A stretch of 30,339 bases of DNA. Source: Hymenobacteraceae bacterium. Lineage in GTDB: Bacteria; Bacteroidota; Bacteroidia; Cytophagales; Hymenobacteraceae. A model generated the notes under the pieces. It was not told the origin of the DNA and did no database searches. It saw nothing but the letters and a program-made list of their open reading frames with translations. The translations under genes and the position numbers were made by a program. The stretch spans positions 1-30,339 of the forward strand of contig JANPJM010000087.1 of NCBI GenBank assembly GCA_031425525.1, given 5' to 3'. Positions within the stretch are counted from its first letter, which is position 1. Each line of letters opens with the position of its first letter. Positions 1-30,339 of the stretch are shown piece after piece.

Positions 1-264
1 CGGGCGGAACTCAAGCGCGTGGAAATGGCGCGCGACATTGTAAAAAAAGTCGTGACCATTTTCTCCCAGCCGCTTCCGTCATGAGCCGCTACCCTCAAAA
101 CCGAATTACTGCCCGGCGGCAGTCCCTTTGCCTCGCTGGAAAAAGCACGTCTGGAAGTCGCCTGGCACCTCGACACCTACTTCAACCTCGACCGCCCCCA
201 CTCCGCGCTCGGCTACCGCTCGCCCCACCAATTTGAACACGAACTGAAAACCAACCTACCTTAG
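1..264 (+). pseudogene. IS3-family transposase (integrase-core/OrfB C-terminal end), truncated by the window start and interrupted by an in-frame TGA at 82-84
   Basis: Frame-1 translation reads ...RAELKRVEMARDIVKKVVTIFSQPLPS*AATLKTELLPGGSPFASLEKARLEVAWHLDTYFNLDRPHSALGYRSPHQFEHELKTNLP*. The YFNLDRPHSALGYRSP tail is the characteristic C-terminus of rve/DDE transposases of the IS3 family. Stop TAG at 262-264. Confidence 0.6.
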
Positions 265-302
265 AAAACTGTCCGTTTTCACTGGACCACCCCAGGTAGT
301 CA
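265..302 (+). mobile_element. probable right end (terminal inverted repeat) of the IS3-family element, ending ...GGTAGTCA
   Basis: IS3 transposase genes stop a few tens of bp before the right IR, which typically ends in CA. The left end lies outside the window, so IR pairing cannot be tested. Confidence 0.3.
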
Positions 303-526
303 CTAACTGAGGACGCTCGCTCCGGCGTTGTTGAGCAGCTTATGTAGTAGGCTCACAGGCGAGTATCTTACTATGCTTGCTGCCGACCCGAAGCATCAGA
401 ACAAGTCCGGCAGACGTGCCACCCCACTATCCTTCAAAGCATCCACGAACCGTTCGTATTGCTGGGTTTCCATAATAGACTTGTTGCGTCGGCTCCTCTC
501 GTGGAAACGCGGGGCACTGGTGGTCT

Positions 527-600
527 CGAACCCTCTAGGGTTCTATTCCACAGCCTGGGATTGCTATCCCGAAGGGATTGCTACCCCAGGCGGGCGCCGC
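527..600. repeat. copy 1 of a roughly 75-nt intergenic repeat with a nested hairpin core CCTGGG-ATTGCTAT-CCC-GAA-GGG-ATTGCTAC-CCCAGG (554-590)
   Basis: About 80% identical to 4703-4770. The outer 6-bp stem CCTGGG/CCCAGG and inner stem CCC/GGG are both intact. Flanks ttattccac and cgggcgccg are conserved. Confidence 0.7.
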
Positions 601-820
601 GCCGACGCCGCGCGCCTGGGCCAAAAACTTCCCCCATCTCGTCGGCTACTACGCCACCGCTCACACTGCCCAACAGGGCGGTAAACGCTGGCGCTACCTG
701 CTGCGGGTGTATTTCATTGGATATTCGACGCCGAGTGGGAAGCCCGGCACGGGCGGTTCCGGCGCGCGATGTACGTATCAGGGTATCACCTAGAGCAGTT
801 TTGGAGTCGGTGTACGGGTT

Positions 821-887
821 GGAGCGCGGGTCTCCGGCCCACCTCCTGTGGCTGCGCACTTGTGGGCGGGCCGGAGACCCGCGCTCC
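821..887. repeat. perfect 20-bp GC-rich inverted repeat (821-840 pairs with 868-887, 27-nt loop), a very stable hairpin/cruciform
   Basis: ggagcgcgggtctccggccc at 821-840 is the exact reverse complement of gggccggagacccgcgctcc at 868-887. Confidence 0.85.
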
Positions 888-1022
888 AACCAGCTGCCGC
901 ACGTCCATAGACGCCGAATCTGCTCTAAATCGACACCCGCCTGTCAATGGTCAATGGCTGCGCTGCGCTCGTACCGATAAAACCAACCGCCTGACCCCGC
1001 TTAGCGGCCCGCTTCATCCGCT

Positions 1023-1925
1023 TCAGGCATCGCCCGGCGTAATGATTCCGTCCTGACCGCTTTTGGTTTTCATATTTACCAGAATGCGGTGAAGAGTTTC
1101 GGCGGCCAGTCCGTGCAGCACCAGGCGGTACGCCGCGCTGTAAGTTGTTTCGGGCACCATCGGGTGCTTGTTGTTCACTAAACCCAGGTGGGCCGGCGTG
1201 TTCAGGATCTGGGCGGTGTAGATCCCGATGGTTTCATCGAGCTGGAGCGAGTTGGAGGCCCGGAGAAAGTCGTTCGACGTCAGAAAAAACTGGTAACAGG
1301 GCGTGAACAATTCGATGGCCGAGCGCAGGTCGAGCATATTAGTCCACTTATTCGGAAATTCGATGTGGTGGAATTGATCCGGGGTAATCATCGTGAGGTC
1401 GGGCCGGGGCTTGCCGCGAATCACGATATTCTTCTCGCGCAGTTGGCCGTTGAGGCGGATGACGAAATTGTAGAGGTTCAGGTCGTGCCGTAAAAACAGA
1501 TCGTCTTTGATATCCGCAAAATCGTAGGGCTTCAGCGGCGTGGTTGTTACTTCCACCCCTTCGACGTTTTTGGCGATAAATTCCATAATCTCGCTGCCCA
1601 CGTGAAAATGGCGGAAAATGAGCAGGTTGGCGTCCGGGCTGACAAAGTGCTTCAAGCCCCACGCCAGGAGGCGGTGCAGCAGCCGCGAAGAATTGACCAG
1701 GTTCGGGAAAAAGAACTTGAAGATGTGAATCAACAGCATACTCGCCTTCGACCAGATCCGGATCAACGGCAGCAGGTACCGGGCCGTGCGCGAATTGTTG
1801 TCGCGCATCAAGCTGAGCTTGGTTCGGTCGTTGATCGGAATGCTGCTGTCGAGGTACATCGCCAGCCAGGGGTTCGGGTCGCGGTCGTCGTGGGAGGCAA
1901 TGTCTAGCTCGGGATCGTTATTCAT
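1023..1925 (-). CDS. hypothetical protein (300 aa), last gene of the hydroxylase-KAS operon; function not recognisable from sequence
   Basis: Clean 300-codon ORF with ATG at 1925, 41 bp downstream of the KAS-fusion stop on the same strand. GC is lower (about 55%) than neighbours. No motif I can assign confidently. Confidence 0.6.
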   Translation of the reverse strand: MNNDPELDIASHDDRDPNPWLAMYLDSSIPINDRTKLSLMRDNNSRTARYLLPLIRIWSKASMLLIHIFKFFFPNLVNSSRLLHRLLAWGLKHFVSPDANLLIFRHFHVGSEIMEFIAKNVEGVEVTTTPLKPYDFADIKDDLFLRHDLNLYNFVIRLNGQLREKNIVIRGKPRPDLTMITPDQFHHIEFPNKWTNMLDLRSAIELFTPCYQFFLTSNDFLRASNSLQLDETIGIYTAQILNTPAHLGLVNNKHPMVPETTYSAAYRLVLHGLAAETLHRILVNMKTKSGQDGIITPGDA

Positions 1926-1966
1926 GGGTTAATGAAGTTAGAGGACAGAAGTTACGCAGTCTCCTT

Positions 1967-3844
1967 CTAATAATTCCCCAGTTCCTCCAGTTGCATTCGG
2001 TAGAGGCGGGCGGTGGTTTTGGCGGTTTTCACGATCCGTCGGGCTATTTCGAGGTTCATTTTCGGGTGATTGAGCGCCTGCTCCAGGTTCCGGAAATGGT
2101 TTTCGTCGGCTAACCCGTGATAGGTAAAAAAAGACACCTGATCGTCGGTCAGCCCGAGCTGCTGCTGCATCAGCGCGCCCCAGCCGGCCGCCAGGCGCTT
2201 GCCGATGCCCTCGATGATGAACATCGCGCCGAGCAGGTCGATAGGGTTCGGCTGGCTGGCCTGCTGGAACACAAAGGCGCTCAACGCCAGGCTGCCGATG
2301 TTCTTTTCGCCGCGCCGGATGATTTCCGGATCCTCGCCAAGGTTCTCGAAATTGCGCTCCAGGAGTTGGTAATCGCGGTGTTCGGCCGCAGTGTGCCGGA
2401 TGAAGGCCGAGCGCAGCTCGAACAGCTCGATGTCGATGTTCGACGCGGCGCGGGCAATCCACTGCGAGCCATCGATTACCTGCTGGCGCAGGTCGGTGAG
2501 GAGCAGCCGGTAATCGGCTCGACTGAGCTGGCCGTCGTGGATTTTTTGCACGATCGGCACTTTATACAGCCCGGTTTCAAATGCCACCCACACCTGCGTG
2601 AGCTGCCGGACCAGCCACTCCGAGGTTTCGGTTTTTTCGAGGTTCAGCTCCGGGGCCACAATCGGCGGCAGGGCTACTTGCTGCGGGGCCGGGCCGCGGT
2701 CGGCGCCCGCAGCGCCCGCAGCGCCCACTACCCGCAGCTGCATAAAGGCCGTCACGAAACGGCCGCTTTCGGGCACCATACACAGGATGCGCTGGCCGGA
2801 CGTTAACCGGCCGGAATACAGCAGCTCTTCGAGCATGATAAAGAGCGACGCCGAACCGGTATTCCCTTTTGAACTCAGGTTGCTGAACCACTTTTCCGGC
2901 GCGATTTCGGCGCCTCCTTGCTTCATCAGCGCGCGGGTAGGCTCCTTGAAGTATTCCGACGAATAGTGGCAGCAGAGCCAATCGACGGCAGCGACGCTGA
3001 TCTTACCCCGATCAATCAACTCGAAAAAATGGGCGACGCCGGTTTTCACCACGTCGTCGAGCAGACGGATATCCTGCTTGAGGTTGATGGCGCCGGCCCG
3101 CGCCGCCGATTCAAAATCCGGATAGTCGAGCCAGGTAGGTTCGTGGGGGTCTTTATTGCTGTTTTGGCCGGCGTACATACACACCGGAAAGGTGGGCGCG
3201 TGCGAGCGCACCTCGACCCACTCGATGGCGAGCGATAGGCCGCCGGGCGCGGGCTGGTCTTGCACCACGAGGGCCCCGGCGCCGTCGGACAGCATCCAGC
3301 GCAGAAACTCCGTCGCGAACGGCAGCGAAGTCAGCTGCTGCGCCTCGAAACGGGAGGCTTTGAACATTCGGCTCGCAAACTCGCTGCCCACGCACACGGC
3401 GTTGCGCACGTCGCCGCACCGAATCAGGGCGGCGGCATGCTGGAGGGCCATCAGGCTGCTGGCGCACACACTCTGGAAGCTGGCCAACGCGCAGCTCGAA
3501 AAATCAAGCTCGCCGTGTACCATACTGGCAAAGCCGGGCACAGGCAGGTCGGCTTGGGTGGTGCCGGCGCAGAGCAGCTCCACGTCGCGCCCGGTCAGGG
3601 TGCTGCGTTCCAGCGCGCGCTCGATGGCCCGGGCAGCCATCGCGGCATTGGAATACTGGCTGTTCTGCTGCCGGTCGAGGGCGTAGTAACGGGTTTTAAT
3701 CCCGTTTTGCTGGAGAATCCGATCCCGGGCGGCGCTTTTTTTTCCATGCACCTGGCCCAGGTACTCCTCCATTTCGTGGTTAGCCACCGGCGGGCCCGGC
3801 AGAAAAATACCGGCGGCGGTGATGTAGGCCTGCTTCATTTTCAT
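1967..3844 (-). CDS. 3-oxoacyl-ACP synthase III (KAS III/FabH-like thiolase-fold condensing enzyme) fused to a C-terminal heme-oxygenase-like (iron-containing redox enzyme/HDO-type) domain; 625 aa
   Basis: Starts MKMKQAYITAAGIFLPG. Condensing-enzyme motifs are present: active-site Cys in DFSSCALASF, and the GNTGSASLFIMLEELL Asn motif. An Ala/Gly-rich linker is followed by a domain with E..H and YHGLADENHF (H-x3-D-x2-H) motifs typical of heme-oxygenase-like diiron enzymes. The ORF runs continuously to 1967 with no internal start. The ATG at 3842-3844 overlaps the upstream gene stop (ATGA). Confidence 0.7.
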   Translation of the reverse strand: MKMKQAYITAAGIFLPGPPVANHEMEEYLGQVHGKKSAARDRILQQNGIKTRYYALDRQQNSQYSNAAMAARAIERALERSTLTGRDVELLCAGTTQADLPVPGFASMVHGELDFSSCALASFQSVCASSLMALQHAAALIRCGDVRNAVCVGSEFASRMFKASRFEAQQLTSLPFATEFLRWMLSDGAGALVVQDQPAPGGLSLAIEWVEVRSHAPTFPVCMYAGQNSNKDPHEPTWLDYPDFESAARAGAINLKQDIRLLDDVVKTGVAHFFELIDRGKISVAAVDWLCCHYSSEYFKEPTRALMKQGGAEIAPEKWFSNLSSKGNTGSASLFIMLEELLYSGRLTSGQRILCMVPESGRFVTAFMQLRVVGAAGAAGADRGPAPQQVALPPIVAPELNLEKTETSEWLVRQLTQVWVAFETGLYKVPIVQKIHDGQLSRADYRLLLTDLRQQVIDGSQWIARAASNIDIELFELRSAFIRHTAAEHRDYQLLERNFENLGEDPEIIRRGEKNIGSLALSAFVFQQASQPNPIDLLGAMFIIEGIGKRLAAGWGALMQQQLGLTDDQVSFFTYHGLADENHFRNLEQALNHPKMNLEIARRIVKTAKTTARLYRMQLEELGNY

Positions 3845-4572
3845 TTCTTTGTTGGCTGCCGCCAGCCTTCGAGCCGGTCGAGCAGGTCGGTGGCGAAGCC
3901 GTAGCCTCCCCGGTTCAGGTGATGATGACTGCCGTGGCGGGTGGCCAGCAGCGACCAGGGGCGGCCCCGGCCGTCGCCGAACCGGTAATTGCAGTGGCCC
4001 GCGAAATTGAGCAGGATGCTGGCCAGCGGATACAGCAAGATGGCGGTGGCCGAGAAATCGACCCACGGCGCGATGGTCAGCGGCACGGTGCTGAGTAGCA
4101 GCGCCTCGAACCAATGGAAACTGTAAACCGAAAACACCGTGGGCACCTTGGAACGGTGATGCACGTAGTGCACCCGCCGATACAGGAAAGGCAGGTGCAG
4201 CAAGCGGTGCACCCCGAAAAAATGCACCTCGTTCCAGAGCGTGAGCAGCGCCAGCCCCACTACAGTGTTGGCCAGGGTGTCGGGCCGCAGCACCACCACC
4301 CCTTGGCGCACCAGGTACACCATGGCCACGCCCGAGAAGCCAAACAGGAGCATAGAAACCACCGAGTTCCGAATCTCGAACGGCACCTGCCGGCCCGGCG
4401 GCGGCGGCGGCCGGATCTGGTGTACCAGGCCCCACTTCGCCAATTGCCGGCACCCGCCCAGGAAAAGCGGCCCAAGCCCGAAATACAGCACCGCAAAATA
4501 CGCCACGGTGAGCCCGTACACCTGCTGGTACGTGCTGTCGTGCAACATCCAATGGAGCAGTTTGGGGAGCAT
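3841..4572 (-). CDS. fatty acid hydroxylase superfamily integral membrane enzyme (sterol desaturase/CrtZ-like, His-box diiron)
   Basis: 243 aa with several hydrophobic segments and histidine boxes HRLLH, HYVHH, HGSHHH. Its stop TGA (3841-3843) overlaps the KAS III start codon. Confidence 0.75.
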   Translation of the reverse strand: MLPKLLHWMLHDSTYQQVYGLTVAYFAVLYFGLGPLFLGGCRQLAKWGLVHQIRPPPPPGRQVPFEIRNSVVSMLLFGFSGVAMVYLVRQGVVVLRPDTLANTVVGLALLTLWNEVHFFGVHRLLHLPFLYRRVHYVHHRSKVPTVFSVYSFHWFEALLLSTVPLTIAPWVDFSATAILLYPLASILLNFAGHCNYRFGDGRGRPWSLLATRHGSHHHLNRGGYGFATDLLDRLEGWRQPTKK

Positions 4573-4702
4573 AGGGCGGTAGATAAGTAGTCAGCCATAA
4601 GCTTTTAGCTGTAAGCCGCAAGCCAGACCATTGACTGGCAAAAAGTTACGGGGCTCGCGTTAGCAATTTACTTGTGGCGCCGTACTTAAAGGTACTACCC
4701 GG

Positions 4703-4770
4703 CCCGCAAACCCCGAAAGGGCTTTATTCCACCGCCTGGGGTTGCTACGCCAACGGCGTTGCTACCCCAG
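4703..4770. repeat. copy 2 of the intergenic repeat; core CCTGGG-GTTGCTAC-GCC-AAC-GGC-GTTGCTAC-CCCAGG (4725-4761)
   Basis: Aligns with 527-600. The inner stem has changed CCC/GGG to GCC/GGC with pairing preserved (compensatory change). Lies in the 221-bp spacer between the regulator stop (4794) and the hydroxylase start (4572). Confidence 0.7.
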
Positions 4771-4793
4771 GCGGGCGCCGGGCGCCCCCCACC

Positions 4794-5570
4794 CTATTTC
4801 AACAGCTCCCCCACCAACGCCTCCAGCCGCGCTACGCGCGCATCGAGCAAGGCGGGCGGCGCGGGCGGGGCCGTCAGCACGGCGTGAATTTGCCAGAGTT
4901 CCAGCACTTCCTTGGGCGGCACTTCGCGCGGGGGGTAATCGGGGTTATCGGCGGTGAGCGATAAGGTGAGATCGGTTTTGACCCCTGCCAGGCGGCGGAT
5001 GAGCGGGCCGGTGCGAACTACCACCGCGTACAACTGGCCGGGGATCGGGGGGGCGGCGCCCGCCGTTAGCCCGGCGCGCGCCGCCACTACCACATCGTGC
5101 GGCCGTAAGCCGCCGCCGGGGTGGGTCATCTCGGAGGTGCCCACCTCGAAGGCGCGCGTCACGGGGCCGAGCGCCAGCGGTAGGATCAGGTGCGGCAGCG
5201 TGGCGACCCACGCGGGATCCTGGCAGCGCATACCGTACGCAAGCTGCTGCGGCAGACCGACGTAGGGCGTCAGATGCGCAAGTTCGTCGGGTGGGGCGGT
5301 GGGCTCGGTGAGGTGCGCCGCGTGCCGCTGGTGCTGGTACACGTCGAAGTGCAGCAGGTCGTTGACGGTCAGCTCCTTGGTGAGCAGCAGGTCGACGGAA
5401 ACGCCGAAGTACTGCGCAATCTGAATCAGTGTGTCGGTTTTGGGCTCGGCCCGCCCCTCTTCCCAGGCCCCGACGCTGGGCCGCGCCAACCCGAACAGCT
5501 CGGCGAAGGCCGCCTGGGAAAGCTTCTTGACGGTGCGAATCTTCCGGATGTTGGCGCCGATACAGGACAT
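4794..5570 (-). CDS. XRE-family HTH transcriptional regulator with a C-terminal LexA/S24-peptidase-like domain
   Basis: N-terminus MSCIGANIRKIRTVKKLSQAAFAELFGLARPSVGAWEEGRAEPKTDTLIQIAQYFGVSVDLL is a classical XRE HTH. The C-terminal part has GTSEM (compare LexA GDSM) and LIRRL where LexA has VKRL. The ATG at 5570 is preferred over the TTG at 5591 used by the ORF track. Confidence 0.7.
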   Translation of the reverse strand: MSCIGANIRKIRTVKKLSQAAFAELFGLARPSVGAWEEGRAEPKTDTLIQIAQYFGVSVDLLLTKELTVNDLLHFDVYQHQRHAAHLTEPTAPPDELAHLTPYVGLPQQLAYGMRCQDPAWVATLPHLILPLALGPVTRAFEVGTSEMTHPGGGLRPHDVVVAARAGLTAGAAPPIPGQLYAVVVRTGPLIRRLAGVKTDLTLSLTADNPDYPPREVPPKEVLELWQIHAVLTAPPAPPALLDARVARLEALVGELLK

Positions 5571-5762
5571 AGGCAAATCTTTTTGGCTCAAACGATGAGC
5601 ATTTTCAAAACTTATTCGTACTATTGTGCCGTAAATCTACGACCAAAAGCTTCAAAACCGCAAGCAAGTTGCTGCATTTTTGAGCAATGCCTGCTTTTAT
5701 GCAGCCCAACTGCCCCCGTCGCCTACCTTAGCCCGCCCTTCCGTACTTACCCGCTCAGCCCG

Positions 5763-6173
5763 ATGCCTAACCCGTACTTCGACAAAATTCGGCAGTACCT
5801 CCACGAGTTGGGCGGTACCGTGGCAGTGGCAGACCCCGCCACCGGCGTTTTTGTGGTCAGCAAGCCCGAATTGGGCATTTACCAGCTCGTGATCGGGTGT
5901 GCCGACCCGCTGCTCATTCTGGAGCAGCACCTGCTCATCCTGCCCGAGCCGACCCTGCGGATTTACCAGCGGCTGCTGCAAAAAAACCGCGACATCATTC
6001 ACGGCGCGTTCGTGCTCGACGATACCGGCCGCCGCGTCATCTTCCGCGATACGCTCCAGATCGGTACTCTCGACCGCGACGAGCTGGAGGCGTGTTTCAA
6101 CTCGCTCGGGCTGCTGCTGAGCGAGTTTGCCACCGAACTGATTGCCTTTTCCAAGCCCACTTTCACTTCCTAA
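5763..6173 (+). CDS. small cytoplasmic protein, YbjN/DUF2170 (YjfI)-like putative sensory-transduction regulator; first gene of the PspA operon
   Basis: 136 aa, starts MPNPYFDKIRQYLHELGG. Sits 16 bp upstream of pspA in the same orientation. E. coli yjfI (DUF2170) precedes the PspA paralog yjfJ in the same way. The family assignment is by gene order and general appearance, not by a verified motif. Confidence 0.35.
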   Translation: MPNPYFDKIRQYLHELGGTVAVADPATGVFVVSKPELGIYQLVIGCADPLLILEQHLLILPEPTLRIYQRLLQKNRDIIHGAFVLDDTGRRVIFRDTLQIGTLDRDELEACFNSLGLLLSEFATELIAFSKPTFTS

Positions 6174-6189
6174 GCCTGACCCCAATCCG

Positions 6190-6906
6190 ATGAGTATTTT
6201 TTCCCGCCTTTTCAAAATCGGGCAGGCCGAAGCGCATTCGGCCGTCGATAAGCTCGAAGACCCCATCAAACTCACCGAACAAGGGCTGCGCGATTTGCGC
6301 ACCGAGTTCGACAAGGCGCTGCATGCCCTCGCCGATGTGAAGGCGATGGTGATCCGGGCGCGCACCGACGGCGAGCAGGCCCGCCAACGCGCCGCCGACT
6401 ACGAAGACAAGGCCATCCACCTGCTCCAGCGGGCGCAGCGCGGCGAGCTGGCCGCCCCCGAAGCCGACCGCCTCGCCGGCGAAGCCCTCCTCAAGAAGGC
6501 CGAACACGACGCCCACGCCACCCGCGCGGCAGCCGATCAGGAACGGTTCGCGCAGTCGGCGAACCAGCTCGATCAGAACGTGCAGCAACTCAAGGGCACG
6601 ATGGAAAAGTGGGAAAACGAGCTAAAAACCCTTAAAGCGCGCGTGCGCGTCAGCACCGCCACCCGCACGATCAACGAGCAGCTCGCGCGCCTCGATTCGA
6701 CGGGCACCATCGCGCTGCTCGAACGGATGAAGGAGCGCGTCGCGCACGACGAGGCGCTGGCGGAGTCGTACGGCGAGCTGGCGCAACGGCACCGCAACGT
6801 TGACGCCGAAATCGACCGCGCCCTGACCCAGGCGCCCGCCGACCGTGCCCAGCACGCGCTCGACGCGCTCAAAGCGCGGCTGGCGCTGCCGCCGGCCAGC
6901 GAGTAA
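6190..6906 (+). CDS. pspA: PspA/IM30 (phage shock protein A/Vipp1, ESCRT-III-like) family protein
   Basis: 238 aa, starts MSIFSRLFKIGQAEAHSAVDKLEDPIKLTEQGLRDLRTEFDKAL..., the canonical PspA N-terminus. The rest is long helices with coiled-coil character and an Ala/Arg/Glu-rich composition. Confidence 0.85.
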   Translation: MSIFSRLFKIGQAEAHSAVDKLEDPIKLTEQGLRDLRTEFDKALHALADVKAMVIRARTDGEQARQRAADYEDKAIHLLQRAQRGELAAPEADRLAGEALLKKAEHDAHATRAAADQERFAQSANQLDQNVQQLKGTMEKWENELKTLKARVRVSTATRTINEQLARLDSTGTIALLERMKERVAHDEALAESYGELAQRHRNVDAEIDRALTQAPADRAQHALDALKARLALPPASE

Positions 6907-6944
6907 CTTGACACTGTACCTGTAGGTAATAGCCAGCGTTCTGT

Positions 6945-7364
6945 ATGGGCTCTTTCAACGTATTGCTTCAATTCGCGCACCATCAGCATTCCGAAAATGA
7001 AGAACACTGGTGTACGACTCCCGAGGAAGTAACGGCGCTGTTCGATGCGTTTGACTGGGCCGGTGAAACCGATAAATCCAACCGGCTCGAACGCGTCTCG
7101 CCGACCCTCAGCGTCGAAACCCGTCAGCCGGCGGCATTGCTGTGGGTGTCATCCATCGGCGACGCGCCCAATCTGGAATTCATCTCCGAGTATACGTTTC
7201 CGGCCGATACTACCCGACTCTTTGGCTTGTGGTCGGGCTCCGGTCGCAAAACCCTGCACACCAGCTCGTTCACTTTATTTCAGGCGCGAGAAGCGGTTGC
7301 GCTGTTCACGCGCCAGGCACAAGCGGAATTACTCGCCCTCTATCATTCAGCCGGCACCCGATGA
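6945..7364 (+). CDS. hypothetical soluble acidic protein (139 aa) between pspA and the YqiJ-like gene
   Basis: ORF with ATG at 6945. Its stop TGA (7362-7364) overlaps the ATG (7361-7363) of the next gene. No recognisable motif. Confidence 0.5.
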   Translation: MGSFNVLLQFAHHQHSENEEHWCTTPEEVTALFDAFDWAGETDKSNRLERVSPTLSVETRQPAALLWVSSIGDAPNLEFISEYTFPADTTRLFGLWSGSGRKTLHTSSFTLFQAREAVALFTRQAQAELLALYHSAGTR

Positions 7365-8017
7365 CCGAACTGCTTCAAGCGGCCGTTGCGCCGCCCAACC
7401 TGCTGCCGACGGCGCTGCTGGTCTTCGTGGTGCTGTACTGGCTGTCGGTGATGATCGGGCTGGTGGGGTCGGATGCGCTCGACCTGCACCACGACTTTGC
7501 GCACGATGTGGGGCACGACGTGGGCCACGACCACCCCGGAACGCACGGCGGCCTCGGCACCGACTGGCTCAACAACGCGCTGGCGTTCTTCAATCTGGGA
7601 CGGGTACCGCTGATGTTCTGGTTGTCGTTCGTGGCGCTGCCGCTCTGGGTGGGCAGTATTCTGGTGAACTACGAACTGGGCAATACGTCGGGGCTGGTTG
7701 GGCTGGCGCTGCTGCTGCCGCTGCTGCTGGTGAGCCTGTTCGTGGCCAAAATCCTGACGCTGCCGTTCGTCAAGCTGTTTGCGGCGATGGAAAAAGACCA
7801 CGGCGCCGGCGCGCAGCCCATCGGCAAGGTGTGTACCGTGGTGTTGCCCGCCACCCACGCGCTGCTCGGCCAGGCCAGTATTCGCCTCCCCGACGGCGCG
7901 CCGCTCACGCTCAACGTGAAAGCACTCTCGCCGACCGCTACCTTTCGCAAAGGCGACCAAGCGCTCGTGATCGATTTCGACGCCCAGCGCCGGTGCTATC
8001 TGATTGAGCCCTATTGA
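7361..8017 (+). CDS. YqiJ/DUF1449-like inner-membrane protein with a C-terminal NfeD-type OB-fold (flotillin partner)
   Basis: 218 aa with an N-terminal TM helix, a His/Asp-rich segment DLHHDFAHDVGHDVGHDHPGTHGG, further TM helices, and a C-terminal beta-rich GKVCTVVLPATHALLGQASIRLPDGAPLTLNVKALSPTATFRKGDQALVIDFD resembling the NfeD OB-fold. It is immediately upstream of a flotillin gene, as in E. coli yqiJ-yqiK. Confidence 0.7.
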   Translation: MTELLQAAVAPPNLLPTALLVFVVLYWLSVMIGLVGSDALDLHHDFAHDVGHDVGHDHPGTHGGLGTDWLNNALAFFNLGRVPLMFWLSFVALPLWVGSILVNYELGNTSGLVGLALLLPLLLVSLFVAKILTLPFVKLFAAMEKDHGAGAQPIGKVCTVVLPATHALLGQASIRLPDGAPLTLNVKALSPTATFRKGDQALVIDFDAQRRCYLIEPY

Positions 8018-8019
8018 TC

Positions 8020-8051
8020 GCTGATGTAGCTGATTGTCTGATTCCGCTGAT
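8020..8051 (+). promoter_or_regulatory. four tandem (G)CTGAT motifs at 9-bp spacing (8020, 8029, 8037, 8046), with additional TGAT motifs at 8001 and 8015
   Basis: Read directly: gCTGATgtaGCTGATtgtCTGATtccGCTGATttg. Lies in the 140-bp spacer before the flotillin gene. Confidence 0.4.
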
Positions 8052-8102
8052 TTGTTGAGTTGCCACATCGAACCCTACTAAACCGTCTGCTTCCTGCGCT
8101 GC

Positions 8103-8132
8103 GGGCGGGCACAAGGCCCGCCCCTACTTTTT
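8103..8132 (+). promoter_or_regulatory. GC hairpin (GGGCGGGC-acaag-GCCCGCCC) followed by CTACTTTTT; either an internal intrinsic terminator/attenuator or a Bacteroidota -7 promoter box (TAnnTTTG-like) for the flotillin gene
   Basis: 8-bp perfect stem followed by a T-run, 26 bp upstream of the flotillin ATG at 8158. The same hairpin+TACTTTTT arrangement recurs at 10333-10362. Confidence 0.45.
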
Positions 8133-8157
8133 CGGTTATCTTCCCCAATTCCCTCCA

Positions 8158-10332
8158 ATGATTGCCCAACTTTCGTGGGCGGCGCTGATCATCATCGGCC
8201 TGCTGCTCCTCGGTTTTCTTTCGATTCTGGTGCGCATGTACCAGAAAGCCGTGCAGGGCGAAGCCCTGGTGCGCACCGGCCTCGGCGACACGAAAGTGTC
8301 GTTTTCGGGGATGTTCGTCATTCCCATCATTCACCGGTTGGAGGTGATGGATATTACCCTCAAATCGATGGTGATTGCGCGTCACGGGGCCGAGGGGTTG
8401 GTGTGTAAAGACAACCTGCGGGCCGACGTGAAGGTCAATTTTTTCGTGCAGGTCAATAAAACGCCCGGCGATGTGATTCACGTCGCGCAGAGCATCGGCT
8501 GCCGGCGCGCTTCCGACCCGGCGGCGCTCGAAAACCTCTTCGACGCCAAGTTTTCCGAAGCGCTGAAAGCCGTCGGTAAACGGTTCGATTTTATCGAGCT
8601 GTATAATTCCCGCGAAGAATTCAAGCAGGAAATTTTGCGCGTCATCGGCACCGACCTCAACGGCTACGTCCTCGACGACTGCGCGATTGATTACCTGGAG
8701 CAAACGCCGTTGTCGGCGCTGAATGAAAATAATATTCTGGACGCCGAGGGCATCAAGAAAATCATTGCGCTGACGTCGGAACAGAAGATTCAGGCCAACC
8801 AGATCGAGCGCGACAAACAGCGCACGATTAAAAAACAGGACGTGGAAGCGCAGGAAACCATTTTGCAGCTCGAAAAGCAATTGGTGGAAAATCAGGAAAA
8901 GCAGAAGCGCGAAATTGCCAATATCAAAGCGCGCGAGGCGGCCGAAACCGAGAAAGTCATTCAGGAAGAACGGTTGAAGAGCGAGCGCGCCAAGATTCAG
9001 ACCGACGAAGAATTGCAGGTGGCCGGGCAAAACCGCGACCGGCAGATCATCGTGGCCGAGCGGAACAAGGAGCGCACCGACGCCATCGAAACCGAGCGGG
9101 TGGCCCAGGCCAAAGCGCTGGAAGCCAACGAGCGCGAGCGCATCGTGGCGCTGGCGCAGATCGAGAAGGAAAAAGCCCTCGAAGAAGAGCGCAAGAATAT
9201 TCAGGGCATCATCCGTGAGCGGATTACGGTGGAAAAAGCCACCGTGCAGGAGGAGGAGAAAATCAAGGATACCCGCGCCCAGGCCGGCGCCGAGCGCGAA
9301 AAAATGGTAGCGCTCACAGCCGCCCAGCAACTGAACCAGGCCGCAACCATCGCGCTGGTCGGGCAGGCCGAAATGGGCAAGCAAGCGGCCGAGTTCCGGG
9401 CGAAACAGGCGTTGATCGATGCCGAAGCCGAGCGCGGCACCGCCGAGCAGCACGCGCTGGCCGTGAAAGTGCTGGCGGAGGCAGAGGCGAGCAAAACGTC
9501 GGCCGTGGGGCTGGCCGAGGCCCAAGTGATGCAGGCCAAAGCGGGCGCGCGCCAGAAGGAAGGCGAAGCGGAAGCGCACGTCATGCAGCTTACGGCGACG
9601 GCCGAGGCGCAGGCGATTCAGGTGAAAGCGGTGGCGCAGGCCGAGGCCGACGAGAAGTTGGGGATGGTGGCGGCGAAAGTCAATCGCGAAAAAGGGCTCG
9701 CCGACGCCAGCATCATCGAAGCGCGCGCCGACGCCGACCAGAAGAAAGGTTTTGCCGAAGCCGCCGTGAGCGAGCAGAAATTTGCGGTGGAAGCCAAAGG
9801 CATCGAGGCGAAAGCCGACGCGATGAAGAAGCTCGACGGGGTGGGCAAAGACCACGAAGAGTTCAAGCTCCGGCTCGACAAGGAGAAGTCGGTGGAGCTG
9901 GCGCAGATCAGCATCCAGAAGGATATCGCTGCCGCGCAGAGCGCCGTTATCGGCGAGGCCCTCAAGGCGGCGAAAATCGACATCGTGGGCGGCGAAACGA
10001 TGTTCTTCGACCAGATCATCGGCTCGATCACGAAGGGTAAGATGATCGACCGGGCGGTGCAGAACAGCGAGGTGCTGGGCACGGTGAAGGACGCGTTTTT
10101 CGGCCCCGGCGCGGGCGGCGACGGCGACTTCAAAACCAATATGCGGCGGTTCGTCGAGCAGTTCGGCCTTAAGTCCGACGACATCAAGAACCTGAGCATT
10201 TCGGCCCTGATGCTGCAAATGATGCAAACCACCGACTCCGACAGCACGCGTTCCGCGCTCCGCCAACTGCTCGACACGGCCACCACGCTGGGGCTCGCCG
10301 ACAAGCCCGTGCGGACGATTGATTTGACGTAA
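8158..10332 (+). CDS. flotillin-family protein (SPFH/band-7 domain, YqiK-like) with a very long coiled-coil region; 724 aa
   Basis: N-terminal TM MIAQLSWAALIIIGLLLLGFLSILV, then an SPFH-like domain (VRTGLGDTKVSFSGMFVIPIIHRLEVMDITLKSMVI...), then hundreds of residues of E/K/A/Q-rich heptad-like repeats typical of flotillins. Confidence 0.85.
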   Translation: MIAQLSWAALIIIGLLLLGFLSILVRMYQKAVQGEALVRTGLGDTKVSFSGMFVIPIIHRLEVMDITLKSMVIARHGAEGLVCKDNLRADVKVNFFVQVNKTPGDVIHVAQSIGCRRASDPAALENLFDAKFSEALKAVGKRFDFIELYNSREEFKQEILRVIGTDLNGYVLDDCAIDYLEQTPLSALNENNILDAEGIKKIIALTSEQKIQANQIERDKQRTIKKQDVEAQETILQLEKQLVENQEKQKREIANIKAREAAETEKVIQEERLKSERAKIQTDEELQVAGQNRDRQIIVAERNKERTDAIETERVAQAKALEANERERIVALAQIEKEKALEEERKNIQGIIRERITVEKATVQEEEKIKDTRAQAGAEREKMVALTAAQQLNQAATIALVGQAEMGKQAAEFRAKQALIDAEAERGTAEQHALAVKVLAEAEASKTSAVGLAEAQVMQAKAGARQKEGEAEAHVMQLTATAEAQAIQVKAVAQAEADEKLGMVAAKVNREKGLADASIIEARADADQKKGFAEAAVSEQKFAVEAKGIEAKADAMKKLDGVGKDHEEFKLRLDKEKSVELAQISIQKDIAAAQSAVIGEALKAAKIDIVGGETMFFDQIIGSITKGKMIDRAVQNSEVLGTVKDAFFGPGAGGDGDFKTNMRRFVEQFGLKSDDIKNLSISALMLQMMQTTDSDSTRSALRQLLDTATTLGLADKPVRTIDLT

Positions 10333-10362
10333 GCGCGGACATTCTGTCCGCGCTACTTTTTC
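10333..10362 (+). terminator. hairpin GCGCGGACA-ttc-TGTCCGCGC followed by TACTTTTTT; intrinsic terminator/attenuator between the flotillin and giant ATPase genes (alternatively a -7 promoter box)
   Basis: Perfect 9-bp stem with a 3-nt loop and a T-tract, starting directly after the flotillin stop (10330-10332). The motif ends 6 bp before the ATG at 10368. Confidence 0.5.
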
Positions 10363-10367
10363 TCCGA

Positions 10368-13300
10368 ATGGAAACCCCTCCTCCCCCGCAGCTCGAAGGC
10401 GGCACGTACGAAATTCTGCGCGCCCGCCTGACCAAGAGCGGCGCCGACCTGCGCGCGCGCCTCACGGCCCTCAATGCCGAGCGTAAGCAGGTATTCGGGG
10501 CCGTCGATACGCGCCTGATCGGCACGGGCCGGATCACCACCGAACACCATTGCGTGCCCTGGAATATGGTGCCGGTGGGCGGGCGGTTTCTGTTCGGTTT
10601 CAACGTGGTACTGGGGCTGAAAACGGAGGTTGAGCTGAGCGACGTATTCGGTATCTACGACTACACCGACCACGATTTCCGCCCCCAGCCGCTCGATGCG
10701 TTGCGCGACCCCCGGTTCGAGGAGGAGTTTCGGAACCTCTACCGCTTCTACCGGCAGACCCAGTTTTCGGCCTTTGCCGTGCGCGGGCCGCACCTGTTCA
10801 TGGTGTTCCGGGTGGGCAAGAGCGCCACGGATGTCAAGACGTTCAAGTGGCTGATCGGCGCCGACGACCGCCTGACCTACCTCGACAACCGCTCCGACCA
10901 CGAGTACACCTTTCCGCCGGCGCAGGAATTCAGCTGGAAGCGCGCCACCCGCGATATGCAGCGCGGCGGGCGCCACCCGCACGTCTCGATTGAAGACCGC
11001 TGCTTCGTGGAAACCGTCGGCGGCGACCTCACGATCAAAGTCGAAGACAATACCGAAATCGGCCAGGGCATCCTCTCCGAGCCGGTCGAGCAGAAAGATC
11101 AGTCGCTCGATGACGCCGAGATTCACTACGCCGTAGTCGGGCATTTGGTGCTGCTCAAGATTCGGCCGTATCAGGAAGCCGCATTTCGCCATTTTTTGTA
11201 CAACGGCAAGACCCGGCAAGCGCGCCGCCTCGATGCGCTGGCCGACGCCGTGCAGTTGCTGCCCGACGGTCAGGGGTTGATTTTCCCCGGCGGCGTGGCC
11301 TTGCAGAACGGCGAAGGCAAACAGTTTGAGAACGCCCCCGCCGACACGGTTTTCGAGCGGCGCGTGGCCTCGCCCAACGGCGAAGACTACCTGTACTGCT
11401 TCTATCAGCGCACCAGCGGGCAGTATTGGCTGCTGAGCTACAACCGCATCGAGCAGCGCGTGGAGGCGCCGATTGCCTGCCACGGCTTCGCCCTCTTCGA
11501 CAACGGCGAGCTGTGCTTTTTCCGCGCCGAAGAAGAGCCGCGCAAGCACCACGCCGTGCAAATCTGGCAGACGCCCTACACCGCGCCCGACTACGAGTTA
11601 CCCGTCACGCGCGACTCGTACCTCTACAAACTCGGCAACAAGGAGATCGTGCGGGCGCTCGCCGAAGGGCAGGAAGTGCTGACCCTTACGGCCAAGGAAG
11701 ACAGCTACGCCGGCCTGTACCTCGACCTCGGCCGCCTCACCACCACCCTGCTCGACGCCTACCACTGGCTCACCGAACCCGCCGCCCAGACGCTGGCCGA
11801 GCCGTTGCGCGAGATTCGGCAGACGGCGCTGGCCGCCGTCGAGGAGTTCGATAAGGTGCAGCGGATCCGCAGCGCCACGGCCGCCGAAACCACCCTCGTG
11901 CTGACCCGCGCCACCGACCTGAGCGCCCGCCTGAAGCGCGCCGCGCCCGACACCGTGGCCGCCTACGTGCAGGCGCTGGCCGAGCTGCGGGCCGCGCGCG
12001 GCGAGGTGGTGGGCCTACGCGAACTGCGCTACGCCGACCTGCCCGCCATCGAGCGGGCCGCCACCGAATTGGAACTGCTCACCCAGGTGACGGCGAACCA
12101 GACGGTCGAATTCCTGCTCCGGCCCGACGCCCTCGCGCCCTACGAGCAGCGCGTGACGGCCATTGCCGACGGCATCGAGGGGGTGCAGAAAACGGTGGAA
12201 GCCGATGCGCGGGAGCAGGAAATCGGGGCGGTGTCGGGCGAGTTGGAACTGCTGATCGATGTAGTGGGCGGGCTGCCCATCCCCGACCCCACCCAAACCA
12301 CCGCCATCATCGAGCGGCTGTCGGCGATCTACGCCCGCTTCAACCAGATCAGGGCCGCCCTCAAGCGGCGGCGGCAAAGTTTGGCGGGCACCGAAGCCCA
12401 GGCGCAGTTTGCCGCCCAGCTCCGGCTGCTCGATCAAACGCTCGTCAATTACCTCGATCTGAGCGATACACCCGCCAAGTGCGACGAGTACCAGACCCGT
12501 CTGCTGGTGCAGCTCGAAGAAATCGAGGGGCGTTTTCCGGAGTTCGAAGGATTTTTGGAGCGCCTCACCGAGAAGCGCGAAGCCGTCCTCGAAGCGTTCG
12601 AGACGCGCAAGGCGGCCCTGGTGGCGGCCCGCAATCAGCGCGCAACGGCCCTGCTGCAAGCCGCCGAGCGCCTACTGACCGCCGTGCGCAGCCGGGTAGC
12701 GCGCCTGACCACCGCCGCCGAGCTGAACGGCTACTTTGCCGCCGATGTGCTGGTGGCGAAGGTGCGGCAGACGGCCGCCGAGCTGCTCGCCCTCGGCGAC
12801 CCGGTGAAGGCCGACGACGTGCAGGGGCGCCTCAAAACCCTGCGCGACGAGAGTCTGCGCCAACTCAAAGACCGCACGGAACTGTACACCGATGGCGGGC
12901 AGGTGATCCGGTTCGGGCCGCACGCCTTCACCGTAAACCAGCAACCGCTGGAACTCACGACGGTCTTGCGCGACGAGGTACTGCACTTTCACCTCACGGG
13001 CACCAACTTTTTTCAGCCCATCGCCGACCCCGCCATCGAGGCTGCCCGCGACCTGTGGGATCAGCCGCTACCGTCGGAAAACGCCCACGTGTACCGCGCC
13101 GAGTGGCTGGCGTGGCAGTTGCTGGAAGCAGCGGCCCACCCCGTCCCCGCCGACCCCGAACGCGGCACGCCGGCCGTGCTGTCGCTCCCGGAACTGGCGC
13201 ACCTCACGCCCCCCGAACTGCTGGCCTACGTGCAGACCGCGATGGCCCCGCGCTACCCCGAAGGCTACCTCAAGGGTGTCCACGACCACGACGGCGCCCT

Positions 13301-15293
13301 ACTCCTCGAAGCCCTCGTGCGCCTGGCCCGCACCGCCGACCTGCTGCGCTACCCCGCCGAGGCCCGCGCCGCCGCCGCGCTGTGGTGGGCGCAATTTGCG
13401 CCGCCCGAGCGCCGCGCGGCCTGGGAACTGCGGTTGCGCGGCCTCGGGCAGTTGCAGCGGGTGTTCCCCGGCGCCGATGCCAGTGCGGCGCTACGCGCCG
13501 AAATCGGGGCCGAGCTGGCGGCCTTCCTCACGCAAACCCAGCTTTTCGACCCGGCCGCCGTGGAAGAAGCGGCCGATTACCTTGTCACGGAGCGCGCGCG
13601 CGGCACCGCGTTCATCATCGCCGCCGAAGCCGCCGAACTGAGCCGCCTGTTCTGGCAGACCGTGCGCGAGCGCCAGGCCGATGCCGTCTTCGATGAGTCG
13701 ATGGCGGAGTTGGCCGCGCAACCCGCCGCCCGCTTTGCGCTGGCGCGCGAGTGGCTCGGCGCCTTTCTCGCCCAGCAACCCGCCGACGCACCGGCCGGCG
13801 CCCTGCGCCCGTGGCTGAGCGAGGCGGCATTGTTGCTCGTCACCGATTCCTTTGACGCCGCGCACGTCGTGAGCGTGCCCACGCGCCTCACGCTCGACGG
13901 TTTGCAGGGTACGCACCCGCGCATCCACGAACGCCGTTACGAGCTGGATTTTCCGGAGTTCCGCCACCGGCTGCGGCATTTCGGGCGCGTTACGGCGCCC
14001 CGGTTTGCCCACTTCACGGCCCTCAAAAAGGAGCGGCTTGCGCACGCCGCCGAGGCGCTGCGGCTCGCCGATTTTCAGCCGCGCGTGCTGTCGTCGTTCG
14101 TGCGCAACCGCCTGCTCGACCAGGTGTACCTGCCGCTGATCGGGGCTAACCTCGCCAAACAGATCGGCACGGCCGGCACCGACAAGCGCACCGACCTGAT
14201 GGGCCTACTGCTGCTCATCTCGCCGCCGGGCTACGGCAAAACCACGCTCATCGAGTACGTGGCGGCGCGCCTGGGGCTGGTGTTCGTGAAGGTCAGCGGC
14301 CCGGCGCTGGGGCATCACGTTACGGCTGTAGACCCCGAACAGGCGCCCAACGCCGGGGCCCGCGACGAGCTGCGGAAGCTGAACCTGGCGTTCGAGATGG
14401 GCGACAACGTGCTGATTTACCTCGATGACATCCAGCACTGCAACCCCGAGTTTCTGCAAAAATTCATCTCCCTCTGCGACGCCCAGCGCCGCATCGAGGG
14501 CGTGTGGGAGGGCCGCCCGCGCACCTACGATTTTCGGGGCCGCAAAGTGGCCGTCGTGATGGCCGGCAACCCCTACACCGAATCGGGCGACGTGTTTCGG
14601 CTGCCCGATATGCTCGCCAACCGCGCCGACATCTACAACCTCGGCGACATCATCGGCACGTCCGCCGACGCCTTCCGGCTTTCTTACCTCGAAAACAGCC
14701 TCACGGCGAACCCCGTTTTGCGGCGCCTCGCCACCCGTAGTCCCGCCGACTTTTACCCGATTCTGCGCCTCGCCGAAAGCGCCGATCAGGGGGGCGCCGC
14801 CGAGCCGCTCGACCTCGAAGCGAATCACTCGCCGGAAGAAATAGCGGAGTACGTGGCCGTGTTGCGCCACCTGCTGATCCTGCGCGACGCCGTGGTGCAG
14901 GTCAATGAGGCGTATATCGCGTCGGCGGCTCAGGCCCAGGATTACCGCACCGAGCCGCCCTTCCGGCTGCAAGGCTCCTACCGCAACATGGCCAAGCTCG
15001 CCGAGAAGGTGCAGCCCCTGCTCAACGCCGCCGAGCTGCAAGGGCTCCTCGCCGACCACTACGAAAGCGAGGCCCAGACCCTTACCACCGCCGCCGAAGC
15101 CAACCTGCTCAAGCTCCGCGAGCTACTCGGTTGGCAAACCCCCGCCGACACCGCGCGCTGGGCCGAAATCAAGGCGACGTTTCAGCACAATCTGCGCCTG
15201 AGCAGCGGCGGCCAAAACGCCCAGATGCTCGAGCAGCTCACGAGCATTGCCGGGGGGCTGGCGGGGATTCGGGAGGTGTTGGGGCGGGGGTAG
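10368..15293 (+). CDS. giant (1641 aa) multidomain protein: unknown N-terminal domain, about 800 aa helical/coiled-coil middle, C-terminal MoxR/dynein-type AAA+ (AAA_5-like) ATPase module
   Basis: Uninterrupted 4926-bp ORF. Walker A LLLLISPPGYGKTTLIEY (about 14228-14245), Walker B NVLIYLDDIQH (about 14409-14440), and sensor-1/Arg-finger region VAVVMAGNPYTESGDVFRLPDMLANRADIY. The middle is Ala/Leu/Glu/Arg-rich helical sequence. The antisense strand also has long open frames, as expected for this composition. Confidence 0.8.
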   Translation: METPPPPQLEGGTYEILRARLTKSGADLRARLTALNAERKQVFGAVDTRLIGTGRITTEHHCVPWNMVPVGGRFLFGFNVVLGLKTEVELSDVFGIYDYTDHDFRPQPLDALRDPRFEEEFRNLYRFYRQTQFSAFAVRGPHLFMVFRVGKSATDVKTFKWLIGADDRLTYLDNRSDHEYTFPPAQEFSWKRATRDMQRGGRHPHVSIEDRCFVETVGGDLTIKVEDNTEIGQGILSEPVEQKDQSLDDAEIHYAVVGHLVLLKIRPYQEAAFRHFLYNGKTRQARRLDALADAVQLLPDGQGLIFPGGVALQNGEGKQFENAPADTVFERRVASPNGEDYLYCFYQRTSGQYWLLSYNRIEQRVEAPIACHGFALFDNGELCFFRAEEEPRKHHAVQIWQTPYTAPDYELPVTRDSYLYKLGNKEIVRALAEGQEVLTLTAKEDSYAGLYLDLGRLTTTLLDAYHWLTEPAAQTLAEPLREIRQTALAAVEEFDKVQRIRSATAAETTLVLTRATDLSARLKRAAPDTVAAYVQALAELRAARGEVVGLRELRYADLPAIERAATELELLTQVTANQTVEFLLRPDALAPYEQRVTAIADGIEGVQKTVEADAREQEIGAVSGELELLIDVVGGLPIPDPTQTTAIIERLSAIYARFNQIRAALKRRRQSLAGTEAQAQFAAQLRLLDQTLVNYLDLSDTPAKCDEYQTRLLVQLEEIEGRFPEFEGFLERLTEKREAVLEAFETRKAALVAARNQRATALLQAAERLLTAVRSRVARLTTAAELNGYFAADVLVAKVRQTAAELLALGDPVKADDVQGRLKTLRDESLRQLKDRTELYTDGGQVIRFGPHAFTVNQQPLELTTVLRDEVLHFHLTGTNFFQPIADPAIEAARDLWDQPLPSENAHVYRAEWLAWQLLEAAAHPVPADPERGTPAVLSLPELAHLTPPELLAYVQTAMAPRYPEGYLKGVHDHDGALLLEALVRLARTADLLRYPAEARAAAALWWAQFAPPERRAAWELRLRGLGQLQRVFPGADASAALRAEIGAELAAFLTQTQLFDPAAVEEAADYLVTERARGTAFIIAAEAAELSRLFWQTVRERQADAVFDESMAELAAQPAARFALAREWLGAFLAQQPADAPAGALRPWLSEAALLLVTDSFDAAHVVSVPTRLTLDGLQGTHPRIHERRYELDFPEFRHRLRHFGRVTAPRFAHFTALKKERLAHAAEALRLADFQPRVLSSFVRNRLLDQVYLPLIGANLAKQIGTAGTDKRTDLMGLLLLISPPGYGKTTLIEYVAARLGLVFVKVSGPALGHHVTAVDPEQAPNAGARDELRKLNLAFEMGDNVLIYLDDIQHCNPEFLQKFISLCDAQRRIEGVWEGRPRTYDFRGRKVAVVMAGNPYTESGDVFRLPDMLANRADIYNLGDIIGTSADAFRLSYLENSLTANPVLRRLATRSPADFYPILRLAESADQGGAAEPLDLEANHSPEEIAEYVAVLRHLLILRDAVVQVNEAYIASAAQAQDYRTEPPFRLQGSYRNMAKLAEKVQPLLNAAELQGLLADHYESEAQTLTTAAEANLLKLRELLGWQTPADTARWAEIKATFQHNLRLSSGGQNAQMLEQLTSIAGGLAGIREVLGRG

Positions 15294-15603
15294 CTTGGGG
15301 GCAATCCCAAGCGGTGGGATACAAGTCGTTTGTAGCCTCACGCCCACTGCCGACCTTTGAAGCACAGGTGCTGCACTCCAACCATCTGCTGGCCTGCGGT
15401 GGGCAACAAGCCGATAAGCTGGCTGTGCCCAACAGGAGGCGCGGCAGCGATCTGATATATTAAAAATTGCTGCGCTATATAAAACGAACACACGGCTGAC
15501 CGCCCCACCAATGACCCACAGAGCAGATCGCCCTGATTGACGCGCAACGGTTGGGCCAGCGGAACCTGCTGGTGGCGGCTCACTCGCCTATCTTGCACCG
15601 CAT

Positions 15604-16953
15604 ATGAGCGCCACGAACTACCACCTGAATCTTTTCCGGCACTATGCCGCCAACACCACCGACGAGGTGCTGGAAAACAACCTGACCCGCGCGCTGGCCC
15701 TGTGCCTGATGCACGATCCGGTTTTCCTGTACGCGTTCTTGGAAGAGATTCTGACCCGCGACGCTTTACATCAGGAGCTTCACTTGCTGAATGATGATGC
15801 GAGCCGAATTGTGATTGACGTCCAGCGGCCGGTCAACCAACTGGCGGCTTGTGAGACGTTGTACGCGGTAGCGCTCACCGCTGGCCCACTCGACGCGACC
15901 GATTATGAGGCTGCGTCAGCCCACACCACAGACGCGCCGATCACCGACCTGACCATTCGGCTCAACGATGTGTTGATTTTGGTGGAAGTGAAACGAACCG
16001 GCGAAGACTGTCTCGGCCAGCTCAAACAACAAGTTGGCGTTTACCGGCGTGAAGTGGCCGCCAAAGAAGGCACGACTGATGTTGCCCCTACCGTGCGAAC
16101 CTTGAGTTGGGCGCGTACCACGCGCCTGGCGACCGATCTACACCACTTTCGTCAATTAGCGGGCGCACCTCAACCGTTTACCGCCGATCTGGTGGAGTTG
16201 ATCCGCTCCAATTACCCTACTTGGGACGAAGCGCTTTACCTCAGAGCGATTCAGTTTCGGACTCCCGAGGGCAAAATCAAGTGGGAAGACATCAACCGCC
16301 GCCTGCACGACATTCAGTATCGCACCTTCGGCGACCGAATGAAGTGGTTTCACGACCGGGTATCGATGCCCATTGATCAGCCGTGGGCCAGCGAAGTCAT
16401 TAGCCAGCCCGATTGGGACGAGGCCGAACAACGCGCCTACATCGCGTTACAGGTATGGCCCGGCAACACGAAAGGTCAAGGATGGCCGATTTACAGCCGT
16501 TCGCTCGATTGGACCACGCGCGATTCGCTGGAAATCGACGGGAAGCGTTACCCACTCGTCGTTATTCAGCAGTTCAAGTTTTCGCACTTCAACAAGTTCA
16601 TCGGCGAGTACGATATGGACGAGTTGCCGGTGCAGTACGTGCCCAATTTTCGTAGCTGGGCGGCTTACGAGAAGTATTCGGGCCAGAAGTGGCGCGATAG
16701 CTGGCCTCAACTCGAAGCGATGCTCGACGCCGATACCGGCGGCCACTGGCGGCAAGTCTATCAGATGTGGCAGGACAAGTTCATCAACTCCAACCGCAAT
16801 TACTGCAATCTGTCGCTGGGCTTCTATGTGAAGGTGCGACTTCCTTACGAAGAGTTGCGCGCCCTTGACTCCGGGCCGGAGCAGTGGGTTGCGGTGGGCA
16901 GTAAGTTTAAAGCCGCCATTCAGGCATTGGTCGATCTAGTAGAAGGACGGTGA
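15604..16953 (+). CDS. hypothetical protein (449 aa) with an N-terminal PD-(D/E)xK (RecB/Cas4-like) nuclease signature; lower GC than flanks
   Basis: ...APITDLTIRLNDVLILVEVKRTGEDCLGQLKQQVGVY: D ... E-V-K followed by a Q...Y motif, as in restriction-endonuclease-like folds. GC is about 55% versus 65-70% for neighbours. A 310-bp spacer separates it from the giant gene. Confidence 0.55.
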   Translation: MSATNYHLNLFRHYAANTTDEVLENNLTRALALCLMHDPVFLYAFLEEILTRDALHQELHLLNDDASRIVIDVQRPVNQLAACETLYAVALTAGPLDATDYEAASAHTTDAPITDLTIRLNDVLILVEVKRTGEDCLGQLKQQVGVYRREVAAKEGTTDVAPTVRTLSWARTTRLATDLHHFRQLAGAPQPFTADLVELIRSNYPTWDEALYLRAIQFRTPEGKIKWEDINRRLHDIQYRTFGDRMKWFHDRVSMPIDQPWASEVISQPDWDEAEQRAYIALQVWPGNTKGQGWPIYSRSLDWTTRDSLEIDGKRYPLVVIQQFKFSHFNKFIGEYDMDELPVQYVPNFRSWAAYEKYSGQKWRDSWPQLEAMLDADTGGHWRQVYQMWQDKFINSNRNYCNLSLGFYVKVRLPYEELRALDSGPEQWVAVGSKFKAAIQALVDLVEGR

Positions 16954-17070
16954 GTTACGCCTAAGTTGGGTTGAAAATCCAGACAGCGTAAAGCACCTTT
17001 CCCGCCCACACTAGCCTTATAACACCCCGGAACCCGAAAATAGCCAACGCTGTCCCCGACAAATAGCCCT

Positions 17071-17478
17071 GTGGAAACCATCTTCGAACTGCTGATACCG
17101 CGCCGGCCCAAGTCGCTGCAAGCCAAGAACGCCAAGTTGCAGCAGTGGAAAAGCTACGTGCGCGACTTGGCCCGTACCGAATGGAACGGCCCACCGCACG
17201 TAGCGCCGGCTTTCCGGGTAACGCTGGTGTATTTATGCGATGTGGACGCGGCCGACATCGACAACATCATCAAGCCGATTCAGGATGCGCTGGTGGGCGT
17301 GGTGATGCCCGACGATAATTTGGTAAGCGATGTTGACAGTCACGGCCGGCTACTGGATCAGGCGTTCGACCTGACCGATTTGCCTGCCTTGCTCGTTCAA
17401 GGCGCCCAGGCGCAACGGGAATGCGTTTACGTGCGCGTCTTGGCGGGTGCGGTTTTACCTCTCACGCACTTTCTTTAA
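17071..17478 (+). CDS. rusA: RusA-family crossover junction endodeoxyribonuclease (Holliday junction resolvase)
   Basis: 135 aa from a GTG start: ...LIPRRPKSLQAKNAKLQQWKSYVRDLA...CDVDAADIDNIIKPIQDALVGVVMPDDNLV. This matches the RusA LPWPPSNN...DLDNLxKxxxDAL...DDxQV motif arrangement. Confidence 0.7.
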   Translation: METIFELLIPRRPKSLQAKNAKLQQWKSYVRDLARTEWNGPPHVAPAFRVTLVYLCDVDAADIDNIIKPIQDALVGVVMPDDNLVSDVDSHGRLLDQAFDLTDLPALLVQGAQAQRECVYVRVLAGAVLPLTHFL

Positions 17479-17485
17479 TACTACA

Positions 17486-18142
17486 ATGTCCTCAAAAGAA
17501 CAACACGATACGAAGCTGTTAGACCTAGCGCGGCAGTACGAAGCCCGTGGCTATACGGTGCAGGTGGAGCCAGCCCGCGAAGCGGTGCCCTTCGACCTCG
17601 GTGGCTACCGGCCCGATCTGCTGGCCGAGAAGGGAAGTGAACACCTCTTGGTTGAATTGAAAACGGGTGGGCCACTCCCGATCAACTACCTGCAACAAGT
17701 GGTGGAGACGGTGCGCCAGCACTCGGGGTGGCGCTTCATTTTGGTGAATGATGCCAACCCCTCGCTGGGCCTTGACACGCGGTTGCTGCCCGCCGCCGTG
17801 GTGGAGGAGAAGGCCAACCGCGCGGGCGTCCTGTTGGAGAACGGCGATGTGGAAGCGGCTTTTCTGCTGCTCTGGACCGTGTTAGAGGCACTACTTCGCC
17901 AACACGCCGAAGCGATTGGCCTACCCTTGCAACAGCAGCAACCGCGAACGCTCATCAACTACCTGTATTCCGAAGGCGATTTGGGAATGCCCCAATACGA
18001 CGTACTGATGGCCGCCCTGCCGGCACGCAACCAGCTTGCCCACGGGTACGAAGTGCCGAACTTGCCGCCACTGGCGCGCGACCTACACCGCACCCTGCGC
18101 GAGTTGCTGGACGAATGGGTCTCTACGCCCACCGTTGGGTAG
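17486..18142 (+). CDS. hypothetical protein (218 aa) with an N-terminal PD-ExK nuclease motif and a C-terminal HEPN-like R-x4-H motif
   Basis: GYRPDLLAEKGSEHLLVELKTGG (PD ... E-L-K) near the N-terminus. The C-terminal helical region contains ALPARNQLAHGYE (R-N-Q-L-A-H, i.e. Rx4H). The ATG at 17486 is preferred over the 17447 start, which overlaps the rusA end. Confidence 0.5.
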   Translation: MSSKEQHDTKLLDLARQYEARGYTVQVEPAREAVPFDLGGYRPDLLAEKGSEHLLVELKTGGPLPINYLQQVVETVRQHSGWRFILVNDANPSLGLDTRLLPAAVVEEKANRAGVLLENGDVEAAFLLLWTVLEALLRQHAEAIGLPLQQQQPRTLINYLYSEGDLGMPQYDVLMAALPARNQLAHGYEVPNLPPLARDLHRTLRELLDEWVSTPTVG

Positions 18143-18693
18143 CTTGCGCCCCTTACGACGCTCCCCGAAAATGACCAACCAGCCGTGCGCACCGTAGCCG
18201 CCCGCTACCACCTGAGTCGCGACGAGCAGGAACGAATGGCGCCCGCGTTCGATGCAGCAGTCGGCCGGGGCCACTAAACGGCGAGCAGACGGCGATCAGA
18301 CGGCACAACCCGTTTCTGCAAGCGCAGGAATTGCCACTTACTTGAACCACCCCAACCAAAAACCGCCCGGCCCCCTCCCCTCTTTCCAGAGGCTCAGGCG
18401 CCGGGCGGCTACGTTACAAACAATCAGCGGCCGTACCGGGGCGCGCCAAACATGTGGTTAGGCCGGGGCCACTACCGGCCGCGCGGGCTGCCCGCCCCGG
18501 CGGTCGTCCTGGCGGTTGGCCTGGCGGAAGCCTTTGACGAAGGCGGGGTTATCGTTGGTGAGGAGGCCGACGGCGGGCGCGGTGGTCGTTTTTGCTATAG
18601 TCGCGGGCGGCGCGCAGGGCGGCCGGTACCGATTCGCCAAGGTTTTTGGTGTCGGTGTGGGCGGTGCGGGGGGCGCCGGCCCATCTACCACCC

Positions 18694-20145
18694 TCAAAAC
18701 TCCAGCGTCACCACCGTGCCGCGCCCCGGCGCCGACTGCACCTGAATCGAGCCGCGATGGAGCAGCATGATCTGCTTGCTGAGGGAAAGGCCGATACCGC
18801 TGCCGGTTTGCTTGGTGGTGAAGAAGGGTACGAAGATGCTGTCGAGAACGTCGGGGGGCATCCCGACGCCGTTGTCGCGGAGCTGTACCGCAACCCGACG
18901 GGTGGGCGGCGGGGTAGCGTCGAGGAGGGTGGCCGAGAGCGTGATGCGCGGGTCGGGTACGCCGGTTACGGCGTCGAGGGCGTTGAGGAGCAGGTTGAGC
19001 AGCACCTGTTCGAGGAGGCTGGGATCGGCGGCGACGGTAAGCGTCGGGTCGAGCAGGTGCAGGGTGAGCGTGGTGCCTTTCTCGCGCAGGGTGGGCTGCA
19101 TCAGGCGGTGCAACGCGGCGAATACCTCGCCGAGCGGTACGGGGCGTAATTCGGGCACCGCCACTTTGCTCAGGTTGCGGTACGTGGTGGCGAACCGCAG
19201 CAGTCCGGCGCTACGCCGCTTGATGGTGTCGATGCCGAGGCGGAGGTCGTCGAGCAGCTCGGTGGCGACTTGCGTGGAGGTTTCCGTGGAGGCTTCGGCG
19301 GGAGCGTCAGTAGCGCCATCGGTAGTCCCATCGGTGGCGGCGGCCAGGCTCGCTTGCAGGGTATCGGCCAGCGACGCGATGGGCGCCACCGAGTTCATCA
19401 GCTCGTGGGTCATCACGCGCAGGAGGCGCTGCCAGGCGTGAGCCTCGTTTTCGTCGAGCGCGGCGCTGATGTTTTGGCAAGCGATGAGCTTGTACCGGGC
19501 GCCGTCGGCCTGAAAAACGGACGCCGAGAAGAGCAGCTTCAGGGGCGCCGTATCGGGCTGCACGGTCAGCACCACGCGCTCGCCGGGGGGCCGCGCGCGC
19601 AGGCTTTCGGCCAGTTCCGGGTACCGAAAAGCCAGCCCCTTGAGCGATTTGAGCGTCGGCAGCCGGAGCTGCTGCTTGAGCGTATCGTTGGCCCACAGGA
19701 CGACGCCGGTGGCCAAATCGTAAGAGAAAATGCCCGTATCGACCAGCTCCAGCACGTTTTGCAGGTAGTGGTGCTGCGTTTCGCGCTCGCGGCTGATGGT
19801 CTTGAACGTGCCGATGATGCGGTTGAAATCGTCGCGCACGGCGCGCACGTCGGGCGGGGTGTGTTCGGGGGTGAAGTAGCGCGAGAAATCGCGGTAGCGC
19901 ACGGCATCGGCAAACTGCCCGACTTCGCGCCGCAGCCGCGTCTGGTGCCGGTAGAGGGCGTACACCACGGCGCCCGCGCCCCCGGCCGCCCCCACGGCCG
20001 CGCCGTAGCGCCCGGTCGCCACGCACCCGGCCAGCACCAGCAGCGCGGCCACCAGCCCAGCCAGCTTGACGCCGATGCCGCCCCAGGCGTGCGCCCAGCC
20101 GTTGCGCCAGCGGCGGGTAAAGTGGCCGAAGCGGCTAGAGGTCAT
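18694..20145 (-). CDS. sensor histidine kinase (two closely spaced N-terminal TM helices, PAS-like region, HisKA, HATPase_c)
   Basis: H-box MTHELMNSVAPI. The C-terminal ATPase region has the NLLLNALDAV N-box and G-boxes DNGVGMP and GSGIGLSLSKQI. The start ATG at 20143-20145 overlaps the RR stop (20135-20137) by 11 nt. Confidence 0.85.
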   Translation of the reverse strand: MTSSRFGHFTRRWRNGWAHAWGGIGVKLAGLVAALLVLAGCVATGRYGAAVGAAGGAGAVVYALYRHQTRLRREVGQFADAVRYRDFSRYFTPEHTPPDVRAVRDDFNRIIGTFKTISRERETQHHYLQNVLELVDTGIFSYDLATGVVLWANDTLKQQLRLPTLKSLKGLAFRYPELAESLRARPPGERVVLTVQPDTAPLKLLFSASVFQADGARYKLIACQNISAALDENEAHAWQRLLRVMTHELMNSVAPIASLADTLQASLAAATDGTTDGATDAPAEASTETSTQVATELLDDLRLGIDTIKRRSAGLLRFATTYRNLSKVAVPELRPVPLGEVFAALHRLMQPTLREKGTTLTLHLLDPTLTVAADPSLLEQVLLNLLLNALDAVTGVPDPRITLSATLLDATPPPTRRVAVQLRDNGVGMPPDVLDSIFVPFFTTKQTGSGIGLSLSKQIMLLHRGSIQVQSAPGRGTVVTLEF

Positions 20146-21508
20146 ACTTGTGGAGGCGCCGGTAGAGGGCGGTGCGGGTCAGGCCGAGGGCTTTGGCCGC
20201 GCGACTGACGTTGCCGCCGTGCAGCTCGATGACGCGCAGAATCGTGCTGCGCTCGACGGCGCTGAGGTTGAGGTCGGCGGGCAGGGCGTCGGGGGCGCCG
20301 TCCGGGGCTTCGAGCGGCGAGAACAGCAGGTCGGCGGCGTCGAGAAGCGCCGTTTCCGCCATAATCACGGCGCGCTCGATGGTGTATTGCAACTCCCTGA
20401 CGTTGCCGGGGAACGCGTATTGCTGCAATTTGAGCAGCGCCGCCGGGCTGAAAACCACCGGTGGCTTGCCGTACTTGCCGGCGTACACGGCCGCGTAATG
20501 CTGCGCCAGCAGCGGAATATCGGTCGGGCGGCGGCGCAGCGGCGGCACGGTCAGCTCGACGGTATTGATGCGGTAGATGAGGTCTTTGCGGAATCGGTTT
20601 TCGTTGGCCAGCTCGGTGAGCGGTACGTTGGTGGCGCACAGCAACCGAATGTCGAGCGGCACCGATTCGTTGGCGCCCAGGCGGGTAACGCGGCGGTTTT
20701 GCAGCACCGACAGCAGCTTGGCCTGCTGCTGCAACGAGATATTGCCGATTTCGTCGAGGAAGAGCGTACCGCCGTTGGCGGCCTCGAAGCGGCCGGCGCG
20801 GTCTTCGCGCGCATCGGTGAACGCGCCCTTGCGGTGCCCAAACAGCTCGCTCTCGAACAGCGACTCGGTGAGCGCCCCCACATCGACCTTCACGAACGGC
20901 CGCGCCGCGCGCGCCGATTGCTGATGAATGGCCTGCGCGATGAGGTCTTTGCCGGTCCCGTTCTCGCCCAGAATCAAAATATTGGCTTCGGTGGGGGCCA
21001 CTTTTCGGATTTTCTGAAAAATGGCCTCCATTTCGGGCGAGCTACCGATGATGGCGGCGCCGCCCACGTCGGCTACGGGCGCGGCGACGAGTTTGCGCGC
21101 TTTTGCCTTGCCGTCGGGCGCGCCTGCCCGCAGCGCCTCTTCGATGGTGGCGAGCAGGCGGTCGTTCTGCCAGGGCTTGACCACGAAATCGCGGGCGCCT
21201 TCCTTCAAGGAGCGTACGGCGAGGTCGATGTCGCCGTAGGCCGTAATCATCACGACGGCCATTTGCGGCGCGATTTCCCGAATTTTCCGGAGCCAGAACA
21301 ACCCCTCGTTGCCCGTGTGGACTGGCGAGCGGTAGTTCATATCGAGCAGCGCCAGATCGAAGGGGGTGGCGGCGAGCAGCGCCGGAATATTCTCCGGGCG
21401 CCGCTCCGTGACGATCTGCAAGACGTGCGGCTTGAGCAGCAGCCGGAGCGCCGTCAGGATGTCGGGGTCGTCGTCGAGAGCCAGAATGGAATAGGTGCGC
21501 AGGTTCAT
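20135..21508 (-). CDS. sigma-54-dependent Fis-family response regulator (NtrC-like: REC + AAA+ sigma-54 activation domain + HTH_8)
   Basis: Starts MNLRTYSILALDDDPDIL (REC, with D in LALLDMNY). Central domain has Walker A GENGTGKDL, the GAFTDA motif (sigma-54 contact GAFTGA variant), ESELFGH, and GGTLFLDEIG. C-terminal HTH is SRAAKALGLTRTALYRRL. Confidence 0.85.
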   Translation of the reverse strand: MNLRTYSILALDDDPDILTALRLLLKPHVLQIVTERRPENIPALLAATPFDLALLDMNYRSPVHTGNEGLFWLRKIREIAPQMAVVMITAYGDIDLAVRSLKEGARDFVVKPWQNDRLLATIEEALRAGAPDGKAKARKLVAAPVADVGGAAIIGSSPEMEAIFQKIRKVAPTEANILILGENGTGKDLIAQAIHQQSARAARPFVKVDVGALTESLFESELFGHRKGAFTDAREDRAGRFEAANGGTLFLDEIGNISLQQQAKLLSVLQNRRVTRLGANESVPLDIRLLCATNVPLTELANENRFRKDLIYRINTVELTVPPLRRRPTDIPLLAQHYAAVYAGKYGKPPVVFSPAALLKLQQYAFPGNVRELQYTIERAVIMAETALLDAADLLFSPLEAPDGAPDALPADLNLSAVERSTILRVIELHGGNVSRAAKALGLTRTALYRRLHKYDL

Positions 21509-21612
21509 ACCGAAGGTTGGGGCCGCAAAGTAGCGCCGTTCGTGCCGCCAGCCGCGTGCCACGCCCATAAACCAGTGATTATAAAATAGTTGAATTTCGA
21601 GGCCCGAAACGA

Positions 21613-21651
21613 GTGTATCGAAAGCGTACAGGCGGTGTATCGGGAGCGTAC
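21613..21651 (+). promoter_or_regulatory. two 17-bp direct repeats GTGTATCG-NN-AGCGTAC, 22 bp centre to centre; candidate enhancer (UAS) for the NtrC-like regulator
   Basis: gtgtatcgaaagcgtac (21613-21629) and gtgtatcgggagcgtac (21635-21651), about 60-95 bp upstream of the TGGCAC element. Confidence 0.45.
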
Positions 21652-21705
21652 GGTCGGGCGGTCGCGCTTTTTCGCAATTTCCTGATTATCAGCGCATAAA
21701 AATAC

Positions 21706-21719
21706 TGGCACATTTCTGC
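21706..21719 (+). promoter_or_regulatory. TGGCAC-ATTTC-TGC, a sigma-54 -24/-12-like element 31 bp upstream of the HlyD-adaptor start; GG-to-GC spacing is 9 rather than the canonical 10, and the sequence is also an inverted repeat TGGCA-N6-TGCCA
   Basis: ctggcacatttctgcc read directly. A divergent sigma-54 activator gene is adjacent. The spacing deviation lowers confidence. Confidence 0.35.
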
Positions 21720-21749
21720 CATCGGCGTTCGGTCATCAACCCAACCATC

Positions 21750-23003
21750 GTGGACCGCCCCGTACCTCCTGCAACCTGGACGCCCCGCCGTCTGCTTTTC
21801 CTGGCCGGTAGCCTCGGCCTGCTCCTGCTCATCGGCGGGGCATATTACCGGGCCACCGCCGGCGAGAGCCGCTTGCGGGTGCCCGCCGAGCGCGTCAGCA
21901 TCGCAGAGGTGCAGCGCGGGGCGTTTCAGGAGTTCATTCCGGTCAATGGCGTCGTGCAGCCCGTGAACACGATTTACCTCGATGCGCTGGAAGGCGGCCG
22001 GATCGAGGAAAAACTCGTCGAAGACGGCGCGCTGCTGCGCCAGGGCCAGCCGATTTTGCGCCTCTCCAACACCGACCTCGAGCTGAGCCTCGTGAACCAG
22101 GAAACGTCGGTGTTCAACCTGCTCACGCAGATGCAGATTTCGCGCAATGCCGCGCGCCAAAACACCATCACCAAGCGCAACCAGCTCGAAGACGCCGATA
22201 ACGCCTTCCGCGAGGCCGAGCGGCTGTATCTGCTCAACAAAACCCTCGTGGCGAAGCAGGCCATCGGCTCGCAGGAGTTTCGGCAGAGTGAGATTGCGTA
22301 TCAGTACCAGGCCAGGCGCCGGCGCCTGACCCAGGAAGTATTACGCCAGGATTCGGCCTCGACCCGCCAGGAGCTGGCGCAGGCGCAGGCGTCGTACCAG
22401 CGCACCCAAAACGCCCTGCGGCTGATGCACCGCAAGGTGGATGATCTGATCGTGCGGGCGCCGGTGGCGGGGCAGCTTACGGCGCTCGACGCGGAGGTCG
22501 GCCAGAACAAGAACCAAGGCGAGCGGCTGGGCCAGCTCGATGTGCTGAGCGGGTTTAAGGTGCGGGTCGGGATCGACGAAAACTATATTGCCCGGGTTGT
22601 CGCGGGGCAGCGCGGCGAGTGTACGCTCGGCGGGCAAACGTTTCCGCTGGAAGTCAAGAAGGTGTTCACGCAGGTGGTCGGCGGGCGTTTTCAGGTCGAT
22701 ATGGCCTTTGCGGGCGCCGTGCCGGCGGGCATCCGGCGCGGGCAGACGCTGCAAATCCGCCTAGCCCTGAGCGACGCCGCGCCCGGTCTGCTGCTCGCCA
22801 GAGGCGGCTTTTACCAGCAGACGGGCGGCAACTGGGTGTTCAAGCTCGCGCCGGACGGCAAAACGGCTTATAAAACCGACGTTCGTCTCGGTCGCCAAAA
22901 CCCCGATTATTACGAGATACTGCACGGCCTCCAACCCGGCGACCGCGTGATTACCAGCTCCTACGAAAACTACACCCGCGTGCAGGAGCTGATGCTGGAA
23001 TAG
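21750..23003 (+). CDS. HlyD-family periplasmic adaptor (membrane fusion protein) of an efflux system
   Basis: 417 aa from a GTG start. N-terminal TM LLFLAGSLGLLLLIGGAYY, then the typical MFP layout (beta-barrel/lipoyl segments flanking a coiled-coil hairpin: ...NTDLELSLVNQETSVFNLLTQMQISRNAARQN...). Confidence 0.8.
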   Translation: MDRPVPPATWTPRRLLFLAGSLGLLLLIGGAYYRATAGESRLRVPAERVSIAEVQRGAFQEFIPVNGVVQPVNTIYLDALEGGRIEEKLVEDGALLRQGQPILRLSNTDLELSLVNQETSVFNLLTQMQISRNAARQNTITKRNQLEDADNAFREAERLYLLNKTLVAKQAIGSQEFRQSEIAYQYQARRRRLTQEVLRQDSASTRQELAQAQASYQRTQNALRLMHRKVDDLIVRAPVAGQLTALDAEVGQNKNQGERLGQLDVLSGFKVRVGIDENYIARVVAGQRGECTLGGQTFPLEVKKVFTQVVGGRFQVDMAFAGAVPAGIRRGQTLQIRLALSDAAPGLLLARGGFYQQTGGNWVFKLAPDGKTAYKTDVRLGRQNPDYYEILHGLQPGDRVITSSYENYTRVQELMLE

Positions 23004-23047
23004 GGCGCTTCTGGCCGCTGGTTTTCAGCTGCGAATAAGTGAAAGAC

Positions 23048-23312
23048 GCGGTTCGCGCGGGGCTCTGCCCCGTGTGGAGTATTTCCGGGGCGCCTGCCCC
23101 GGCCCGCCGCGCGATTAAGTACTGCGCCAAAAGTAAATTGATAACGTGAGCCTCGTAACCTCCTGACAGACAATGCCAGGGCTTGCAGCTAGAAGCTAGA
23201 AGCTTGTGGCTAGCTACTTAATCGGTCCGTCTAGGCGGGCTACGGTAGCGGGCTACTGGCGGGCCAGAGGCCCGCGAGTACCACACACGGAGCAGAGCCC
23301 CGCGCGAAACGC
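23048..23312. repeat. 265-bp element bounded by imperfect roughly 30-bp inverted repeats (23048-23077 vs 23281-23312, 29/32 matched), with internal AGCTAGA tandem/palindromic core; MITE-like insertion or large structured attenuator inside the adaptor-ABC spacer
   Basis: gcggttcgcgcggggctctgccccgtgtgg vs revcomp of ccacacacggagcagagccccgcgcgaaacgc. Internal sequence cagctagaagctagaagcttgtggctagct. Confidence 0.5.
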
Positions 23313-23367
23313 GCATCGAACAAAAAAAGATAAACGACCGACAATCAACCGACAACTATCACCCACC

Positions 23368-24045
23368 ATGATCCAAATCCAAGACCTCGAAAAAATCTAC
23401 CGCACGGCGGAGGTAGAAACTGTTGCGCTCAACAAGTTGAGCCTTACCGTGCGCGAAGGCGAGTTTGTGGCGCTGATGGGACCGTCGGGCTGCGGCAAAT
23501 CGACGCTGCTCAACATCCTCGGGATGCTCGACGACCCCGAAACCGGCAGCTTTCAGTTCAACGGCATCGAAGTAGCCCACCTGCCCGAGCGCAAGCGCGC
23601 CGGTCTGCGCAAGCAATACCTGGGCTTCGTGTTCCAGAGCTTCAACCTGATCGATGAGCTGACGGTGTACGAAAACGTGGAGCTGCCGCTGATCTACCTC
23701 GGTGTTCCGGCCGCCGCGCGGCGGCCACGCGTCGAGGCCGTCCTCGAAAAGGTGCAGATTATGCACCGCCGCAACCACTTCCCGCAGCAGCTTTCGGGCG
23801 GGCAGCAGCAGCGCGTAGCCATTGCCCGCGCCGTAGTGAACGAGCCGAAGCTGATCCTGGCCGACGAACCCACCGGCAACCTCGATTCGGCCACCGGCAA
23901 GGAGGTCATGGAACTGCTCACCGACCTCAACGAGCAGGGCACCACCATCGTGATGGTCACGCACTCGGAACACGACGCCCGCTTCAGCCACCGCATCGTG
24001 CGCATGCTCGACGGCCAGACCGTAACGGAGAATATTCTGACGTGA
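23368..24045 (+). CDS. ABC transporter ATP-binding protein (MacB/LolD-type)
   Basis: Walker A GPSGCGKST, Q-loop, signature LSGGQQQRVAIARA, Walker B LILADEPTGNLD, H-loop VTHSE. Confidence 0.9.
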   Translation: MIQIQDLEKIYRTAEVETVALNKLSLTVREGEFVALMGPSGCGKSTLLNILGMLDDPETGSFQFNGIEVAHLPERKRAGLRKQYLGFVFQSFNLIDELTVYENVELPLIYLGVPAAARRPRVEAVLEKVQIMHRRNHFPQQLSGGQQQRVAIARAVVNEPKLILADEPTGNLDSATGKEVMELLTDLNEQGTTIVMVTHSEHDARFSHRIVRMLDGQTVTENILT

Positions 24046-24141
24046 GTGACCTCTTTGACTGAGTGAATGAGCGACTGAGTGCGAGGTCGTCATCCCATCG
24101 AAAATCACTCAATTCACCATCCCTCAATTCCTCCCTCTTCC

Positions 24142-26505
24142 ATGTTTCGCAACTACTTCAAAATTGCCCTGCGCAGCCTGTGGCGCAATCGTACTTACGG
24201 ACTGCTCAACATTCTGGGGCTGGCGGTGGGCGTGACGTGCGCCGCCCTCATCTTTCTGTGGGTGCAGGACGAAGTGACCTACGACGGCCACCACCGCAAG
24301 CGCGACCGGCTTTACCGGGTAATGAACAATCAGACGTACGACGGCACCACCTATACCTTCCCCGCTACGCCCGGTCCGCTCGGCCCGGCGCTGCGGGCCG
24401 AAGTGCCAGGGGTCGAGCGTACGGCCCGCGCGATGTGGGGCTCGACCGATTTGTTTTCGCGCGGCGAGAAGGCGATTTATGAGTACGGCAACTACGTCGA
24501 TCCGGCCTTCCTGGAAATGTTCACCATCGAGCTGGTGCACGGCCAGACCGCCACGGCCTTCCGCGAGCTGCATACGGTCATCATCAGCGAAGCGATGGCG
24601 CAGAAATTCTTCGGCGACCAGAATCCCGTGGGCCAGACCCTCGCGATGAACAACGCCCAGGCGCACACCGTGACCGGCGTGATGAAAGCCCAGCCCGCCA
24701 ACAGCTCGTTCCGGTTCGAGTGGCTGGCGCCGTTTGCGCTGACGTACAAAATCTACCCGTTCCTCGAACACGAATGGGGCAGCAACAGCGCCCAAACCTA
24801 CGTCGAGCTGGCGCCCACCGCCGACCCGGCCACCGTCGGGGGCATCGTCCACGGGTTTATTCGGGCCAAAGAGAAGGAGGCGAGCAGCACGTCGTTTCTG
24901 TTCCCGATGCGCGACTGGCGCCTGTACAGCAGCTTCACCAACGGCAAGCAAGACGGCGGGCGCATCGAGTACGTCCGGCTCTTCAGCCTCGTGGCGGGGT
25001 TCATCCTGCTGATTGCGTGCATCAACTTCATGAACCTCGCGACCGCCCGCTCCGAGAAACGGGCGCGCGAAGTGGGCATGCGCAAGGTGCTGGGCAGCAC
25101 CAAAGGAATGCTGGTGGGGCAGTTCATCGCCGAATCGCTGGCACTCTCGTTTCTGTCGGTGGCGGTAGCGGTAACGCTGATTTTGCTGGTTCTGCCGGCT
25201 TTCAACGCGTTGGTCGATAAAGACCTGATGCTCGACCTGCTCAGTCCGGCGCACCTGCTGGGGCTGGTGGGCATCGGACTACTGACGGGTCTGCTGGCGG
25301 GTTCTTACCCGGCGTTCTACCTCTCTTCGTTCGCGCCGGTGGCCGTGCTGAAGGGGCTGCGGATTCAGCCCGATTCGGGGGCGGCTTTTGTCCGCAAAGG
25401 GCTGGTGGTGTTTCAGTTCACGGTGTCCATCGTGCTCATCATCGGCACCACCATCGTCTATCAGCAAATCCGTTACGTGAAGGCGCGGCAGGTCGGCTAC
25501 GCCAAAGACCGGCTGATTTACCTACGGCTGAGTCAGGAACGGCTGACGCACTTCGGCGCCATCCGCGATGCGCTGGTAGCGTCCGGCGTTGTCGAAAACG
25601 CCGGGATGAGCGATAGCAACATCCTGAATCTGTACAGCAACGGCGGCGGCTGGAGCTGGGAGGGTAAAGACCCCGGCAAGGATATCCTCATCACGCAGGA
25701 ATCCGTCAGCCCGGAATACCTGCCCACCATTGCGCTGCCGCTGGTAGCGGGGCGGCAGTTTCGGACTGATATGGCATCCGACAGCACCAACCTCATCATC
25801 AACGAAACGCTGGCGCGGATGCTGAAAAAAGGCAACGCCGTTGGTACCCAGCTCGTGACCGACGAAGGCAAACGCTATGAAGTGGTGGGCGTGGTGCAGG
25901 ATTTTCTGTTCAACGATTTCTACAAAGCGCCGGAGCCGGTCATGTTCCGCGCCAGCGCCGCCAGCCCGACCACGCTCACGATCCGGCTGAAAGCTGGTAT
26001 CGATCTGCCCGCAGCCCTCGCCAAAGTAGGCGAAGTACTGAAGACCGCCAACCCCGGCTACCCCTTCGAATACAAGTTCGTGGATGAGGAATTCAATCGG
26101 CTTTTCAAGGGCGAAGACCTCATCGGGCGGCTGGCGGCCGTGTTTGCGGCGCTCGCCATCCTCATCTCGTGCCTGGGGTTGTTCGGCTTGGCGGCGTACA
26201 CCACCGAGCGGCGCACGCGCGAAATCGGCATTCGCAAAGTGCTGGGGGCGTCGCTGGCGTCTATCGTGCGGCTGTTGTCGGTCGATTTCCTCAAACTCGT
26301 GGGCCTTGCTTGCTTCATCGCCTTTCCGCTGGCGTGGTGGGCAACCAGTGCCTGGCTGGAGGGCTACGCCTACCACACGCCCATCAACTGGTGGGTTTTT
26401 GGGGCCGCCGGGGCGGCAGCGGCAACCATCGCCGTCGCGACGGTCAGTTTCCAGGCGATCAAGGCAGCGGTCAGCAATCCCGTCAAGAATCTGCGCACCG
26501 AGTAG
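24142..26505 (+). CDS. ABC transporter permease with duplicated FtsX-like domains (MacB-type), 788 aa
   Basis: N-terminal TM MFRNYFKIALRSLWRNRTYGLLNILGLAVGVTCAALIFLWV and a large periplasmic domain. Two 4-TM FtsX-type blocks (around aa 290-410 and 670-788), each preceded by an extracytoplasmic region. Confidence 0.85.
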   Translation: MFRNYFKIALRSLWRNRTYGLLNILGLAVGVTCAALIFLWVQDEVTYDGHHRKRDRLYRVMNNQTYDGTTYTFPATPGPLGPALRAEVPGVERTARAMWGSTDLFSRGEKAIYEYGNYVDPAFLEMFTIELVHGQTATAFRELHTVIISEAMAQKFFGDQNPVGQTLAMNNAQAHTVTGVMKAQPANSSFRFEWLAPFALTYKIYPFLEHEWGSNSAQTYVELAPTADPATVGGIVHGFIRAKEKEASSTSFLFPMRDWRLYSSFTNGKQDGGRIEYVRLFSLVAGFILLIACINFMNLATARSEKRAREVGMRKVLGSTKGMLVGQFIAESLALSFLSVAVAVTLILLVLPAFNALVDKDLMLDLLSPAHLLGLVGIGLLTGLLAGSYPAFYLSSFAPVAVLKGLRIQPDSGAAFVRKGLVVFQFTVSIVLIIGTTIVYQQIRYVKARQVGYAKDRLIYLRLSQERLTHFGAIRDALVASGVVENAGMSDSNILNLYSNGGGWSWEGKDPGKDILITQESVSPEYLPTIALPLVAGRQFRTDMASDSTNLIINETLARMLKKGNAVGTQLVTDEGKRYEVVGVVQDFLFNDFYKAPEPVMFRASAASPTTLTIRLKAGIDLPAALAKVGEVLKTANPGYPFEYKFVDEEFNRLFKGEDLIGRLAAVFAALAILISCLGLFGLAAYTTERRTREIGIRKVLGASLASIVRLLSVDFLKLVGLACFIAFPLAWWATSAWLEGYAYHTPINWWVFGAAGAAAATIAVATVSFQAIKAAVSNPVKNLRTE

Positions 26506-26564
26506 CATCGCGCTGCCCGGCGGCGGTGGTCGGCTCCTCCCCTCTCCTTCTTGTTTTTCCGTTT

Positions 26565-27980
26565 ATGACCCTCCGAACCTTTGGGCTGCTGCCCGTGCTT
26601 GGCGTGCTGCTGCGGGCGGCACCGGGGCTGGCGCAGACGCTCGCTTCGCCCCGCATGGCGGTGCCGGTTGCCGCCCCGCTTTCCGCCGATACCGGCACCG
26701 TCTTCGAGCTGTCGCGCTGCGTGGCGCTGGCGCTTGAAAACAACCAGCAAGTGCGGCAGGCCGACTGGCAGGCGCAGACCAACCGCGTGGGCGTAACCAC
26801 CGCGTGGGGCAACCTGCTGCCCAACCTGAACGGTACCGTGACGCACGGCCTCAACCGGGGCCGCAGCATCGACCCGTTCACCAATGCCTACGCGAATCAG
26901 CAGATTTCCTTCGCCAACTACGACCTCAACGCCACCGTGCCGGTCTGGAATGGCCTGAGTCTGCAAAACACGCTGCACCAAAACCGACTGACGACCGAAG
27001 CCGCCCGGCTCGACCTGCAGCAAACGCGCGACAATACCATCATCAGCGTCATTCTGGCCTATTTTCAAGTCCTCAACGCCGATGAACAGCTTCGGCAGGC
27101 CGAGCGCCAGGCGGCGGTGACGGCCCGGCAGGTAGCGCGACTGCGGGTACTCGACAGCACGGGCGCCATCGCGCCGGCGCTGCTCTACGACCTGCGCGGC
27201 CAGCTCGCCACCGACCACCTGACGGTCGTGGCGATGCGCACCACCGCGCAAACCGCCCGCCTGACGCTGGCGCAGCTCCTCAACATCGCCTTCACCCCCA
27301 CCATGCGCCTCGGGCCGCCGCCCGAAACCGCCGGAGCCGCCGGGCCTACCCCGACCGATTTCGGGGCGGTCGTGCAGAATGCCCTTGCCACCCTGCCGCA
27401 AGTGCGCGCCGCCCAACTGCGGCTGCGCAGCGCGCACAGCGGGGTGCGCGCCGCGCGCGGGCAGTGGTGGCCGTCGGTGTATTTGTTCGGCAACGCCGGT
27501 ACTACCTATTCCAGCGCCGCCCTGCGCGCCACCGGTGGCGGCACCACGACCGAAACGATTCCGTATCGCGACCAGTGGCGCAACAACCGTTTCTCCACCT
27601 TCGGGGTGGGCGTCCGGATTCCGTTACTCAACGGCCTGCAAACCCGCACCCGCGTCGGGTTTGCGCGCATTGCCGAAGAACAGGCCCGCTTTCAGGTGAA
27701 AACCGTGGAAAACACCGTGCAGCAGACCGTCACGCAAGCCATCCTCAACGAGCAGCAGGCGCAGGAACGCTACCGCACCCTGGGGCAGCAGGTACAGGAT
27801 TTTGCGCGCTCGTTTCAGGCCGCCGAAGCGCGTTTTGAAGCCGGCGTAGGCAACGCCGTAGATTATATGGTAGCCAAAACCAACGCCGACCGCGCCCGCA
27901 CCAACCTGATTGCCGCCCGTTACGAGGTAGCGCTCCGTCGCCAGATCGTGGCCTACTACGAAGGACAGGCGTTGCCGTAG
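26565..27980 (+). CDS. TolC-family outer membrane efflux protein
   Basis: Signal peptide MTLRTFGLLPVLGVLLRAAPGLAQ, then the repeated alpha-helical/beta-strand TolC architecture (LSRCVALALENNQQVRQADWQAQ..., ...AEARFEAGVGNAVDYMVAKTNADRARTNLIAARYEVALRR). Confidence 0.85.
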   Translation: MTLRTFGLLPVLGVLLRAAPGLAQTLASPRMAVPVAAPLSADTGTVFELSRCVALALENNQQVRQADWQAQTNRVGVTTAWGNLLPNLNGTVTHGLNRGRSIDPFTNAYANQQISFANYDLNATVPVWNGLSLQNTLHQNRLTTEAARLDLQQTRDNTIISVILAYFQVLNADEQLRQAERQAAVTARQVARLRVLDSTGAIAPALLYDLRGQLATDHLTVVAMRTTAQTARLTLAQLLNIAFTPTMRLGPPPETAGAAGPTPTDFGAVVQNALATLPQVRAAQLRLRSAHSGVRAARGQWWPSVYLFGNAGTTYSSAALRATGGGTTTETIPYRDQWRNNRFSTFGVGVRIPLLNGLQTRTRVGFARIAEEQARFQVKTVENTVQQTVTQAILNEQQAQERYRTLGQQVQDFARSFQAAEARFEAGVGNAVDYMVAKTNADRARTNLIAARYEVALRRQIVAYYEGQALP

Positions 27981-28055
27981 TCGGGTGCAGATTTCTACTA
28001 ACGCGCCAATACCTCCTCCTTCCGGTATTCCACTCGAAGGAGCAAAAGGCCGAAG

Positions 28056-28102
28056 CAATCCGTCGCCAGACACCAGGTAGCTGACGCCGGATTGCTTCGC
28101 TG
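28056..28102. terminator. bidirectional hairpin (11-bp stem GAAGCAATCCG/CGGATTGCTTC, 25-nt loop) between the convergent tolC-like and T9SS-protein genes
   Basis: gaagcaatccg (28056-28066) is the reverse complement of cggattgcttc (28092-28102). Confidence 0.45.
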
Positions 28103-28225
28103 CGCTCGCAACGACAGAATAACCGTTGCTTCCGTCTGAACGGGTACAGAACACCGAAAATCGATCTCCGAAAAACGGCTAACGGCTAACGAGGAACGAA
28201 GAACGATCAACGAAAACCGCCCCTC

Positions 28226-30339
28226 CTAGTCGCGCACCAGTTTGCGGGTGGCTACCCCGCGCTCGGTGGTGAGGCGCAGCAGGTAGGTGCCCACCGGCAG
28301 CGCCCGCACGTCGAGGGTGTGGCGCGGGCCGGCGGCCAGCTTCGTGCGCCACACGGCACGGCCGGCCATATCGTAGACCAGCACCGTGGCGGGGCCGGTG
28401 GTGTTCTCCACTTCGAGCGTCACGTAGCCGTCGAGGGTCGGCACGGGGTAGAGCGCAAGGTGAAGGCGGGTTGGCAGGGCATCGGCGAGGCCGGTAATCA
28501 GCACCACTTGCGGCGCCGACGGGACCGATGGGCAGCCCGCTATGGCGCAAATCACGGTGTAGGTGCCGTTTTGGGCTACCGTGGTAACGGCGTACGTCGG
28601 GCCGGTAGCGCCGGGGATCGGCGCCCCGTTGAGGTACCACTGGTTGCCGGTGGGCTGCGAGCTGGTGAGCTGCACGCCGCCGCCGGGCAGGTTCTGCACG
28701 GTAATCACGGGTTGCCCCGGATTAGCGATTACCGTGACCGTGAGCGAGATGGTGGCATCGCAGACCCCGCCCGTGGTGCCCGTGAACGAGACTACGTGCG
28801 GCCCGGCCCCGAGCGCGGCGGGGTCGAAGACGGTCGCCGGTTGCCCGTTGATGGTGAACGCGCCGGGCGCCGACTGGCCGTTCACGGTGCCCGTGAGCGT
28901 CACGGGGCCGTCGAGGGCGCAGTACGTGAGGCTCAGGTTGGTGATATCGACCGTCGGGAGCGCCAGCAGCGTCAGGCTGGTGGTGGCCGTGGTGGGCGCG
29001 CAGCTACCGGCGCCGCTCACCGAGTTGCTGATGACGTAGGTGCCCGGCAAGCTCGTGGCGAGCGTTACGGCGCCGGTGGCGGCATCGAGGGTGAGGCCCG
29101 CCGGAGTGGCCGTAAACGCCCCCGCCGTACTGCCGGCCGCCAGCGTGGGCGCGAGCGTGCCCGCCGACCCCGCGCACGCCACCGCAGCGGCGTAGGCAAA
29201 CGTGCCCTGCGGGGCGGTGGTGAGGGTCAGCGTTTGGGTTTGGGTGGCGGGACACGGCCCGGCCACGGCATAGCTGATGGTGTAGCTACCGGCTTGCGAG
29301 TTCGTCAGGTTGATAGCACCGGTTTGCGCGTTCAGGCTCAAGCCCGAAGGTGCAACGCTGAACGTACCGCCCGTTGCGCCGGTGATGGTCGGCACCGGAT
29401 TGGCGCCGCTGCCGAGGCAGAAGCTCGCCGCCCCGTAGGCAAACGCCGCCGACGGCACTGGGTTTACCGTGACGCTGGTGGTTGGCGAAGTGGCCGAGCA
29501 GCCCGCCGCGTTGGTCGCCGTGACCGAGTATTGGCCGCTGGCGCTCACCGTAATGCTGGCCGTGGTGGCGCCGTTGCTCCACAGATAGGAAGCGCCGCCG
29601 GTGGCCGTGAGCGTCACGGAACCACCCGCGCAGAAGGTGGTTGGCCCGCCCGCCGCGATGCTGGCGGTAGGCGCCGCCTGAATCGTGATGGTAGCCGTGG
29701 CGGTGGCCGCCGCGCACGCGCCGCTCGCGGCAATCGTGTTGCTGATGGTATAGGTGCCGGGTAGTGAGTTCGCCAGCGAAATCACGCCGGAACCCGCGTT
29801 CAGCGCTAAGCCGGTGGGCGTGCTGGTGAACGAACCGGCCGAGGCCCCCGAGCCGAAAGTCGGCGCTACCGTGCCCGCGCTGCCCGCGCACCGCGCACCC
29901 GCCGCCGGGTAGCTGAACGCCGCCGACGGGGCGGTCGTGATGGTGATGGCTTGCGTGCTGGACGCCAGGCACGTGCCGCTCACGGCGTACGTCACGGTGT
30001 AGCTACCAGCTTGCGAGTTCGCCACGTTGATGGCGCCGGTTTGCGCGTTCAGACTCAGGCCCGAAGGCGTGACCGAGAACGTGCCGCCCGCCGCGCCCGT
30101 GATGGTGGGGGTGGCAGAAGCCCCGCTCACGCAGAACGTGGAAGTAGCGTAGGCAAACGCCGCCGACGCTTGCGGATTGACGGTGACGGTAGTGGTTGGC
30201 GAAGCGGCCGAGCAGCCCGCCGCATTCGTCGCCGTCACGCTGAATTGCCCGCTGCTGTTTACCGTGATGCTCGCGGTCGTGGCGCCGTTGCTCCACAAGT
30301 ACGAAGCGCCGCCGCTGGCCGTCAGTGTCACCGAACCAC
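28226..30339 (-). CDS. large T9SS-secreted cell-surface protein (3-prime portion; gene continues beyond the window end) with tandem Ig-like repeats and a Por-secretion C-terminal sorting domain
   Basis: C-terminus ...LALYPVPTLDGYVTLEVENTTGPATVLVYDMAGRAVWRTKLAAGPRHTLDVRALPVGTYLLRLTTERGVATRKLV matches the T9SS type-A CTD. Upstream are Thr/Ser/Ala/Gly-rich beta-sandwich repeats with a recurring ...GGASYLWSNGATTASITV..SGQ.SVTATNAAGCSA.SPTT.VTVNP module. Confidence 0.85.
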   Translation of the reverse strand, partial: GSVTLTASGGASYLWSNGATTASITVNSSGQFSVTATNAAGCSAASPTTTVTVNPQASAAFAYATSTFCVSGASATPTITGAAGGTFSVTPSGLSLNAQTGAINVANSQAGSYTVTYAVSGTCLASSTQAITITTAPSAAFSYPAAGARCAGSAGTVAPTFGSGASAGSFTSTPTGLALNAGSGVISLANSLPGTYTISNTIAASGACAAATATATITIQAAPTASIAAGGPTTFCAGGSVTLTATGGASYLWSNGATTASITVSASGQYSVTATNAAGCSATSPTTSVTVNPVPSAAFAYGAASFCLGSGANPVPTITGATGGTFSVAPSGLSLNAQTGAINLTNSQAGSYTISYAVAGPCPATQTQTLTLTTAPQGTFAYAAAVACAGSAGTLAPTLAAGSTAGAFTATPAGLTLDAATGAVTLATSLPGTYVISNSVSGAGSCAPTTATTSLTLLALPTVDITNLSLTYCALDGPVTLTGTVNGQSAPGAFTINGQPATVFDPAALGAGPHVVSFTGTTGGVCDATISLTVTVIANPGQPVITVQNLPGGGVQLTSSQPTGNQWYLNGAPIPGATGPTYAVTTVAQNGTYTVICAIAGCPSVPSAPQVVLITGLADALPTRLHLALYPVPTLDGYVTLEVENTTGPATVLVYDMAGRAVWRTKLAAGPRHTLDVRALPVGTYLLRLTTERGVATRKLVRD
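28920..30339. repeat. tandem 714-bp (238-aa) repeat units inside the T9SS protein gene, at least two copies at about 80% nucleotide identity
   Basis: tggttggcgaagtggccgagcagcc at about 29483 and tggttggcgaagcggccgagcagcc at about 30197. tgtagctaccggcttgcgagttcg at about 29270 and tgtagctaccagcttgcgagttcg at about 29990. Confidence 0.8.

Follow-up and report, generated by a model that had tools for sequence, protein, structure and literature searches.

A candidate family of dispersed two-hairpin palindromic repeats in intergenic DNA of Hymenobacteraceae

Two similar intergenic sequences that differ by a compensatory change in a shared hairpin stem raise the question of whether selection acts there on a structured RNA, on a dispersed palindromic repeat, or on a DNA site bound by a protein. 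We addressed this question in the 30,339-nucleotide contig JANPJM010000087.1 of a Hymenobacteraceae bacterium (assembly GCA_031425525.1), the whole of which we call the window. The initial annotation had described two copies with about 80% identity and had named a small RNA, a REP/BIME-like element, or a protein-bound cruciform as possible explanations. The similarity was borne out by a repeat finder, which aligned the first copy, W1 (core 528-591, plus strand), with the second copy, W2 (core 4708-4772, plus strand), at 83% identity over 66 nt (537-602 versus 4718-4783), including an identical 22-mer. The pattern CCTGGG-N9-CC-N3-GG-N9-CCCAGG had only two exact matches in the whole window, at 554-590 and 4735-4771, compared with a mean of 0.03 matches in shuffled sequences, none of 100 shuffles containing two. 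Our preferred reading, to which we assign a rough probability of 0.55, is that the copies belong to a lineage-specific Hymenobacteraceae family of small non-coding palindromic dispersed repeats, similar in kind to REP, BIME, and REPIN elements and to MITEs; a low-to-moderate copy number is the best reading of its abundance.

The two copies share the same module. The 37-mer matched by the pattern forms one continuous imperfect hairpin, P3, with 17-18 pairs, in which the previously proposed outer stem CCTGGG/CCCAGG and inner hairpin stand, but the two RTTGCTAY units are not simply unpaired, since they pair mutually (T-A, T.T, G-C, C-G, T.T, A-T). Likewise, the compensatory change in the inner stem was confirmed but involves two pairs rather than one, C-G in W1 being G-C in W2 and the adjacent T-A being C-G. 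The extent of 37 nt was too small, as a second hairpin (P2), a linker, and 5' sequence also belong to the element. P2 is a short GC-rich hairpin of 6-7 bp upstream of P3, and the conserved and unpaired linker (T)ATTCCAC(A/C) connects P2 to P3 in both copies. The core module thus consists of P2, a conserved linker of 7-10 nt with a CCA end, and the long imperfect hairpin P3. This two-hairpin unit spans about 42-67 nt, and extra flanking sequence brings some copies to about 125-200 nt.

In W1, P2 (528-543, GAACCC-TCTA-GGGTTC) is followed by the conserved single-stranded linker TATTCCACA (544-552) and by P3 (553-591), with the outer stem GCCTGGG/CCCAGGC, the pairing of ATTGCTAT with ATTGCTAC interrupted by two T.T mismatches, and the inner hairpin TCCC-GAA-GGGA, all on the plus strand. 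In W2, P2 (4708-4725, AAACCCC-GAAA-GGGCTTT), which on the reverse strand forms a perfect 7-bp stem including two G.U pairs, precedes the linker ATTCCACC (4726-4733) and P3 (4734-4772) with the inner stem CGCC-AAC-GGCG, again in plus orientation. A 5' extension of W1 (470-527, plus strand) contains, at 470-494, the terminal motif CCATAATAGACTTGTTGCGTCGGC and, at 497-515, the small hairpin CTCTCGTG-GAAA-CGCGGGG; the corresponding extension of W2 (4668-4707, plus strand) is diverged and consists of TTTACTTGTGGCGCCG followed by the hairpin GTACTTAAAGGTAC. On the other side of W1, a GC-rich 3' flank (592-620, plus strand) contains GCCGACGC, complementary to GCGTCGGC at 487-494, as well as a second CCTGGG; whether this flank is part of the element is uncertain, as the support comes from three sequences. 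Small open reading frames run across the element, and their frame differs between W1 and its relative L001 described below, so they are not coding. A lookalike of a tRNA T-arm, GGTTCGAGACC, was considered and rejected, because it is not a tRNA and no tRNA matches W1 or W2.

A third copy, W3, diverged and short, lies on the minus strand at 15293-15334, with P2 (TACAA-ACGAC-TTGTA, 15334-15320), the linker TCCCACC (15319-15313), and P3 (GCTTGGG-ATTGCC-CCCAAGC, 15312-15293). It was matched at 15301-15321 on the minus strand by a 21-nt pattern covering the linker and the start of P3, which with up to three mismatches found three hits in the window versus 0.00 expected from shuffles. Beyond the window, we found four further copies in three other Hymenobacteraceae contigs. 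Scanning species-representative genomes with GCCTGGGNTTGCTA-N9-13-TTGCTA gave 17 hits, about the number estimated for chance, among which only those in two Hymenobacteraceae metagenome-assembled genomes (L001 and L007) extend beyond the pattern; the strict pattern found one locus per genome in both. L001 carries the W1 variant of the inner stem unchanged, and L007 carries the W2 variant in the copy L007A. The W1 extension and core are about 91% identical to L001 2883-2994 (91% over 112 nt), including about 55 nt 5' of P2 common to both, and the flanks are unrelated; the W1 motif AATAGACTTGTTGCGTCG is found again in inverted orientation on the distal side of the copy in L001. Positions 4734-4771 of W2 are 100% identical to L007 74-111, the 38-nt P3 of L007A. 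A second, inverted, and diverged copy in the same contig, L007B, was detected at 50 bits with nhmmer and a covariance model, so that L007A and L007B stand head-to-head. The fourth copy, at L157 4199-4265, was matched by the covariance model R1 with an E-value of about 0.003 and, together with W3, is a weaker member of the family. L157 comes from a close relative of the host, with a DUF6999 operon 89% identical to that of the window, and its copy lies about 2.7 kb from this operon between unrelated genes.

Other collections gave no additional member. Four hits from a metagenome collection did not extend past the search pattern, a viral scan gave no hits, and none of the 120 loci from a looser viral scan was a real match by nhmmer. 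No plasmid carried the element in a plasmid collection that included Hymenobacter plasmids. Run with all filters off, the seven-sequence model R2 detected nothing beyond the known copies in the window, and about 94 kb of related Hymenobacter DNA likewise gave no further copy. The window contains no gathering-level Rfam hit, and relaxing the E-value up to 10 returned only generic hairpin (miRNA) models far below threshold.

Evidence for a maintained structure comes from the comparison of all seven copies (W1, W2, W3, L001, L007A, L007B, and L157), which were aligned by hand, padded with N to keep register, and checked row by row against their sources. Standard pairs occupied 95.1% of 143 cells in the plus sense and 97.2% of 143 in the reverse sense, values that are inflated because the alignment was fitted to the structure; none of 500 shuffles reached the observed values in either sense, a count that is not a probability because the copies are related. 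Controls with slid partners gave 36-62% pairing in the plus sense and 32-55% in the reverse sense. In 13 of the 23 stem pairs, both sides change, in plus and reverse sense alike. The first pair of P2 is G-C, C-G, or A-U, and in the outer stem of P3 the third pair is C-G or U-A and the fourth U-A or C-G; P2 reaches 100% pairing in the reverse sense. The T.T mismatch beside the outer stem is found at the same position in six copies, which argues that a particular imperfect fold is maintained rather than any palindrome. Both TTGCTA repeats are conserved in four copies and absent from W3, L007B, and L157, where the P3 interior has been replaced outright and the fold is nevertheless kept. A long-range closing stem or four-way junction (GCGTC/GACGC or GGCTC/GRGCC) might also be drawn, with three sequences in support and with the alternatives being mutually exclusive.

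As far as these aligned sequences go, both hairpins are thus preserved by compensatory substitutions, whereas loops and flanks drift. The proposal that pairing is maintained, and that the two copies are not a decaying duplication, held up and is strengthened by the further copies: the original two are not the only ones, the changes in the others are compensatory, and they extend to the outer stem and P2. Covariation is, however, not specific to RNA. Template-switch repair in DNA quasi-palindromes can yield compensatory changes without selection on RNA. According to a figure legend in the survey of tagged repeats by Di Nocera et al. (2013, PMC3733652), REP families usually show compensatory changes as well. 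Because both can produce it, covariation alone is no sign of a small RNA.

The genomic setting points to dispersal. The 30-kb window has three copies at unrelated sites, and every copy is intergenic; at five of the six loci the flanking genes run in the same direction, and the neighbouring genes have nothing in common. W3 ends with the G of the TAG stop codon of a gene for a 1641-aa DUF3686 ATPase, and P3 of W2 ends 22 nt from the stop codon (4794) of a LexA-like HTH gene on the minus strand, so that, read in the direction of these genes, the distance from stop codon to element is 0 nt for W3 and 22 nt for W2. W2 lies between this stop of the LexA-like XRE gene (4794-5591, minus strand) and a minus-strand operon of three genes, encoding a fatty-acid (FA) hydroxylase (3841-4572), a KASIII/haem-oxygenase-like protein (1967-3844), and a DUF6999 protein (1023-1925), and W1 lies about 430 nt beyond the operon end. 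Gene calls on an identical public contig resolve a reading frame of 884 aa (1967-4621) into two of these genes, the FA-hydroxylase of 243 aa at 3841-4572 and a gene of 625 aa at 1967-3844. In eight contigs from relatives, no copy adjoins the orthologues of the LexA-like gene (loci L023-L031) and of the DUF3686 gene, and no copy lies beside the operon genes at the DUF6999 loci L152-L158. The orthologous flanks in relatives could not be aligned to the copy sites, and an exact empty site was not seen among them; homologues of the gene next to the L007 copies reach at most 49% identity.

Assembly behaviour adds to this picture. Two short-read contigs from run SRR20217183, L022 (Logan) and L159, are 100% identical to the window and terminate at 4763 and 4742, and the other end of L022, at 481, coincides with the 5' edge of W1. 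For an assembly with k=31, such ends would imply that the sample contains 4734-4771 as an exact repeat with different flanks, and this stretch is exactly the 38-mer that W2 has in common with L007A. The breaks imply more copies of 4734-4771 in the sample of SRR20217183, which may be a metagenome. At the level of sequence, related copies are shown to occupy non-orthologous intergenic sites both within one genome and across genomes.

Following the preferred reading of a dispersed palindromic repeat family, the copies would spread as a non-autonomous element whose folded ends are recognised by some enzyme, and selection would act on the folded single strand. The copies resemble REP, BIME, and REPIN elements in several respects: these are short extragenic imperfect palindromes with complementary stem changes, and P3 of 20 nt (W3) to 39 nt (W1 and W2), as well as P2 of 15-18 nt, fits a stem-loop palindrome of 20-40 bp. 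According to PMC3733652, REPs lie between unidirectional genes, form inverted dimers, and are likely transcribed; the present copies are similarly sited between unidirectional genes and near stop codons, with an occasional head-to-head dimer (L007A/B). In all seven copies a short unpaired CCA adjoins the stem, reminiscent of the CCA tails of CGTC REPs, and GTAG occurs on the gene-sense strand in six of seven. However, this GTAG lies inside the P3 stem (CCTGGG-GTAG-CAA, reverse strand) rather than in an unpaired terminal tag, there is no consistent CGTC, which abuts P3 in L001 only, and the repeated unit is two hairpins with a linker, not a single palindrome. The same survey describes RAYT-associated superfamilies with GTAG or CGTC tags, the GTAG REPs being found in Proteobacteria, Cyanobacteria, Chloroflexi, and the PVC group, and in Bacteroidetes CGTC repeats only. 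None of the seven copies bears a terminal unpaired GTAG or CGTC tag, so that the family is not a member of the tagged REP superfamilies. Whereas classical tagged REPs reach tens to hundreds of copies per genome (PMC3733652), we saw three in the 30-kb contig and 0-1 in about 94 kb of relatives. No RAYT gene was found in the window or the fetched loci.

MITEs and related mosaic elements (Correia/NEMIS, ERIC, RUP, and BOX type) offer a second comparison, being 40-200 nt long, without coding capacity, intergenic, dispersed, strongly structured, and mosaic or modular. L001 has imperfect terminal inverted repeats of 24 nt, CTACCGATTAGCCTTGTTGCGTCG against inverted CTACCAATAGACTTGGTGCGACG, with 19 of 24 positions matching and an 18-nt core about 5 standard deviations above shuffles; the motif AGMCTTGKTGCGWCG lies there at 2880-2894 (plus strand) and 3048-3062 (minus strand). 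Unlike in MITEs, however, such repeats are clear in L001 only: W1 has the left terminal motif with a right match of 8 nt, and the other copies have none. A direct target-site duplication was evident neither at L001 nor at W1, whose ends cannot be fixed to the base. No Y1/HUH or other transposase was associated with the copies in any fetched locus, the window contained no integrase or Y1 transposase, and no parent insertion sequence with matching ends was found in the window, the fetched loci, or Hymenobacter plasmids. L001 also carries a CRISPR-like array at 77-1466, with at least 22 repeats (GCTTCAATCGGACTTGCTGGAATTGAAAG) at a period of 65 nt, and a block of 21-nt tandem repeats (2468-2698) between this array and the copy. 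A link between the array, 1.4 kb away, and the element was unsupported, as no anti-repeat complementarity was detected by eye.

The strand on which the fold might act can be judged from the non-canonical pairs. Four plus-sense A.C cells correspond to G.U in the reverse sense, with one case being the opposite, and the reverse sense is the better fold in five of seven copies, an asymmetry that amounts to four cells and small energy differences. For all five copies with unidirectional neighbours (W1, W2, W3, L007A, and L157), the reverse sense is the gene sense; the orientation of L001 is ambiguous and L007B is the inverted partner of L007A. The hairpin in the 5' extension of W1 gives the opposite indication, with U.G pairs in the plus sense. 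Within the preferred reading we tentatively suggest, at clearly less than even odds, that the relevant strand is the gene sense, the reverse complement of the strand read first, and that it is transcribed in 3'-untranslated or intercistronic mRNA, where the REP-like double hairpin might work as a barrier to 3' exonucleases or as a partial read-through stop.

If selection acted on RNA and not on mobile DNA, the copies would be paralogous structured non-coding RNAs, either trans-acting small RNAs or protein-binding cis-elements in 3'-untranslated or intercistronic regions. The strong covariation in two helices, the conserved single-stranded linker, the G.U versus A.C asymmetry with an orientation bias pointing to one strand, and the apparently low copy number would all suit such RNAs, which would be new, as the family is not in Rfam. 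However, no promoter of the Bacteroidetes type TAnnTTTG lies within 160 nt of any copy in either sense, no canonical terminator was called at any copy, and the neighbour genes share nothing. The absence of the element from orthologous positions in relatives, the outright exchange of the P3 interior in L007B, L157, and W3, the terminal inverted repeats of one copy, and the inverted dimer at one locus also speak against this explanation, which we consider possible but unlikely. Equally doubtful, though worth stating, is the idea that the module with its single-stranded linker (GUGGAAUA in gene sense) represents an undescribed Hymenobacteraceae mRNA motif, such as a site at which an RNA-binding protein or RNase docks or processes the RNA, or part of a REP-like system of Bacteroidota moved by a transposase not yet tied to such repeats. 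Among the three explanations of the initial annotation, the REP/BIME-like one, broadened to MITEs, is therefore favoured, a structured RNA is possible at these low odds, and a protein-bound cruciform or operator is unsupported.

A site recognised in DNA might have been formed by TTGCTA-N11-TTGCTA within CCTGGGG/CCCCAGG, perhaps bound by the adjacent LexA-like XRE regulator. Both TTGCTA repeats are kept in four copies, and W2, and probably also L007A, adjoins a LexA-like gene, but the fold is retained in W3, L007B, and L157, from which the repeats are absent. Moreover, W2 lies at the 3' end of the regulator gene and not in a promoter, TTGCTAY does not occur in the divergent promoter of the LexA-like gene, and the eight contigs with orthologous regulator loci are devoid of the element. 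Recognition of double-stranded DNA would not predict a strand asymmetry either. We consider an operator or cruciform very unlikely.

We give even less credence to ordinary terminators or 3' hairpins that are alike by chance or convergence. Like Rho-independent terminators and 3'-untranslated stabilisers, both hairpins are GC-rich, and in W3 and W2 they follow stop codons by 0 and 22 nt in the sense of the upstream gene. In contrast to such terminators, no T run follows P2 or P3 and no U-tract would be transcribed, while the lineage does have a canonical hairpin with T run, as at L158 1320-1350. Loops, mismatch positions, and linker are conserved across unrelated loci and genomes, and the 21-nt pattern far exceeds its expectation, indicating common descent rather than convergence.

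The three-gene operon between the two first copies deserves separate consideration. It shows 89% DNA identity over 1017-4586 to L156, L157, and L158, in each of which the neighbourhood differs, the similarity is lost within 14-50 nt of the first ATG and within 6-13 nt of the last stop codon, and the operon is lower in GC than its surroundings; it may have moved horizontally as a cassette. W2 and W1 flank it in direct orientation with an identical 22-mer, as attL/attR-like or cassette recombination sites would, but this explanation is largely refuted, because the orthologous operon in the three 89%-identical contigs and its two more distant versions have no such flanking repeat, the homology runs out at 4586, 82 nt before W2 is reached, and at 1017, about 400 nt before W1, W1 and W2 are different old subfamilies each matched elsewhere and hence not halves of one event, no such cassette is flanked by W3, L001, L007, or L157, and an integrase is absent from the window. 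For the same reasons, lack of flanking repeats and homology short of W1 and W2, we rejected the element as part of a mobile operon cassette. Integron attC sites, which are likewise imperfect hairpins (60-140 nt) placed in direct orientation on either side of a gene cassette, also resemble the element in that structure is conserved more than sequence and in having a strand-specific function. However, the two GTTGCTAC units are direct repeats and not the inverted R''/R' cores (RYYYAAC/GTTRRRY) of attC, no intI occurs in the window, and most copies flank no cassette, so that the element is not an attC site.

The window and its relatives contain other features of interest. Positions 1-303 hold an IS3-family remnant, 84-86% identical to IS3 copies on Hymenobacter canadensis plasmids, with the end of orfA and its A AAA AAG slippery site near 41-48, the C-terminus of an integrase-core orfB at about 100-265, and the terminal sequence ...CCCCAGGTAGTCA. 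On the minus strand, a 25-codon open reading frame (399-473; METQQYERFVDALKDSGVARLPDLF*) starts 5 nt from the 5' edge of W1 and may be a gene stump truncated by the IS3 insertion. About 130 nt downstream of the DUF6999 stop, an inverted repeat of 27 bp with 96% complementarity and a 21-nt loop (817-891), unique among all fetched DNA, could be a terminator or another palindromic element. Sequence at 8-24 kb is similar to a plasmid of Hymenobacter sp. DG25B and, together with the IS3 similarity, marks the host as a Hymenobacter. In the gene cluster at 4794-15293, which is conserved across Hymenobacter (L023, L024, L025, and L029) and may function in stress response or defence, the LexA-like XRE/S24 regulator is oriented divergently from a CesT/Tir-chaperone-like gene, from PspA/IM30, from two genes lacking any Pfam match, and from the gene for the roughly 1640-aa protein with AAA and DUF3686 ("ATPase involved in DNA repair") domains. 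Another family of palindromic repeats, unrelated to the first, is represented at 28045-28118 (...CGGATTGCTTCGCTGCGCTCGCAACGACAG) and matches four sites in the Hymenobacter contig L025, where two long inverted doublets (4965-5095 and 7385-7500; GTCATTGCGAGCGGAGCGAAGCAATCCTCGT ... ACGAGGATTGCTTCGCTCCGCTCGCAACGAC) have the look of REPINs; this family shares the octamer GGATTGCT with P3, possibly by chance. At the contig end, 29177-30339 contains internal repeats of about 715 nt with 75-80% identity in a gene bearing a Por_Secre_tail domain.

In summary, three copies in the window and four in other Hymenobacteraceae contigs share a two-hairpin module whose pairing is maintained at unrelated intergenic sites, which is best explained by a dispersed palindromic repeat family. 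For genome scans, this result carries a caution: finding compensatory changes in a pair of palindromic repeat copies is what REP-like DNA would lead one to expect, and alone it does not point to a new regulatory RNA. Such repeats break short-read assemblies, as seen at W1 and W2, and can mislead annotation, as with the spurious open reading frames across 459-980. If confirmed, it would add a family of structured dispersed repeats to Bacteroidota, for which PMC3733652 lists repeats of the CGTC type only, and such repeats may modulate mRNA stability between genes.

What the first reader, a model, noticed from the sequence alone, without database searches (positions are those of the whole stretch)
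1023..4572. Operon of a His-box membrane hydroxylase/desaturase, a KAS III fused to a heme-oxygenase-like diiron domain, and an unknown 300-aa protein: candidate novel lipid or hydrocarbon modification pathway
A FabH-like condensing enzyme covalently fused to a heme-oxygenase-like (HDO: UndA/CADD/BesC/SznF-type) domain is an unusual architecture. HDOs carry out oxidative decarboxylation, desaturation or fragmentation of fatty acyl substrates. The upstream gene is a membrane diiron fatty-acid-hydroxylase-superfamily enzyme, translationally coupled by an ATGA overlap at 3841-3844. The downstream 300-aa gene (41-bp gap) has lower GC and no recognisable motifs. This is a plausible unusual lipid tailoring pathway (alkene, hydroxy-fatty acid, alkylresorcinol/pigment-type or headgroup-modifying). 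The XRE/LexA-like regulator lies immediately upstream on the same strand.
Basis: partly seen in the sequence, partly recalled or inferred. Interest (0 to 1): 0.7.

Follow-up and report, generated by a model that had tools for sequence, protein, structure and literature searches.

The report
Orphan ketosynthase–diiron oxidase lipid cassette
Three co-transcribed genes (a membrane oxygenase, a fatty-acid-joining enzyme fused to a two-metal oxidase, and a protein of unknown fold) form a cassette found in thousands of aerobic Bacteroidota and, with the fusion split into two genes, in marine Gammaproteobacteria; I found no paper that says what it makes.

Summary
On the minus strand lie a His-box FA_hydroxylase gene (4572-3841), a 625-aa StlD/DarB-like ketosynthase (KS) fused to a heme-oxygenase-like dimetal oxidase (HDO) domain (3844-1967), and a 300-aa gene (1925-1023).

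- The fusion is not rare. It is 65-70% identical across Bacteroidota classes.
- The third gene is recognisable. It is Pfam DUF6999 (E 3e-117) and is the most specific marker of the system.
- The XRE regulator is not conserved next to the cassette elsewhere.

KS + HDO + DUF6999 is the near-constant core. It appears fused in Bacteroidota and as separate overlapping KS and HDO genes in Pseudoalteromonas, Simiduia, Halomonas and a Methylococcales MAG. The FA_hydroxylase is a frequent accessory.

The KS keeps its Cys-His-Asn triad but falls in a sister clade to true DarB/StlD. No DarA aromatase is present, and DUF6999 is not DarA. The HDO keeps an invariant 3-His/3-carboxylate set. DUF6999 matches no solved structure and has seven invariant residues, six of them His/Asp/Glu.

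Best guess (inferred): a head-to-head fatty-acyl condensation gives a carboxy-cyclohexanedione, and the HDO replaces DarA by oxidative decarboxylation to a dialkylresorcinol-type lipid. I found no literature on this cassette. It is a new variant of a known kind, of moderately high interest.

The parts
3841..4572 (-). Integral-membrane FA_hydroxylase-superfamily His-box oxygenase (243 aa). A frequent accessory gene of the cassette.
   Evidence: PF04116, E 2e-20. Across 12 orthologues H117, H122, H126, H135, H138, H139, H153, H193, H213, H216 and H217 are invariant. Three hydrophobic segments: 20-41, 69-95, 170-191. An intact copy lies directly upstream of the KS gene in 11 of 17 Bacteroidota-type loci, the window included.
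3841..3844 (-). ATGA overlap of the FA_hydroxylase stop codon and the KS-HDO start codon.
   Evidence: Read directly from the sequence. The same overlap is seen in orthologous loci.
2720..3844 (-). KS domain of the fusion (residues 1-375): a StlD/DarB-like head-to-head condensing ketosynthase of a sister clade.
   Evidence: NF005293 StlD/DarB family, E 4e-120, 401 bits (cut-off 450). PDB StlD 5gk0, E 2e-75 over residues 5-373. C127, H293 and N328 align with the StlD catalytic residues; H293 matches the His mutated in 5gk2. In the NJ tree it groups with the other HDO-linked KS sequences, apart from DarB/StlD.
2615..2719 (-). Unconserved Ala/Gly/Pro-rich interdomain linker (residues 376-410).
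   Evidence: 1 of 35 positions is invariant, against 23% in the KS domain and 35% in the HDO domain. GC 0.72. In Gammaproteobacteria the gene is split at this point.
1967..2614 (-). Heme-oxygenase-like dimetal oxidase (HDO) domain (residues 411-625, plus the stop codon).
   Evidence: PF14518, 35.5 bits against a gathering score of 28.9. AlphaFold2 model pLDDT 89.6. Foldseek: 3dde TM 0.81, CADD 8vag/1rcw TM 0.80/0.86, UndA 4wwj. H484, E488, E545, H576, D580 and H583 are invariant in 16 sequences down to 49% identity.
1023..1925 (-). DUF6999 protein (300 aa): an all-alpha, non-membrane protein of unknown fold. Constant partner of the KS and HDO.
4573..4793 (-). Upstream intergenic region, presumed to hold the operon promoter. 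Contains one copy of a 66-nt palindromic repeat (4718-4783).
   Evidence: Position relative to the first gene is read from the sequence. The repeat was found. No sigma-70-type promoter-like site fell in this region in the consensus scan. That scan does not model Bacteroidota promoters.
817..891 (.). Strong hairpin (27-nt arms, 96% complementary) about 130 nt beyond the DUF6999 stop codon. Possibly the transcript end or a repeat element.
   Evidence: The function is inferred only.

Best explanation
**What is shown.** The region is an operon whose core is a conserved three-protein biosynthetic cassette of KS, HDO and DUF6999. In this organism the KS and HDO are one polypeptide, and a membrane His-box FA_hydroxylase-family oxygenase gene precedes them with a coupled start. 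The KS is a catalytically intact relative of the DarB/StlD enzymes. Those enzymes join a beta-ketoacyl thioester and a 2-enoyl thioester head to head into a carboxy-cyclohexanedione (carboxy-CHD). The HDO domain carries a complete dimetal ligand set. DarA, the usual aromatase partner of DarB, is absent, and the KS is always paired with the HDO instead.

**What is inferred.**
1. The KS takes two fatty-acid-synthase-derived acyl thioesters and makes a carboxy-CHD-type intermediate. No ACP or ligase gene is in the cassette.
2. The tethered HDO oxidises that intermediate with O2. The most economical route is an UndA-like oxidative decarboxylation: removal of the hydrogen beta to the ring carboxylate, with loss of CO2. 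That introduces the double bond which tautomerises to a 2,5-dialkylresorcinol. The HDO would thus replace DarA.
3. DUF6999 probably acts as a metal-dependent enzyme or an obligate partner of the HDO. The membrane oxygenase then tailors the lipid further, for example by ring or chain hydroxylation.

The end product would be a hydrophobic dialkyl-resorcinol, hydroxyquinol or cyclohexanedione-type lipid or signal.

**My confidence by step.** Domain identities about 0.95. Cassette as a functional unit about 0.9. Head-to-head condensation by the KS about 0.6. HDO acting as a decarboxylating aromatase about 0.3.
For: - Domain assignments.
- KS triad C127/H293/N328 conserved.
- HDO ligands invariant. 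The spacings (E488 to E545 = 57; E545 to H576 = 31; HxxxDxxH) match the three-helix 3H/3C pattern described for HDOs. For comparison, MboA uses E86, H89, E143, H172, D176 and H181.
- Rosetta-stone link: KS and HDO are fused in Bacteroidota and are adjacent, overlapping genes in Pseudoalteromonas, Simiduia, Halomonas, a Methylococcales MAG and a metagenome contig. DUF6999 always comes next.
- No other neighbour is conserved.
- A true darABC locus has a 318-aa DarA unrelated to DUF6999 (hhalign probability 0.5%). Its DarB scores 600 bits on NF005293, against 401 and 372 for the cassette KS sequences.
- Carboxy-CHDs are the DarA substrates, and decarboxylation accompanies aromatisation (PMC6836626).
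- UndA-type HDOs carry out oxidative decarboxylation that forms an olefin (PMC13108848).
- Some cassettes carry an extra FA_desaturase-family gene, which fits a lipid substrate.
Against: - No product is known and nothing here tests the chemistry.
- The KS scores below both NCBIfam cut-offs and sits in a separate clade, so it may not make a CHD at all. The review says the same of DarA-less DarB homologues in cyanobacteria.
- The first-helix His is at E-4 (H484), not at the usual E+3 to E+10. The E+3 position is an invariant Asp (D491), so the metal site may be atypical.
- The HDO's closest structural neighbours are 3dde and CADD, not UndA.
- The role given to DUF6999 is a guess based on its conserved residues.
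- I could not inspect model coordinates, so I do not know whether those residues cluster in space.
Confidence: 0.4

Rival explanations
1. The KS clade performs a different condensation, such as an OleA-like non-cyclising Claisen reaction to a 2-alkyl-3-keto acid, or pyrone formation. The HDO then decarboxylates or desaturates that product to long-chain enones, ketones or olefins. The FA_hydroxylase and DUF6999 would tailor the product.
For: The KS scores below the StlD/DarB cut-offs and forms a separate clade. UndA-type HDOs make olefins from fatty acids. The review warns that DarA-less DarB homologues may not give carboxy-CHDs. The FA_hydroxylase superfamily includes hydrocarbon-forming enzymes such as CER1 (background knowledge).
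Against: By far the closest characterised relatives are the cyclising StlD and DarB: E 2e-75 against E 1e-15 or weaker for FabH and OleA-type structures.
Confidence: 0.2
2. The HDO acts before the KS. It desaturates, hydroxylates or fragments a fatty acyl chain or another precursor to create the unusual substrate that the KS then condenses.
For: HDOs desaturate and cleave fatty-acid and amino-acid substrates. Fusion shows only that the two steps are consecutive, not their order.
Against: The gene and domain order is always KS then HDO. The substrates DarB-type enzymes need are ordinary fatty-acid-synthase intermediates, so no pre-oxidation is required.
Confidence: 0.12
3. It is the ordinary DarB of flexirubin or dialkylresorcinol biosynthesis, with a known product, and the C-terminal domain is incidental.
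For: The best family match is StlD/DarB. antiSMASH-type tools would call it 'resorcinol': an orphan resorcinol cluster is reported in Fulvivirga kasyanovii, a species that carries the fusion.
Against: It scores below both curated cut-offs. No DarA, ACP or aryl-polyene genes occur in the 30-kb window or in 16 other loci. The HDO domain is more conserved than the KS domain. The clade is distinct. In F. kasyanovii the resorcinol cluster is separate from the flexirubin cluster.
Confidence: 0.03
4. The HO-like domain is a CADD-like self-sacrificing or cofactor-forming enzyme, or a metal-free TenA/PqqC-like enzyme, and the cassette serves cofactor rather than lipid metabolism.
For: CADD and TenA-like proteins are among the closest structural matches. 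The very high conservation (65-80% across classes) resembles a housekeeping function.
Against: The obligate pairing with a fatty-acyl condensing enzyme, and the frequent membrane lipid oxygenase or desaturase partners. The complete dimetal ligand set argues against a metal-free enzyme. The cassette is missing from many Bacteroidota, and a decayed copy exists, so it is not essential.
Confidence: 0.05

Closest known systems
DarAB(C) / StlCDE dialkylresorcinol-stilbene pathway (DarB/StlD ketosynthase plus DarA/StlC aromatase)
   Same: The KS domain is homologous over its whole length to StlD (E 2e-75) and to the NF005293 family, and it has the same Cys-His-Asn triad. Like some dar-type clusters, the cassette has no dedicated ACP and would draw on primary fatty-acid intermediates.
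   Different: It scores below the family cut-off and forms a separate clade. No DarA is present. DUF6999 is not DarA. The KS is always paired or fused with an HDO and followed by DUF6999. The product is unknown.
UndA and other C-C-cleaving or desaturating heme-oxygenase-like dimetal oxidases (HDO superfamily)
   Same: Seven-helix HO-like fold and a 3-His/3-carboxylate set on three core helices. A fatty-acid-derived substrate is plausible.
   Different: Only about 13-17% identity to any solved HDO. The first His ligand sits at E-4, with an invariant Asp at E+3. It is covalently fused to a ketosynthase. None of the roughly dozen characterised HDOs is KS-linked.
PDB 3dde (Shewanella denitrificans Sden_3740, TenA/Thi-4-like protein of unknown function) and CADD (1rcw, 8vag)
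   Same: These are the best structural matches (TM 0.80-0.86). 3dde is also the only significant sequence match in the PDB (E 2e-6 with a profile).
   Different: 3dde is only about 17% identical, whereas the true split orthologue from Pseudoalteromonas is 39% identical. 3dde has no assigned function. CADD is a self-sacrificing pABA synthase with no KS partner.
DarA-less DarB homologues noted in cyanobacteria (Nat Prod Rep 2019, PMC6836626)
   Same: They are DarB-like KS enzymes without an adjacent aromatase and with unknown products. A decayed fused KS-HDO plus DUF6999 copy sits on a Nostoc plasmid.
   Different: That review does not mention an HDO or DUF6999 partner. I could not check whether those clades are the same as this one.
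FA_hydroxylase superfamily (PF04116: sterol desaturases/oxidases, CrtZ/CrtG, sphingolipid hydroxylases, CER1)
   Same: Full tripartite His-box pattern and a membrane topology.
   Different: No match to any NCBIfam equivalog. It is coupled to a KS-HDO gene, and the substrate is unknown. In Gammaproteobacteria an unrelated 190-aa His-rich membrane protein takes its place.

Membership tests
StlD/DarB family beta-ketosynthase (NCBIfam NF005293; DarB NF053539) | Score at or above the curated cut-off of the family model | tested here: not met
   401.4 bits against a cut-off of 450 (NF005293), and 359.1 against 550 (NF053539). A true DarB from a darABC locus scores 599.8 on NF005293.
StlD/DarB family beta-ketosynthase (NCBIfam NF005293; DarB NF053539) | KAS III-type Cys-His-Asn catalytic triad | tested here: met
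   C127, H293 and N328 align with the StlD residues. H293 aligns with the His replaced in the 5gk2 mutant. All three are conserved in 16 orthologues.
StlD/DarB family beta-ketosynthase (NCBIfam NF005293; DarB NF053539) | Genomic pairing with a DarA/StlC aromatase, often with an ACP as well | tested here: not met
   No DarA-like or ACP gene in the window or as a conserved neighbour in 16 loci. DUF6999 against DarA: hhalign probability 0.5%.
StlD/DarB family beta-ketosynthase (NCBIfam NF005293; DarB NF053539) | Catalyses Michael addition plus Claisen condensation to give a carboxy-cyclohexanedione | not testable with these tools
   Needs an enzyme assay or product analysis.
[quoted passage not shown] | Seven-helix heme-oxygenase-like fold | tested here: met
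   Model pLDDT 89.6. Foldseek TM 0.80-0.86 to 3dde and CADD; HmuO, TenA and UndA also match at probability 1.00. PF14518 is above the gathering score.
[quoted passage not shown] | 3-His/3-carboxylate primary ligand set supplied by three core helices | tested here: met
   H484, E488, E545, H576, D580 and H583 are invariant, with HDO-like spacing (compare). Caveat: the first His is at E-4, not after the Glu, and D491 (E+3) is also invariant. Geometry could not be checked on coordinates.
[quoted passage not shown] | Binds Fe2 or Fe/Mn and activates O2 | not testable with these tools
   Needs metal analysis and spectroscopy.
FA_hydroxylase superfamily (PF04116) | Pfam match above the gathering score, and the conserved His boxes (HX4H, HX2HH, HX2HH) in a membrane protein | tested here: met
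   74 bits against 31. Eleven invariant His residues, including H117/H122, H135/H138/H139 and H213/H216/H217. Three hydrophobic segments.
DUF6999 (PF22523) | Full-length match to the family model | tested here: met
   E 3.1e-117, residues 12-286 on model positions 1-275 of 275. All 28 diverse relatives match only this family.
Flexirubin / aryl-polyene-dialkylresorcinol gene cluster | darA-darB embedded among aryl-polyene genes (TAL, 4CL, KS/CLF, ACP, dehydratases) | tested here: not met
   None of these is in the 30-kb window or conserved beside the fusion in other genomes.

The most novel reading that the evidence does not exclude
The KS-HDO-DUF6999 cassette makes a so far undescribed class of bacterial lipid or diffusible signal in aerobic Bacteroidota and marine Gammaproteobacteria. 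In it, the HDO would be the first member of its superfamily to act on a ketosynthase-made cyclic beta-diketo acid, which would be a new, DarA-independent type of aromatase. DUF6999 would be a metalloenzyme with a new fold.
Probability: 0.3. Interest if true: 0.75.

Novelty: new variant of a known kind. Interest (0 to 1): 0.6.

Why it matters
- Only about a dozen of more than 10,000 predicted HDOs have a known reaction, so each new substrate class has so far revealed new oxidative chemistry.
- This is a large, sharply defined orphan clade. Its substrate is strongly constrained by a covalently attached, well-understood ketosynthase type, which makes it unusually easy to test.
- Genome-mining tools probably already label these loci 'resorcinol', with no matching known cluster.
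- Solving the product would assign a function to a Pfam DUF with no structural relatives. It would also explain DarA-less DarB homologues, and might reveal a widespread membrane lipid or signal of environmental Bacteroidota.

Tried and rejected
1. **BioE, the diiron biotin-pathway oxygenase of Bacteroidota**. It is ferritin-like, with ligands E/ExxH/E/ExxH. Unrelated.
2. **DUF6999 as a hidden DarA.** I recovered a real darABC locus from a Burkholderia plasmid. DarA there is a flavodoxin-like 318-aa protein. hhalign probability 0.5%. Rejected.
3. **DUF6999 as a second HO-like domain.** hhalign probability 0.8%. Rejected.
4. **DUF6999 as an MboB-like redox partner.** MboB is a flavin/Fe2S2 reductase. 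No resemblance.
6. **The gamma-proteobacterial 190-aa membrane protein as a divergent FA_hydroxylase.** hhalign probability 0.1%. Rejected.
7. **A riboswitch or other RNA that might reveal the ligand.** No Rfam match and no tRNA genes.
8. **Literature.** 'DUF6999' gave 0 papers. Combinations of HDO, ketosynthase, DarB, resorcinol and iron-containing redox enzyme gave nothing on this cassette.
9. **Organism name.** The cluster look-up gave no name. The window is Bacteroidota, judged from its T9SS sorting domain and its closest homologues.
10. **XRE regulator as part of the system.** Not conserved elsewhere.

Full report

Yes. Three minus-strand ORFs occupy 1023-4572.
- 4572-3841 encodes a 243-aa FA_hydroxylase-family protein (PF04116, E 2e-20).
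- 3844-1967 encodes a 625-aa protein. Its N-terminal 375 residues are a KAS III-type ketosynthase (KS). Residues 493-615 match PF14518 Haem_oxygenas_2 above the gathering score (35.5 against 28.9 bits).
- 1925-1023 encodes a 300-aa protein.

The ATGA stop/start overlap at 3841-3844, the 41-bp spacer and the lower GC of the last gene (0.551 against 0.60-0.635) are all as described. The third gene's GC3 is 0.77, so the dip reflects amino-acid composition and not foreign DNA.

Two statements were wrong. The 300-aa protein is a full-length member of Pfam DUF6999 (E 3e-117). The fusion is not rare (section 2).

**2. The fusion and its partner are widespread and conserved.**

A search of 5.8 billion proteins returned, as its best 120 hits, only proteins of 593-634 aa. 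Nearly all have a precomputed PF14518 hit. They are 65-92% identical to the window protein. Named sources include Marivirga, Catalinimonas, Fulvivirga, Belliella, Echinicola, Cellulophaga, Maribacter, Flavivirga, Saprospiraceae and Chryseolinea.

Fifteen genome loci were fetched:
- Pedobacter and Mucilaginibacter are at about 52% identity.
- A MAG labelled Chthonomonadales is at 49%.
- Candidatus Kapaibacterium is at 69%.

Clustering all ORFs of these loci against each other shows exactly three conserved gene families, the three genes of the finding, and nothing else.
- DUF6999 follows the KS-HDO gene in 16 of 16 full-length loci. It is even more conserved than the KS-HDO (47-80% identity; the top database relatives are 74-82%).
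- An intact FA_hydroxylase gene lies directly upstream in 11 of the 17 Bacteroidota-type loci, counting the window and the cut contig L015.
- It is reduced to a 97-aa fragment in Pedobacter psychroterrae.
- In Crocinitomix the only homologue (35% identity) lies about 3.8 kb upstream.
- It is absent from four loci: L004, L012, L013 and L015.

**3. A split version shows that the three proteins belong together.**

A tblastn search of plasmids with the KS domain found a Pseudoalteromonas megaplasmid locus (49% identity). It is annotated as beta-ketoacyl-ACP synthase III, then 'iron-containing redox enzyme family protein', then a hypothetical protein.
- The 226-aa middle protein is 39% identical to the window's C-terminal domain over 218 residues. 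The candidate ligands are kept.
- The third protein is DUF6999 (E 3e-96).

The same operon, with overlapping genes, occurs in Simiduia and Halomonas nitroreducens. There the order is a ~190-aa His-rich membrane protein, then KS, HDO and DUF6999. A Methylococcales MAG has the operon without the first gene.

The gamma-proteobacterial DUF6999 clade also includes Vibrio rumoiensis, Rheinheimera, Salinispirillum, Arsukibacterium, Endozoicomonas and Marinibactrum.

Very divergent DUF6999 members (24-26% identity to the window's) still sit behind a KS plus HDO pair or a KS-HDO fusion. Another (P0299) is on a 1.2-kb contig too short to show neighbours. Only one distant member (23% identity) was found with no KS or HDO gene within 8 kb.

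Fusion in one lineage and adjacent genes in another is a Rosetta-stone argument that the KS and HDO catalyse linked steps. DUF6999 is their near-constant third partner.

DUF6999 is a small family: 371 clusters at 50% identity among 1.84 billion representatives.

**4. The ketosynthase.**

The N-terminal domain matches the StlD/DarB family model over its full length (E 4e-120). However, it scores below the curated cut-offs: 401 against 450 bits, and 359 against 550 for the DarB model. The split Pseudoalteromonas KS behaves the same way (372 bits). A genuine DarB from a Burkholderia darABC locus scores 600.

The best solved relative is StlD (5gk0, E 2e-75). FabH, PqsD and OleA-type structures are at E 1e-15 or weaker.

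C127, H293 and N328 align with the StlD triad and are conserved.

In a neighbour-joining tree, all HDO-linked KS sequences, fused and split, form one clade. They are 43-51% identical across the two phyla. DarB and StlD are outside that clade, at 35-42% identity to it.

No DarA, ACP or aryl-polyene gene is in the window. The DarA of the Burkholderia locus has no detectable relationship to DUF6999 (hhalign probability 0.5%).

So this is a sister subfamily of DarB/StlD and not the flexirubin or dialkylresorcinol enzyme itself.

**5. The HDO domain.**

A model built from 28 sequences has pLDDT 89.6. Its best Foldseek matches in the PDB are:
- 3dde, an uncharacterised HO-like protein (TM 0.81);
- CADD (TM 0.80/0.86);
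- then heme oxygenases, TenA proteins and UndA.

3dde is also the only significant sequence match (E 2e-6 with a profile).

In 16 sequences down to 49% identity, these residues are invariant: H484, E488, H489, D491, E496, E545, H576, D580 and H583. They lie on three predicted helices. The spacings are E488 to E545 = 57 residues, E545 to H576 = 31 residues, then HxxxDxxH.

This reproduces the three-helix 3-His/3-carboxylate arrangement that defines HDOs (review PMC13108848). MboA, for comparison, uses E86, H89, E143, H172, D176 and H181.

One position differs. There is no His three to ten residues after the first Glu. Instead an invariant His sits one turn before it (H484, also present in 3dde), and an invariant Asp sits at E+3.

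The HDO domain is more conserved than the KS domain (35% against 23% invariant positions). The 35-residue linker is not conserved.

**6. DUF6999.**

The model is all-alpha with 11 helices (pLDDT 74, pTM 0.75). No hydrophobic segment reaches a membrane-spanning score.

It matches nothing solved:
- Foldseek E at least 0.6;
- a profile search of the PDB was empty;
- 28 diverse members hit only PF22523.

Across members down to 23% identity, seven residues are invariant: H106, P133, H147, D199, D230, H271 and E276. D148, R105 and N120 are conserved in at least 90%, and H279 in at least 80%.

A constellation of His, Asp and Glu on separate helices suggests a metal site. That is an inference: I could not inspect coordinates to see whether the residues converge.

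**7. The membrane oxygenase.**

The FA_hydroxylase orthologues keep eleven invariant histidines in the canonical boxes. The protein has three hydrophobic segments.

Two loci, Crocinitomix and a Saprospiraceae MAG, carry an additional gene between KS-HDO and DUF6999. The Crocinitomix copy is an FA_desaturase-family protein (PF00487, E 6e-18).

The gamma-proteobacterial first gene is an unrelated His-rich membrane protein.

The recurrent recruitment of membrane-bound lipid oxygenases supports a hydrophobic product.

**8. Surroundings.**

The XRE-type regulator (4794-5591) is not found beside the cassette elsewhere.

The rest of the window is functionally unrelated. It encodes:
- a YbjN/CesT-like protein;
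- PspA;
- a 1641-aa DUF3686/AAA ATPase;
- RusA and a restriction-endonuclease-like protein;
- a histidine kinase with a sigma-54 activator;
- a MacB-type efflux system;
- a T9SS-sorted protein.

A 66-nt palindromic repeat occurs on both sides of the operon (537-602 and 4718-4783). A strong hairpin lies at 817-891. No Rfam family or tRNA gene was found.

**9. How it most likely works.**

Shown:
- KS, HDO and DUF6999 form a conserved unit.
- The KS is a catalytically intact DarB/StlD relative.
- The HDO has a complete dimetal ligand set.
- DarA is absent.

Established knowledge:
- DarB/StlD join a beta-ketoacyl thioester and a 2-enoyl thioester into a carboxy-cyclohexanedione.
- DarA aromatises that intermediate with loss of CO2 (PMC6836626).
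- UndA-type HDOs carry out O2-dependent oxidative decarboxylation that installs a C=C bond.

Inference:
- The tethered HDO takes the carboxy-cyclohexanedione from the KS.
- It abstracts the hydrogen beta to the ring carboxylate and expels CO2.
- This creates the double bond that tautomerises to a 2,5-dialkylresorcinol, so the HDO does DarA's job by different chemistry.
- DUF6999 and the membrane oxygenase then act on the product, or DUF6999 supports the HDO.

I put the whole chain at about 0.4 and the aromatase step at about 0.3.

Rivals:
- a non-cyclising condensation followed by decarboxylation to enones or olefins (0.2);
- the HDO acting before the KS (0.12);
- a cofactor-type role (0.05);
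- ordinary flexirubin DarB (0.03, contradicted).

**10. Novelty.**

No paper in the searchable library mentions DUF6999. None links a DarB-type KS with an HDO.

A 2026 review counts about a dozen characterised HDOs, none KS-associated. The 2021 map of about 9,600 predicted HDO sequences raises fusion only for one cluster (cluster 11, the SznF cluster), which it attributes to a separate (e.g. cupin) domain.

A 2019 review notes DarA-less DarB homologues with unknown products.

A study of Fulvivirga kasyanovii, a species that carries the fusion, lists an orphan 'resorcinol' cluster with no close MIBiG homologue, separate from its flexirubin cluster. I did not verify that this is the same locus.

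The finding is therefore a real, widespread, uncharacterised cassette. I rate it a new variant of the dialkylresorcinol-type head-to-head condensation pathway, with one component of unknown fold.

**11. Limits.**

Nothing here measures chemistry. Model coordinates and the AlphaFold-database fold libraries were not available. Genome-wide co-occurrence with darA could not be computed.

Noticed in passing
window 537-602 and 4718-4783: Two direct copies (83% identical) of a 66-nt, internally palindromic element (core GTTGCTACCCCAGGCGG) bracket the operon. Three arm matches were found against 0.23 expected by chance. It looks like a REP/MITE-like intergenic repeat.
   Followed up: partly
window 817-891: Hairpin with 27-nt arms (96% complementary, 21-nt loop) about 130 nt beyond the DUF6999 stop codon. 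It lies in an apparently non-coding 1-kb stretch at the left end of the window.
   Followed up: no
window 5742-15293 (+): A same-strand run of genes: a CesT_Tir_1/YbjN-like protein, PspA/IM30, two proteins without any Pfam match (291 and 724 aa), and a 1641-aa DUF3686 + DUF7902 + AAA_5 ATPase. This may be an uncharacterised membrane-stress or defence-like module. PADLOC gave nothing significant.
   Followed up: partly
window 17071-18142 (+): Adjacent RusA-like resolvase and AHJR-like restriction-endonuclease-fold genes, following a 449-aa protein with no Pfam match. This may be a remnant of a mobile element.
   Followed up: no
L008 9848-10618 and L006 9861-10685: In Crocinitomix catalasitica and a Saprospiraceae MAG, an extra gene is inserted between KS-HDO and DUF6999. 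The Crocinitomix copy is a PF00487 FA_desaturase-family membrane protein.
   Followed up: partly
L018 6001-8713 (Nostoc flagelliforme plasmid pNFSY08): A Bacteroidota-type fused KS-HDO broken into three frames, followed by a truncated DUF6999 (residues 12-156 only), next to a cytochrome P450 gene. This is a decayed copy of the cassette in a cyanobacterium.
   Followed up: partly
L030 8001-8927 (GCA_020632765.1): A very divergent DUF6999 member (23% identity) stands alone beside aldo-keto reductase and beta-lactamase-family genes. No KS or HDO gene lies within 8 kb.
   Followed up: no
L019 5433-5990, L023 4649-5221, L024 4653-5222: Gamma-proteobacterial cassettes begin with a conserved ~190-aa His-rich integral membrane protein. 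It has no Pfam or NCBIfam match and no similarity to the FA_hydroxylase that occupies this position in Bacteroidota.
   Followed up: partly
L009 7712-8005 (Pedobacter psychroterrae): The FA_hydroxylase gene upstream of KS-HDO is reduced to a 97-aa C-terminal fragment, while KS-HDO and DUF6999 are intact. This fits the oxygenase being dispensable.
   Followed up: no

Follow-up and report, generated by a model that had tools for sequence, protein, structure and literature searches.

The segment from 5763 to 15293 of the window (the whole 30,339-nucleotide stretch of Hymenobacteraceae DNA analysed here) is a genuine new member of a known operon class, and the constant partner of the giant ATPase encoded at its end is a flotillin, not PspA. 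On balance we lean towards reading the class as a conserved membrane-associated operon with a YqiJ-flotillin-giant core, in which the ATPase would service the flotillin assembly and PspA would act as an effector. The operon class and its role in membrane dynamics have already been proposed by comparative genomics (Ravi et al., mSystems 2024, PMC11237479), and the sequence-only reading of the locus as an undescribed machine was wrong, since that paper lists the architecture, including the divergent regulator. The features of the locus are the following.

4794-5570, minus strand: divergent regulator gene, 258 aa; an XRE-type HTH is followed by an S24/LexA-like C-terminal domain and, at the C-terminus, a short helix
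5571-5762, no strand: divergent intergenic region with two inverted repeats, candidate operator sites
5763-6173, plus strand: CesT/Tir-like chaperone gene, 136 aa, from the ORF call
6190-6906, plus strand: PspA/IM30 family gene (ESCRT-III superfamily), 238 aa, from the ORF call
6945-7364, plus strand: orphan gene, 139 aa, of a family without a name, from the ORF call, with an ATGA overlap with the yqiJ-like gene
7361-8017, plus strand: gene for a YqiJ-like (NfeD-type) multi-pass membrane protein of 218 aa that has an acidic loop and ends in a beta domain
8103-8123, plus strand: terminator-like GC-rich hairpin in the YqiJ-flotillin gap, 8 G-C pairs followed by CTACTTTTTC
8158-10332, plus strand: YqiK-type flotillin gene, 724 aa, with membrane anchor, SPFH domain, coiled coil and C-terminal domain
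10332-10354, plus strand: terminator- or attenuator-like hairpin in the flotillin-giant gap, a 10-bp stem followed by ACTTTTTCTC
10368-15293, plus strand: giant ATPase gene, 1641 aa, with propeller, helical bundles and AAA+ domain
10512-11570, plus strand: beta-propeller of the giant protein (aa 49-401, inside DUF3686), from the AF2 model and Foldseek
11619-14162, plus strand: helical-bundle/coiled-coil region of the giant protein (aa 418-1265), with DUF7902 at aa 587-670
14163-14807, plus strand: AAA+ ATPase domain of the giant protein (aa 1266-1480), from invariant motifs, model and Foldseek

The ORF calls recovered the six plus-strand genes, the gaps between them (in order 16, 38, −4 with the ATGA overlap, 140 and 35 bp) and the divergent ORF as first read, and the initial family guesses for the six genes proved correct by Pfam and by hhalign to E. 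coli YqiJ and YqiK. There is an AHJR-like nuclease gene 2 kb downstream of the cluster.

In gene content and order, divergent regulator included, the window matches the class of Ravi et al. A CesT/Tir gene next to PspA, a YqiJ/YuaF-type multi-TM protein, a flotillin and an AAA+ ATPase with a fused N-terminal beta-propeller and coiled coil are all present, together with a divergent cHTH regulator whose protease-like part matches weakly. The published example is ANH61663.1 from Dokdonia donghaensis, whose row in Table S3 includes a divergent cHTH+protease gene (PMC11237479). Compared with that row, the window adds the 139-aa gene between pspA and yqiJ, and compared with the class as described it has terminator-like hairpins in two gaps. 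The description of the class is computational only, and the literature search found no experimental work on any component of it, the comparative genomics of Ravi et al. 2024 being the sole report.

Conservation of the linkage was assessed in 60 related loci from five phyla, of which 28 belong to Bacteroidota and 32 to Planctomycetota, Verrucomicrobiota, Bacillota and Desulfobacterota. In 58 of the 60 the giant ATPase gene is preceded by a flotillin gene, and in 54 by YqiJ and flotillin together, the exceptions to the former being two loci (L025 and L035) where no flotillin gene was found within 10 kb of the giant gene. PspA, against the 58 of 60 for flotillin, lies at most 10 kb upstream of the giant gene in only 22 loci, and within 10 kb of it in none of the 32 loci outside Bacteroidota. 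The abbreviated core without PspA is accordingly widespread in the sample, as Ravi et al. 2024 likewise report. The full set, with the regulator divergent from CesT-PspA-YqiJ-flotillin-giant, occurs in 21 of the 28 Bacteroidota loci, and the extension formed by divergent regulator and CesT-PspA in 0/32 of the others sampled. Among four Gammaproteobacteria examined separately, three (Bacterioplanes, Hahella and Pseudomaricurvus) carry the order DUF2170-PspA-YqiJ-flotillin-giant. Two PspA subfamilies and two CesT/Tir families have been joined onto the same core, which argues for functional coupling rather than for common descent of one arrangement. The possibility, raised at the outset, that these genes are adjacent in this genome only does not hold, because the linkage is conserved in the gene-neighbourhood analysis and the arrangement recurs across phyla. 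The operon junctions of several genomes carry insertions of small mobile or toxin-like genes.

Genes 4 and 5 of the window are homologous to E. coli yqiJ-yqiK, adjacent and in the same order; giant ATPase, PspA and CesT genes, all present in the window, are missing from the E. coli locus. Gene 4 taken alone gives a sub-threshold match to YqiJ_N in Pfam, but its family profile aligns to E. coli YqiJ over 186 columns (hhalign prob 96.7, E 3.6e-10), including the C-terminal beta-rich part of the family, where an NfeD-type OB-fold would be expected. YqiJ_N is matched by 15 of the 41 family members and Pfam NfeD by none of them. Gene 5 alone has no Pfam match; its family profile aligns to E. coli YqiK over 383 columns (hhalign prob 100, E 1.1e-40), aa 20-426 falling on YqiK 25-422, Band_7 is matched by 6 of 40 family members (best E 8.8e-15), and there is a weak PDB match to QmcA. 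With 724 aa against the 553 aa of YqiK, the window flotillin, which runs from an N-terminal membrane anchor through a divergent SPFH domain and a long coiled coil rich in Ala, Glu and Lys to a C-terminal domain, is too divergent to be detected by Pfam Band_7 alone.

The first two genes recall another E. coli pair, yjfI-yjfJ, in which a chaperone-like gene (DUF2170, CesT/Tir superfamily) also lies directly 5' of a PspA paralogue. Gene 1 matches Pfam CesT_Tir_1 over aa 3-131 (E 4.5e-48) and, more weakly, YbjN (E 2.6e-5), and the CesT-like gene is directly 5' of the PspA gene in 21 of the 28 Bacteroidota loci. Gene 2 matches PspA_IM30 (E 1.1e-38), and its product is 28% identical to YjfJ (E 9e-8) and 27% to PspA (E 3e-6) of E. 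coli. The gammaproteobacterial versions of the operon use exactly the yjfI-yjfJ type of pair, DUF2170 with a YjfJ-type PspA, whereas the window uses CesT_Tir_1 and a PspA without the 2-residue insert typical of YjfJ. In E. coli it is polyamine genes, and not flotillin, to which yjfI-yjfJ is linked. PspA and SPFH genes do not always occupy separate loci, as had been supposed: the pspA-ydjGHI operon of B. subtilis pairs PspA with an SPFH-family protein, and their functional link is experimentally supported, the SPFH protein being reportedly needed to link PspA to the membrane (Scholz et al. 2021). The partners there are TPM-domain and zinc-ribbon proteins, with no YqiJ, CesT or AAA+ ATPase.

Neither Pfam, NCBIfam, PADLOC nor PHROGs has a family for the 139-aa protein, and among 5.8 billion clusters it finds only itself and one protein 63% identical (P0122), whose contig (L083) is syntenic with the window through the PspA end, the 139-aa gene, the ATGA and the YqiJ start. 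The values of pN (0.23) and pS (0.80) indicate purifying selection. None of the 80 related genome loci carries the gene, and neither does L002. The orphan is a real gene, but it is limited to a narrow lineage and does not belong to the conserved system.

The giant protein matches DUF3686 (E 7.6e-183), DUF7902, AAA_5 (32.6 bits, cut-off 22) and AAA (also above its cut-off, 27.5 bits) in Pfam; it has 3879 relatives at E<=1e-10 and is carried by at least 584 species genomes. Public databases call it 'DNA repair ATPase', DUF3686 being described in Pfam as 'ATPase involved in DNA repair'. It is built of an N-terminal helix, a beta-propeller, helical bundles, the AAA+ domain and a helical C-terminus. 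The AF2 model of the propeller (pLDDT 85.6, about 27 strands) gave 61 Foldseek matches in the PDB at E<=1e-3, the best 50 of which are mostly beta-propeller-containing proteins; prolyl oligopeptidase, DCAF1 WD40, Elp1, IFT-A and clathrin heavy chain are included. As modelled, a propeller followed by helical repeats bears a loose resemblance to membrane-coat proteins; clathrin and IFT-A, both of them among these matches, are examples. The family alignment of the AAA+ domain shows invariant Walker A (SPPGYGKTT), Walker B (LDD), N1401 and R1419. Walker B ends in Asp-Asp instead of Asp-Glu in every aligned member, so ATP turnover may be slow or regulatory. The model places a beta-hairpin before the sensor-1 strand. 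Its best Foldseek matches are ClpB/Skd3 NBD2, NorQ/CbbQ, MCM and RuvB, with one Vps4, all at E>=2e-3, and the profile search of the PDB gave weak Walker-A matches only, to Rix7, p97 and RuvB. Pfam and the models detected neither a protease domain nor a transmembrane segment in the giant protein, and Pfam detected no MIT or DNA-binding domain in it; no VWA protein, the usual partner of MoxR/AAA_5 (dynein-related) ATPases, was found by Pfam among the seven proteins of the cluster.

From this architecture we infer the interactions and activities of a possible mechanism. The core consists of the YqiJ-like membrane protein, the YqiK-type flotillin and the giant soluble propeller/helical/AAA+ ATPase, extended upstream in Bacteroidota by the CesT/Tir-like chaperone, PspA and the divergent HTH/S24-like regulator, with DUF2170 and YjfJ-type PspA taking the same position in some Gammaproteobacteria. 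Flotillin and YqiJ would form an SPFH-type oligomeric assembly on the cytoplasmic side of the inner membrane. Oligomerised through its AAA+ domain, the giant ATPase would be docked onto this assembly by the propeller and helical region, enabling ATP-driven remodelling, disassembly or servicing. PspA may be the membrane-sealing effector, recruited to the flotillin site under envelope stress and restrained or delivered by the CesT-like chaperone. A bolder version, to be taken as tentative, would make the giant protein the first dedicated ATP-driven remodeller of flotillin (SPFH), coupled to PspA in Bacteroidota and some Gammaproteobacteria and supplying the missing energy-consuming step of an ESCRT-III-like repair, with the 139-aa protein as a new adaptor.

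The ATPase might instead act on something other than the scaffold. That it unfolds or extracts client proteins within a flotillin microdomain, in the manner of FtsH in HflK/C and with the scaffold itself not remodelled, is rather unlikely, even though SPFH cages enclosing AAA+ machines are established for HflK/C-FtsH. That system pairs an SPFH scaffold with an AAA+ ATPase at the inner membrane as the window does, the disaggregases ClpB and Skd3 are among the closest structural matches, and proteolytic genes are found nearby: a rhomboid protease gene adjoins the cluster in three of the four gammaproteobacterial loci (twice downstream of the giant gene, once upstream of yqiJ), and an FtsH gene lies directly upstream of it in Pseudomaricurvus. 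FtsH, however, belongs to the classical AAA clade and is a protease anchored in the membrane, whereas the giant protein is soluble and lacks protease domain and transmembrane segment, with a divergent AAA+ fold, and no conserved client gene is present within the operon. Somewhat less probable still is a functional analogue of Vps4 that disassembles or recycles the PspA polymer on a flotillin serving merely as platform, the remodelling motor first imagined for the locus. The window resembles ESCRT-III/Vps4 (CdvB/CdvC) in that a polymer gene of the ESCRT-III superfamily is co-operonic with an AAA+ ATPase, as PspA is in 21/28 Bacteroidota loci and 3/4 sampled Gammaproteobacteria; ESCRT-like analogies were raised by Ravi et al. 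2024 (PMC11237479), one Vps4 structure is among the weak Foldseek matches, and a 2025 review, which knows of no Vps4-like ATPase in bacteria, states that such an enzyme appears absent there, which leaves the niche open. The analogy is nevertheless weak. Flotillin and YqiJ are far more tightly linked to the ATPase than PspA is (58/60 and 54/60 against 22/60), and in most phyla sampled the ATPase occurs without PspA, flotillin being nearly always present. The protein is about four times larger than Vps4 and starts with a propeller, not an MIT domain; its AAA+ domain has the hairpin before sensor-1, and ClpB, NorQ, MCM and RuvB match it at least equally, all matches being weak. The LxxLKxxLG motif at the C-terminus of the operon PspA is generic to PspA, that of E. 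coli included, and not operon-specific.

The cluster could also be a defence island of the anti-phage, abortive-infection type, which upon infection would kill or seal the membrane, given a regulator resembling the XRE/CI-type repressors common in defence systems, the mobile or toxin-like genes at operon junctions and the nuclease gene downstream. This is very improbable: the PADLOC matches are generic (HTH, coiled-coil, P-loop), there are no PHROG matches, and the same gene order extends across whole Bacteroidota families and several phyla, unlike patchy defence islands. Hardly any credence can be given to a DNA repair ATPase whose adjacency to membrane genes would be meaningless, despite the DUF3686 description, the NCBI name borne by most homologues and weak RuvB_N matches. 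Across the five phyla its gene is always next to those of membrane proteins (flotillin, YqiJ) and never to repair genes, the likeness to RuvB is restricted to Walker A, Pfam detects no DNA-binding domain, and the name appears to be an inherited annotation, the literature search having found no paper on DUF3686.

The problem addressed by an ATPase servicing a flotillin assembly is how bacterial PspA/Vipp1 polymers and flotillin assemblies are disassembled and regulated, and the operon ties both types of scaffold to a very large AAA+ protein. With architecture and hypothesis already in the literature, the value of the finding itself is limited; what is added here is the quantified role of flotillin as constant partner of the ATPase, the structural check of the propeller and AAA+ domains, a regulator that appears to have lost the Ser/Lys dyad, the hairpins between genes and the lineage-specific 139-aa gene. 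Cultured members exist in some of the genera among the species genomes carrying the class (at least 584), Flavobacterium, Chryseobacterium and Bacteroides for example, so the idea is directly testable.

Control of the operon may involve both the regulator and the intergenic hairpins. The regulator, first proposed as a candidate controller, does belong to the conserved block (the full set of 21/28 Bacteroidota loci). It matches HTH_3 at E 1.9e-12, and its S24-like assignment is weak by its scores (Peptidase_S24 E 0.008; hhalign to E. coli LexA with prob 56 and E 1e-4, a modest alignment confidence). A self-cleaving repressor of the LexA/S24 type seems improbable: in this modest-confidence alignment the column of LexA Ser119 is variable, with Thr149 in the window, and Lys156 is aligned with a conserved Arg, so the Ser/Lys cleavage dyad looks absent. 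The regulator would repress the operon until its non-catalytic S24-like domain senses a signal. Within 5571-5762 no sigma-70-type promoter and no TAnnTTTG motif were found, and the repeat search located the inverted repeats 5652-5662/5673-5683 and 5671-5677/5699-5705, which are candidate operator sites by sequence. Transcription of the six genes as one unit, assumed initially, is not assured, because strong terminator-like hairpins sit between genes in two gaps. Lying behind yqiJ and the flotillin gene, these hairpins could lower expression of downstream genes relative to the structural proteins. The second ends 13 nt 5' of the ATG of the giant gene and folds with a dG of −21 kcal/mol (z −4.8), equally good folds arising in 0 of 200 shuffles; similar hairpins were seen in 10 of 62 related flotillin-giant gaps, where shuffles would give 0.74.

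Comparative genomics had already defined the operon class to which this locus belongs, and the locus brings to it a small lineage-specific addition. Ravi, Anantharaman, Aravind, Gennaro and colleagues (mSystems 2024; preprint 2020; PMC11237479) describe the same operon, report a wider distribution for shortened versions that lack PspA and include, in the Dokdonia donghaensis row of Table S3, the divergent cHTH+protease gene. The operon, its divergent regulator included, is therefore not undescribed, as the sequence-only reading had it. That reading also placed PspA and flotillin modules, as a rule, at different loci, which overlooks the B. subtilis pspA-ydj operon, where PspA depends on an SPFH protein to reach the membrane. 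Its observation was confirmed, the coordinates and order of the six genes matching the ORF calls made here, and its interpretation stood in part.

Genes of the cluster (ORF calls)
4794-5570, divergent to the six + strand genes: divergent regulator
5763-6173, + strand: gene 1, CesT/Tir-like
6190-6906, + strand: gene 2, PspA
6945-7364, + strand: gene 3, 139-aa orphan
7361-8017, + strand: gene 4, YqiJ-like
8158-10332, + strand: gene 5, YqiK-type flotillin
10368-15293, + strand: gene 6, giant ATPase (1641 aa)

The genes are separated by 16, 38, -4 (an ATGA overlap), 140 and 35 bp; the window as a whole is about 63% G+C. Gene 1 encodes a CesT/Tir-like chaperone (Pfam CesT_Tir_1, E 4.5e-48), its match to YbjN being weak, and gene 2 a PspA_IM30 protein (Pfam, E 1.1e-38). 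An operon-specific Vps4-MIM-like motif at the C-terminus of PspA was considered and dropped, the LxxLKxxLG pattern being common to E. coli PspA and YjfJ. Gene 4 alone gave only a sub-threshold match to YqiJ_N, a domain found in 15 of 41 members of its family, and the profile of those 41 aligned with full-length E. coli YqiJ (hhalign probability 96.7, E 3.6e-10). The gene 5 sequence alone matched nothing in Pfam or NCBIfam, even at E=10, and searches of the PDB with the sequence or the family profile returned only a weak match to the QmcA coiled coil. Its identity as a YqiK-type flotillin is settled at the profile level by alignment with E. coli YqiK (hhalign probability 100, E 1.1e-40, 383 columns). 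Conservation within the family is very high, at a mean identity of 57% across phyla, and Band_7 is matched by 6 of 40 members. At 9001-10000, where the flotillin gene encodes its Ala/Glu/Lys-rich coiled coil, AT skew (0.46) and GC skew (0.14) are strong, which looks like a compositional effect of the repetitive protein sequence.

In a pattern scan that took a single genome for each species, relatives of the giant protein turned up in at least 584 genomes. From these, 80 loci were fetched, their ORFs called and searched with the proteins of the window and by HMM iteration, and the linkage was tabulated for the 60 loci in which 7 kb or more precede the giant gene. The neighbourhood, on which the sequence-only reading had made itself depend, is conserved: flotillin lies upstream of the giant gene in 58 of the 60 loci, across five phyla.

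Linkage to the giant gene by phylum (loci; flotillin upstream of giant; YqiJ + flotillin; full set of regulator and CesT-PspA-YqiJ-flotillin)
Bacteroidota: 28; 27; 27; 21
Planctomycetota: 9; 9; 9; 0
Verrucomicrobiota: 16; 16; 12; 0
Bacillota: 5; 5; 5; 0
Desulfobacterota: 2; 1; 1; 0
Total: 60; 58; 54; 21

Gammaproteobacteria entered through another protein search, this one made with profiles. In Bacterioplanes, Hahella and Pseudomaricurvus the order is DUF2170 (YjfI-type), PspA, YqiJ, flotillin and giant gene, and Pleionea has the core triad (YqiJ, flotillin and giant ATPase), with a DUF2170-PspA operon about 4 kb off on the opposite strand. At the locus of Sulfidibacter (Acidobacteriota) PspA is absent, and upstream of the giant gene lie two unannotated genes roughly as long as those of YqiJ and flotillin. 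The comparison shows YqiJ, flotillin and ATPase as the obligate unit, with PspA as an add-on. The gammaproteobacterial operon PspAs are of YjfJ type: they carry a 2-residue insert and are 22% identical to the PspA of the window. Those of Bacteroidota are not of that type; hence two different chaperone/PspA pairs have been joined to the same core, which is good evidence of functional coupling. A gene for a rhomboid protease and/or a zinc-ribbon protein adjoins the gammaproteobacterial clusters (loci L085, 15361-16494; L090, 12387-13490; L091, 3747-4307; L092, 12372-12920), an association not seen in the available parts of Ravi et al. 2024.

The lineage-specific addition is the 139-aa gene, whose family was matched in none of the libraries tried, among them Pfam, NCBIfam, PADLOC and PHROGs. 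Only one homologue (63% identity) was found among 5.8 billion clusters, and the 646-bp metagenome contig that carries it preserves the synteny: the end of PspA, the gene, the ATGA overlap and the start of YqiJ. Between the two copies nonsynonymous divergence is 0.23 and synonymous 0.80 (saturated), and a 15-nt indel is in frame; the gene is thus real and under purifying selection. Through the ATGA it is translationally coupled to yqiJ. The gene is absent from 80 of 80 genome loci and from L002, a related locus with an 82% identical giant protein, where the pspA-yqiJ junction is 333 bp of non-coding, palindrome-rich DNA; on this distribution it is a narrow-lineage addition and not a conserved component. 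REP-like palindromes (CCCCTCCCCGGCTGGGGAGGGG and a second copy) lie at 6440-6710 of L002, in the position of the 139-aa gene of the window. Hahella carries a 79-aa gene at the PspA-YqiJ junction, and small unrelated genes occupy the flotillin-giant junction in the related loci L004, L005, L010, L033, L045, L029, L013 and L038. On reading of their sequences the latter inserts look like a DUF559-like endonuclease, an IS200-like transposase, a ParE-like toxin and small TM proteins; they are heterogeneous and were rejected as kin of the 139-aa gene. Evidently, the operon junctions tolerate insertions.

The coding strand's two strongest terminator-like hairpins fall exactly in intergenic gaps, yqiJ-flotillin and flotillin-giant.

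8103-8123, coding strand: terminator-like hairpin, 8 G-C pairs then a T-run, in the yqiJ-flotillin gap
10332-10354, coding strand: terminator-like hairpin, 10-bp stem then a T-run, ending 13 nt before the giant ATG

The second has a dG of -21 kcal/mol (z -4.8), equalled by 0 of 200 shuffles, and of 62 related flotillin-giant gaps, 10 hold hairpins like it (about 16%; shuffles expect 0.74, maximum 4). Such hairpins may act as partial terminators setting stoichiometry, or as processing or stability elements. With hairpins in two gaps, co-transcription of all six genes is plausible only. The 192-bp divergent region contains two inverted repeats, and a scan of it for sigma-70 and Bacteroidota -7 (TAnnTTTG) promoters gave zero matches. 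The regulator combines a highly conserved XRE-type HTH with an S24-like C-terminal domain (Pfam E 0.008) and ends in a conserved helix. In its alignment with E. coli LexA (hhalign probability 56, E 1e-4), the column of Ser119 is variable and that of Lys156 holds a conserved Arg, so self-cleavage is tentatively judged unlikely, and the S24-like domain probably senses or dimerises.

The giant protein contains DUF3686 (E 7.6e-183), DUF7902 and an AAA+ domain (Pfam). Among the matches listed, its best named relatives are from Hymenobacter species (64-69% identity), and that of a Hymenobacteraceae MAG is 91% identical. In the AlphaFold2 model of residues 1-720 (pLDDT 85.6), a helix is followed by about 27 beta strands (aa 49-401) and long helices. 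In Foldseek the beta part groups with beta-propellers (61 PDB matches at E<=1e-3); among those listed are prolyl oligopeptidase, DCAF1, Elp1, IFT-A and clathrin heavy chain. The model of residues 1001-1641 (pLDDT 80.5) contains the AAA+ core, with a beta-hairpin ahead of the sensor-1 strand. Walker A (SPPGYGKTT), Walker B (LDD), N1401 and R1419 are invariant in the family alignment. Walker B is Asp-Asp instead of Asp-Glu (aa 1353-1354, 14424-14429) in 18 of 18 diverse members aligned, and for this reason ATP hydrolysis may be slow or regulated. Literature searches turned up nothing on DUF3686, or on experimental work with this ATPase, beyond Ravi et al.

The operon touches the question of what energy source drives bacterial PspA and flotillin dynamics, on which the hypothesis is already published. 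We lean slightly towards a flotillin-centred membrane machine that takes in the ATPase, a CesT-PspA arm and the regulator. An SPFH-type assembly of flotillin and YqiJ would sit on the inner membrane, and the giant protein would dock to it by its propeller and helical region, spending ATP to remodel or service it; CesT-PspA would be a stress-effector arm recruited to the flotillin-YqiJ site, and induction would be controlled by the divergent regulator. The Asp-Asp Walker B and the two loci without flotillin speak against this model. Within a flotillin domain the ATPase might instead process clients as FtsH does, which we consider rather unlikely. The Vps4-like motor of the sequence-only reading, a disassemblase of PspA, seems unlikely, PspA being an add-on. 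The nearest solved folds of the AAA+ core are NBD2 of ClpB/Skd3, NorQ/CbbQ, MCM, RuvB and one Vps4 entry, all weak (E>=2e-3), and a PDB sequence profile search matched at the Walker-A level only.

Databases name P0006, a homologue of the giant protein, and many others 'DNA repair ATPase' or 'DNA repair protein', a name apparently inherited from the Pfam description of DUF3686. A true DNA-repair enzyme is nevertheless highly improbable, as neither domain content nor neighbourhood supports it; a phage-defence island, for which PADLOC and PHROGs gave nothing specific, is scarcely less so.

Upstream of the cluster, 1023-4621 (- strand) holds a DUF6999 protein gene and an 884-aa ORF with KAS-III/thiolase-like matches and a C-terminal haem-oxygenase-like (iron-containing redox enzyme) match. 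Downstream, a 449-aa ORF without a match in Pfam or PHROGs (15604-16953) and a gene for an AHJR-like restriction-endonuclease-fold protein (17447-18142) are followed by a histidine kinase and sigma-54 response regulator pair (- strand) and then an HlyD/ABC/MacB-type efflux set (+ strand), together at 18694-26505. Neither the 449-aa ORF nor the AHJR-like gene is kept beside the operon in L001, the closest related locus.

What the first reader, a model, noticed from the sequence alone, without database searches (positions are those of the whole stretch)
10368..15293. 1641-aa giant protein: novel N-terminal domain + about 800-aa coiled-coil + C-terminal AAA_5-type ATPase
The ATPase motifs (GYGKTT Walker A, IYLDD Walker B, MAGNP sensor-1, LANRADIY Arg region) place the C-terminal 200 aa in the MoxR/dynein/midasin/McrB clade. 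That clade usually occurs as 300-aa stand-alone proteins, not at the end of a 1600-aa polypeptide. The N-terminal roughly 450 aa (HHCVPWNMVPVGGRFLFGFNVVLG...FGIYDYTD...) resemble nothing I recognise. An alternative reading is a McrB-like NTPase working with the PD-(D/E)xK protein encoded 310 bp downstream, i.e. a McrBC-like defence pair. The 35-bp coupling to the flotillin gene argues for a membrane role instead.
Basis: partly seen in the sequence, partly recalled or inferred. Interest (0 to 1): 0.8.

Follow-up and report, generated by a model that had tools for sequence, protein, structure and literature searches.

The report
Flotillin-linked giant MoxR-type AAA+ ATPase
The 1641-residue gene is real, but it is an ordinary member of a large, already catalogued and experimentally unstudied family of cytoplasmic AAA+ ATPases that nearly always sit just after a bacterial flotillin gene, so it most likely remodels membrane-scaffold or stress assemblies and is not a McrBC-like nuclease partner.

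Summary
The ORF 10368-15293 (+) and every quoted motif are confirmed.

- **N-terminus:** it is not unrecognisable. It is Pfam DUF3686 (E=7.6e-183), modelled as a divergent beta-propeller.
- **Middle:** it is not an 800-aa coiled coil. It has about 420 aa of spectrin-like helical bundles (including DUF7902), a small beta domain and a 250-aa globular alpha domain.
- **Family:** thousands of full-length homologues exist in at least 8 phyla, named "DNA repair ATPase" by NCBI without support.
- **Neighbours:** among 80 related loci, a YqiK-type flotillin lies directly upstream in 63 of 66 and a YqiJ/NfeD-like protein in 56 of 63. PspA plus a CesT-like protein occur in about a third. The downstream 449-aa putative nuclease occurs in 0 of 80.

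This operon was described by comparative genomics in Ravi et al. 2024. The likely Pseudomonas aeruginosa counterpart is the bacABCDEF cluster.

Best reading: an ATP-driven remodeller of flotillin/PspA membrane assemblies. It is a new member of a known, uncharacterised kind, of moderate interest.

The parts
10368..15293 (+). Whole gene: 1641-aa cytoplasmic DUF3686-DUF7902-AAA+ protein (NCBI name 'DNA repair ATPase')
   Evidence: ORF. Pfam domains. Homologues. No hydrophobic segment that could span a membrane.
10446..11765 (+). DUF3686 (aa 27-466). An N-terminal helix (aa 13-43) is followed by a beta-rich core (aa 49-401) of about 6-7 four-stranded sheets, a divergent beta-propeller.
11622..12881 (+). 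Helical rod, aa 419-838: 14 helices of 10-51 residues joined by short loops (spectrin-like bundles). Contains DUF7902 (aa 587-670, nt 12126-12377).
12903..13844 (+). Small beta domain (aa ~846-905) plus a globular all-alpha domain (aa 910-1159) with the conserved motif EGYxKGVHDxD (aa 965-975). No Pfam model covers this part.
   Evidence: AlphaFold pLDDT is mostly above 90. No Pfam hit even at E<=10. G966, G970, H972 and D975 are invariant in 71 sequences.
14175..14657 (+). AAA+ alpha/beta core: Walker A SPPGYGKTT (14220-14246), Walker B LIYLDD with invariant D1353-D1354 (14412-14429), pre-sensor-1 beta-hairpin (aa ~1376-1387), sensor-1 N1401 in MAGNPYTE (14559-14582), arginine-finger candidate R1419 in LANRADIY (14613-14636).
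14664..15290 (+). Helical lid and C-terminal extension (aa 1433-1641), with a sensor-2 candidate R1539 in the invariant QGSYRNM (14970-14990).
   Evidence: AlphaFold helices. R1527, E1529, P1530 and Q1535-R1539 are invariant. Assigning R1539 as sensor 2 is an inference from the GxSxR-type motif of MoxR proteins (own knowledge).
8158..10332 (+). Partner gene: 724-aa YqiK-type flotillin (SPFH2) with one N-terminal membrane anchor, a long Ala/Glu/Lys-rich helical region and a distinct conserved C-terminal ~185 aa.
   Evidence: hhalign of 33 homologues vs E. coli YqiK: probability 100%, E=5.8e-43, 385 columns. No Pfam hit. TM segment at aa 1-19. The C-terminus has no similarity to YqiK. It lies upstream of the AAA+ gene in 63 of 66 loci.
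7361..8017 (+). Partner gene: 218-aa YqiJ/NfeD-like membrane protein with 3-4 TM segments and a C-terminal soluble domain.
   Evidence: Pfam YqiJ_N E=0.0078. BLASTP vs E. coli YqiJ E=0.008, collinear over 173 aa. TM segments. Present in 56 of 63 loci.
5763..6906 (+). CesT/Tir-like chaperone gene (5763-6173) and PspA/IM30 gene (ATG at 6190, ends 6906), at the head of the same-strand cluster.
   Evidence: Pfam CesT_Tir_1 E=4.5e-48 and PspA_IM30 E=1.4e-38. Co-located in 18-20 of 62 loci, all those named to phylum being Bacteroidota.
10332..10364 (+). Terminator-like hairpin (10-bp stem, then ACTTTTTCTC) that fills the 35-nt spacer between the flotillin gene and the AAA+ gene.
   Evidence: Scan. 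RNAfold -20.1 kcal/mol. A hairpin of at least 8 bp lies within 60 nt of the flotillin stop in 30 of 70 loci, against 5.7% of shuffles.

Best explanation
The gene encodes an orthologue, in a Hymenobacteraceae genome, of the widespread DUF3686-DUF7902-AAA+ family. It is a soluble cytoplasmic protein. Its parts, in order, are a divergent beta-propeller head, a ~420-aa spectrin-like helical rod, two further globular domains and a single C-terminal MoxR-type AAA+ module. Proposed mechanism: the AAA+ modules form a ring, and the rods hold the propeller heads out as adaptor arms. The machine uses ATP to assemble, disassemble or otherwise remodel the membrane-bound YqiK-type flotillin / YqiJ(NfeD) scaffold encoded immediately upstream. 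In Bacteroidota it would also act on the PspA (ESCRT-III-like) polymer and its CesT-like chaperone encoded in the same cluster. The whole set would be an envelope-stress and membrane-maintenance module. The invariant Asp-Asp Walker B motif (instead of Asp-Glu) suggests a slow, switch-like ATPase rather than a fast processive unfoldase. Shown here: domain composition, fold affinities, absence of TM segments, family size and spread, and gene linkage. Inferred: ring formation, the propeller as a docking head, flotillin/PspA as the substrate, and slow hydrolysis.
Confidence: 0.6

Rival explanations
1. McrBC-like defence pair: the AAA+ module is a McrB-type GTPase that activates the PD-(D/E)xK-like protein encoded 310 bp downstream (15604-16953).
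Against: The 449-aa protein, RusA and AHJR have no homologue next to the AAA+ gene in any of 80 loci. Nucleotide similarity to the closest relative (L001) ends at 15284, nine bases before the end of the AAA+ gene. No downstream gene family is conserved. MoxR proteins are clearly better fold matches than McrB. The position of McrB's NxxD motif is an invariant NPYTE. The 449-aa protein hits nothing in Pfam, NCBIfam, PADLOC, PHROGs or PDB.
Confidence: 0.02
2. DNA repair ATPase, as the NCBI and Pfam names say.
For: Only the database names 'DNA repair ATPase' and 'ATPase involved in DNA repair', plus weak P-loop-level hits to RuvB.
Against: The RuvB hits cover about 40 residues around the P-loop and fall far below the family cut-offs (22 vs 282 bits). 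No DNA-binding domain was detected. No repair gene is conserved nearby. The conserved neighbours are membrane proteins.
Confidence: 0.03
3. Anti-phage or abortive-infection module: flotillin, the NfeD-like protein and the AAA+ protein sense or execute a membrane response to infection.
For: PA3728-PA3732 are up-regulated in all phage-infected P. aeruginosa samples. The Vibrio copy sits among RNA-repair, HipA toxin-antitoxin and TelA genes. One Hymenobacter copy is plasmid-borne. In this window variable nuclease-like genes lie next to the gene.
Against: There are no meaningful PADLOC hits (best E=6e-4 to a P-loop stretch). Many named Hymenobacter species each carry a 64-69% identical copy, and the gene order is stable, which looks like a vertically inherited housekeeping or stress gene. 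Induction by phage is also what a general envelope-stress (Psp) system would show.
Confidence: 0.12
4. Classical MoxR-type maturation chaperone that inserts a cofactor into, or activates, a specific enzyme together with a VWA/MIDAS partner, as CbbQ-CbbO or NorQ-NorD do.
For: The best structural matches are CbbQ and NorQ.
Against: No VWA gene or any other enzyme gene is conserved within 10 kb in 80 loci. The single VWA gene seen, in Myxococcus, is on the opposite strand and not recurrent. The protein carries about 1250 extra N-terminal residues that MoxR proteins lack. The Walker B sequence differs (DDIQH).
Confidence: 0.05
5. Membrane-coat-like scaffold: a propeller followed by a helical rod, as in clathrin, IFT-A and coatomer proteins, whose polymerisation on membranes is gated by the ATPase.
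For: Foldseek lists IFT-A, the RZZ complex and the clathrin heavy chain over 880-1350 columns.
Against: TM-scores are 0.08-0.14, so only the domain order is shared. The helical part matches spectrin-type bundles, not alpha-solenoids.
Confidence: 0.05

Closest known systems
[quoted passage not shown] 2024, PMC11237479); Pfam DUF3686 + DUF7902; NCBI 'DNA repair ATPase'
   Same: Same domain set, same length class and same gene neighbourhood: CesT-like, PspA, YqiJ-like, flotillin, then the AAA+ gene.
   Different: Nothing essential; this is an orthologue. This window has an extra 139-aa ORF between pspA and the yqiJ-like gene, and a lineage-specific nuclease-like islet downstream.
P. aeruginosa bacABCDEF (PA3732-PA3727), with BacE = PA3728/PA14_16190
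   Same: The gene order matches: CesT-like (DUF2170), PspA, short NfeD, flotillin PaFlo3, then an 'ATPase'. That operon is one transcript, is linked to biofilm formation and is induced by phage.
   Different: Homology of PA3728 to this protein is inferred from the literature and gene order, and was not shown here. The Pseudomonas operon is sigma54-dependent. No -24/-12 element lies upstream of the cluster in this window, where a divergent HTH/S24-like regulator is conserved instead.
MoxR-family AAA+ proteins (CbbQ, NorQ, RavA) and the wider AAA_5 group (midasin, dynein)
   Same: They are the best fold matches. They share the pre-sensor-1 hairpin, an Asn-Pro sensor-1 motif and an Arg after sensor 1.
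   Different: MoxR proteins are ~300-aa stand-alone proteins with a VWA partner. Here about 1250 aa are fused at the N-terminus and no VWA partner is conserved. Walker B is DDIQH instead of DE-type. Sequence similarity to any solved AAA+ is limited to the P-loop.
McrB (GTP-specific AAA+ of McrBC restriction)
   Different: No NxxD motif, no McrC-like or nuclease partner, no N-terminal DNA-binding domain, and a weaker fold match than MoxR.
Functional analogues: Vps4 with ESCRT-III, and FtsH inside HflK/C SPFH cages (own knowledge plus PMC11237479)
   Same: An AAA+ machine encoded or acting together with a polymeric membrane scaffold (an ESCRT-III-like PspA, or an SPFH protein).
   Different: A different AAA+ clade. 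There is no MIT or protease domain. No interaction has been demonstrated for this family.

Membership tests
DUF3686-DUF7902-AAA+ family ('DNA repair ATPase') | N-terminal DUF3686 domain | tested here: met
   PF12458 E=7.6e-183, aa 27-466, full model length.
DUF3686-DUF7902-AAA+ family ('DNA repair ATPase') | Central DUF7902 and a single C-terminal AAA+ module with PPGYGKTT at aa ~1250-1320, in a 1600-1900-aa protein | tested here: met
   PF25472 E=8.6e-26. Walker A at 1285-1293. Same layout in 19 of 20 diverse members.
DUF3686-DUF7902-AAA+ family ('DNA repair ATPase') | Gene directly downstream of a YqiK-type flotillin and a YqiJ/NfeD-like gene | tested here: met
   True in the window. True in 63 of 66 and 56 of 63 related loci.
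AAA+ superfamily | Walker A, Walker B, sensor-1 polar residue, Arg finger, and an alpha/beta core followed by a helical lid | tested here: met
MoxR / AAA_5 group (clade with pre-sensor-1 hairpin and helix-2 insert) | Pre-sensor-1 beta-hairpin between alpha3 and beta4 | tested here: met
   Strands at fragment residues 187-191 and 194-198 (aa ~1376-1387) in the model.
MoxR / AAA_5 group (clade with pre-sensor-1 hairpin and helix-2 insert) | Helix-2 insert | tested here: inconclusive
   A conserved 18-residue loop with a short helix lies between beta2 and alpha2 (fragment residues 122-139). The model shows no beta-hairpin there.
MoxR / AAA_5 group (clade with pre-sensor-1 hairpin and helix-2 insert) | Closest structural neighbours are MoxR, midasin or dynein modules | tested here: met
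   CbbQ 17.1, NorQ 16.5, midasin 14.8, dynein 14.4; the next classes score 13.8 or less.
MoxR family proper | Conserved VWA/MIDAS partner gene; ~300-aa stand-alone protein | tested here: not met
   No conserved neighbour other than flotillin, YqiJ-like, PspA, CesT-like and HTH genes in 80 loci. The protein is 1641 aa.
McrB / McrBC | GTP-specificity motif NxxD after sensor 1 | tested here: not met
   The sequence is an invariant N1401-P-Y-T-E.
McrB / McrBC | Adjacent McrC-type PD-(D/E)xK endonuclease partner | tested here: not met
   The downstream 449-aa protein occurs in 0 of 80 loci, and no downstream gene is conserved.
Flotillin / SPFH2 (for the upstream partner) | Homology to YqiK/FloT through the SPFH domain and the following coiled coil, an N-terminal membrane anchor, and an NfeD-like gene upstream | tested here: met
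   hhalign E=5.8e-43 over YqiK residues 23-422. TM segment at aa 1-19. YqiJ-like gene upstream. Pfam Band_7 itself does not hit.
Known anti-phage defence systems (PADLOC) | Significant match of any component to a defence-system model | tested here: not met
   Only P-loop-level hits, E=6e-4 to 0.013, for the AAA+ protein. None for the flotillin or the 449-aa protein.

The most novel reading that the evidence does not exclude
This family is the long-missing dedicated ATP-driven assembly and disassembly factor of bacterial flotillin (SPFH2) cages. A ring of MoxR-type modules with an attenuated DD Walker B would reach the cage through six spectrin-like arms tipped with propellers. These would dock on the family-specific C-terminal domain of the partner flotillin. 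In some lineages c-di-GMP would provide an input through a C-terminal PilZ domain. The machine would thereby couple flotillin microdomains to PspA/ESCRT-III-type membrane repair.
Probability: 0.3. Interest if true: 0.7.

Novelty: new member of a known kind. Interest (0 to 1): 0.35.

Why it matters
How bacterial flotillin scaffolds are built, turned over and connected to PspA-type membrane repair is still unclear. A conserved AAA+ machine encoded next to flotillin in hundreds of species from at least eight phyla is the obvious candidate regulator, yet no member has been studied biochemically. The finding itself adds no new kind of system, because the family is in Pfam and the operon was described in 2024. 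This analysis sharpens the hypothesis in five ways:
- The primary partner is flotillin/NfeD (95% linkage), not PspA (about 30%).
- The motor is MoxR-like, with an invariant DD Walker B.
- The 'DNA repair' name has no support.
- There is no nuclease partner.
- A third of the protein (aa ~840-1240 and the lid region) still has no family model.

Tried and rejected
- **Sigma54 control, as in P. aeruginosa bac:** no TGGCAC-N5-TTGC-like site lies upstream of the cluster, and the window has fewer matches than shuffles. The nearby sigma54 regulator more likely serves the efflux operon.
- **ORF 7045-8007 (320 aa):** taken at first as the gene between pspA and the flotillin gene, but its translation is Arg/Pro/Ala-rich wrong-frame sequence. 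The real gene is 7361-8017.
- **PDB searches by sequence:** the N-terminal 1200 aa gave nothing. The family profile gave only P-loop hits.
- **Direct proof that PA3728 belongs to the family:** three homologue searches and a cluster look-up never listed a P. aeruginosa protein. The link remains literature-based.
- **Literature searches:** 'DUF3686' and 'PF12458' gave 0 papers. 'Flotillin + NfeD + AAA+ ATPase + operon' gave only an FtsH review.
- **The 449-aa downstream protein:** no hit in Pfam, NCBIfam, PADLOC, PHROGs or PDB.
- **Other features in the window:** Rfam, tRNA and tandem-repeat scans found nothing.
- **HD-domain reading of the 'GVHDHD' motif:** considered, but there is no Pfam hit and no upstream conserved His, so it was not pursued.

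Full report
**1. Observation**

A single ORF runs from the ATG at 10368 to the stop at 15293 on the + strand and encodes 1641 aa.
- The upstream gene stops 35 nt before the ATG. The next + strand ORF begins 310 nt after the stop.
- The gene is real. Full-length homologues at 55-91% identity have E=0, and the N-terminus aligns with the family from the first Met.
- The closest relative is a contig of a Hymenobacteraceae metagenome-assembled genome: 91% protein identity and about 86% nucleotide identity. The window therefore comes from a Hymenobacter-like member of the Bacteroidota.

**2. Domain content**

- **N-terminus.** It is Pfam DUF3686 (PF12458, aa 27-466, E=7.6e-183), so it is not unrecognisable.
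- **N-terminus and middle, model.** An AlphaFold model of aa 1-1200, built on a 71-sequence alignment, has mean pLDDT 82.5. It shows:
  - a helix at aa 13-43;
  - a beta-rich core at aa 49-401, made of about 6-7 four-stranded sheets (pLDDT about 90);
  - 14 helices of 10-51 residues at aa 419-838, separated by short loops (pLDDT 50-84);
  - a small beta domain at aa ~846-905;
  - a well-predicted globular all-alpha domain at aa 910-1159.
- **Unannotated part.** Residues ~841-1200 have no Pfam model even at E<=10. They carry an invariant motif, EGYxKGVHDxD.

**3. The ATPase**

- The model of aa 1190-1641 has pLDDT 86.7. It shows a canonical AAA+ core with a beta-hairpin inserted between alpha3 and beta4, the pre-sensor-1 hairpin.
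- At the sequence level, only the P-loop region matches any solved AAA+ protein.
- Across 71 sequences from many phyla the following are invariant: Walker A PPGYGKTT, Walker B DD (D1353-D1354, in DDIQH), sensor-1 N1401 (NPYTE), R1419, and a lid motif QGSYR.
The McrB-specific NxxD motif is absent.
- From my own knowledge, a DD Walker B also occurs in the slowly hydrolysing, oligomerisation-dedicated D2 ring of NSF. On that basis I suggest a slow, switch-like ATPase. This was not tested.

**4. Family and distribution**

- Two searches gave more than 3800 and more than 5900 homologues.
- DUF3686 has 725 representatives at 50% clustering. The full-length ones are 1600-1900 aa.
- The family covers Bacteroidota, Planctomycetota, Verrucomicrobiota, Desulfobacterota, Clostridia, Kiritimatiellota, Gammaproteobacteria (Vibrio, Halopseudomonas, Hahella), Myxococcota, Actinobacteria, Acidobacteriota and Armatimonadota.
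- NCBI names these proteins 'DNA repair ATPase'. Nothing found here supports that name.

**5. Neighbourhood**

The correct gene calls upstream, all on the + strand, are:

| Coordinates | Gene | Evidence |
|---|---|---|
| 5763-6173 | CesT/Tir-like | |
| 6190-6906 | PspA | |
| 6945-7364 | orphan ORF, 139 aa | |
| 7361-8017 | YqiJ/NfeD-like membrane protein | |
| 8158-10332 | flotillin-like, 724 aa | |

- The 724-aa protein has no Pfam hit, but it is homologous to E. coli YqiK: hhalign probability 100%, E=5.8e-43.
- Linkage in 80 related loci:

| Gene | Loci with the gene / loci with enough flank |
|---|---|
| Flotillin, directly upstream, same strand | 63 / 66 |
| YqiJ-like | 56 / 63 |
| PspA | 20 / 62 |
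| CesT-like | 18 / 62 |
| Divergent HTH regulator | 19 / 62 |

- PspA, the CesT-like gene and the HTH regulator occur together; every such locus that is named to phylum is Bacteroidota.
- No other gene family recurs, and nothing downstream is conserved.
- Pfam-annotated contexts in Halopseudomonas, Myxococcus, Vibrio and Streptomyces show the same three-gene set.
- The giant protein has no hydrophobic segment. The flotillin has one N-terminal anchor.

**6. The nuclease alternative**

- The 449-aa downstream protein and the RusA and AHJR-like genes after it have no counterpart beside the AAA+ gene in any of the 80 loci.
- Nucleotide similarity to the closest relative stops at 15284, nine bases before the end of the AAA+ gene.
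- The 449-aa protein matches no family or structure.
- A McrBC-like pairing is therefore refuted as a property of this gene family.

**7. Literature**

- Ravi et al. 2024 (PMC11237479) describe this operon. [quoted passage not shown] They also note shorter flotillin-YqiJ-AAA+ operons that are more widespread. They propose chaperone-like assembly of membrane complexes.
- P. aeruginosa bacABCDEF has the matching order: DUF2170/CesT-like, PspA, short NfeD, flotillin PaFlo3, PA3728 'ATPase', then one further gene. It is one transcript with a sigma54 promoter, is linked to biofilm formation and is induced by phage infection.
- That PA3728 belongs to this family is a strong inference that I could not verify directly.

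**8. Mechanism**

- My committed reading is a cytoplasmic ring of MoxR-type modules. Spectrin-like arms would present propeller heads to the flotillin/NfeD scaffold on the inner face of the membrane.
- ATP binding and slow hydrolysis would drive assembly, disassembly or client exchange of that scaffold. Where PspA is present, the polymer encoded in the same cluster would be a second target.
- The linkage statistics make flotillin the primary partner, rather than PspA.
- Identity and architecture are near-certain. I put the mechanism at about 0.5, which gives the combined confidence of 0.6.

**9. Verdict**

- The protein is a new member of a known, catalogued and experimentally uncharacterised family. 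It is not a new kind of system.
- Interest is moderate (0.35). The family is a good target for anyone working on bacterial flotillins or Psp systems, but this window adds no new category.

Noticed in passing
window 10332-10364 and 8103-8133: Two strong terminator-like hairpins followed by T-rich tracts lie in the spacers within the cluster: flotillin/AAA+, and yqiJ-like/flotillin. A hairpin of at least 8 bp follows the flotillin stop codon in 30 of 70 related loci, against 5.7% of shuffles. This could attenuate read-through and set a high flotillin-to-ATPase ratio.
   Followed up: partly
window 15604-18142: A lineage-specific islet lies downstream of the AAA+ gene. It holds a 449-aa orphan with a D...EVK string and no family or structure match, a RusA-like resolvase and an AHJR-like restriction-endonuclease-fold protein. 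It is absent from the 91%-identical relative and from all 80 related loci.
   Followed up: partly
proteins P0365, P0368, P0374 (also P0350, P0359, P0372, P0375, P0376, P0378, P0394): Some family members, apparently Myxococcota and relatives, carry an extra PilZ domain at the extreme C-terminus after the AAA+ module. This hints at c-di-GMP control in those lineages.
   Followed up: partly
window 4794-5591 (- strand): An HTH_3 plus S24-peptidase-like regulator is transcribed divergently from the CesT-PspA-...-AAA+ cluster. It is conserved in that position in 19 loci, nearly all of which also carry PspA. The LexA-type catalytic Ser and Lys positions are not conserved, so it is probably a non-cleaving repressor or sensor.
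   Followed up: partly
window 8158-10332: The flotillin partner escapes Pfam Band_7 completely, although hhalign to E. coli YqiK gives E=5.8e-43. Its last ~185 residues are strongly conserved among AAA+-linked flotillins and show no similarity to YqiK. This makes them a candidate docking region.
   Followed up: partly
window 6945-7364: A 139-aa ORF fills the 455-bp gap between pspA and the yqiJ-like gene. It has no homologue in any of the 80 related loci and no family hit, so it may be an insertion or not a gene.
   Followed up: partly
window 12888-13967 (aa 841-1200 of the giant protein): A confidently modelled beta domain plus alpha domain has no Pfam model. It carries the invariant motif EGYxKGVHDxD (aa 965-975). 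Its function is unknown.
   Followed up: partly
window 18694-27980: A histidine kinase and a sigma54-dependent response regulator (- strand, 18694-21568) sit back to back with a HlyD/MacB-type ABC/TolC-like efflux operon (21750-27980). A TGGCAC-N5-TGCC-like site lies at 21706-21720 just upstream, so this regulator probably serves the efflux operon and not the flotillin cluster.
   Followed up: no
window 1023-4621 (- strand): A DUF6999 protein lies next to an 884-aa fusion of a KAS III/thiolase-like domain with a haem-oxygenase-like iron enzyme domain. This is possibly a small secondary-metabolite or lipid-modification pair.
   Followed up: no
L081 (Halopseudomonas) 823-15331: The yqiJ-like/flotillin/AAA+ gene set lies about 1.3 kb from a divergently transcribed DUF2170-PspA-K+ channel-DUF2491-DUF350-DUF1190-glutathionylspermidine synthase operon (rhomboid and DUF6471 genes lie between them). 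Two different PspA-type neighbourhoods described in the literature are thus close neighbours here.
   Followed up: no
L084 (Vibrio chagasii) 2022-16303: In Vibrio the three-gene set sits between an RNA ligase/kinase/R2K RNA-repair-like cluster and HipA toxin-antitoxin and TelA genes. This is a variable-island context unlike the Bacteroidota one.
   Followed up: no

Follow-up and report, generated by a model that had tools for sequence, protein, structure and literature searches.

In HepT/MntA, the HEPN-MNT system, the gene for the MNT antitoxin lies upstream of the HEPN gene with a 4-nt overlap. A different HEPN arrangement, a fusion to an AHJR-like restriction endonuclease (REase), was noted in a 2013 analysis of HEPN proteins (Anantharaman et al., 2013; PMC3710099), the text of which does not contain the word RusA, and is represented in Pfam by PF18743. 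The same paper describes effectors embedded in type I restriction-modification (R-M) operons. R-M-embedded anticodon/HEPN nucleases include those of the PrrC, RloC, and ApeA type, and RusA (PF05866) is the Holliday junction resolvase of lambdoid prophages. CesT/Tir-PspA operons, which include a coiled-coil/β-propeller AAA+ ATPase, form a further operon class (PMC11237479).

The 30,339-nt stretch of Hymenobacteraceae DNA analyzed here (the window) carries an operon that fits this last class, with genes for CesT_Tir_1, PspA, a DUF1449/YqiJ-like protein, a 724-aa protein, and a giant DUF3686-AAA ATPase (PMC11237479). A horizontally acquired insert, or islet, lies directly past the stop codon of the giant gene, with which this PspA/CesT/giant-ATPase operon ends; it differs from the described class in lying outside the operon and in being missing at the homologous site of a Hymenobacter sp. 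DG25B plasmid. Three open reading frames on one strand make up the islet, as the first-pass annotation had described, and the features discussed below are as follows.

10368..15293, + strand: giant DUF3686/DUF7902/AAA_5 ATPase (Pfam), outside the islet; last gene of the CesT-PspA-DUF1449-724aa-giant operon
15294..15603, + strand: left junction of the insert with its leader, a 310-bp intergenic stretch of 58.4% GC
15604..16953, + strand: islet ORF 1, N449 (449 aa), with an N-terminal PD-(D/E)xK core and a C-terminal α/β region
16954..17070, + strand: spacer between the two modules, occupied in a related contig (L087) by an extra gene for a 111-aa HTH_31 protein
17071..17478, + strand: islet ORF 2, RusA-like protein (135 aa) of a divergent non-phage subfamily, with D62, D64, D82, and K68 intact
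17486..18142, + strand: islet ORF 3, AHJR-like PD-ExK/HEPN fusion (AHJR-HEPN protein, 218 aa), with PD-ExK residues P43-D44 and E57-x-K59 and HEPN residues E134, R138, and R181-N-x3-H186-G187

A mechanical ORF list places the start of the 218-aa ORF at a GTG at 17447. The contig as a whole is patchy in GC, ranging from 53 to 73% in 600-bp windows.

The plasmid of Hymenobacter sp. DG25B provides an empty site for the islet. It carries the syntenic operon (LexA-like/CesT/PspA/DUF1449/722-aa/giant), which terminates at the stop codon of the giant gene and is followed 7 bp further on by a convergent gene; synteny spans window positions 5324-15288 and ends at the giant's stop codon (15288-15293). 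The three islet genes recur on contig L087 at 89-93% identity, beside two tyrosine integrases. Since the DG25B site is empty and a copy of about 90% identity lies next to integrases, the islet has been acquired horizontally, in agreement with the first-pass annotation. The DNA shared by the window and L087 starts at 15585, 19 bp ahead of the N449 ATG, and in the spacer between the modules blastn aligns 29 bp of the window (16994-17023) opposite 379 bp of L087 (5213-5592) that contain the HTH_31 gene.

The compositional distinctness reported earlier was also borne out on recalculation, though in a less marked form, at a GC content of 57.9% for 15604-18142 instead of the approximately 55% given at first, compared with 67.2% for the giant gene and 63.3% for the contig. 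The fall is confined to 15294-18142, which supports insertion, and GC returns to 67.7% directly past 18142; only 0.2% of windows of the same length outside the islet are equally low, all of them at the contig start. At 0.70-0.72, GC3 of the islet genes falls below the average over 13 other genes (mean 0.81, sd 0.05), with z between -1.6 and -2.1. With presence or absence at a conserved site, a second genomic context in L087, and deviant GC and GC3, the insert has the properties of a genomic islet. The RusA-like gene was correctly placed outside a prophage in the first annotation: no Pfam domains of phage type, tRNA genes, or similarity to an integrase or integrase remnant were found in the window. 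A prophage remnant is ruled out by this lack of phage genes and by the weak match of the RusA-like protein to PHROG families (E = 1e-6), and a tRNA-targeted island by the lack of tRNA genes both in the window and in 11 loci with flanking repeats. An Rfam search of the intergenic regions, 15294..15603 included, returned no ncRNA, and a promoter and terminator scan gave no excess over shuffled expectation.

All three islet proteins carry the nuclease signatures that had been read from their sequences. In N449, the core residues E24, D115, E128-x-K130, Q139, and Q143 are invariant among 30 homologues, and the order of secondary structure elements (H20-60, E69-73, E85-92, E116-120, E123-129, H136-155, E162-168) agrees with the αβββαβ core of the PD-(D/E)xK superfamily, to which N449 probably belongs. 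Its motifs align in register with those of AHJR in hhalign (E = 6e-4), and its profile found no significant match among PDB sequences. The C-terminal α/β region weakly resembles YbjN and type III secretion chaperones. The N449 family comprises 547 clusters and is without a curated model.

The neighborhood analysis covered 80 genome loci of N449 and about 90 of the other two genes. At 22 of 77 loci, an N449 relative has HsdM, HsdS, and HsdR genes no more than 6 kb away, and at 18 loci, among them those of H. crusticola, Hymenobacter sp. CCM 8763, and Pontibacter, the genes run M/S-N449-R along a single strand. This position between hsdS and hsdR is shared with the R-M-embedded PrrC, RloC, and ApeA-type nucleases, from which N449 differs in combining a PD-(D/E)xK core with a C-terminal region like YbjN and in not being an ABC-ATPase/HEPN protein. 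Its recurrence in the hsdS-hsdR slot suggests the family as a possible back-up effector in restriction systems. In the window, no R-M gene adjoins N449.

The RusA-like protein matches PF05866 over residues 19-88 with 30.9 bits (gathering cut-off 22.8; E = 4.8e-7). All 90 relatives share residues D62, D64, N65, D72, and D82, and 89 of the 90 have K68; hhalign brings the DxDNxxK...DAL...DD motif into register with that of E. coli RusA, with D62, D64, K68, and D82 opposite D70, D72, K76, and D91 of the E. coli protein. It differs from the lambdoid-prophage enzyme in belonging to a divergent subfamily with additional DVDSHRR and ECVYV motifs that are invariant in the alignment, and its gene was never found here in a phage context and always occurs with the AHJR-HEPN gene. 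A profile of the family found no match among PDB sequences.

The 218-aa protein is indeed the fusion of PD-ExK and HEPN domains that the first reading had proposed. It matches the AHJR-like family PF18743 with 67.9 bits (E = 7.5e-19), as does the fusion noted in 2013 (Anantharaman et al., 2013; PMC3710099), and combines a PD...ExK motif with a restriction-endonuclease fold, which identifies an AHJR-like REase of the PD-(D/E)xK type. Its C-terminal part has the HEPN fold, an up-down bundle of four helices that bears an Rx4-6H motif (R181-N-x3-H186), and the HEPN catalytic residues are invariant across relatives of the pair. No match was found among 50,697 phage records. Compared with HepT/MntA, the HEPN domain follows an N-terminal Hjc-like PD-ExK domain in one fusion protein and matches none of the Pfam HEPN families (E ≤ 1), and the partner is a RusA-like nuclease in place of a minimal nucleotidyltransferase; no MNT gene adjoins the HEPN gene, and the upstream partner is RusA-like at all loci examined.

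The RusA-like and AHJR-HEPN genes form an obligate pair. Of 91 other loci, 79 have the AHJR-HEPN gene directly 3′ of the RusA-like gene, and most of the rest are contigs that end after RusA; a 4-nt overlap joins the two genes in 75 of the 79. The pair, which is represented by at least 422 protein clusters (90% identity), is found in several phyla, including Bacteroidota, Cyanobacteria, and, on plasmids, Alphaproteobacteria. Its contexts are extremely diverse, mostly just 3′ of unrelated genes, with no conserved third gene beside it; some copies adjoin AbiE, IS elements, or restriction genes, and some are bounded on both sides by direct duplications of the local sequence. Neither the obligate RusA-like partner nor the mobility of the pair is described in the literature searched.

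Gene content, conserved active sites, the obligate pairing, the separateness of the modules, the empty site, and mobility are established by these comparisons. The chances are better than even that the islet is a mosaic of two independent modules, an R-M-associated nuclease (N449) and a TA-like or abortive-infection pair, for which we infer nuclease activities, toxicity, and any part in defence. The modules occur independently of each other, since N449 relatives at other loci have no RusA, AHJR, or giant gene as a neighbor (0 of 77) and L087 is the only one of about 90 other pair loci with N449. The first module would be a solitary PD-(D/E)xK nuclease that cleaves DNA in an accessory or back-up defence role, with its YbjN/chaperone-like region as a putative sensor of a protein or peptide trigger. 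The second would be a translationally coupled pair in which a RusA-like junction nuclease, placed upstream and overlapping like the MNT antitoxin of HepT/MntA, precedes the AHJR-type PD-ExK/HEPN fusion. Acting as a toxin-antitoxin-like or abortive-infection module, the pair would arrest growth through the HEPN RNase, and its two junction-nuclease-type domains may bind branched DNA or cut it, an activity that could serve as the trigger or form a second effector function. If the pair is active, a RusA-type junction nuclease would represent a new partner class for HEPN toxin systems, and branched-DNA sensing would be tied to RNA cleavage, a coupling not found in PADLOC or in the literature searched.

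A defence or abortive-infection function of the islet genes, as first proposed, is plausible, and several observations count against the favored two-module explanation. The neighbors of the pair are mostly housekeeping genes (ClpC, MutS, peptidase M16, DHH) and not defence islands, and its synteny on several contigs of Nostocales suggests stable inheritance. Identity is about 60% for the RusA-like protein and 35-45% for the HEPN partner, the inverse of the usual antitoxin/toxin pattern, and the AHJR lysine is substituted in 12 of 77 members. The PADLOC search suggested as a check matched no PADLOC v2 system model to any of the three islet proteins: N449 and the RusA-like protein have no match in PADLOC-DB v2.0.0, and the matches of the 218-aa protein are weak and sub-threshold (Csx1/Csm6, E = 0.045; PD-Lambda-5_A, E = 0.058). 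A bolder and more tentative proposal, possible but rather doubtful as a whole, is that the pair is an undescribed, widespread two-gene element in which a junction-resolvase-type protein has replaced MNT. Such an element could be a new abortive-infection or TA module that links growth arrest by an RNase to the recognition or cleavage of branched DNA, or a self-inserting mobile cassette whose junction nucleases insert the pair beside the 3′ ends of genes and leave long target duplications.

The position of the islet beside the giant gene had raised the possibility that its genes are the effector arm of a larger system that includes the giant. In a broader form of this reading, the pair or the whole islet would be an accessory effector arm of AAA_5 ATPase systems (the DUF3686 giant here, MoxR/VWA elsewhere), with the ATPase controlling or delivering the nucleases. 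The pair does follow the giant gene in four contigs (the window, L091, L093, and L096) and a bpMoxR-type AAA_5 gene of DUF5691/DUF5682/VWA clusters in three more (L081, L082, and L169), so a link to these ATPases is possible; all of these contigs are Hymenobacter-like. The comparison of operons makes such a role very improbable. In all three annotated plasmid operons inspected, those of DG25B, Pseudomonas pQBR103, and a Streptomyces plasmid, the operon ends at the giant and no pair lies downstream, and more than 80 pair loci lack such an ATPase, with AAA_5 found in 7 of 114 pair neighbors, several of which are ClpC. Moreover, N449 separates the giant from the pair in the window, the composition of the islet is unlike that of the giant gene, and a duplication in L096 points to insertion at that site. 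The giant is part of a CesT/PspA/DUF1449 membrane-stress operon and neither islet module belongs to its system, so that its annotation as a "DNA repair ATPase" should be read as that of a PspA membrane-stress operon member and not of a defence ATPase with nuclease effectors. Very improbable, too, is a housekeeping or plasmid-borne repair/recombination module that resolves Holliday junctions outside any conflict system. Strict conservation of the RusA catalytic residues, the stable Nostocales synteny, and the ligD and imuA/imuB genes that adjoin the pair on an Agrobacterium Ti plasmid would suit this role, but one would not expect the partner of a junction resolvase to keep its HEPN RNase site strictly conserved, the distribution is sporadic with varied contexts (IS elements, AbiE, integrase islands), and the pair is missing from the closest giant-bearing relative, DG25B. 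The treatment of all three genes as a single cassette in the first-pass annotation did not survive the neighborhood analysis. That they form one dedicated three-component defence system is suggested by their adjacency on one strand in both the window and L087, yet these two represent one evolutionary event, an HTH gene that is missing in the window lies between the modules in L087, and the modules are apart everywhere else; we hold such a system to be extremely improbable, and the neighborhoods of the N449 loci and of about 90 pair loci rule out a single three-gene system.

Less remote, if still unlikely, is that the pair is a selfish mobile cassette whose RusA-like and AHJR-like nucleases promote its own insertion or maintenance, with HEPN as an addiction toxin; insertion might proceed, for example, when a circular intermediate recombines with the 3′ end of a target gene in a Campbell-type single crossover that these nucleases resolve. 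In about 6 clean cases among 74 testable loci, the pair is flanked by direct repeats of 41-252 bp derived from the target, among them 119 bp from the very end of the giant gene in L096 (93% identity), 73 bp in L086, 252 bp in L095, and 108 bp in L153, and in L096 and L086 the downstream copy begins no more than 3 bp from the AHJR stop codon. The great diversity of insertion contexts, which include a site within another operon between MoxR and DUF5682, also favors a cassette, and the length of the target duplications is suggestive of an unusual route of insertion. Most loci, however, lack a flanking repeat, and the repeats at L092, L098, L113, and L115 are dispersed multi-copy elements and so could flank the pair by chance. 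No recombinase or transposase accompanies the pair, and no RusA-type enzyme is known to drive integration. A target motif common to the giant and MoxR 3′ ends (CGNGAGGTGNTGG), aligned by eye only, was judged too weak. In the window itself, no clear duplication surrounds the pair, and a remnant of the giant 3′ end downstream of it, as in L096, was sought by tblastn without success (E > 0.3); only a 16-nt repeat at 17033 and 18164, identical at 14 of its 16 positions, is present, and a 12-nt resemblance to the giant 3′ end lies at 18204-18218.

The three genes that follow the giant, the ATPase gene closing the CesT/PspA operon, are a mosaic gained by horizontal transfer. They make up two accessory nuclease modules, neither of them part of the giant's system: N449, a 449-aa PD-(D/E)xK nuclease-like protein, and a pair consisting of a RusA-like and an AHJR-HEPN gene. 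The features of the window, the entire 30,339-bp Hymenobacter-like contig, are as follows.

1023–1925, minus strand: DUF6999 gene, in the low-GC contig start
1967–4621, minus strand: 884-aa fusion of KAS-III-like and haem-oxygenase-like (Haem_oxygenas_2) domains, in the low-GC contig start
4794–15293, upstream of the islet, operon comprising:
HTH_3/S24-like (LexA/CI-like) regulator, divergent
CesT_Tir_1/YbjN
PspA/IM30
about 7357–8013: DUF1449 homologue (YqiJ-like)
724-aa protein, between the DUF1449 homologue and the giant
10368–15293, same strand as the islet ORFs: giant, 1,641 aa, domains DUF3686, DUF7902 and AAA_5
15604–16953, same strand as the giant: N449, first islet ORF
17071–17478, same strand: 135-aa RusA-like protein, second islet ORF
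17486–18142, same strand: 218-aa AHJR-HEPN protein, third islet ORF
downstream of the islet, convergent: histidine kinase and sigma-54 regulator
beyond these: MacB-type efflux system

GC content is 57.9% across 15604–18142 vs. 67.2% in the giant, 63.3% in the contig and 67.7% straight after 18142, and islet GC3 is 0.70–0.72 vs. a mean of 0.81 ± 0.05 for 13 other genes. Because these figures deviate, the compositional step is real, though less steep than the drop to about 55% given in the first-pass annotation. The contig is patchy overall, and comparably low GC beyond the islet is found only in its first ~2.5 kb; a second low-GC stretch (54–58%) lies at the contig start (1–4621).

The domains first assigned to the three proteins are correct. 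No curated family covers N449: searches of Pfam, NCBIfam, PADLOC, PHROG and PDB sequences gave no match. Residues E24, D115, E128-x-K130, Q139 and Q143 are invariant in an alignment of 30 homologues and fall, in a confident AF2 model (pLDDT 88.7), on the alpha-beta-beta-beta-alpha-beta order of the PD-(D/E)xK core; hhalign places its D and ExK motifs in register with those of the AHJR family (E = 6e-4). The 135-aa protein scores above the Pfam RusA threshold, its DxDNxxK...DAL...DD being in register with D70, D72, K76 and D91 of E. coli RusA. Its subfamily is divergent, comprises at least 422 clusters, cyanobacterial in many cases, and has the additional invariant motifs DVDSHRR and ECVYV. Residues 3–93 of the 218-aa protein match Pfam AHJR-like (E = 7.5e-19), with P43-D44 and E57-x-K59 present, and further on, in the C-terminal half, E134, R138 and R181-N-x3-H186-G187 are invariant. 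Judged from the alignments, the active sites of the pair are under strict selection, the AHJR site less so: RusA-like D62, D64, N65, D72, D82, H91 and R93 are kept in 90/90 relatives and HEPN E134, R138 and H186 in 77/77 (R181 in 75/77), vs. AHJR D44 in 71/77, E57 in 74/77 and K59 in 65/77. Residue 92 of the RusA-like protein (17344–17346), R in 85/90 relatives within the DVDSH-R-R motif, is G here and apparently also in the metagenome contig L087. In Nostocales-like loci (L160 10345–11388, L165 10393–11523, L168 4033–5067) the AHJR-HEPN ORF is about 345–376 aa vs. the usual ~220 aa, which suggests an additional C-terminal extension or fusion.

The trio had been read as a single cassette, which its relatives contradict. 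The N449 family is small (547 clusters at 50% identity among 1.84 billion representatives) and uniform in length (430–460 aa in nearly all), and across 80 genome loci in Bacteroidota, Gammaproteobacteria, Verrucomicrobia and Spirochaetota no relative has RusA, AHJR or the giant beside it; no third gene is conserved beside the pair. HsdM, HsdS and HsdR lie within 6 kb of the N449 relative in 22/77 loci, 18 of them, the nearest cultured relatives included, in the single-strand order M/S-N449-R. N449 is most likely a DNA nuclease whose C-terminal region binds protein or peptide, acting as a restriction-modification-associated accessory effector; the window's copy stands apart from any restriction-modification genes.

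The RusA-like gene lies immediately upstream of every AHJR-HEPN homologue examined. A search with the RusA-like profile yielded 80 metagenome loci, and in each whose contig is long enough the AHJR-HEPN gene follows directly. Stop and start overlap by 4 nt in 75/79 loci, unlike the 6–7-nt spacer of the window (17476–17488) and L087.

Acquisition by horizontal transfer, as first proposed, is borne out by an empty site and by linkage to integrases. The complete operon is shared with the Hymenobacter sp. DG25B plasmid (giant 68% identical), where DNA synteny (window 5324–15288) ends at the giant's stop codon, the islet is absent and a convergent LytTR regulator gene follows 7 bp past that stop. 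In L087, the trio (N449 93%, RusA 90% and AHJR 95% aa identity; AHJR gene truncated by an IS) adjoins two tyrosine integrases, an AAA_15/21 ATPase and hsdM. The shared DNA begins 19 bp ahead of the N449 ATG, and an extra HTH_31 gene separates N449 from RusA where the window has 29 bp.

One rival reading makes the pair an effector arm of AAA_5 systems, as the first-pass annotation entertained for the islet and the giant. It lies directly 3' of the giant in the window, L091 (giant 68% identical to the window's, N449 absent), L093 and L096, and directly 3' of a bpMoxR AAA_5 gene within DUF5691/DUF5682/VWA clusters in L081, L082 and L169, so that an AAA_5 neighbourhood repeats among Hymenobacter-like contigs. 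The giant operons of DG25B, Pseudomonas pQBR103 and a Streptomyces plasmid, however, end without RusA or HEPN genes, and we take the adjacency to reflect insertion at a gene end, either repeated or inherited, and not a functional link. The operon itself fits the described class of CesT/Tir-PspA operons with a coiled-coil/beta-propeller AAA+ ATPase (PMC11237479); the RefSeq name of the giant, 'DNA repair ATPase', finds no support in this context. The bpMoxR clusters (DUF5691/bpMoxR AAA_5/DUF5682/VWA_CoxE; L081 2689–11714, L082 3606–10219, and L169) come from H. cavernae and two metagenome contigs, and small DinB_2 and Imm51 genes are also inserted in that of L081.

A selfish insertion cassette is a rival reading of the pair. 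In L096, a 119-bp direct duplication of the giant's 3' end (93% identity; 156–274 and 1553–1671), comprising its last 37 codons and stop codon, brackets the pair, the second copy beginning 3 bp past the AHJR stop codon; similar two-copy local duplications flank it in L086 (73 bp), L095 (252 bp), L153 (108 bp), L155 and L134/L135. The other repeats beside the pair belong to elements dispersed in multiple copies, and were discounted. A search of the phage collection found nothing matching the pair. It is also found on plasmids of Agrobacterium, Rhizobium and Azospirillum, by ligD/imuAB, by AbiEii/IS5/REase or in unrelated contexts, and a DNA-repair module is a further reading.

The pair is most likely a toxin-antitoxin-like or abortive-infection module. 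Like a HepT/MntA-type module, it sets a small gene ahead of a HEPN gene, the two being translationally coupled. Its predicted HEPN RNase would bring growth to a halt, and its junction-nuclease-type parts would act on branched DNA by binding or cleaving it. Against this stand the lack of defence-island enrichment in the flanking genes (114 genes, yielding 129 Pfam families, mostly housekeeping), the lack of a PADLOC match, an upstream partner more conserved than the HEPN protein, and stable synteny in Nostocales. The 2013 HEPN survey (PMC3710099), whose text does not contain 'RusA', briefly mentions an AHJR-REase/HEPN fusion, the basis of Pfam PF18743; the obligate RusA-like partner, the distribution of the pair and the flanking duplications were not found described in the literature searched. 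The pair would represent a HEPN toxin-type module in a form not found described, and merits experiment.

In the Agrobacterium Ti plasmid pTi_CFBP2177 (L172; record 23222–25620), ligD directly precedes the pair on the same strand, and imuA and a gene for a Y-family polymerase are close by, a DNA-repair neighbourhood unlike the pair's other contexts. In L112 and L115, successive small genes, the pair among them, are preceded by an intergenic repeat of 78 bp, near-identical between copies and containing promoter-like TTGACA...TATATA (e.g., L115 4373, 6078, 6924), in what looks like a cassette array. A 16-nt direct repeat (CCCGAAAATAGCCAAC at 17033–17048 and CCCGAAAATGACCAAC at 18164–18179; 14/16 identical) brackets the window's pair, its left copy 38 bp ahead of the pair's start and its right copy 22 bp past the pair's stop; since L087 does not retain the left copy, the repeat may be due to chance. 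Within the 550-bp gap between islet and histidine kinase gene, a GC-rich hairpin (18363–18408; 21-nt arms, 4-nt loop) before the convergent kinase gene could act as a bidirectional terminator.
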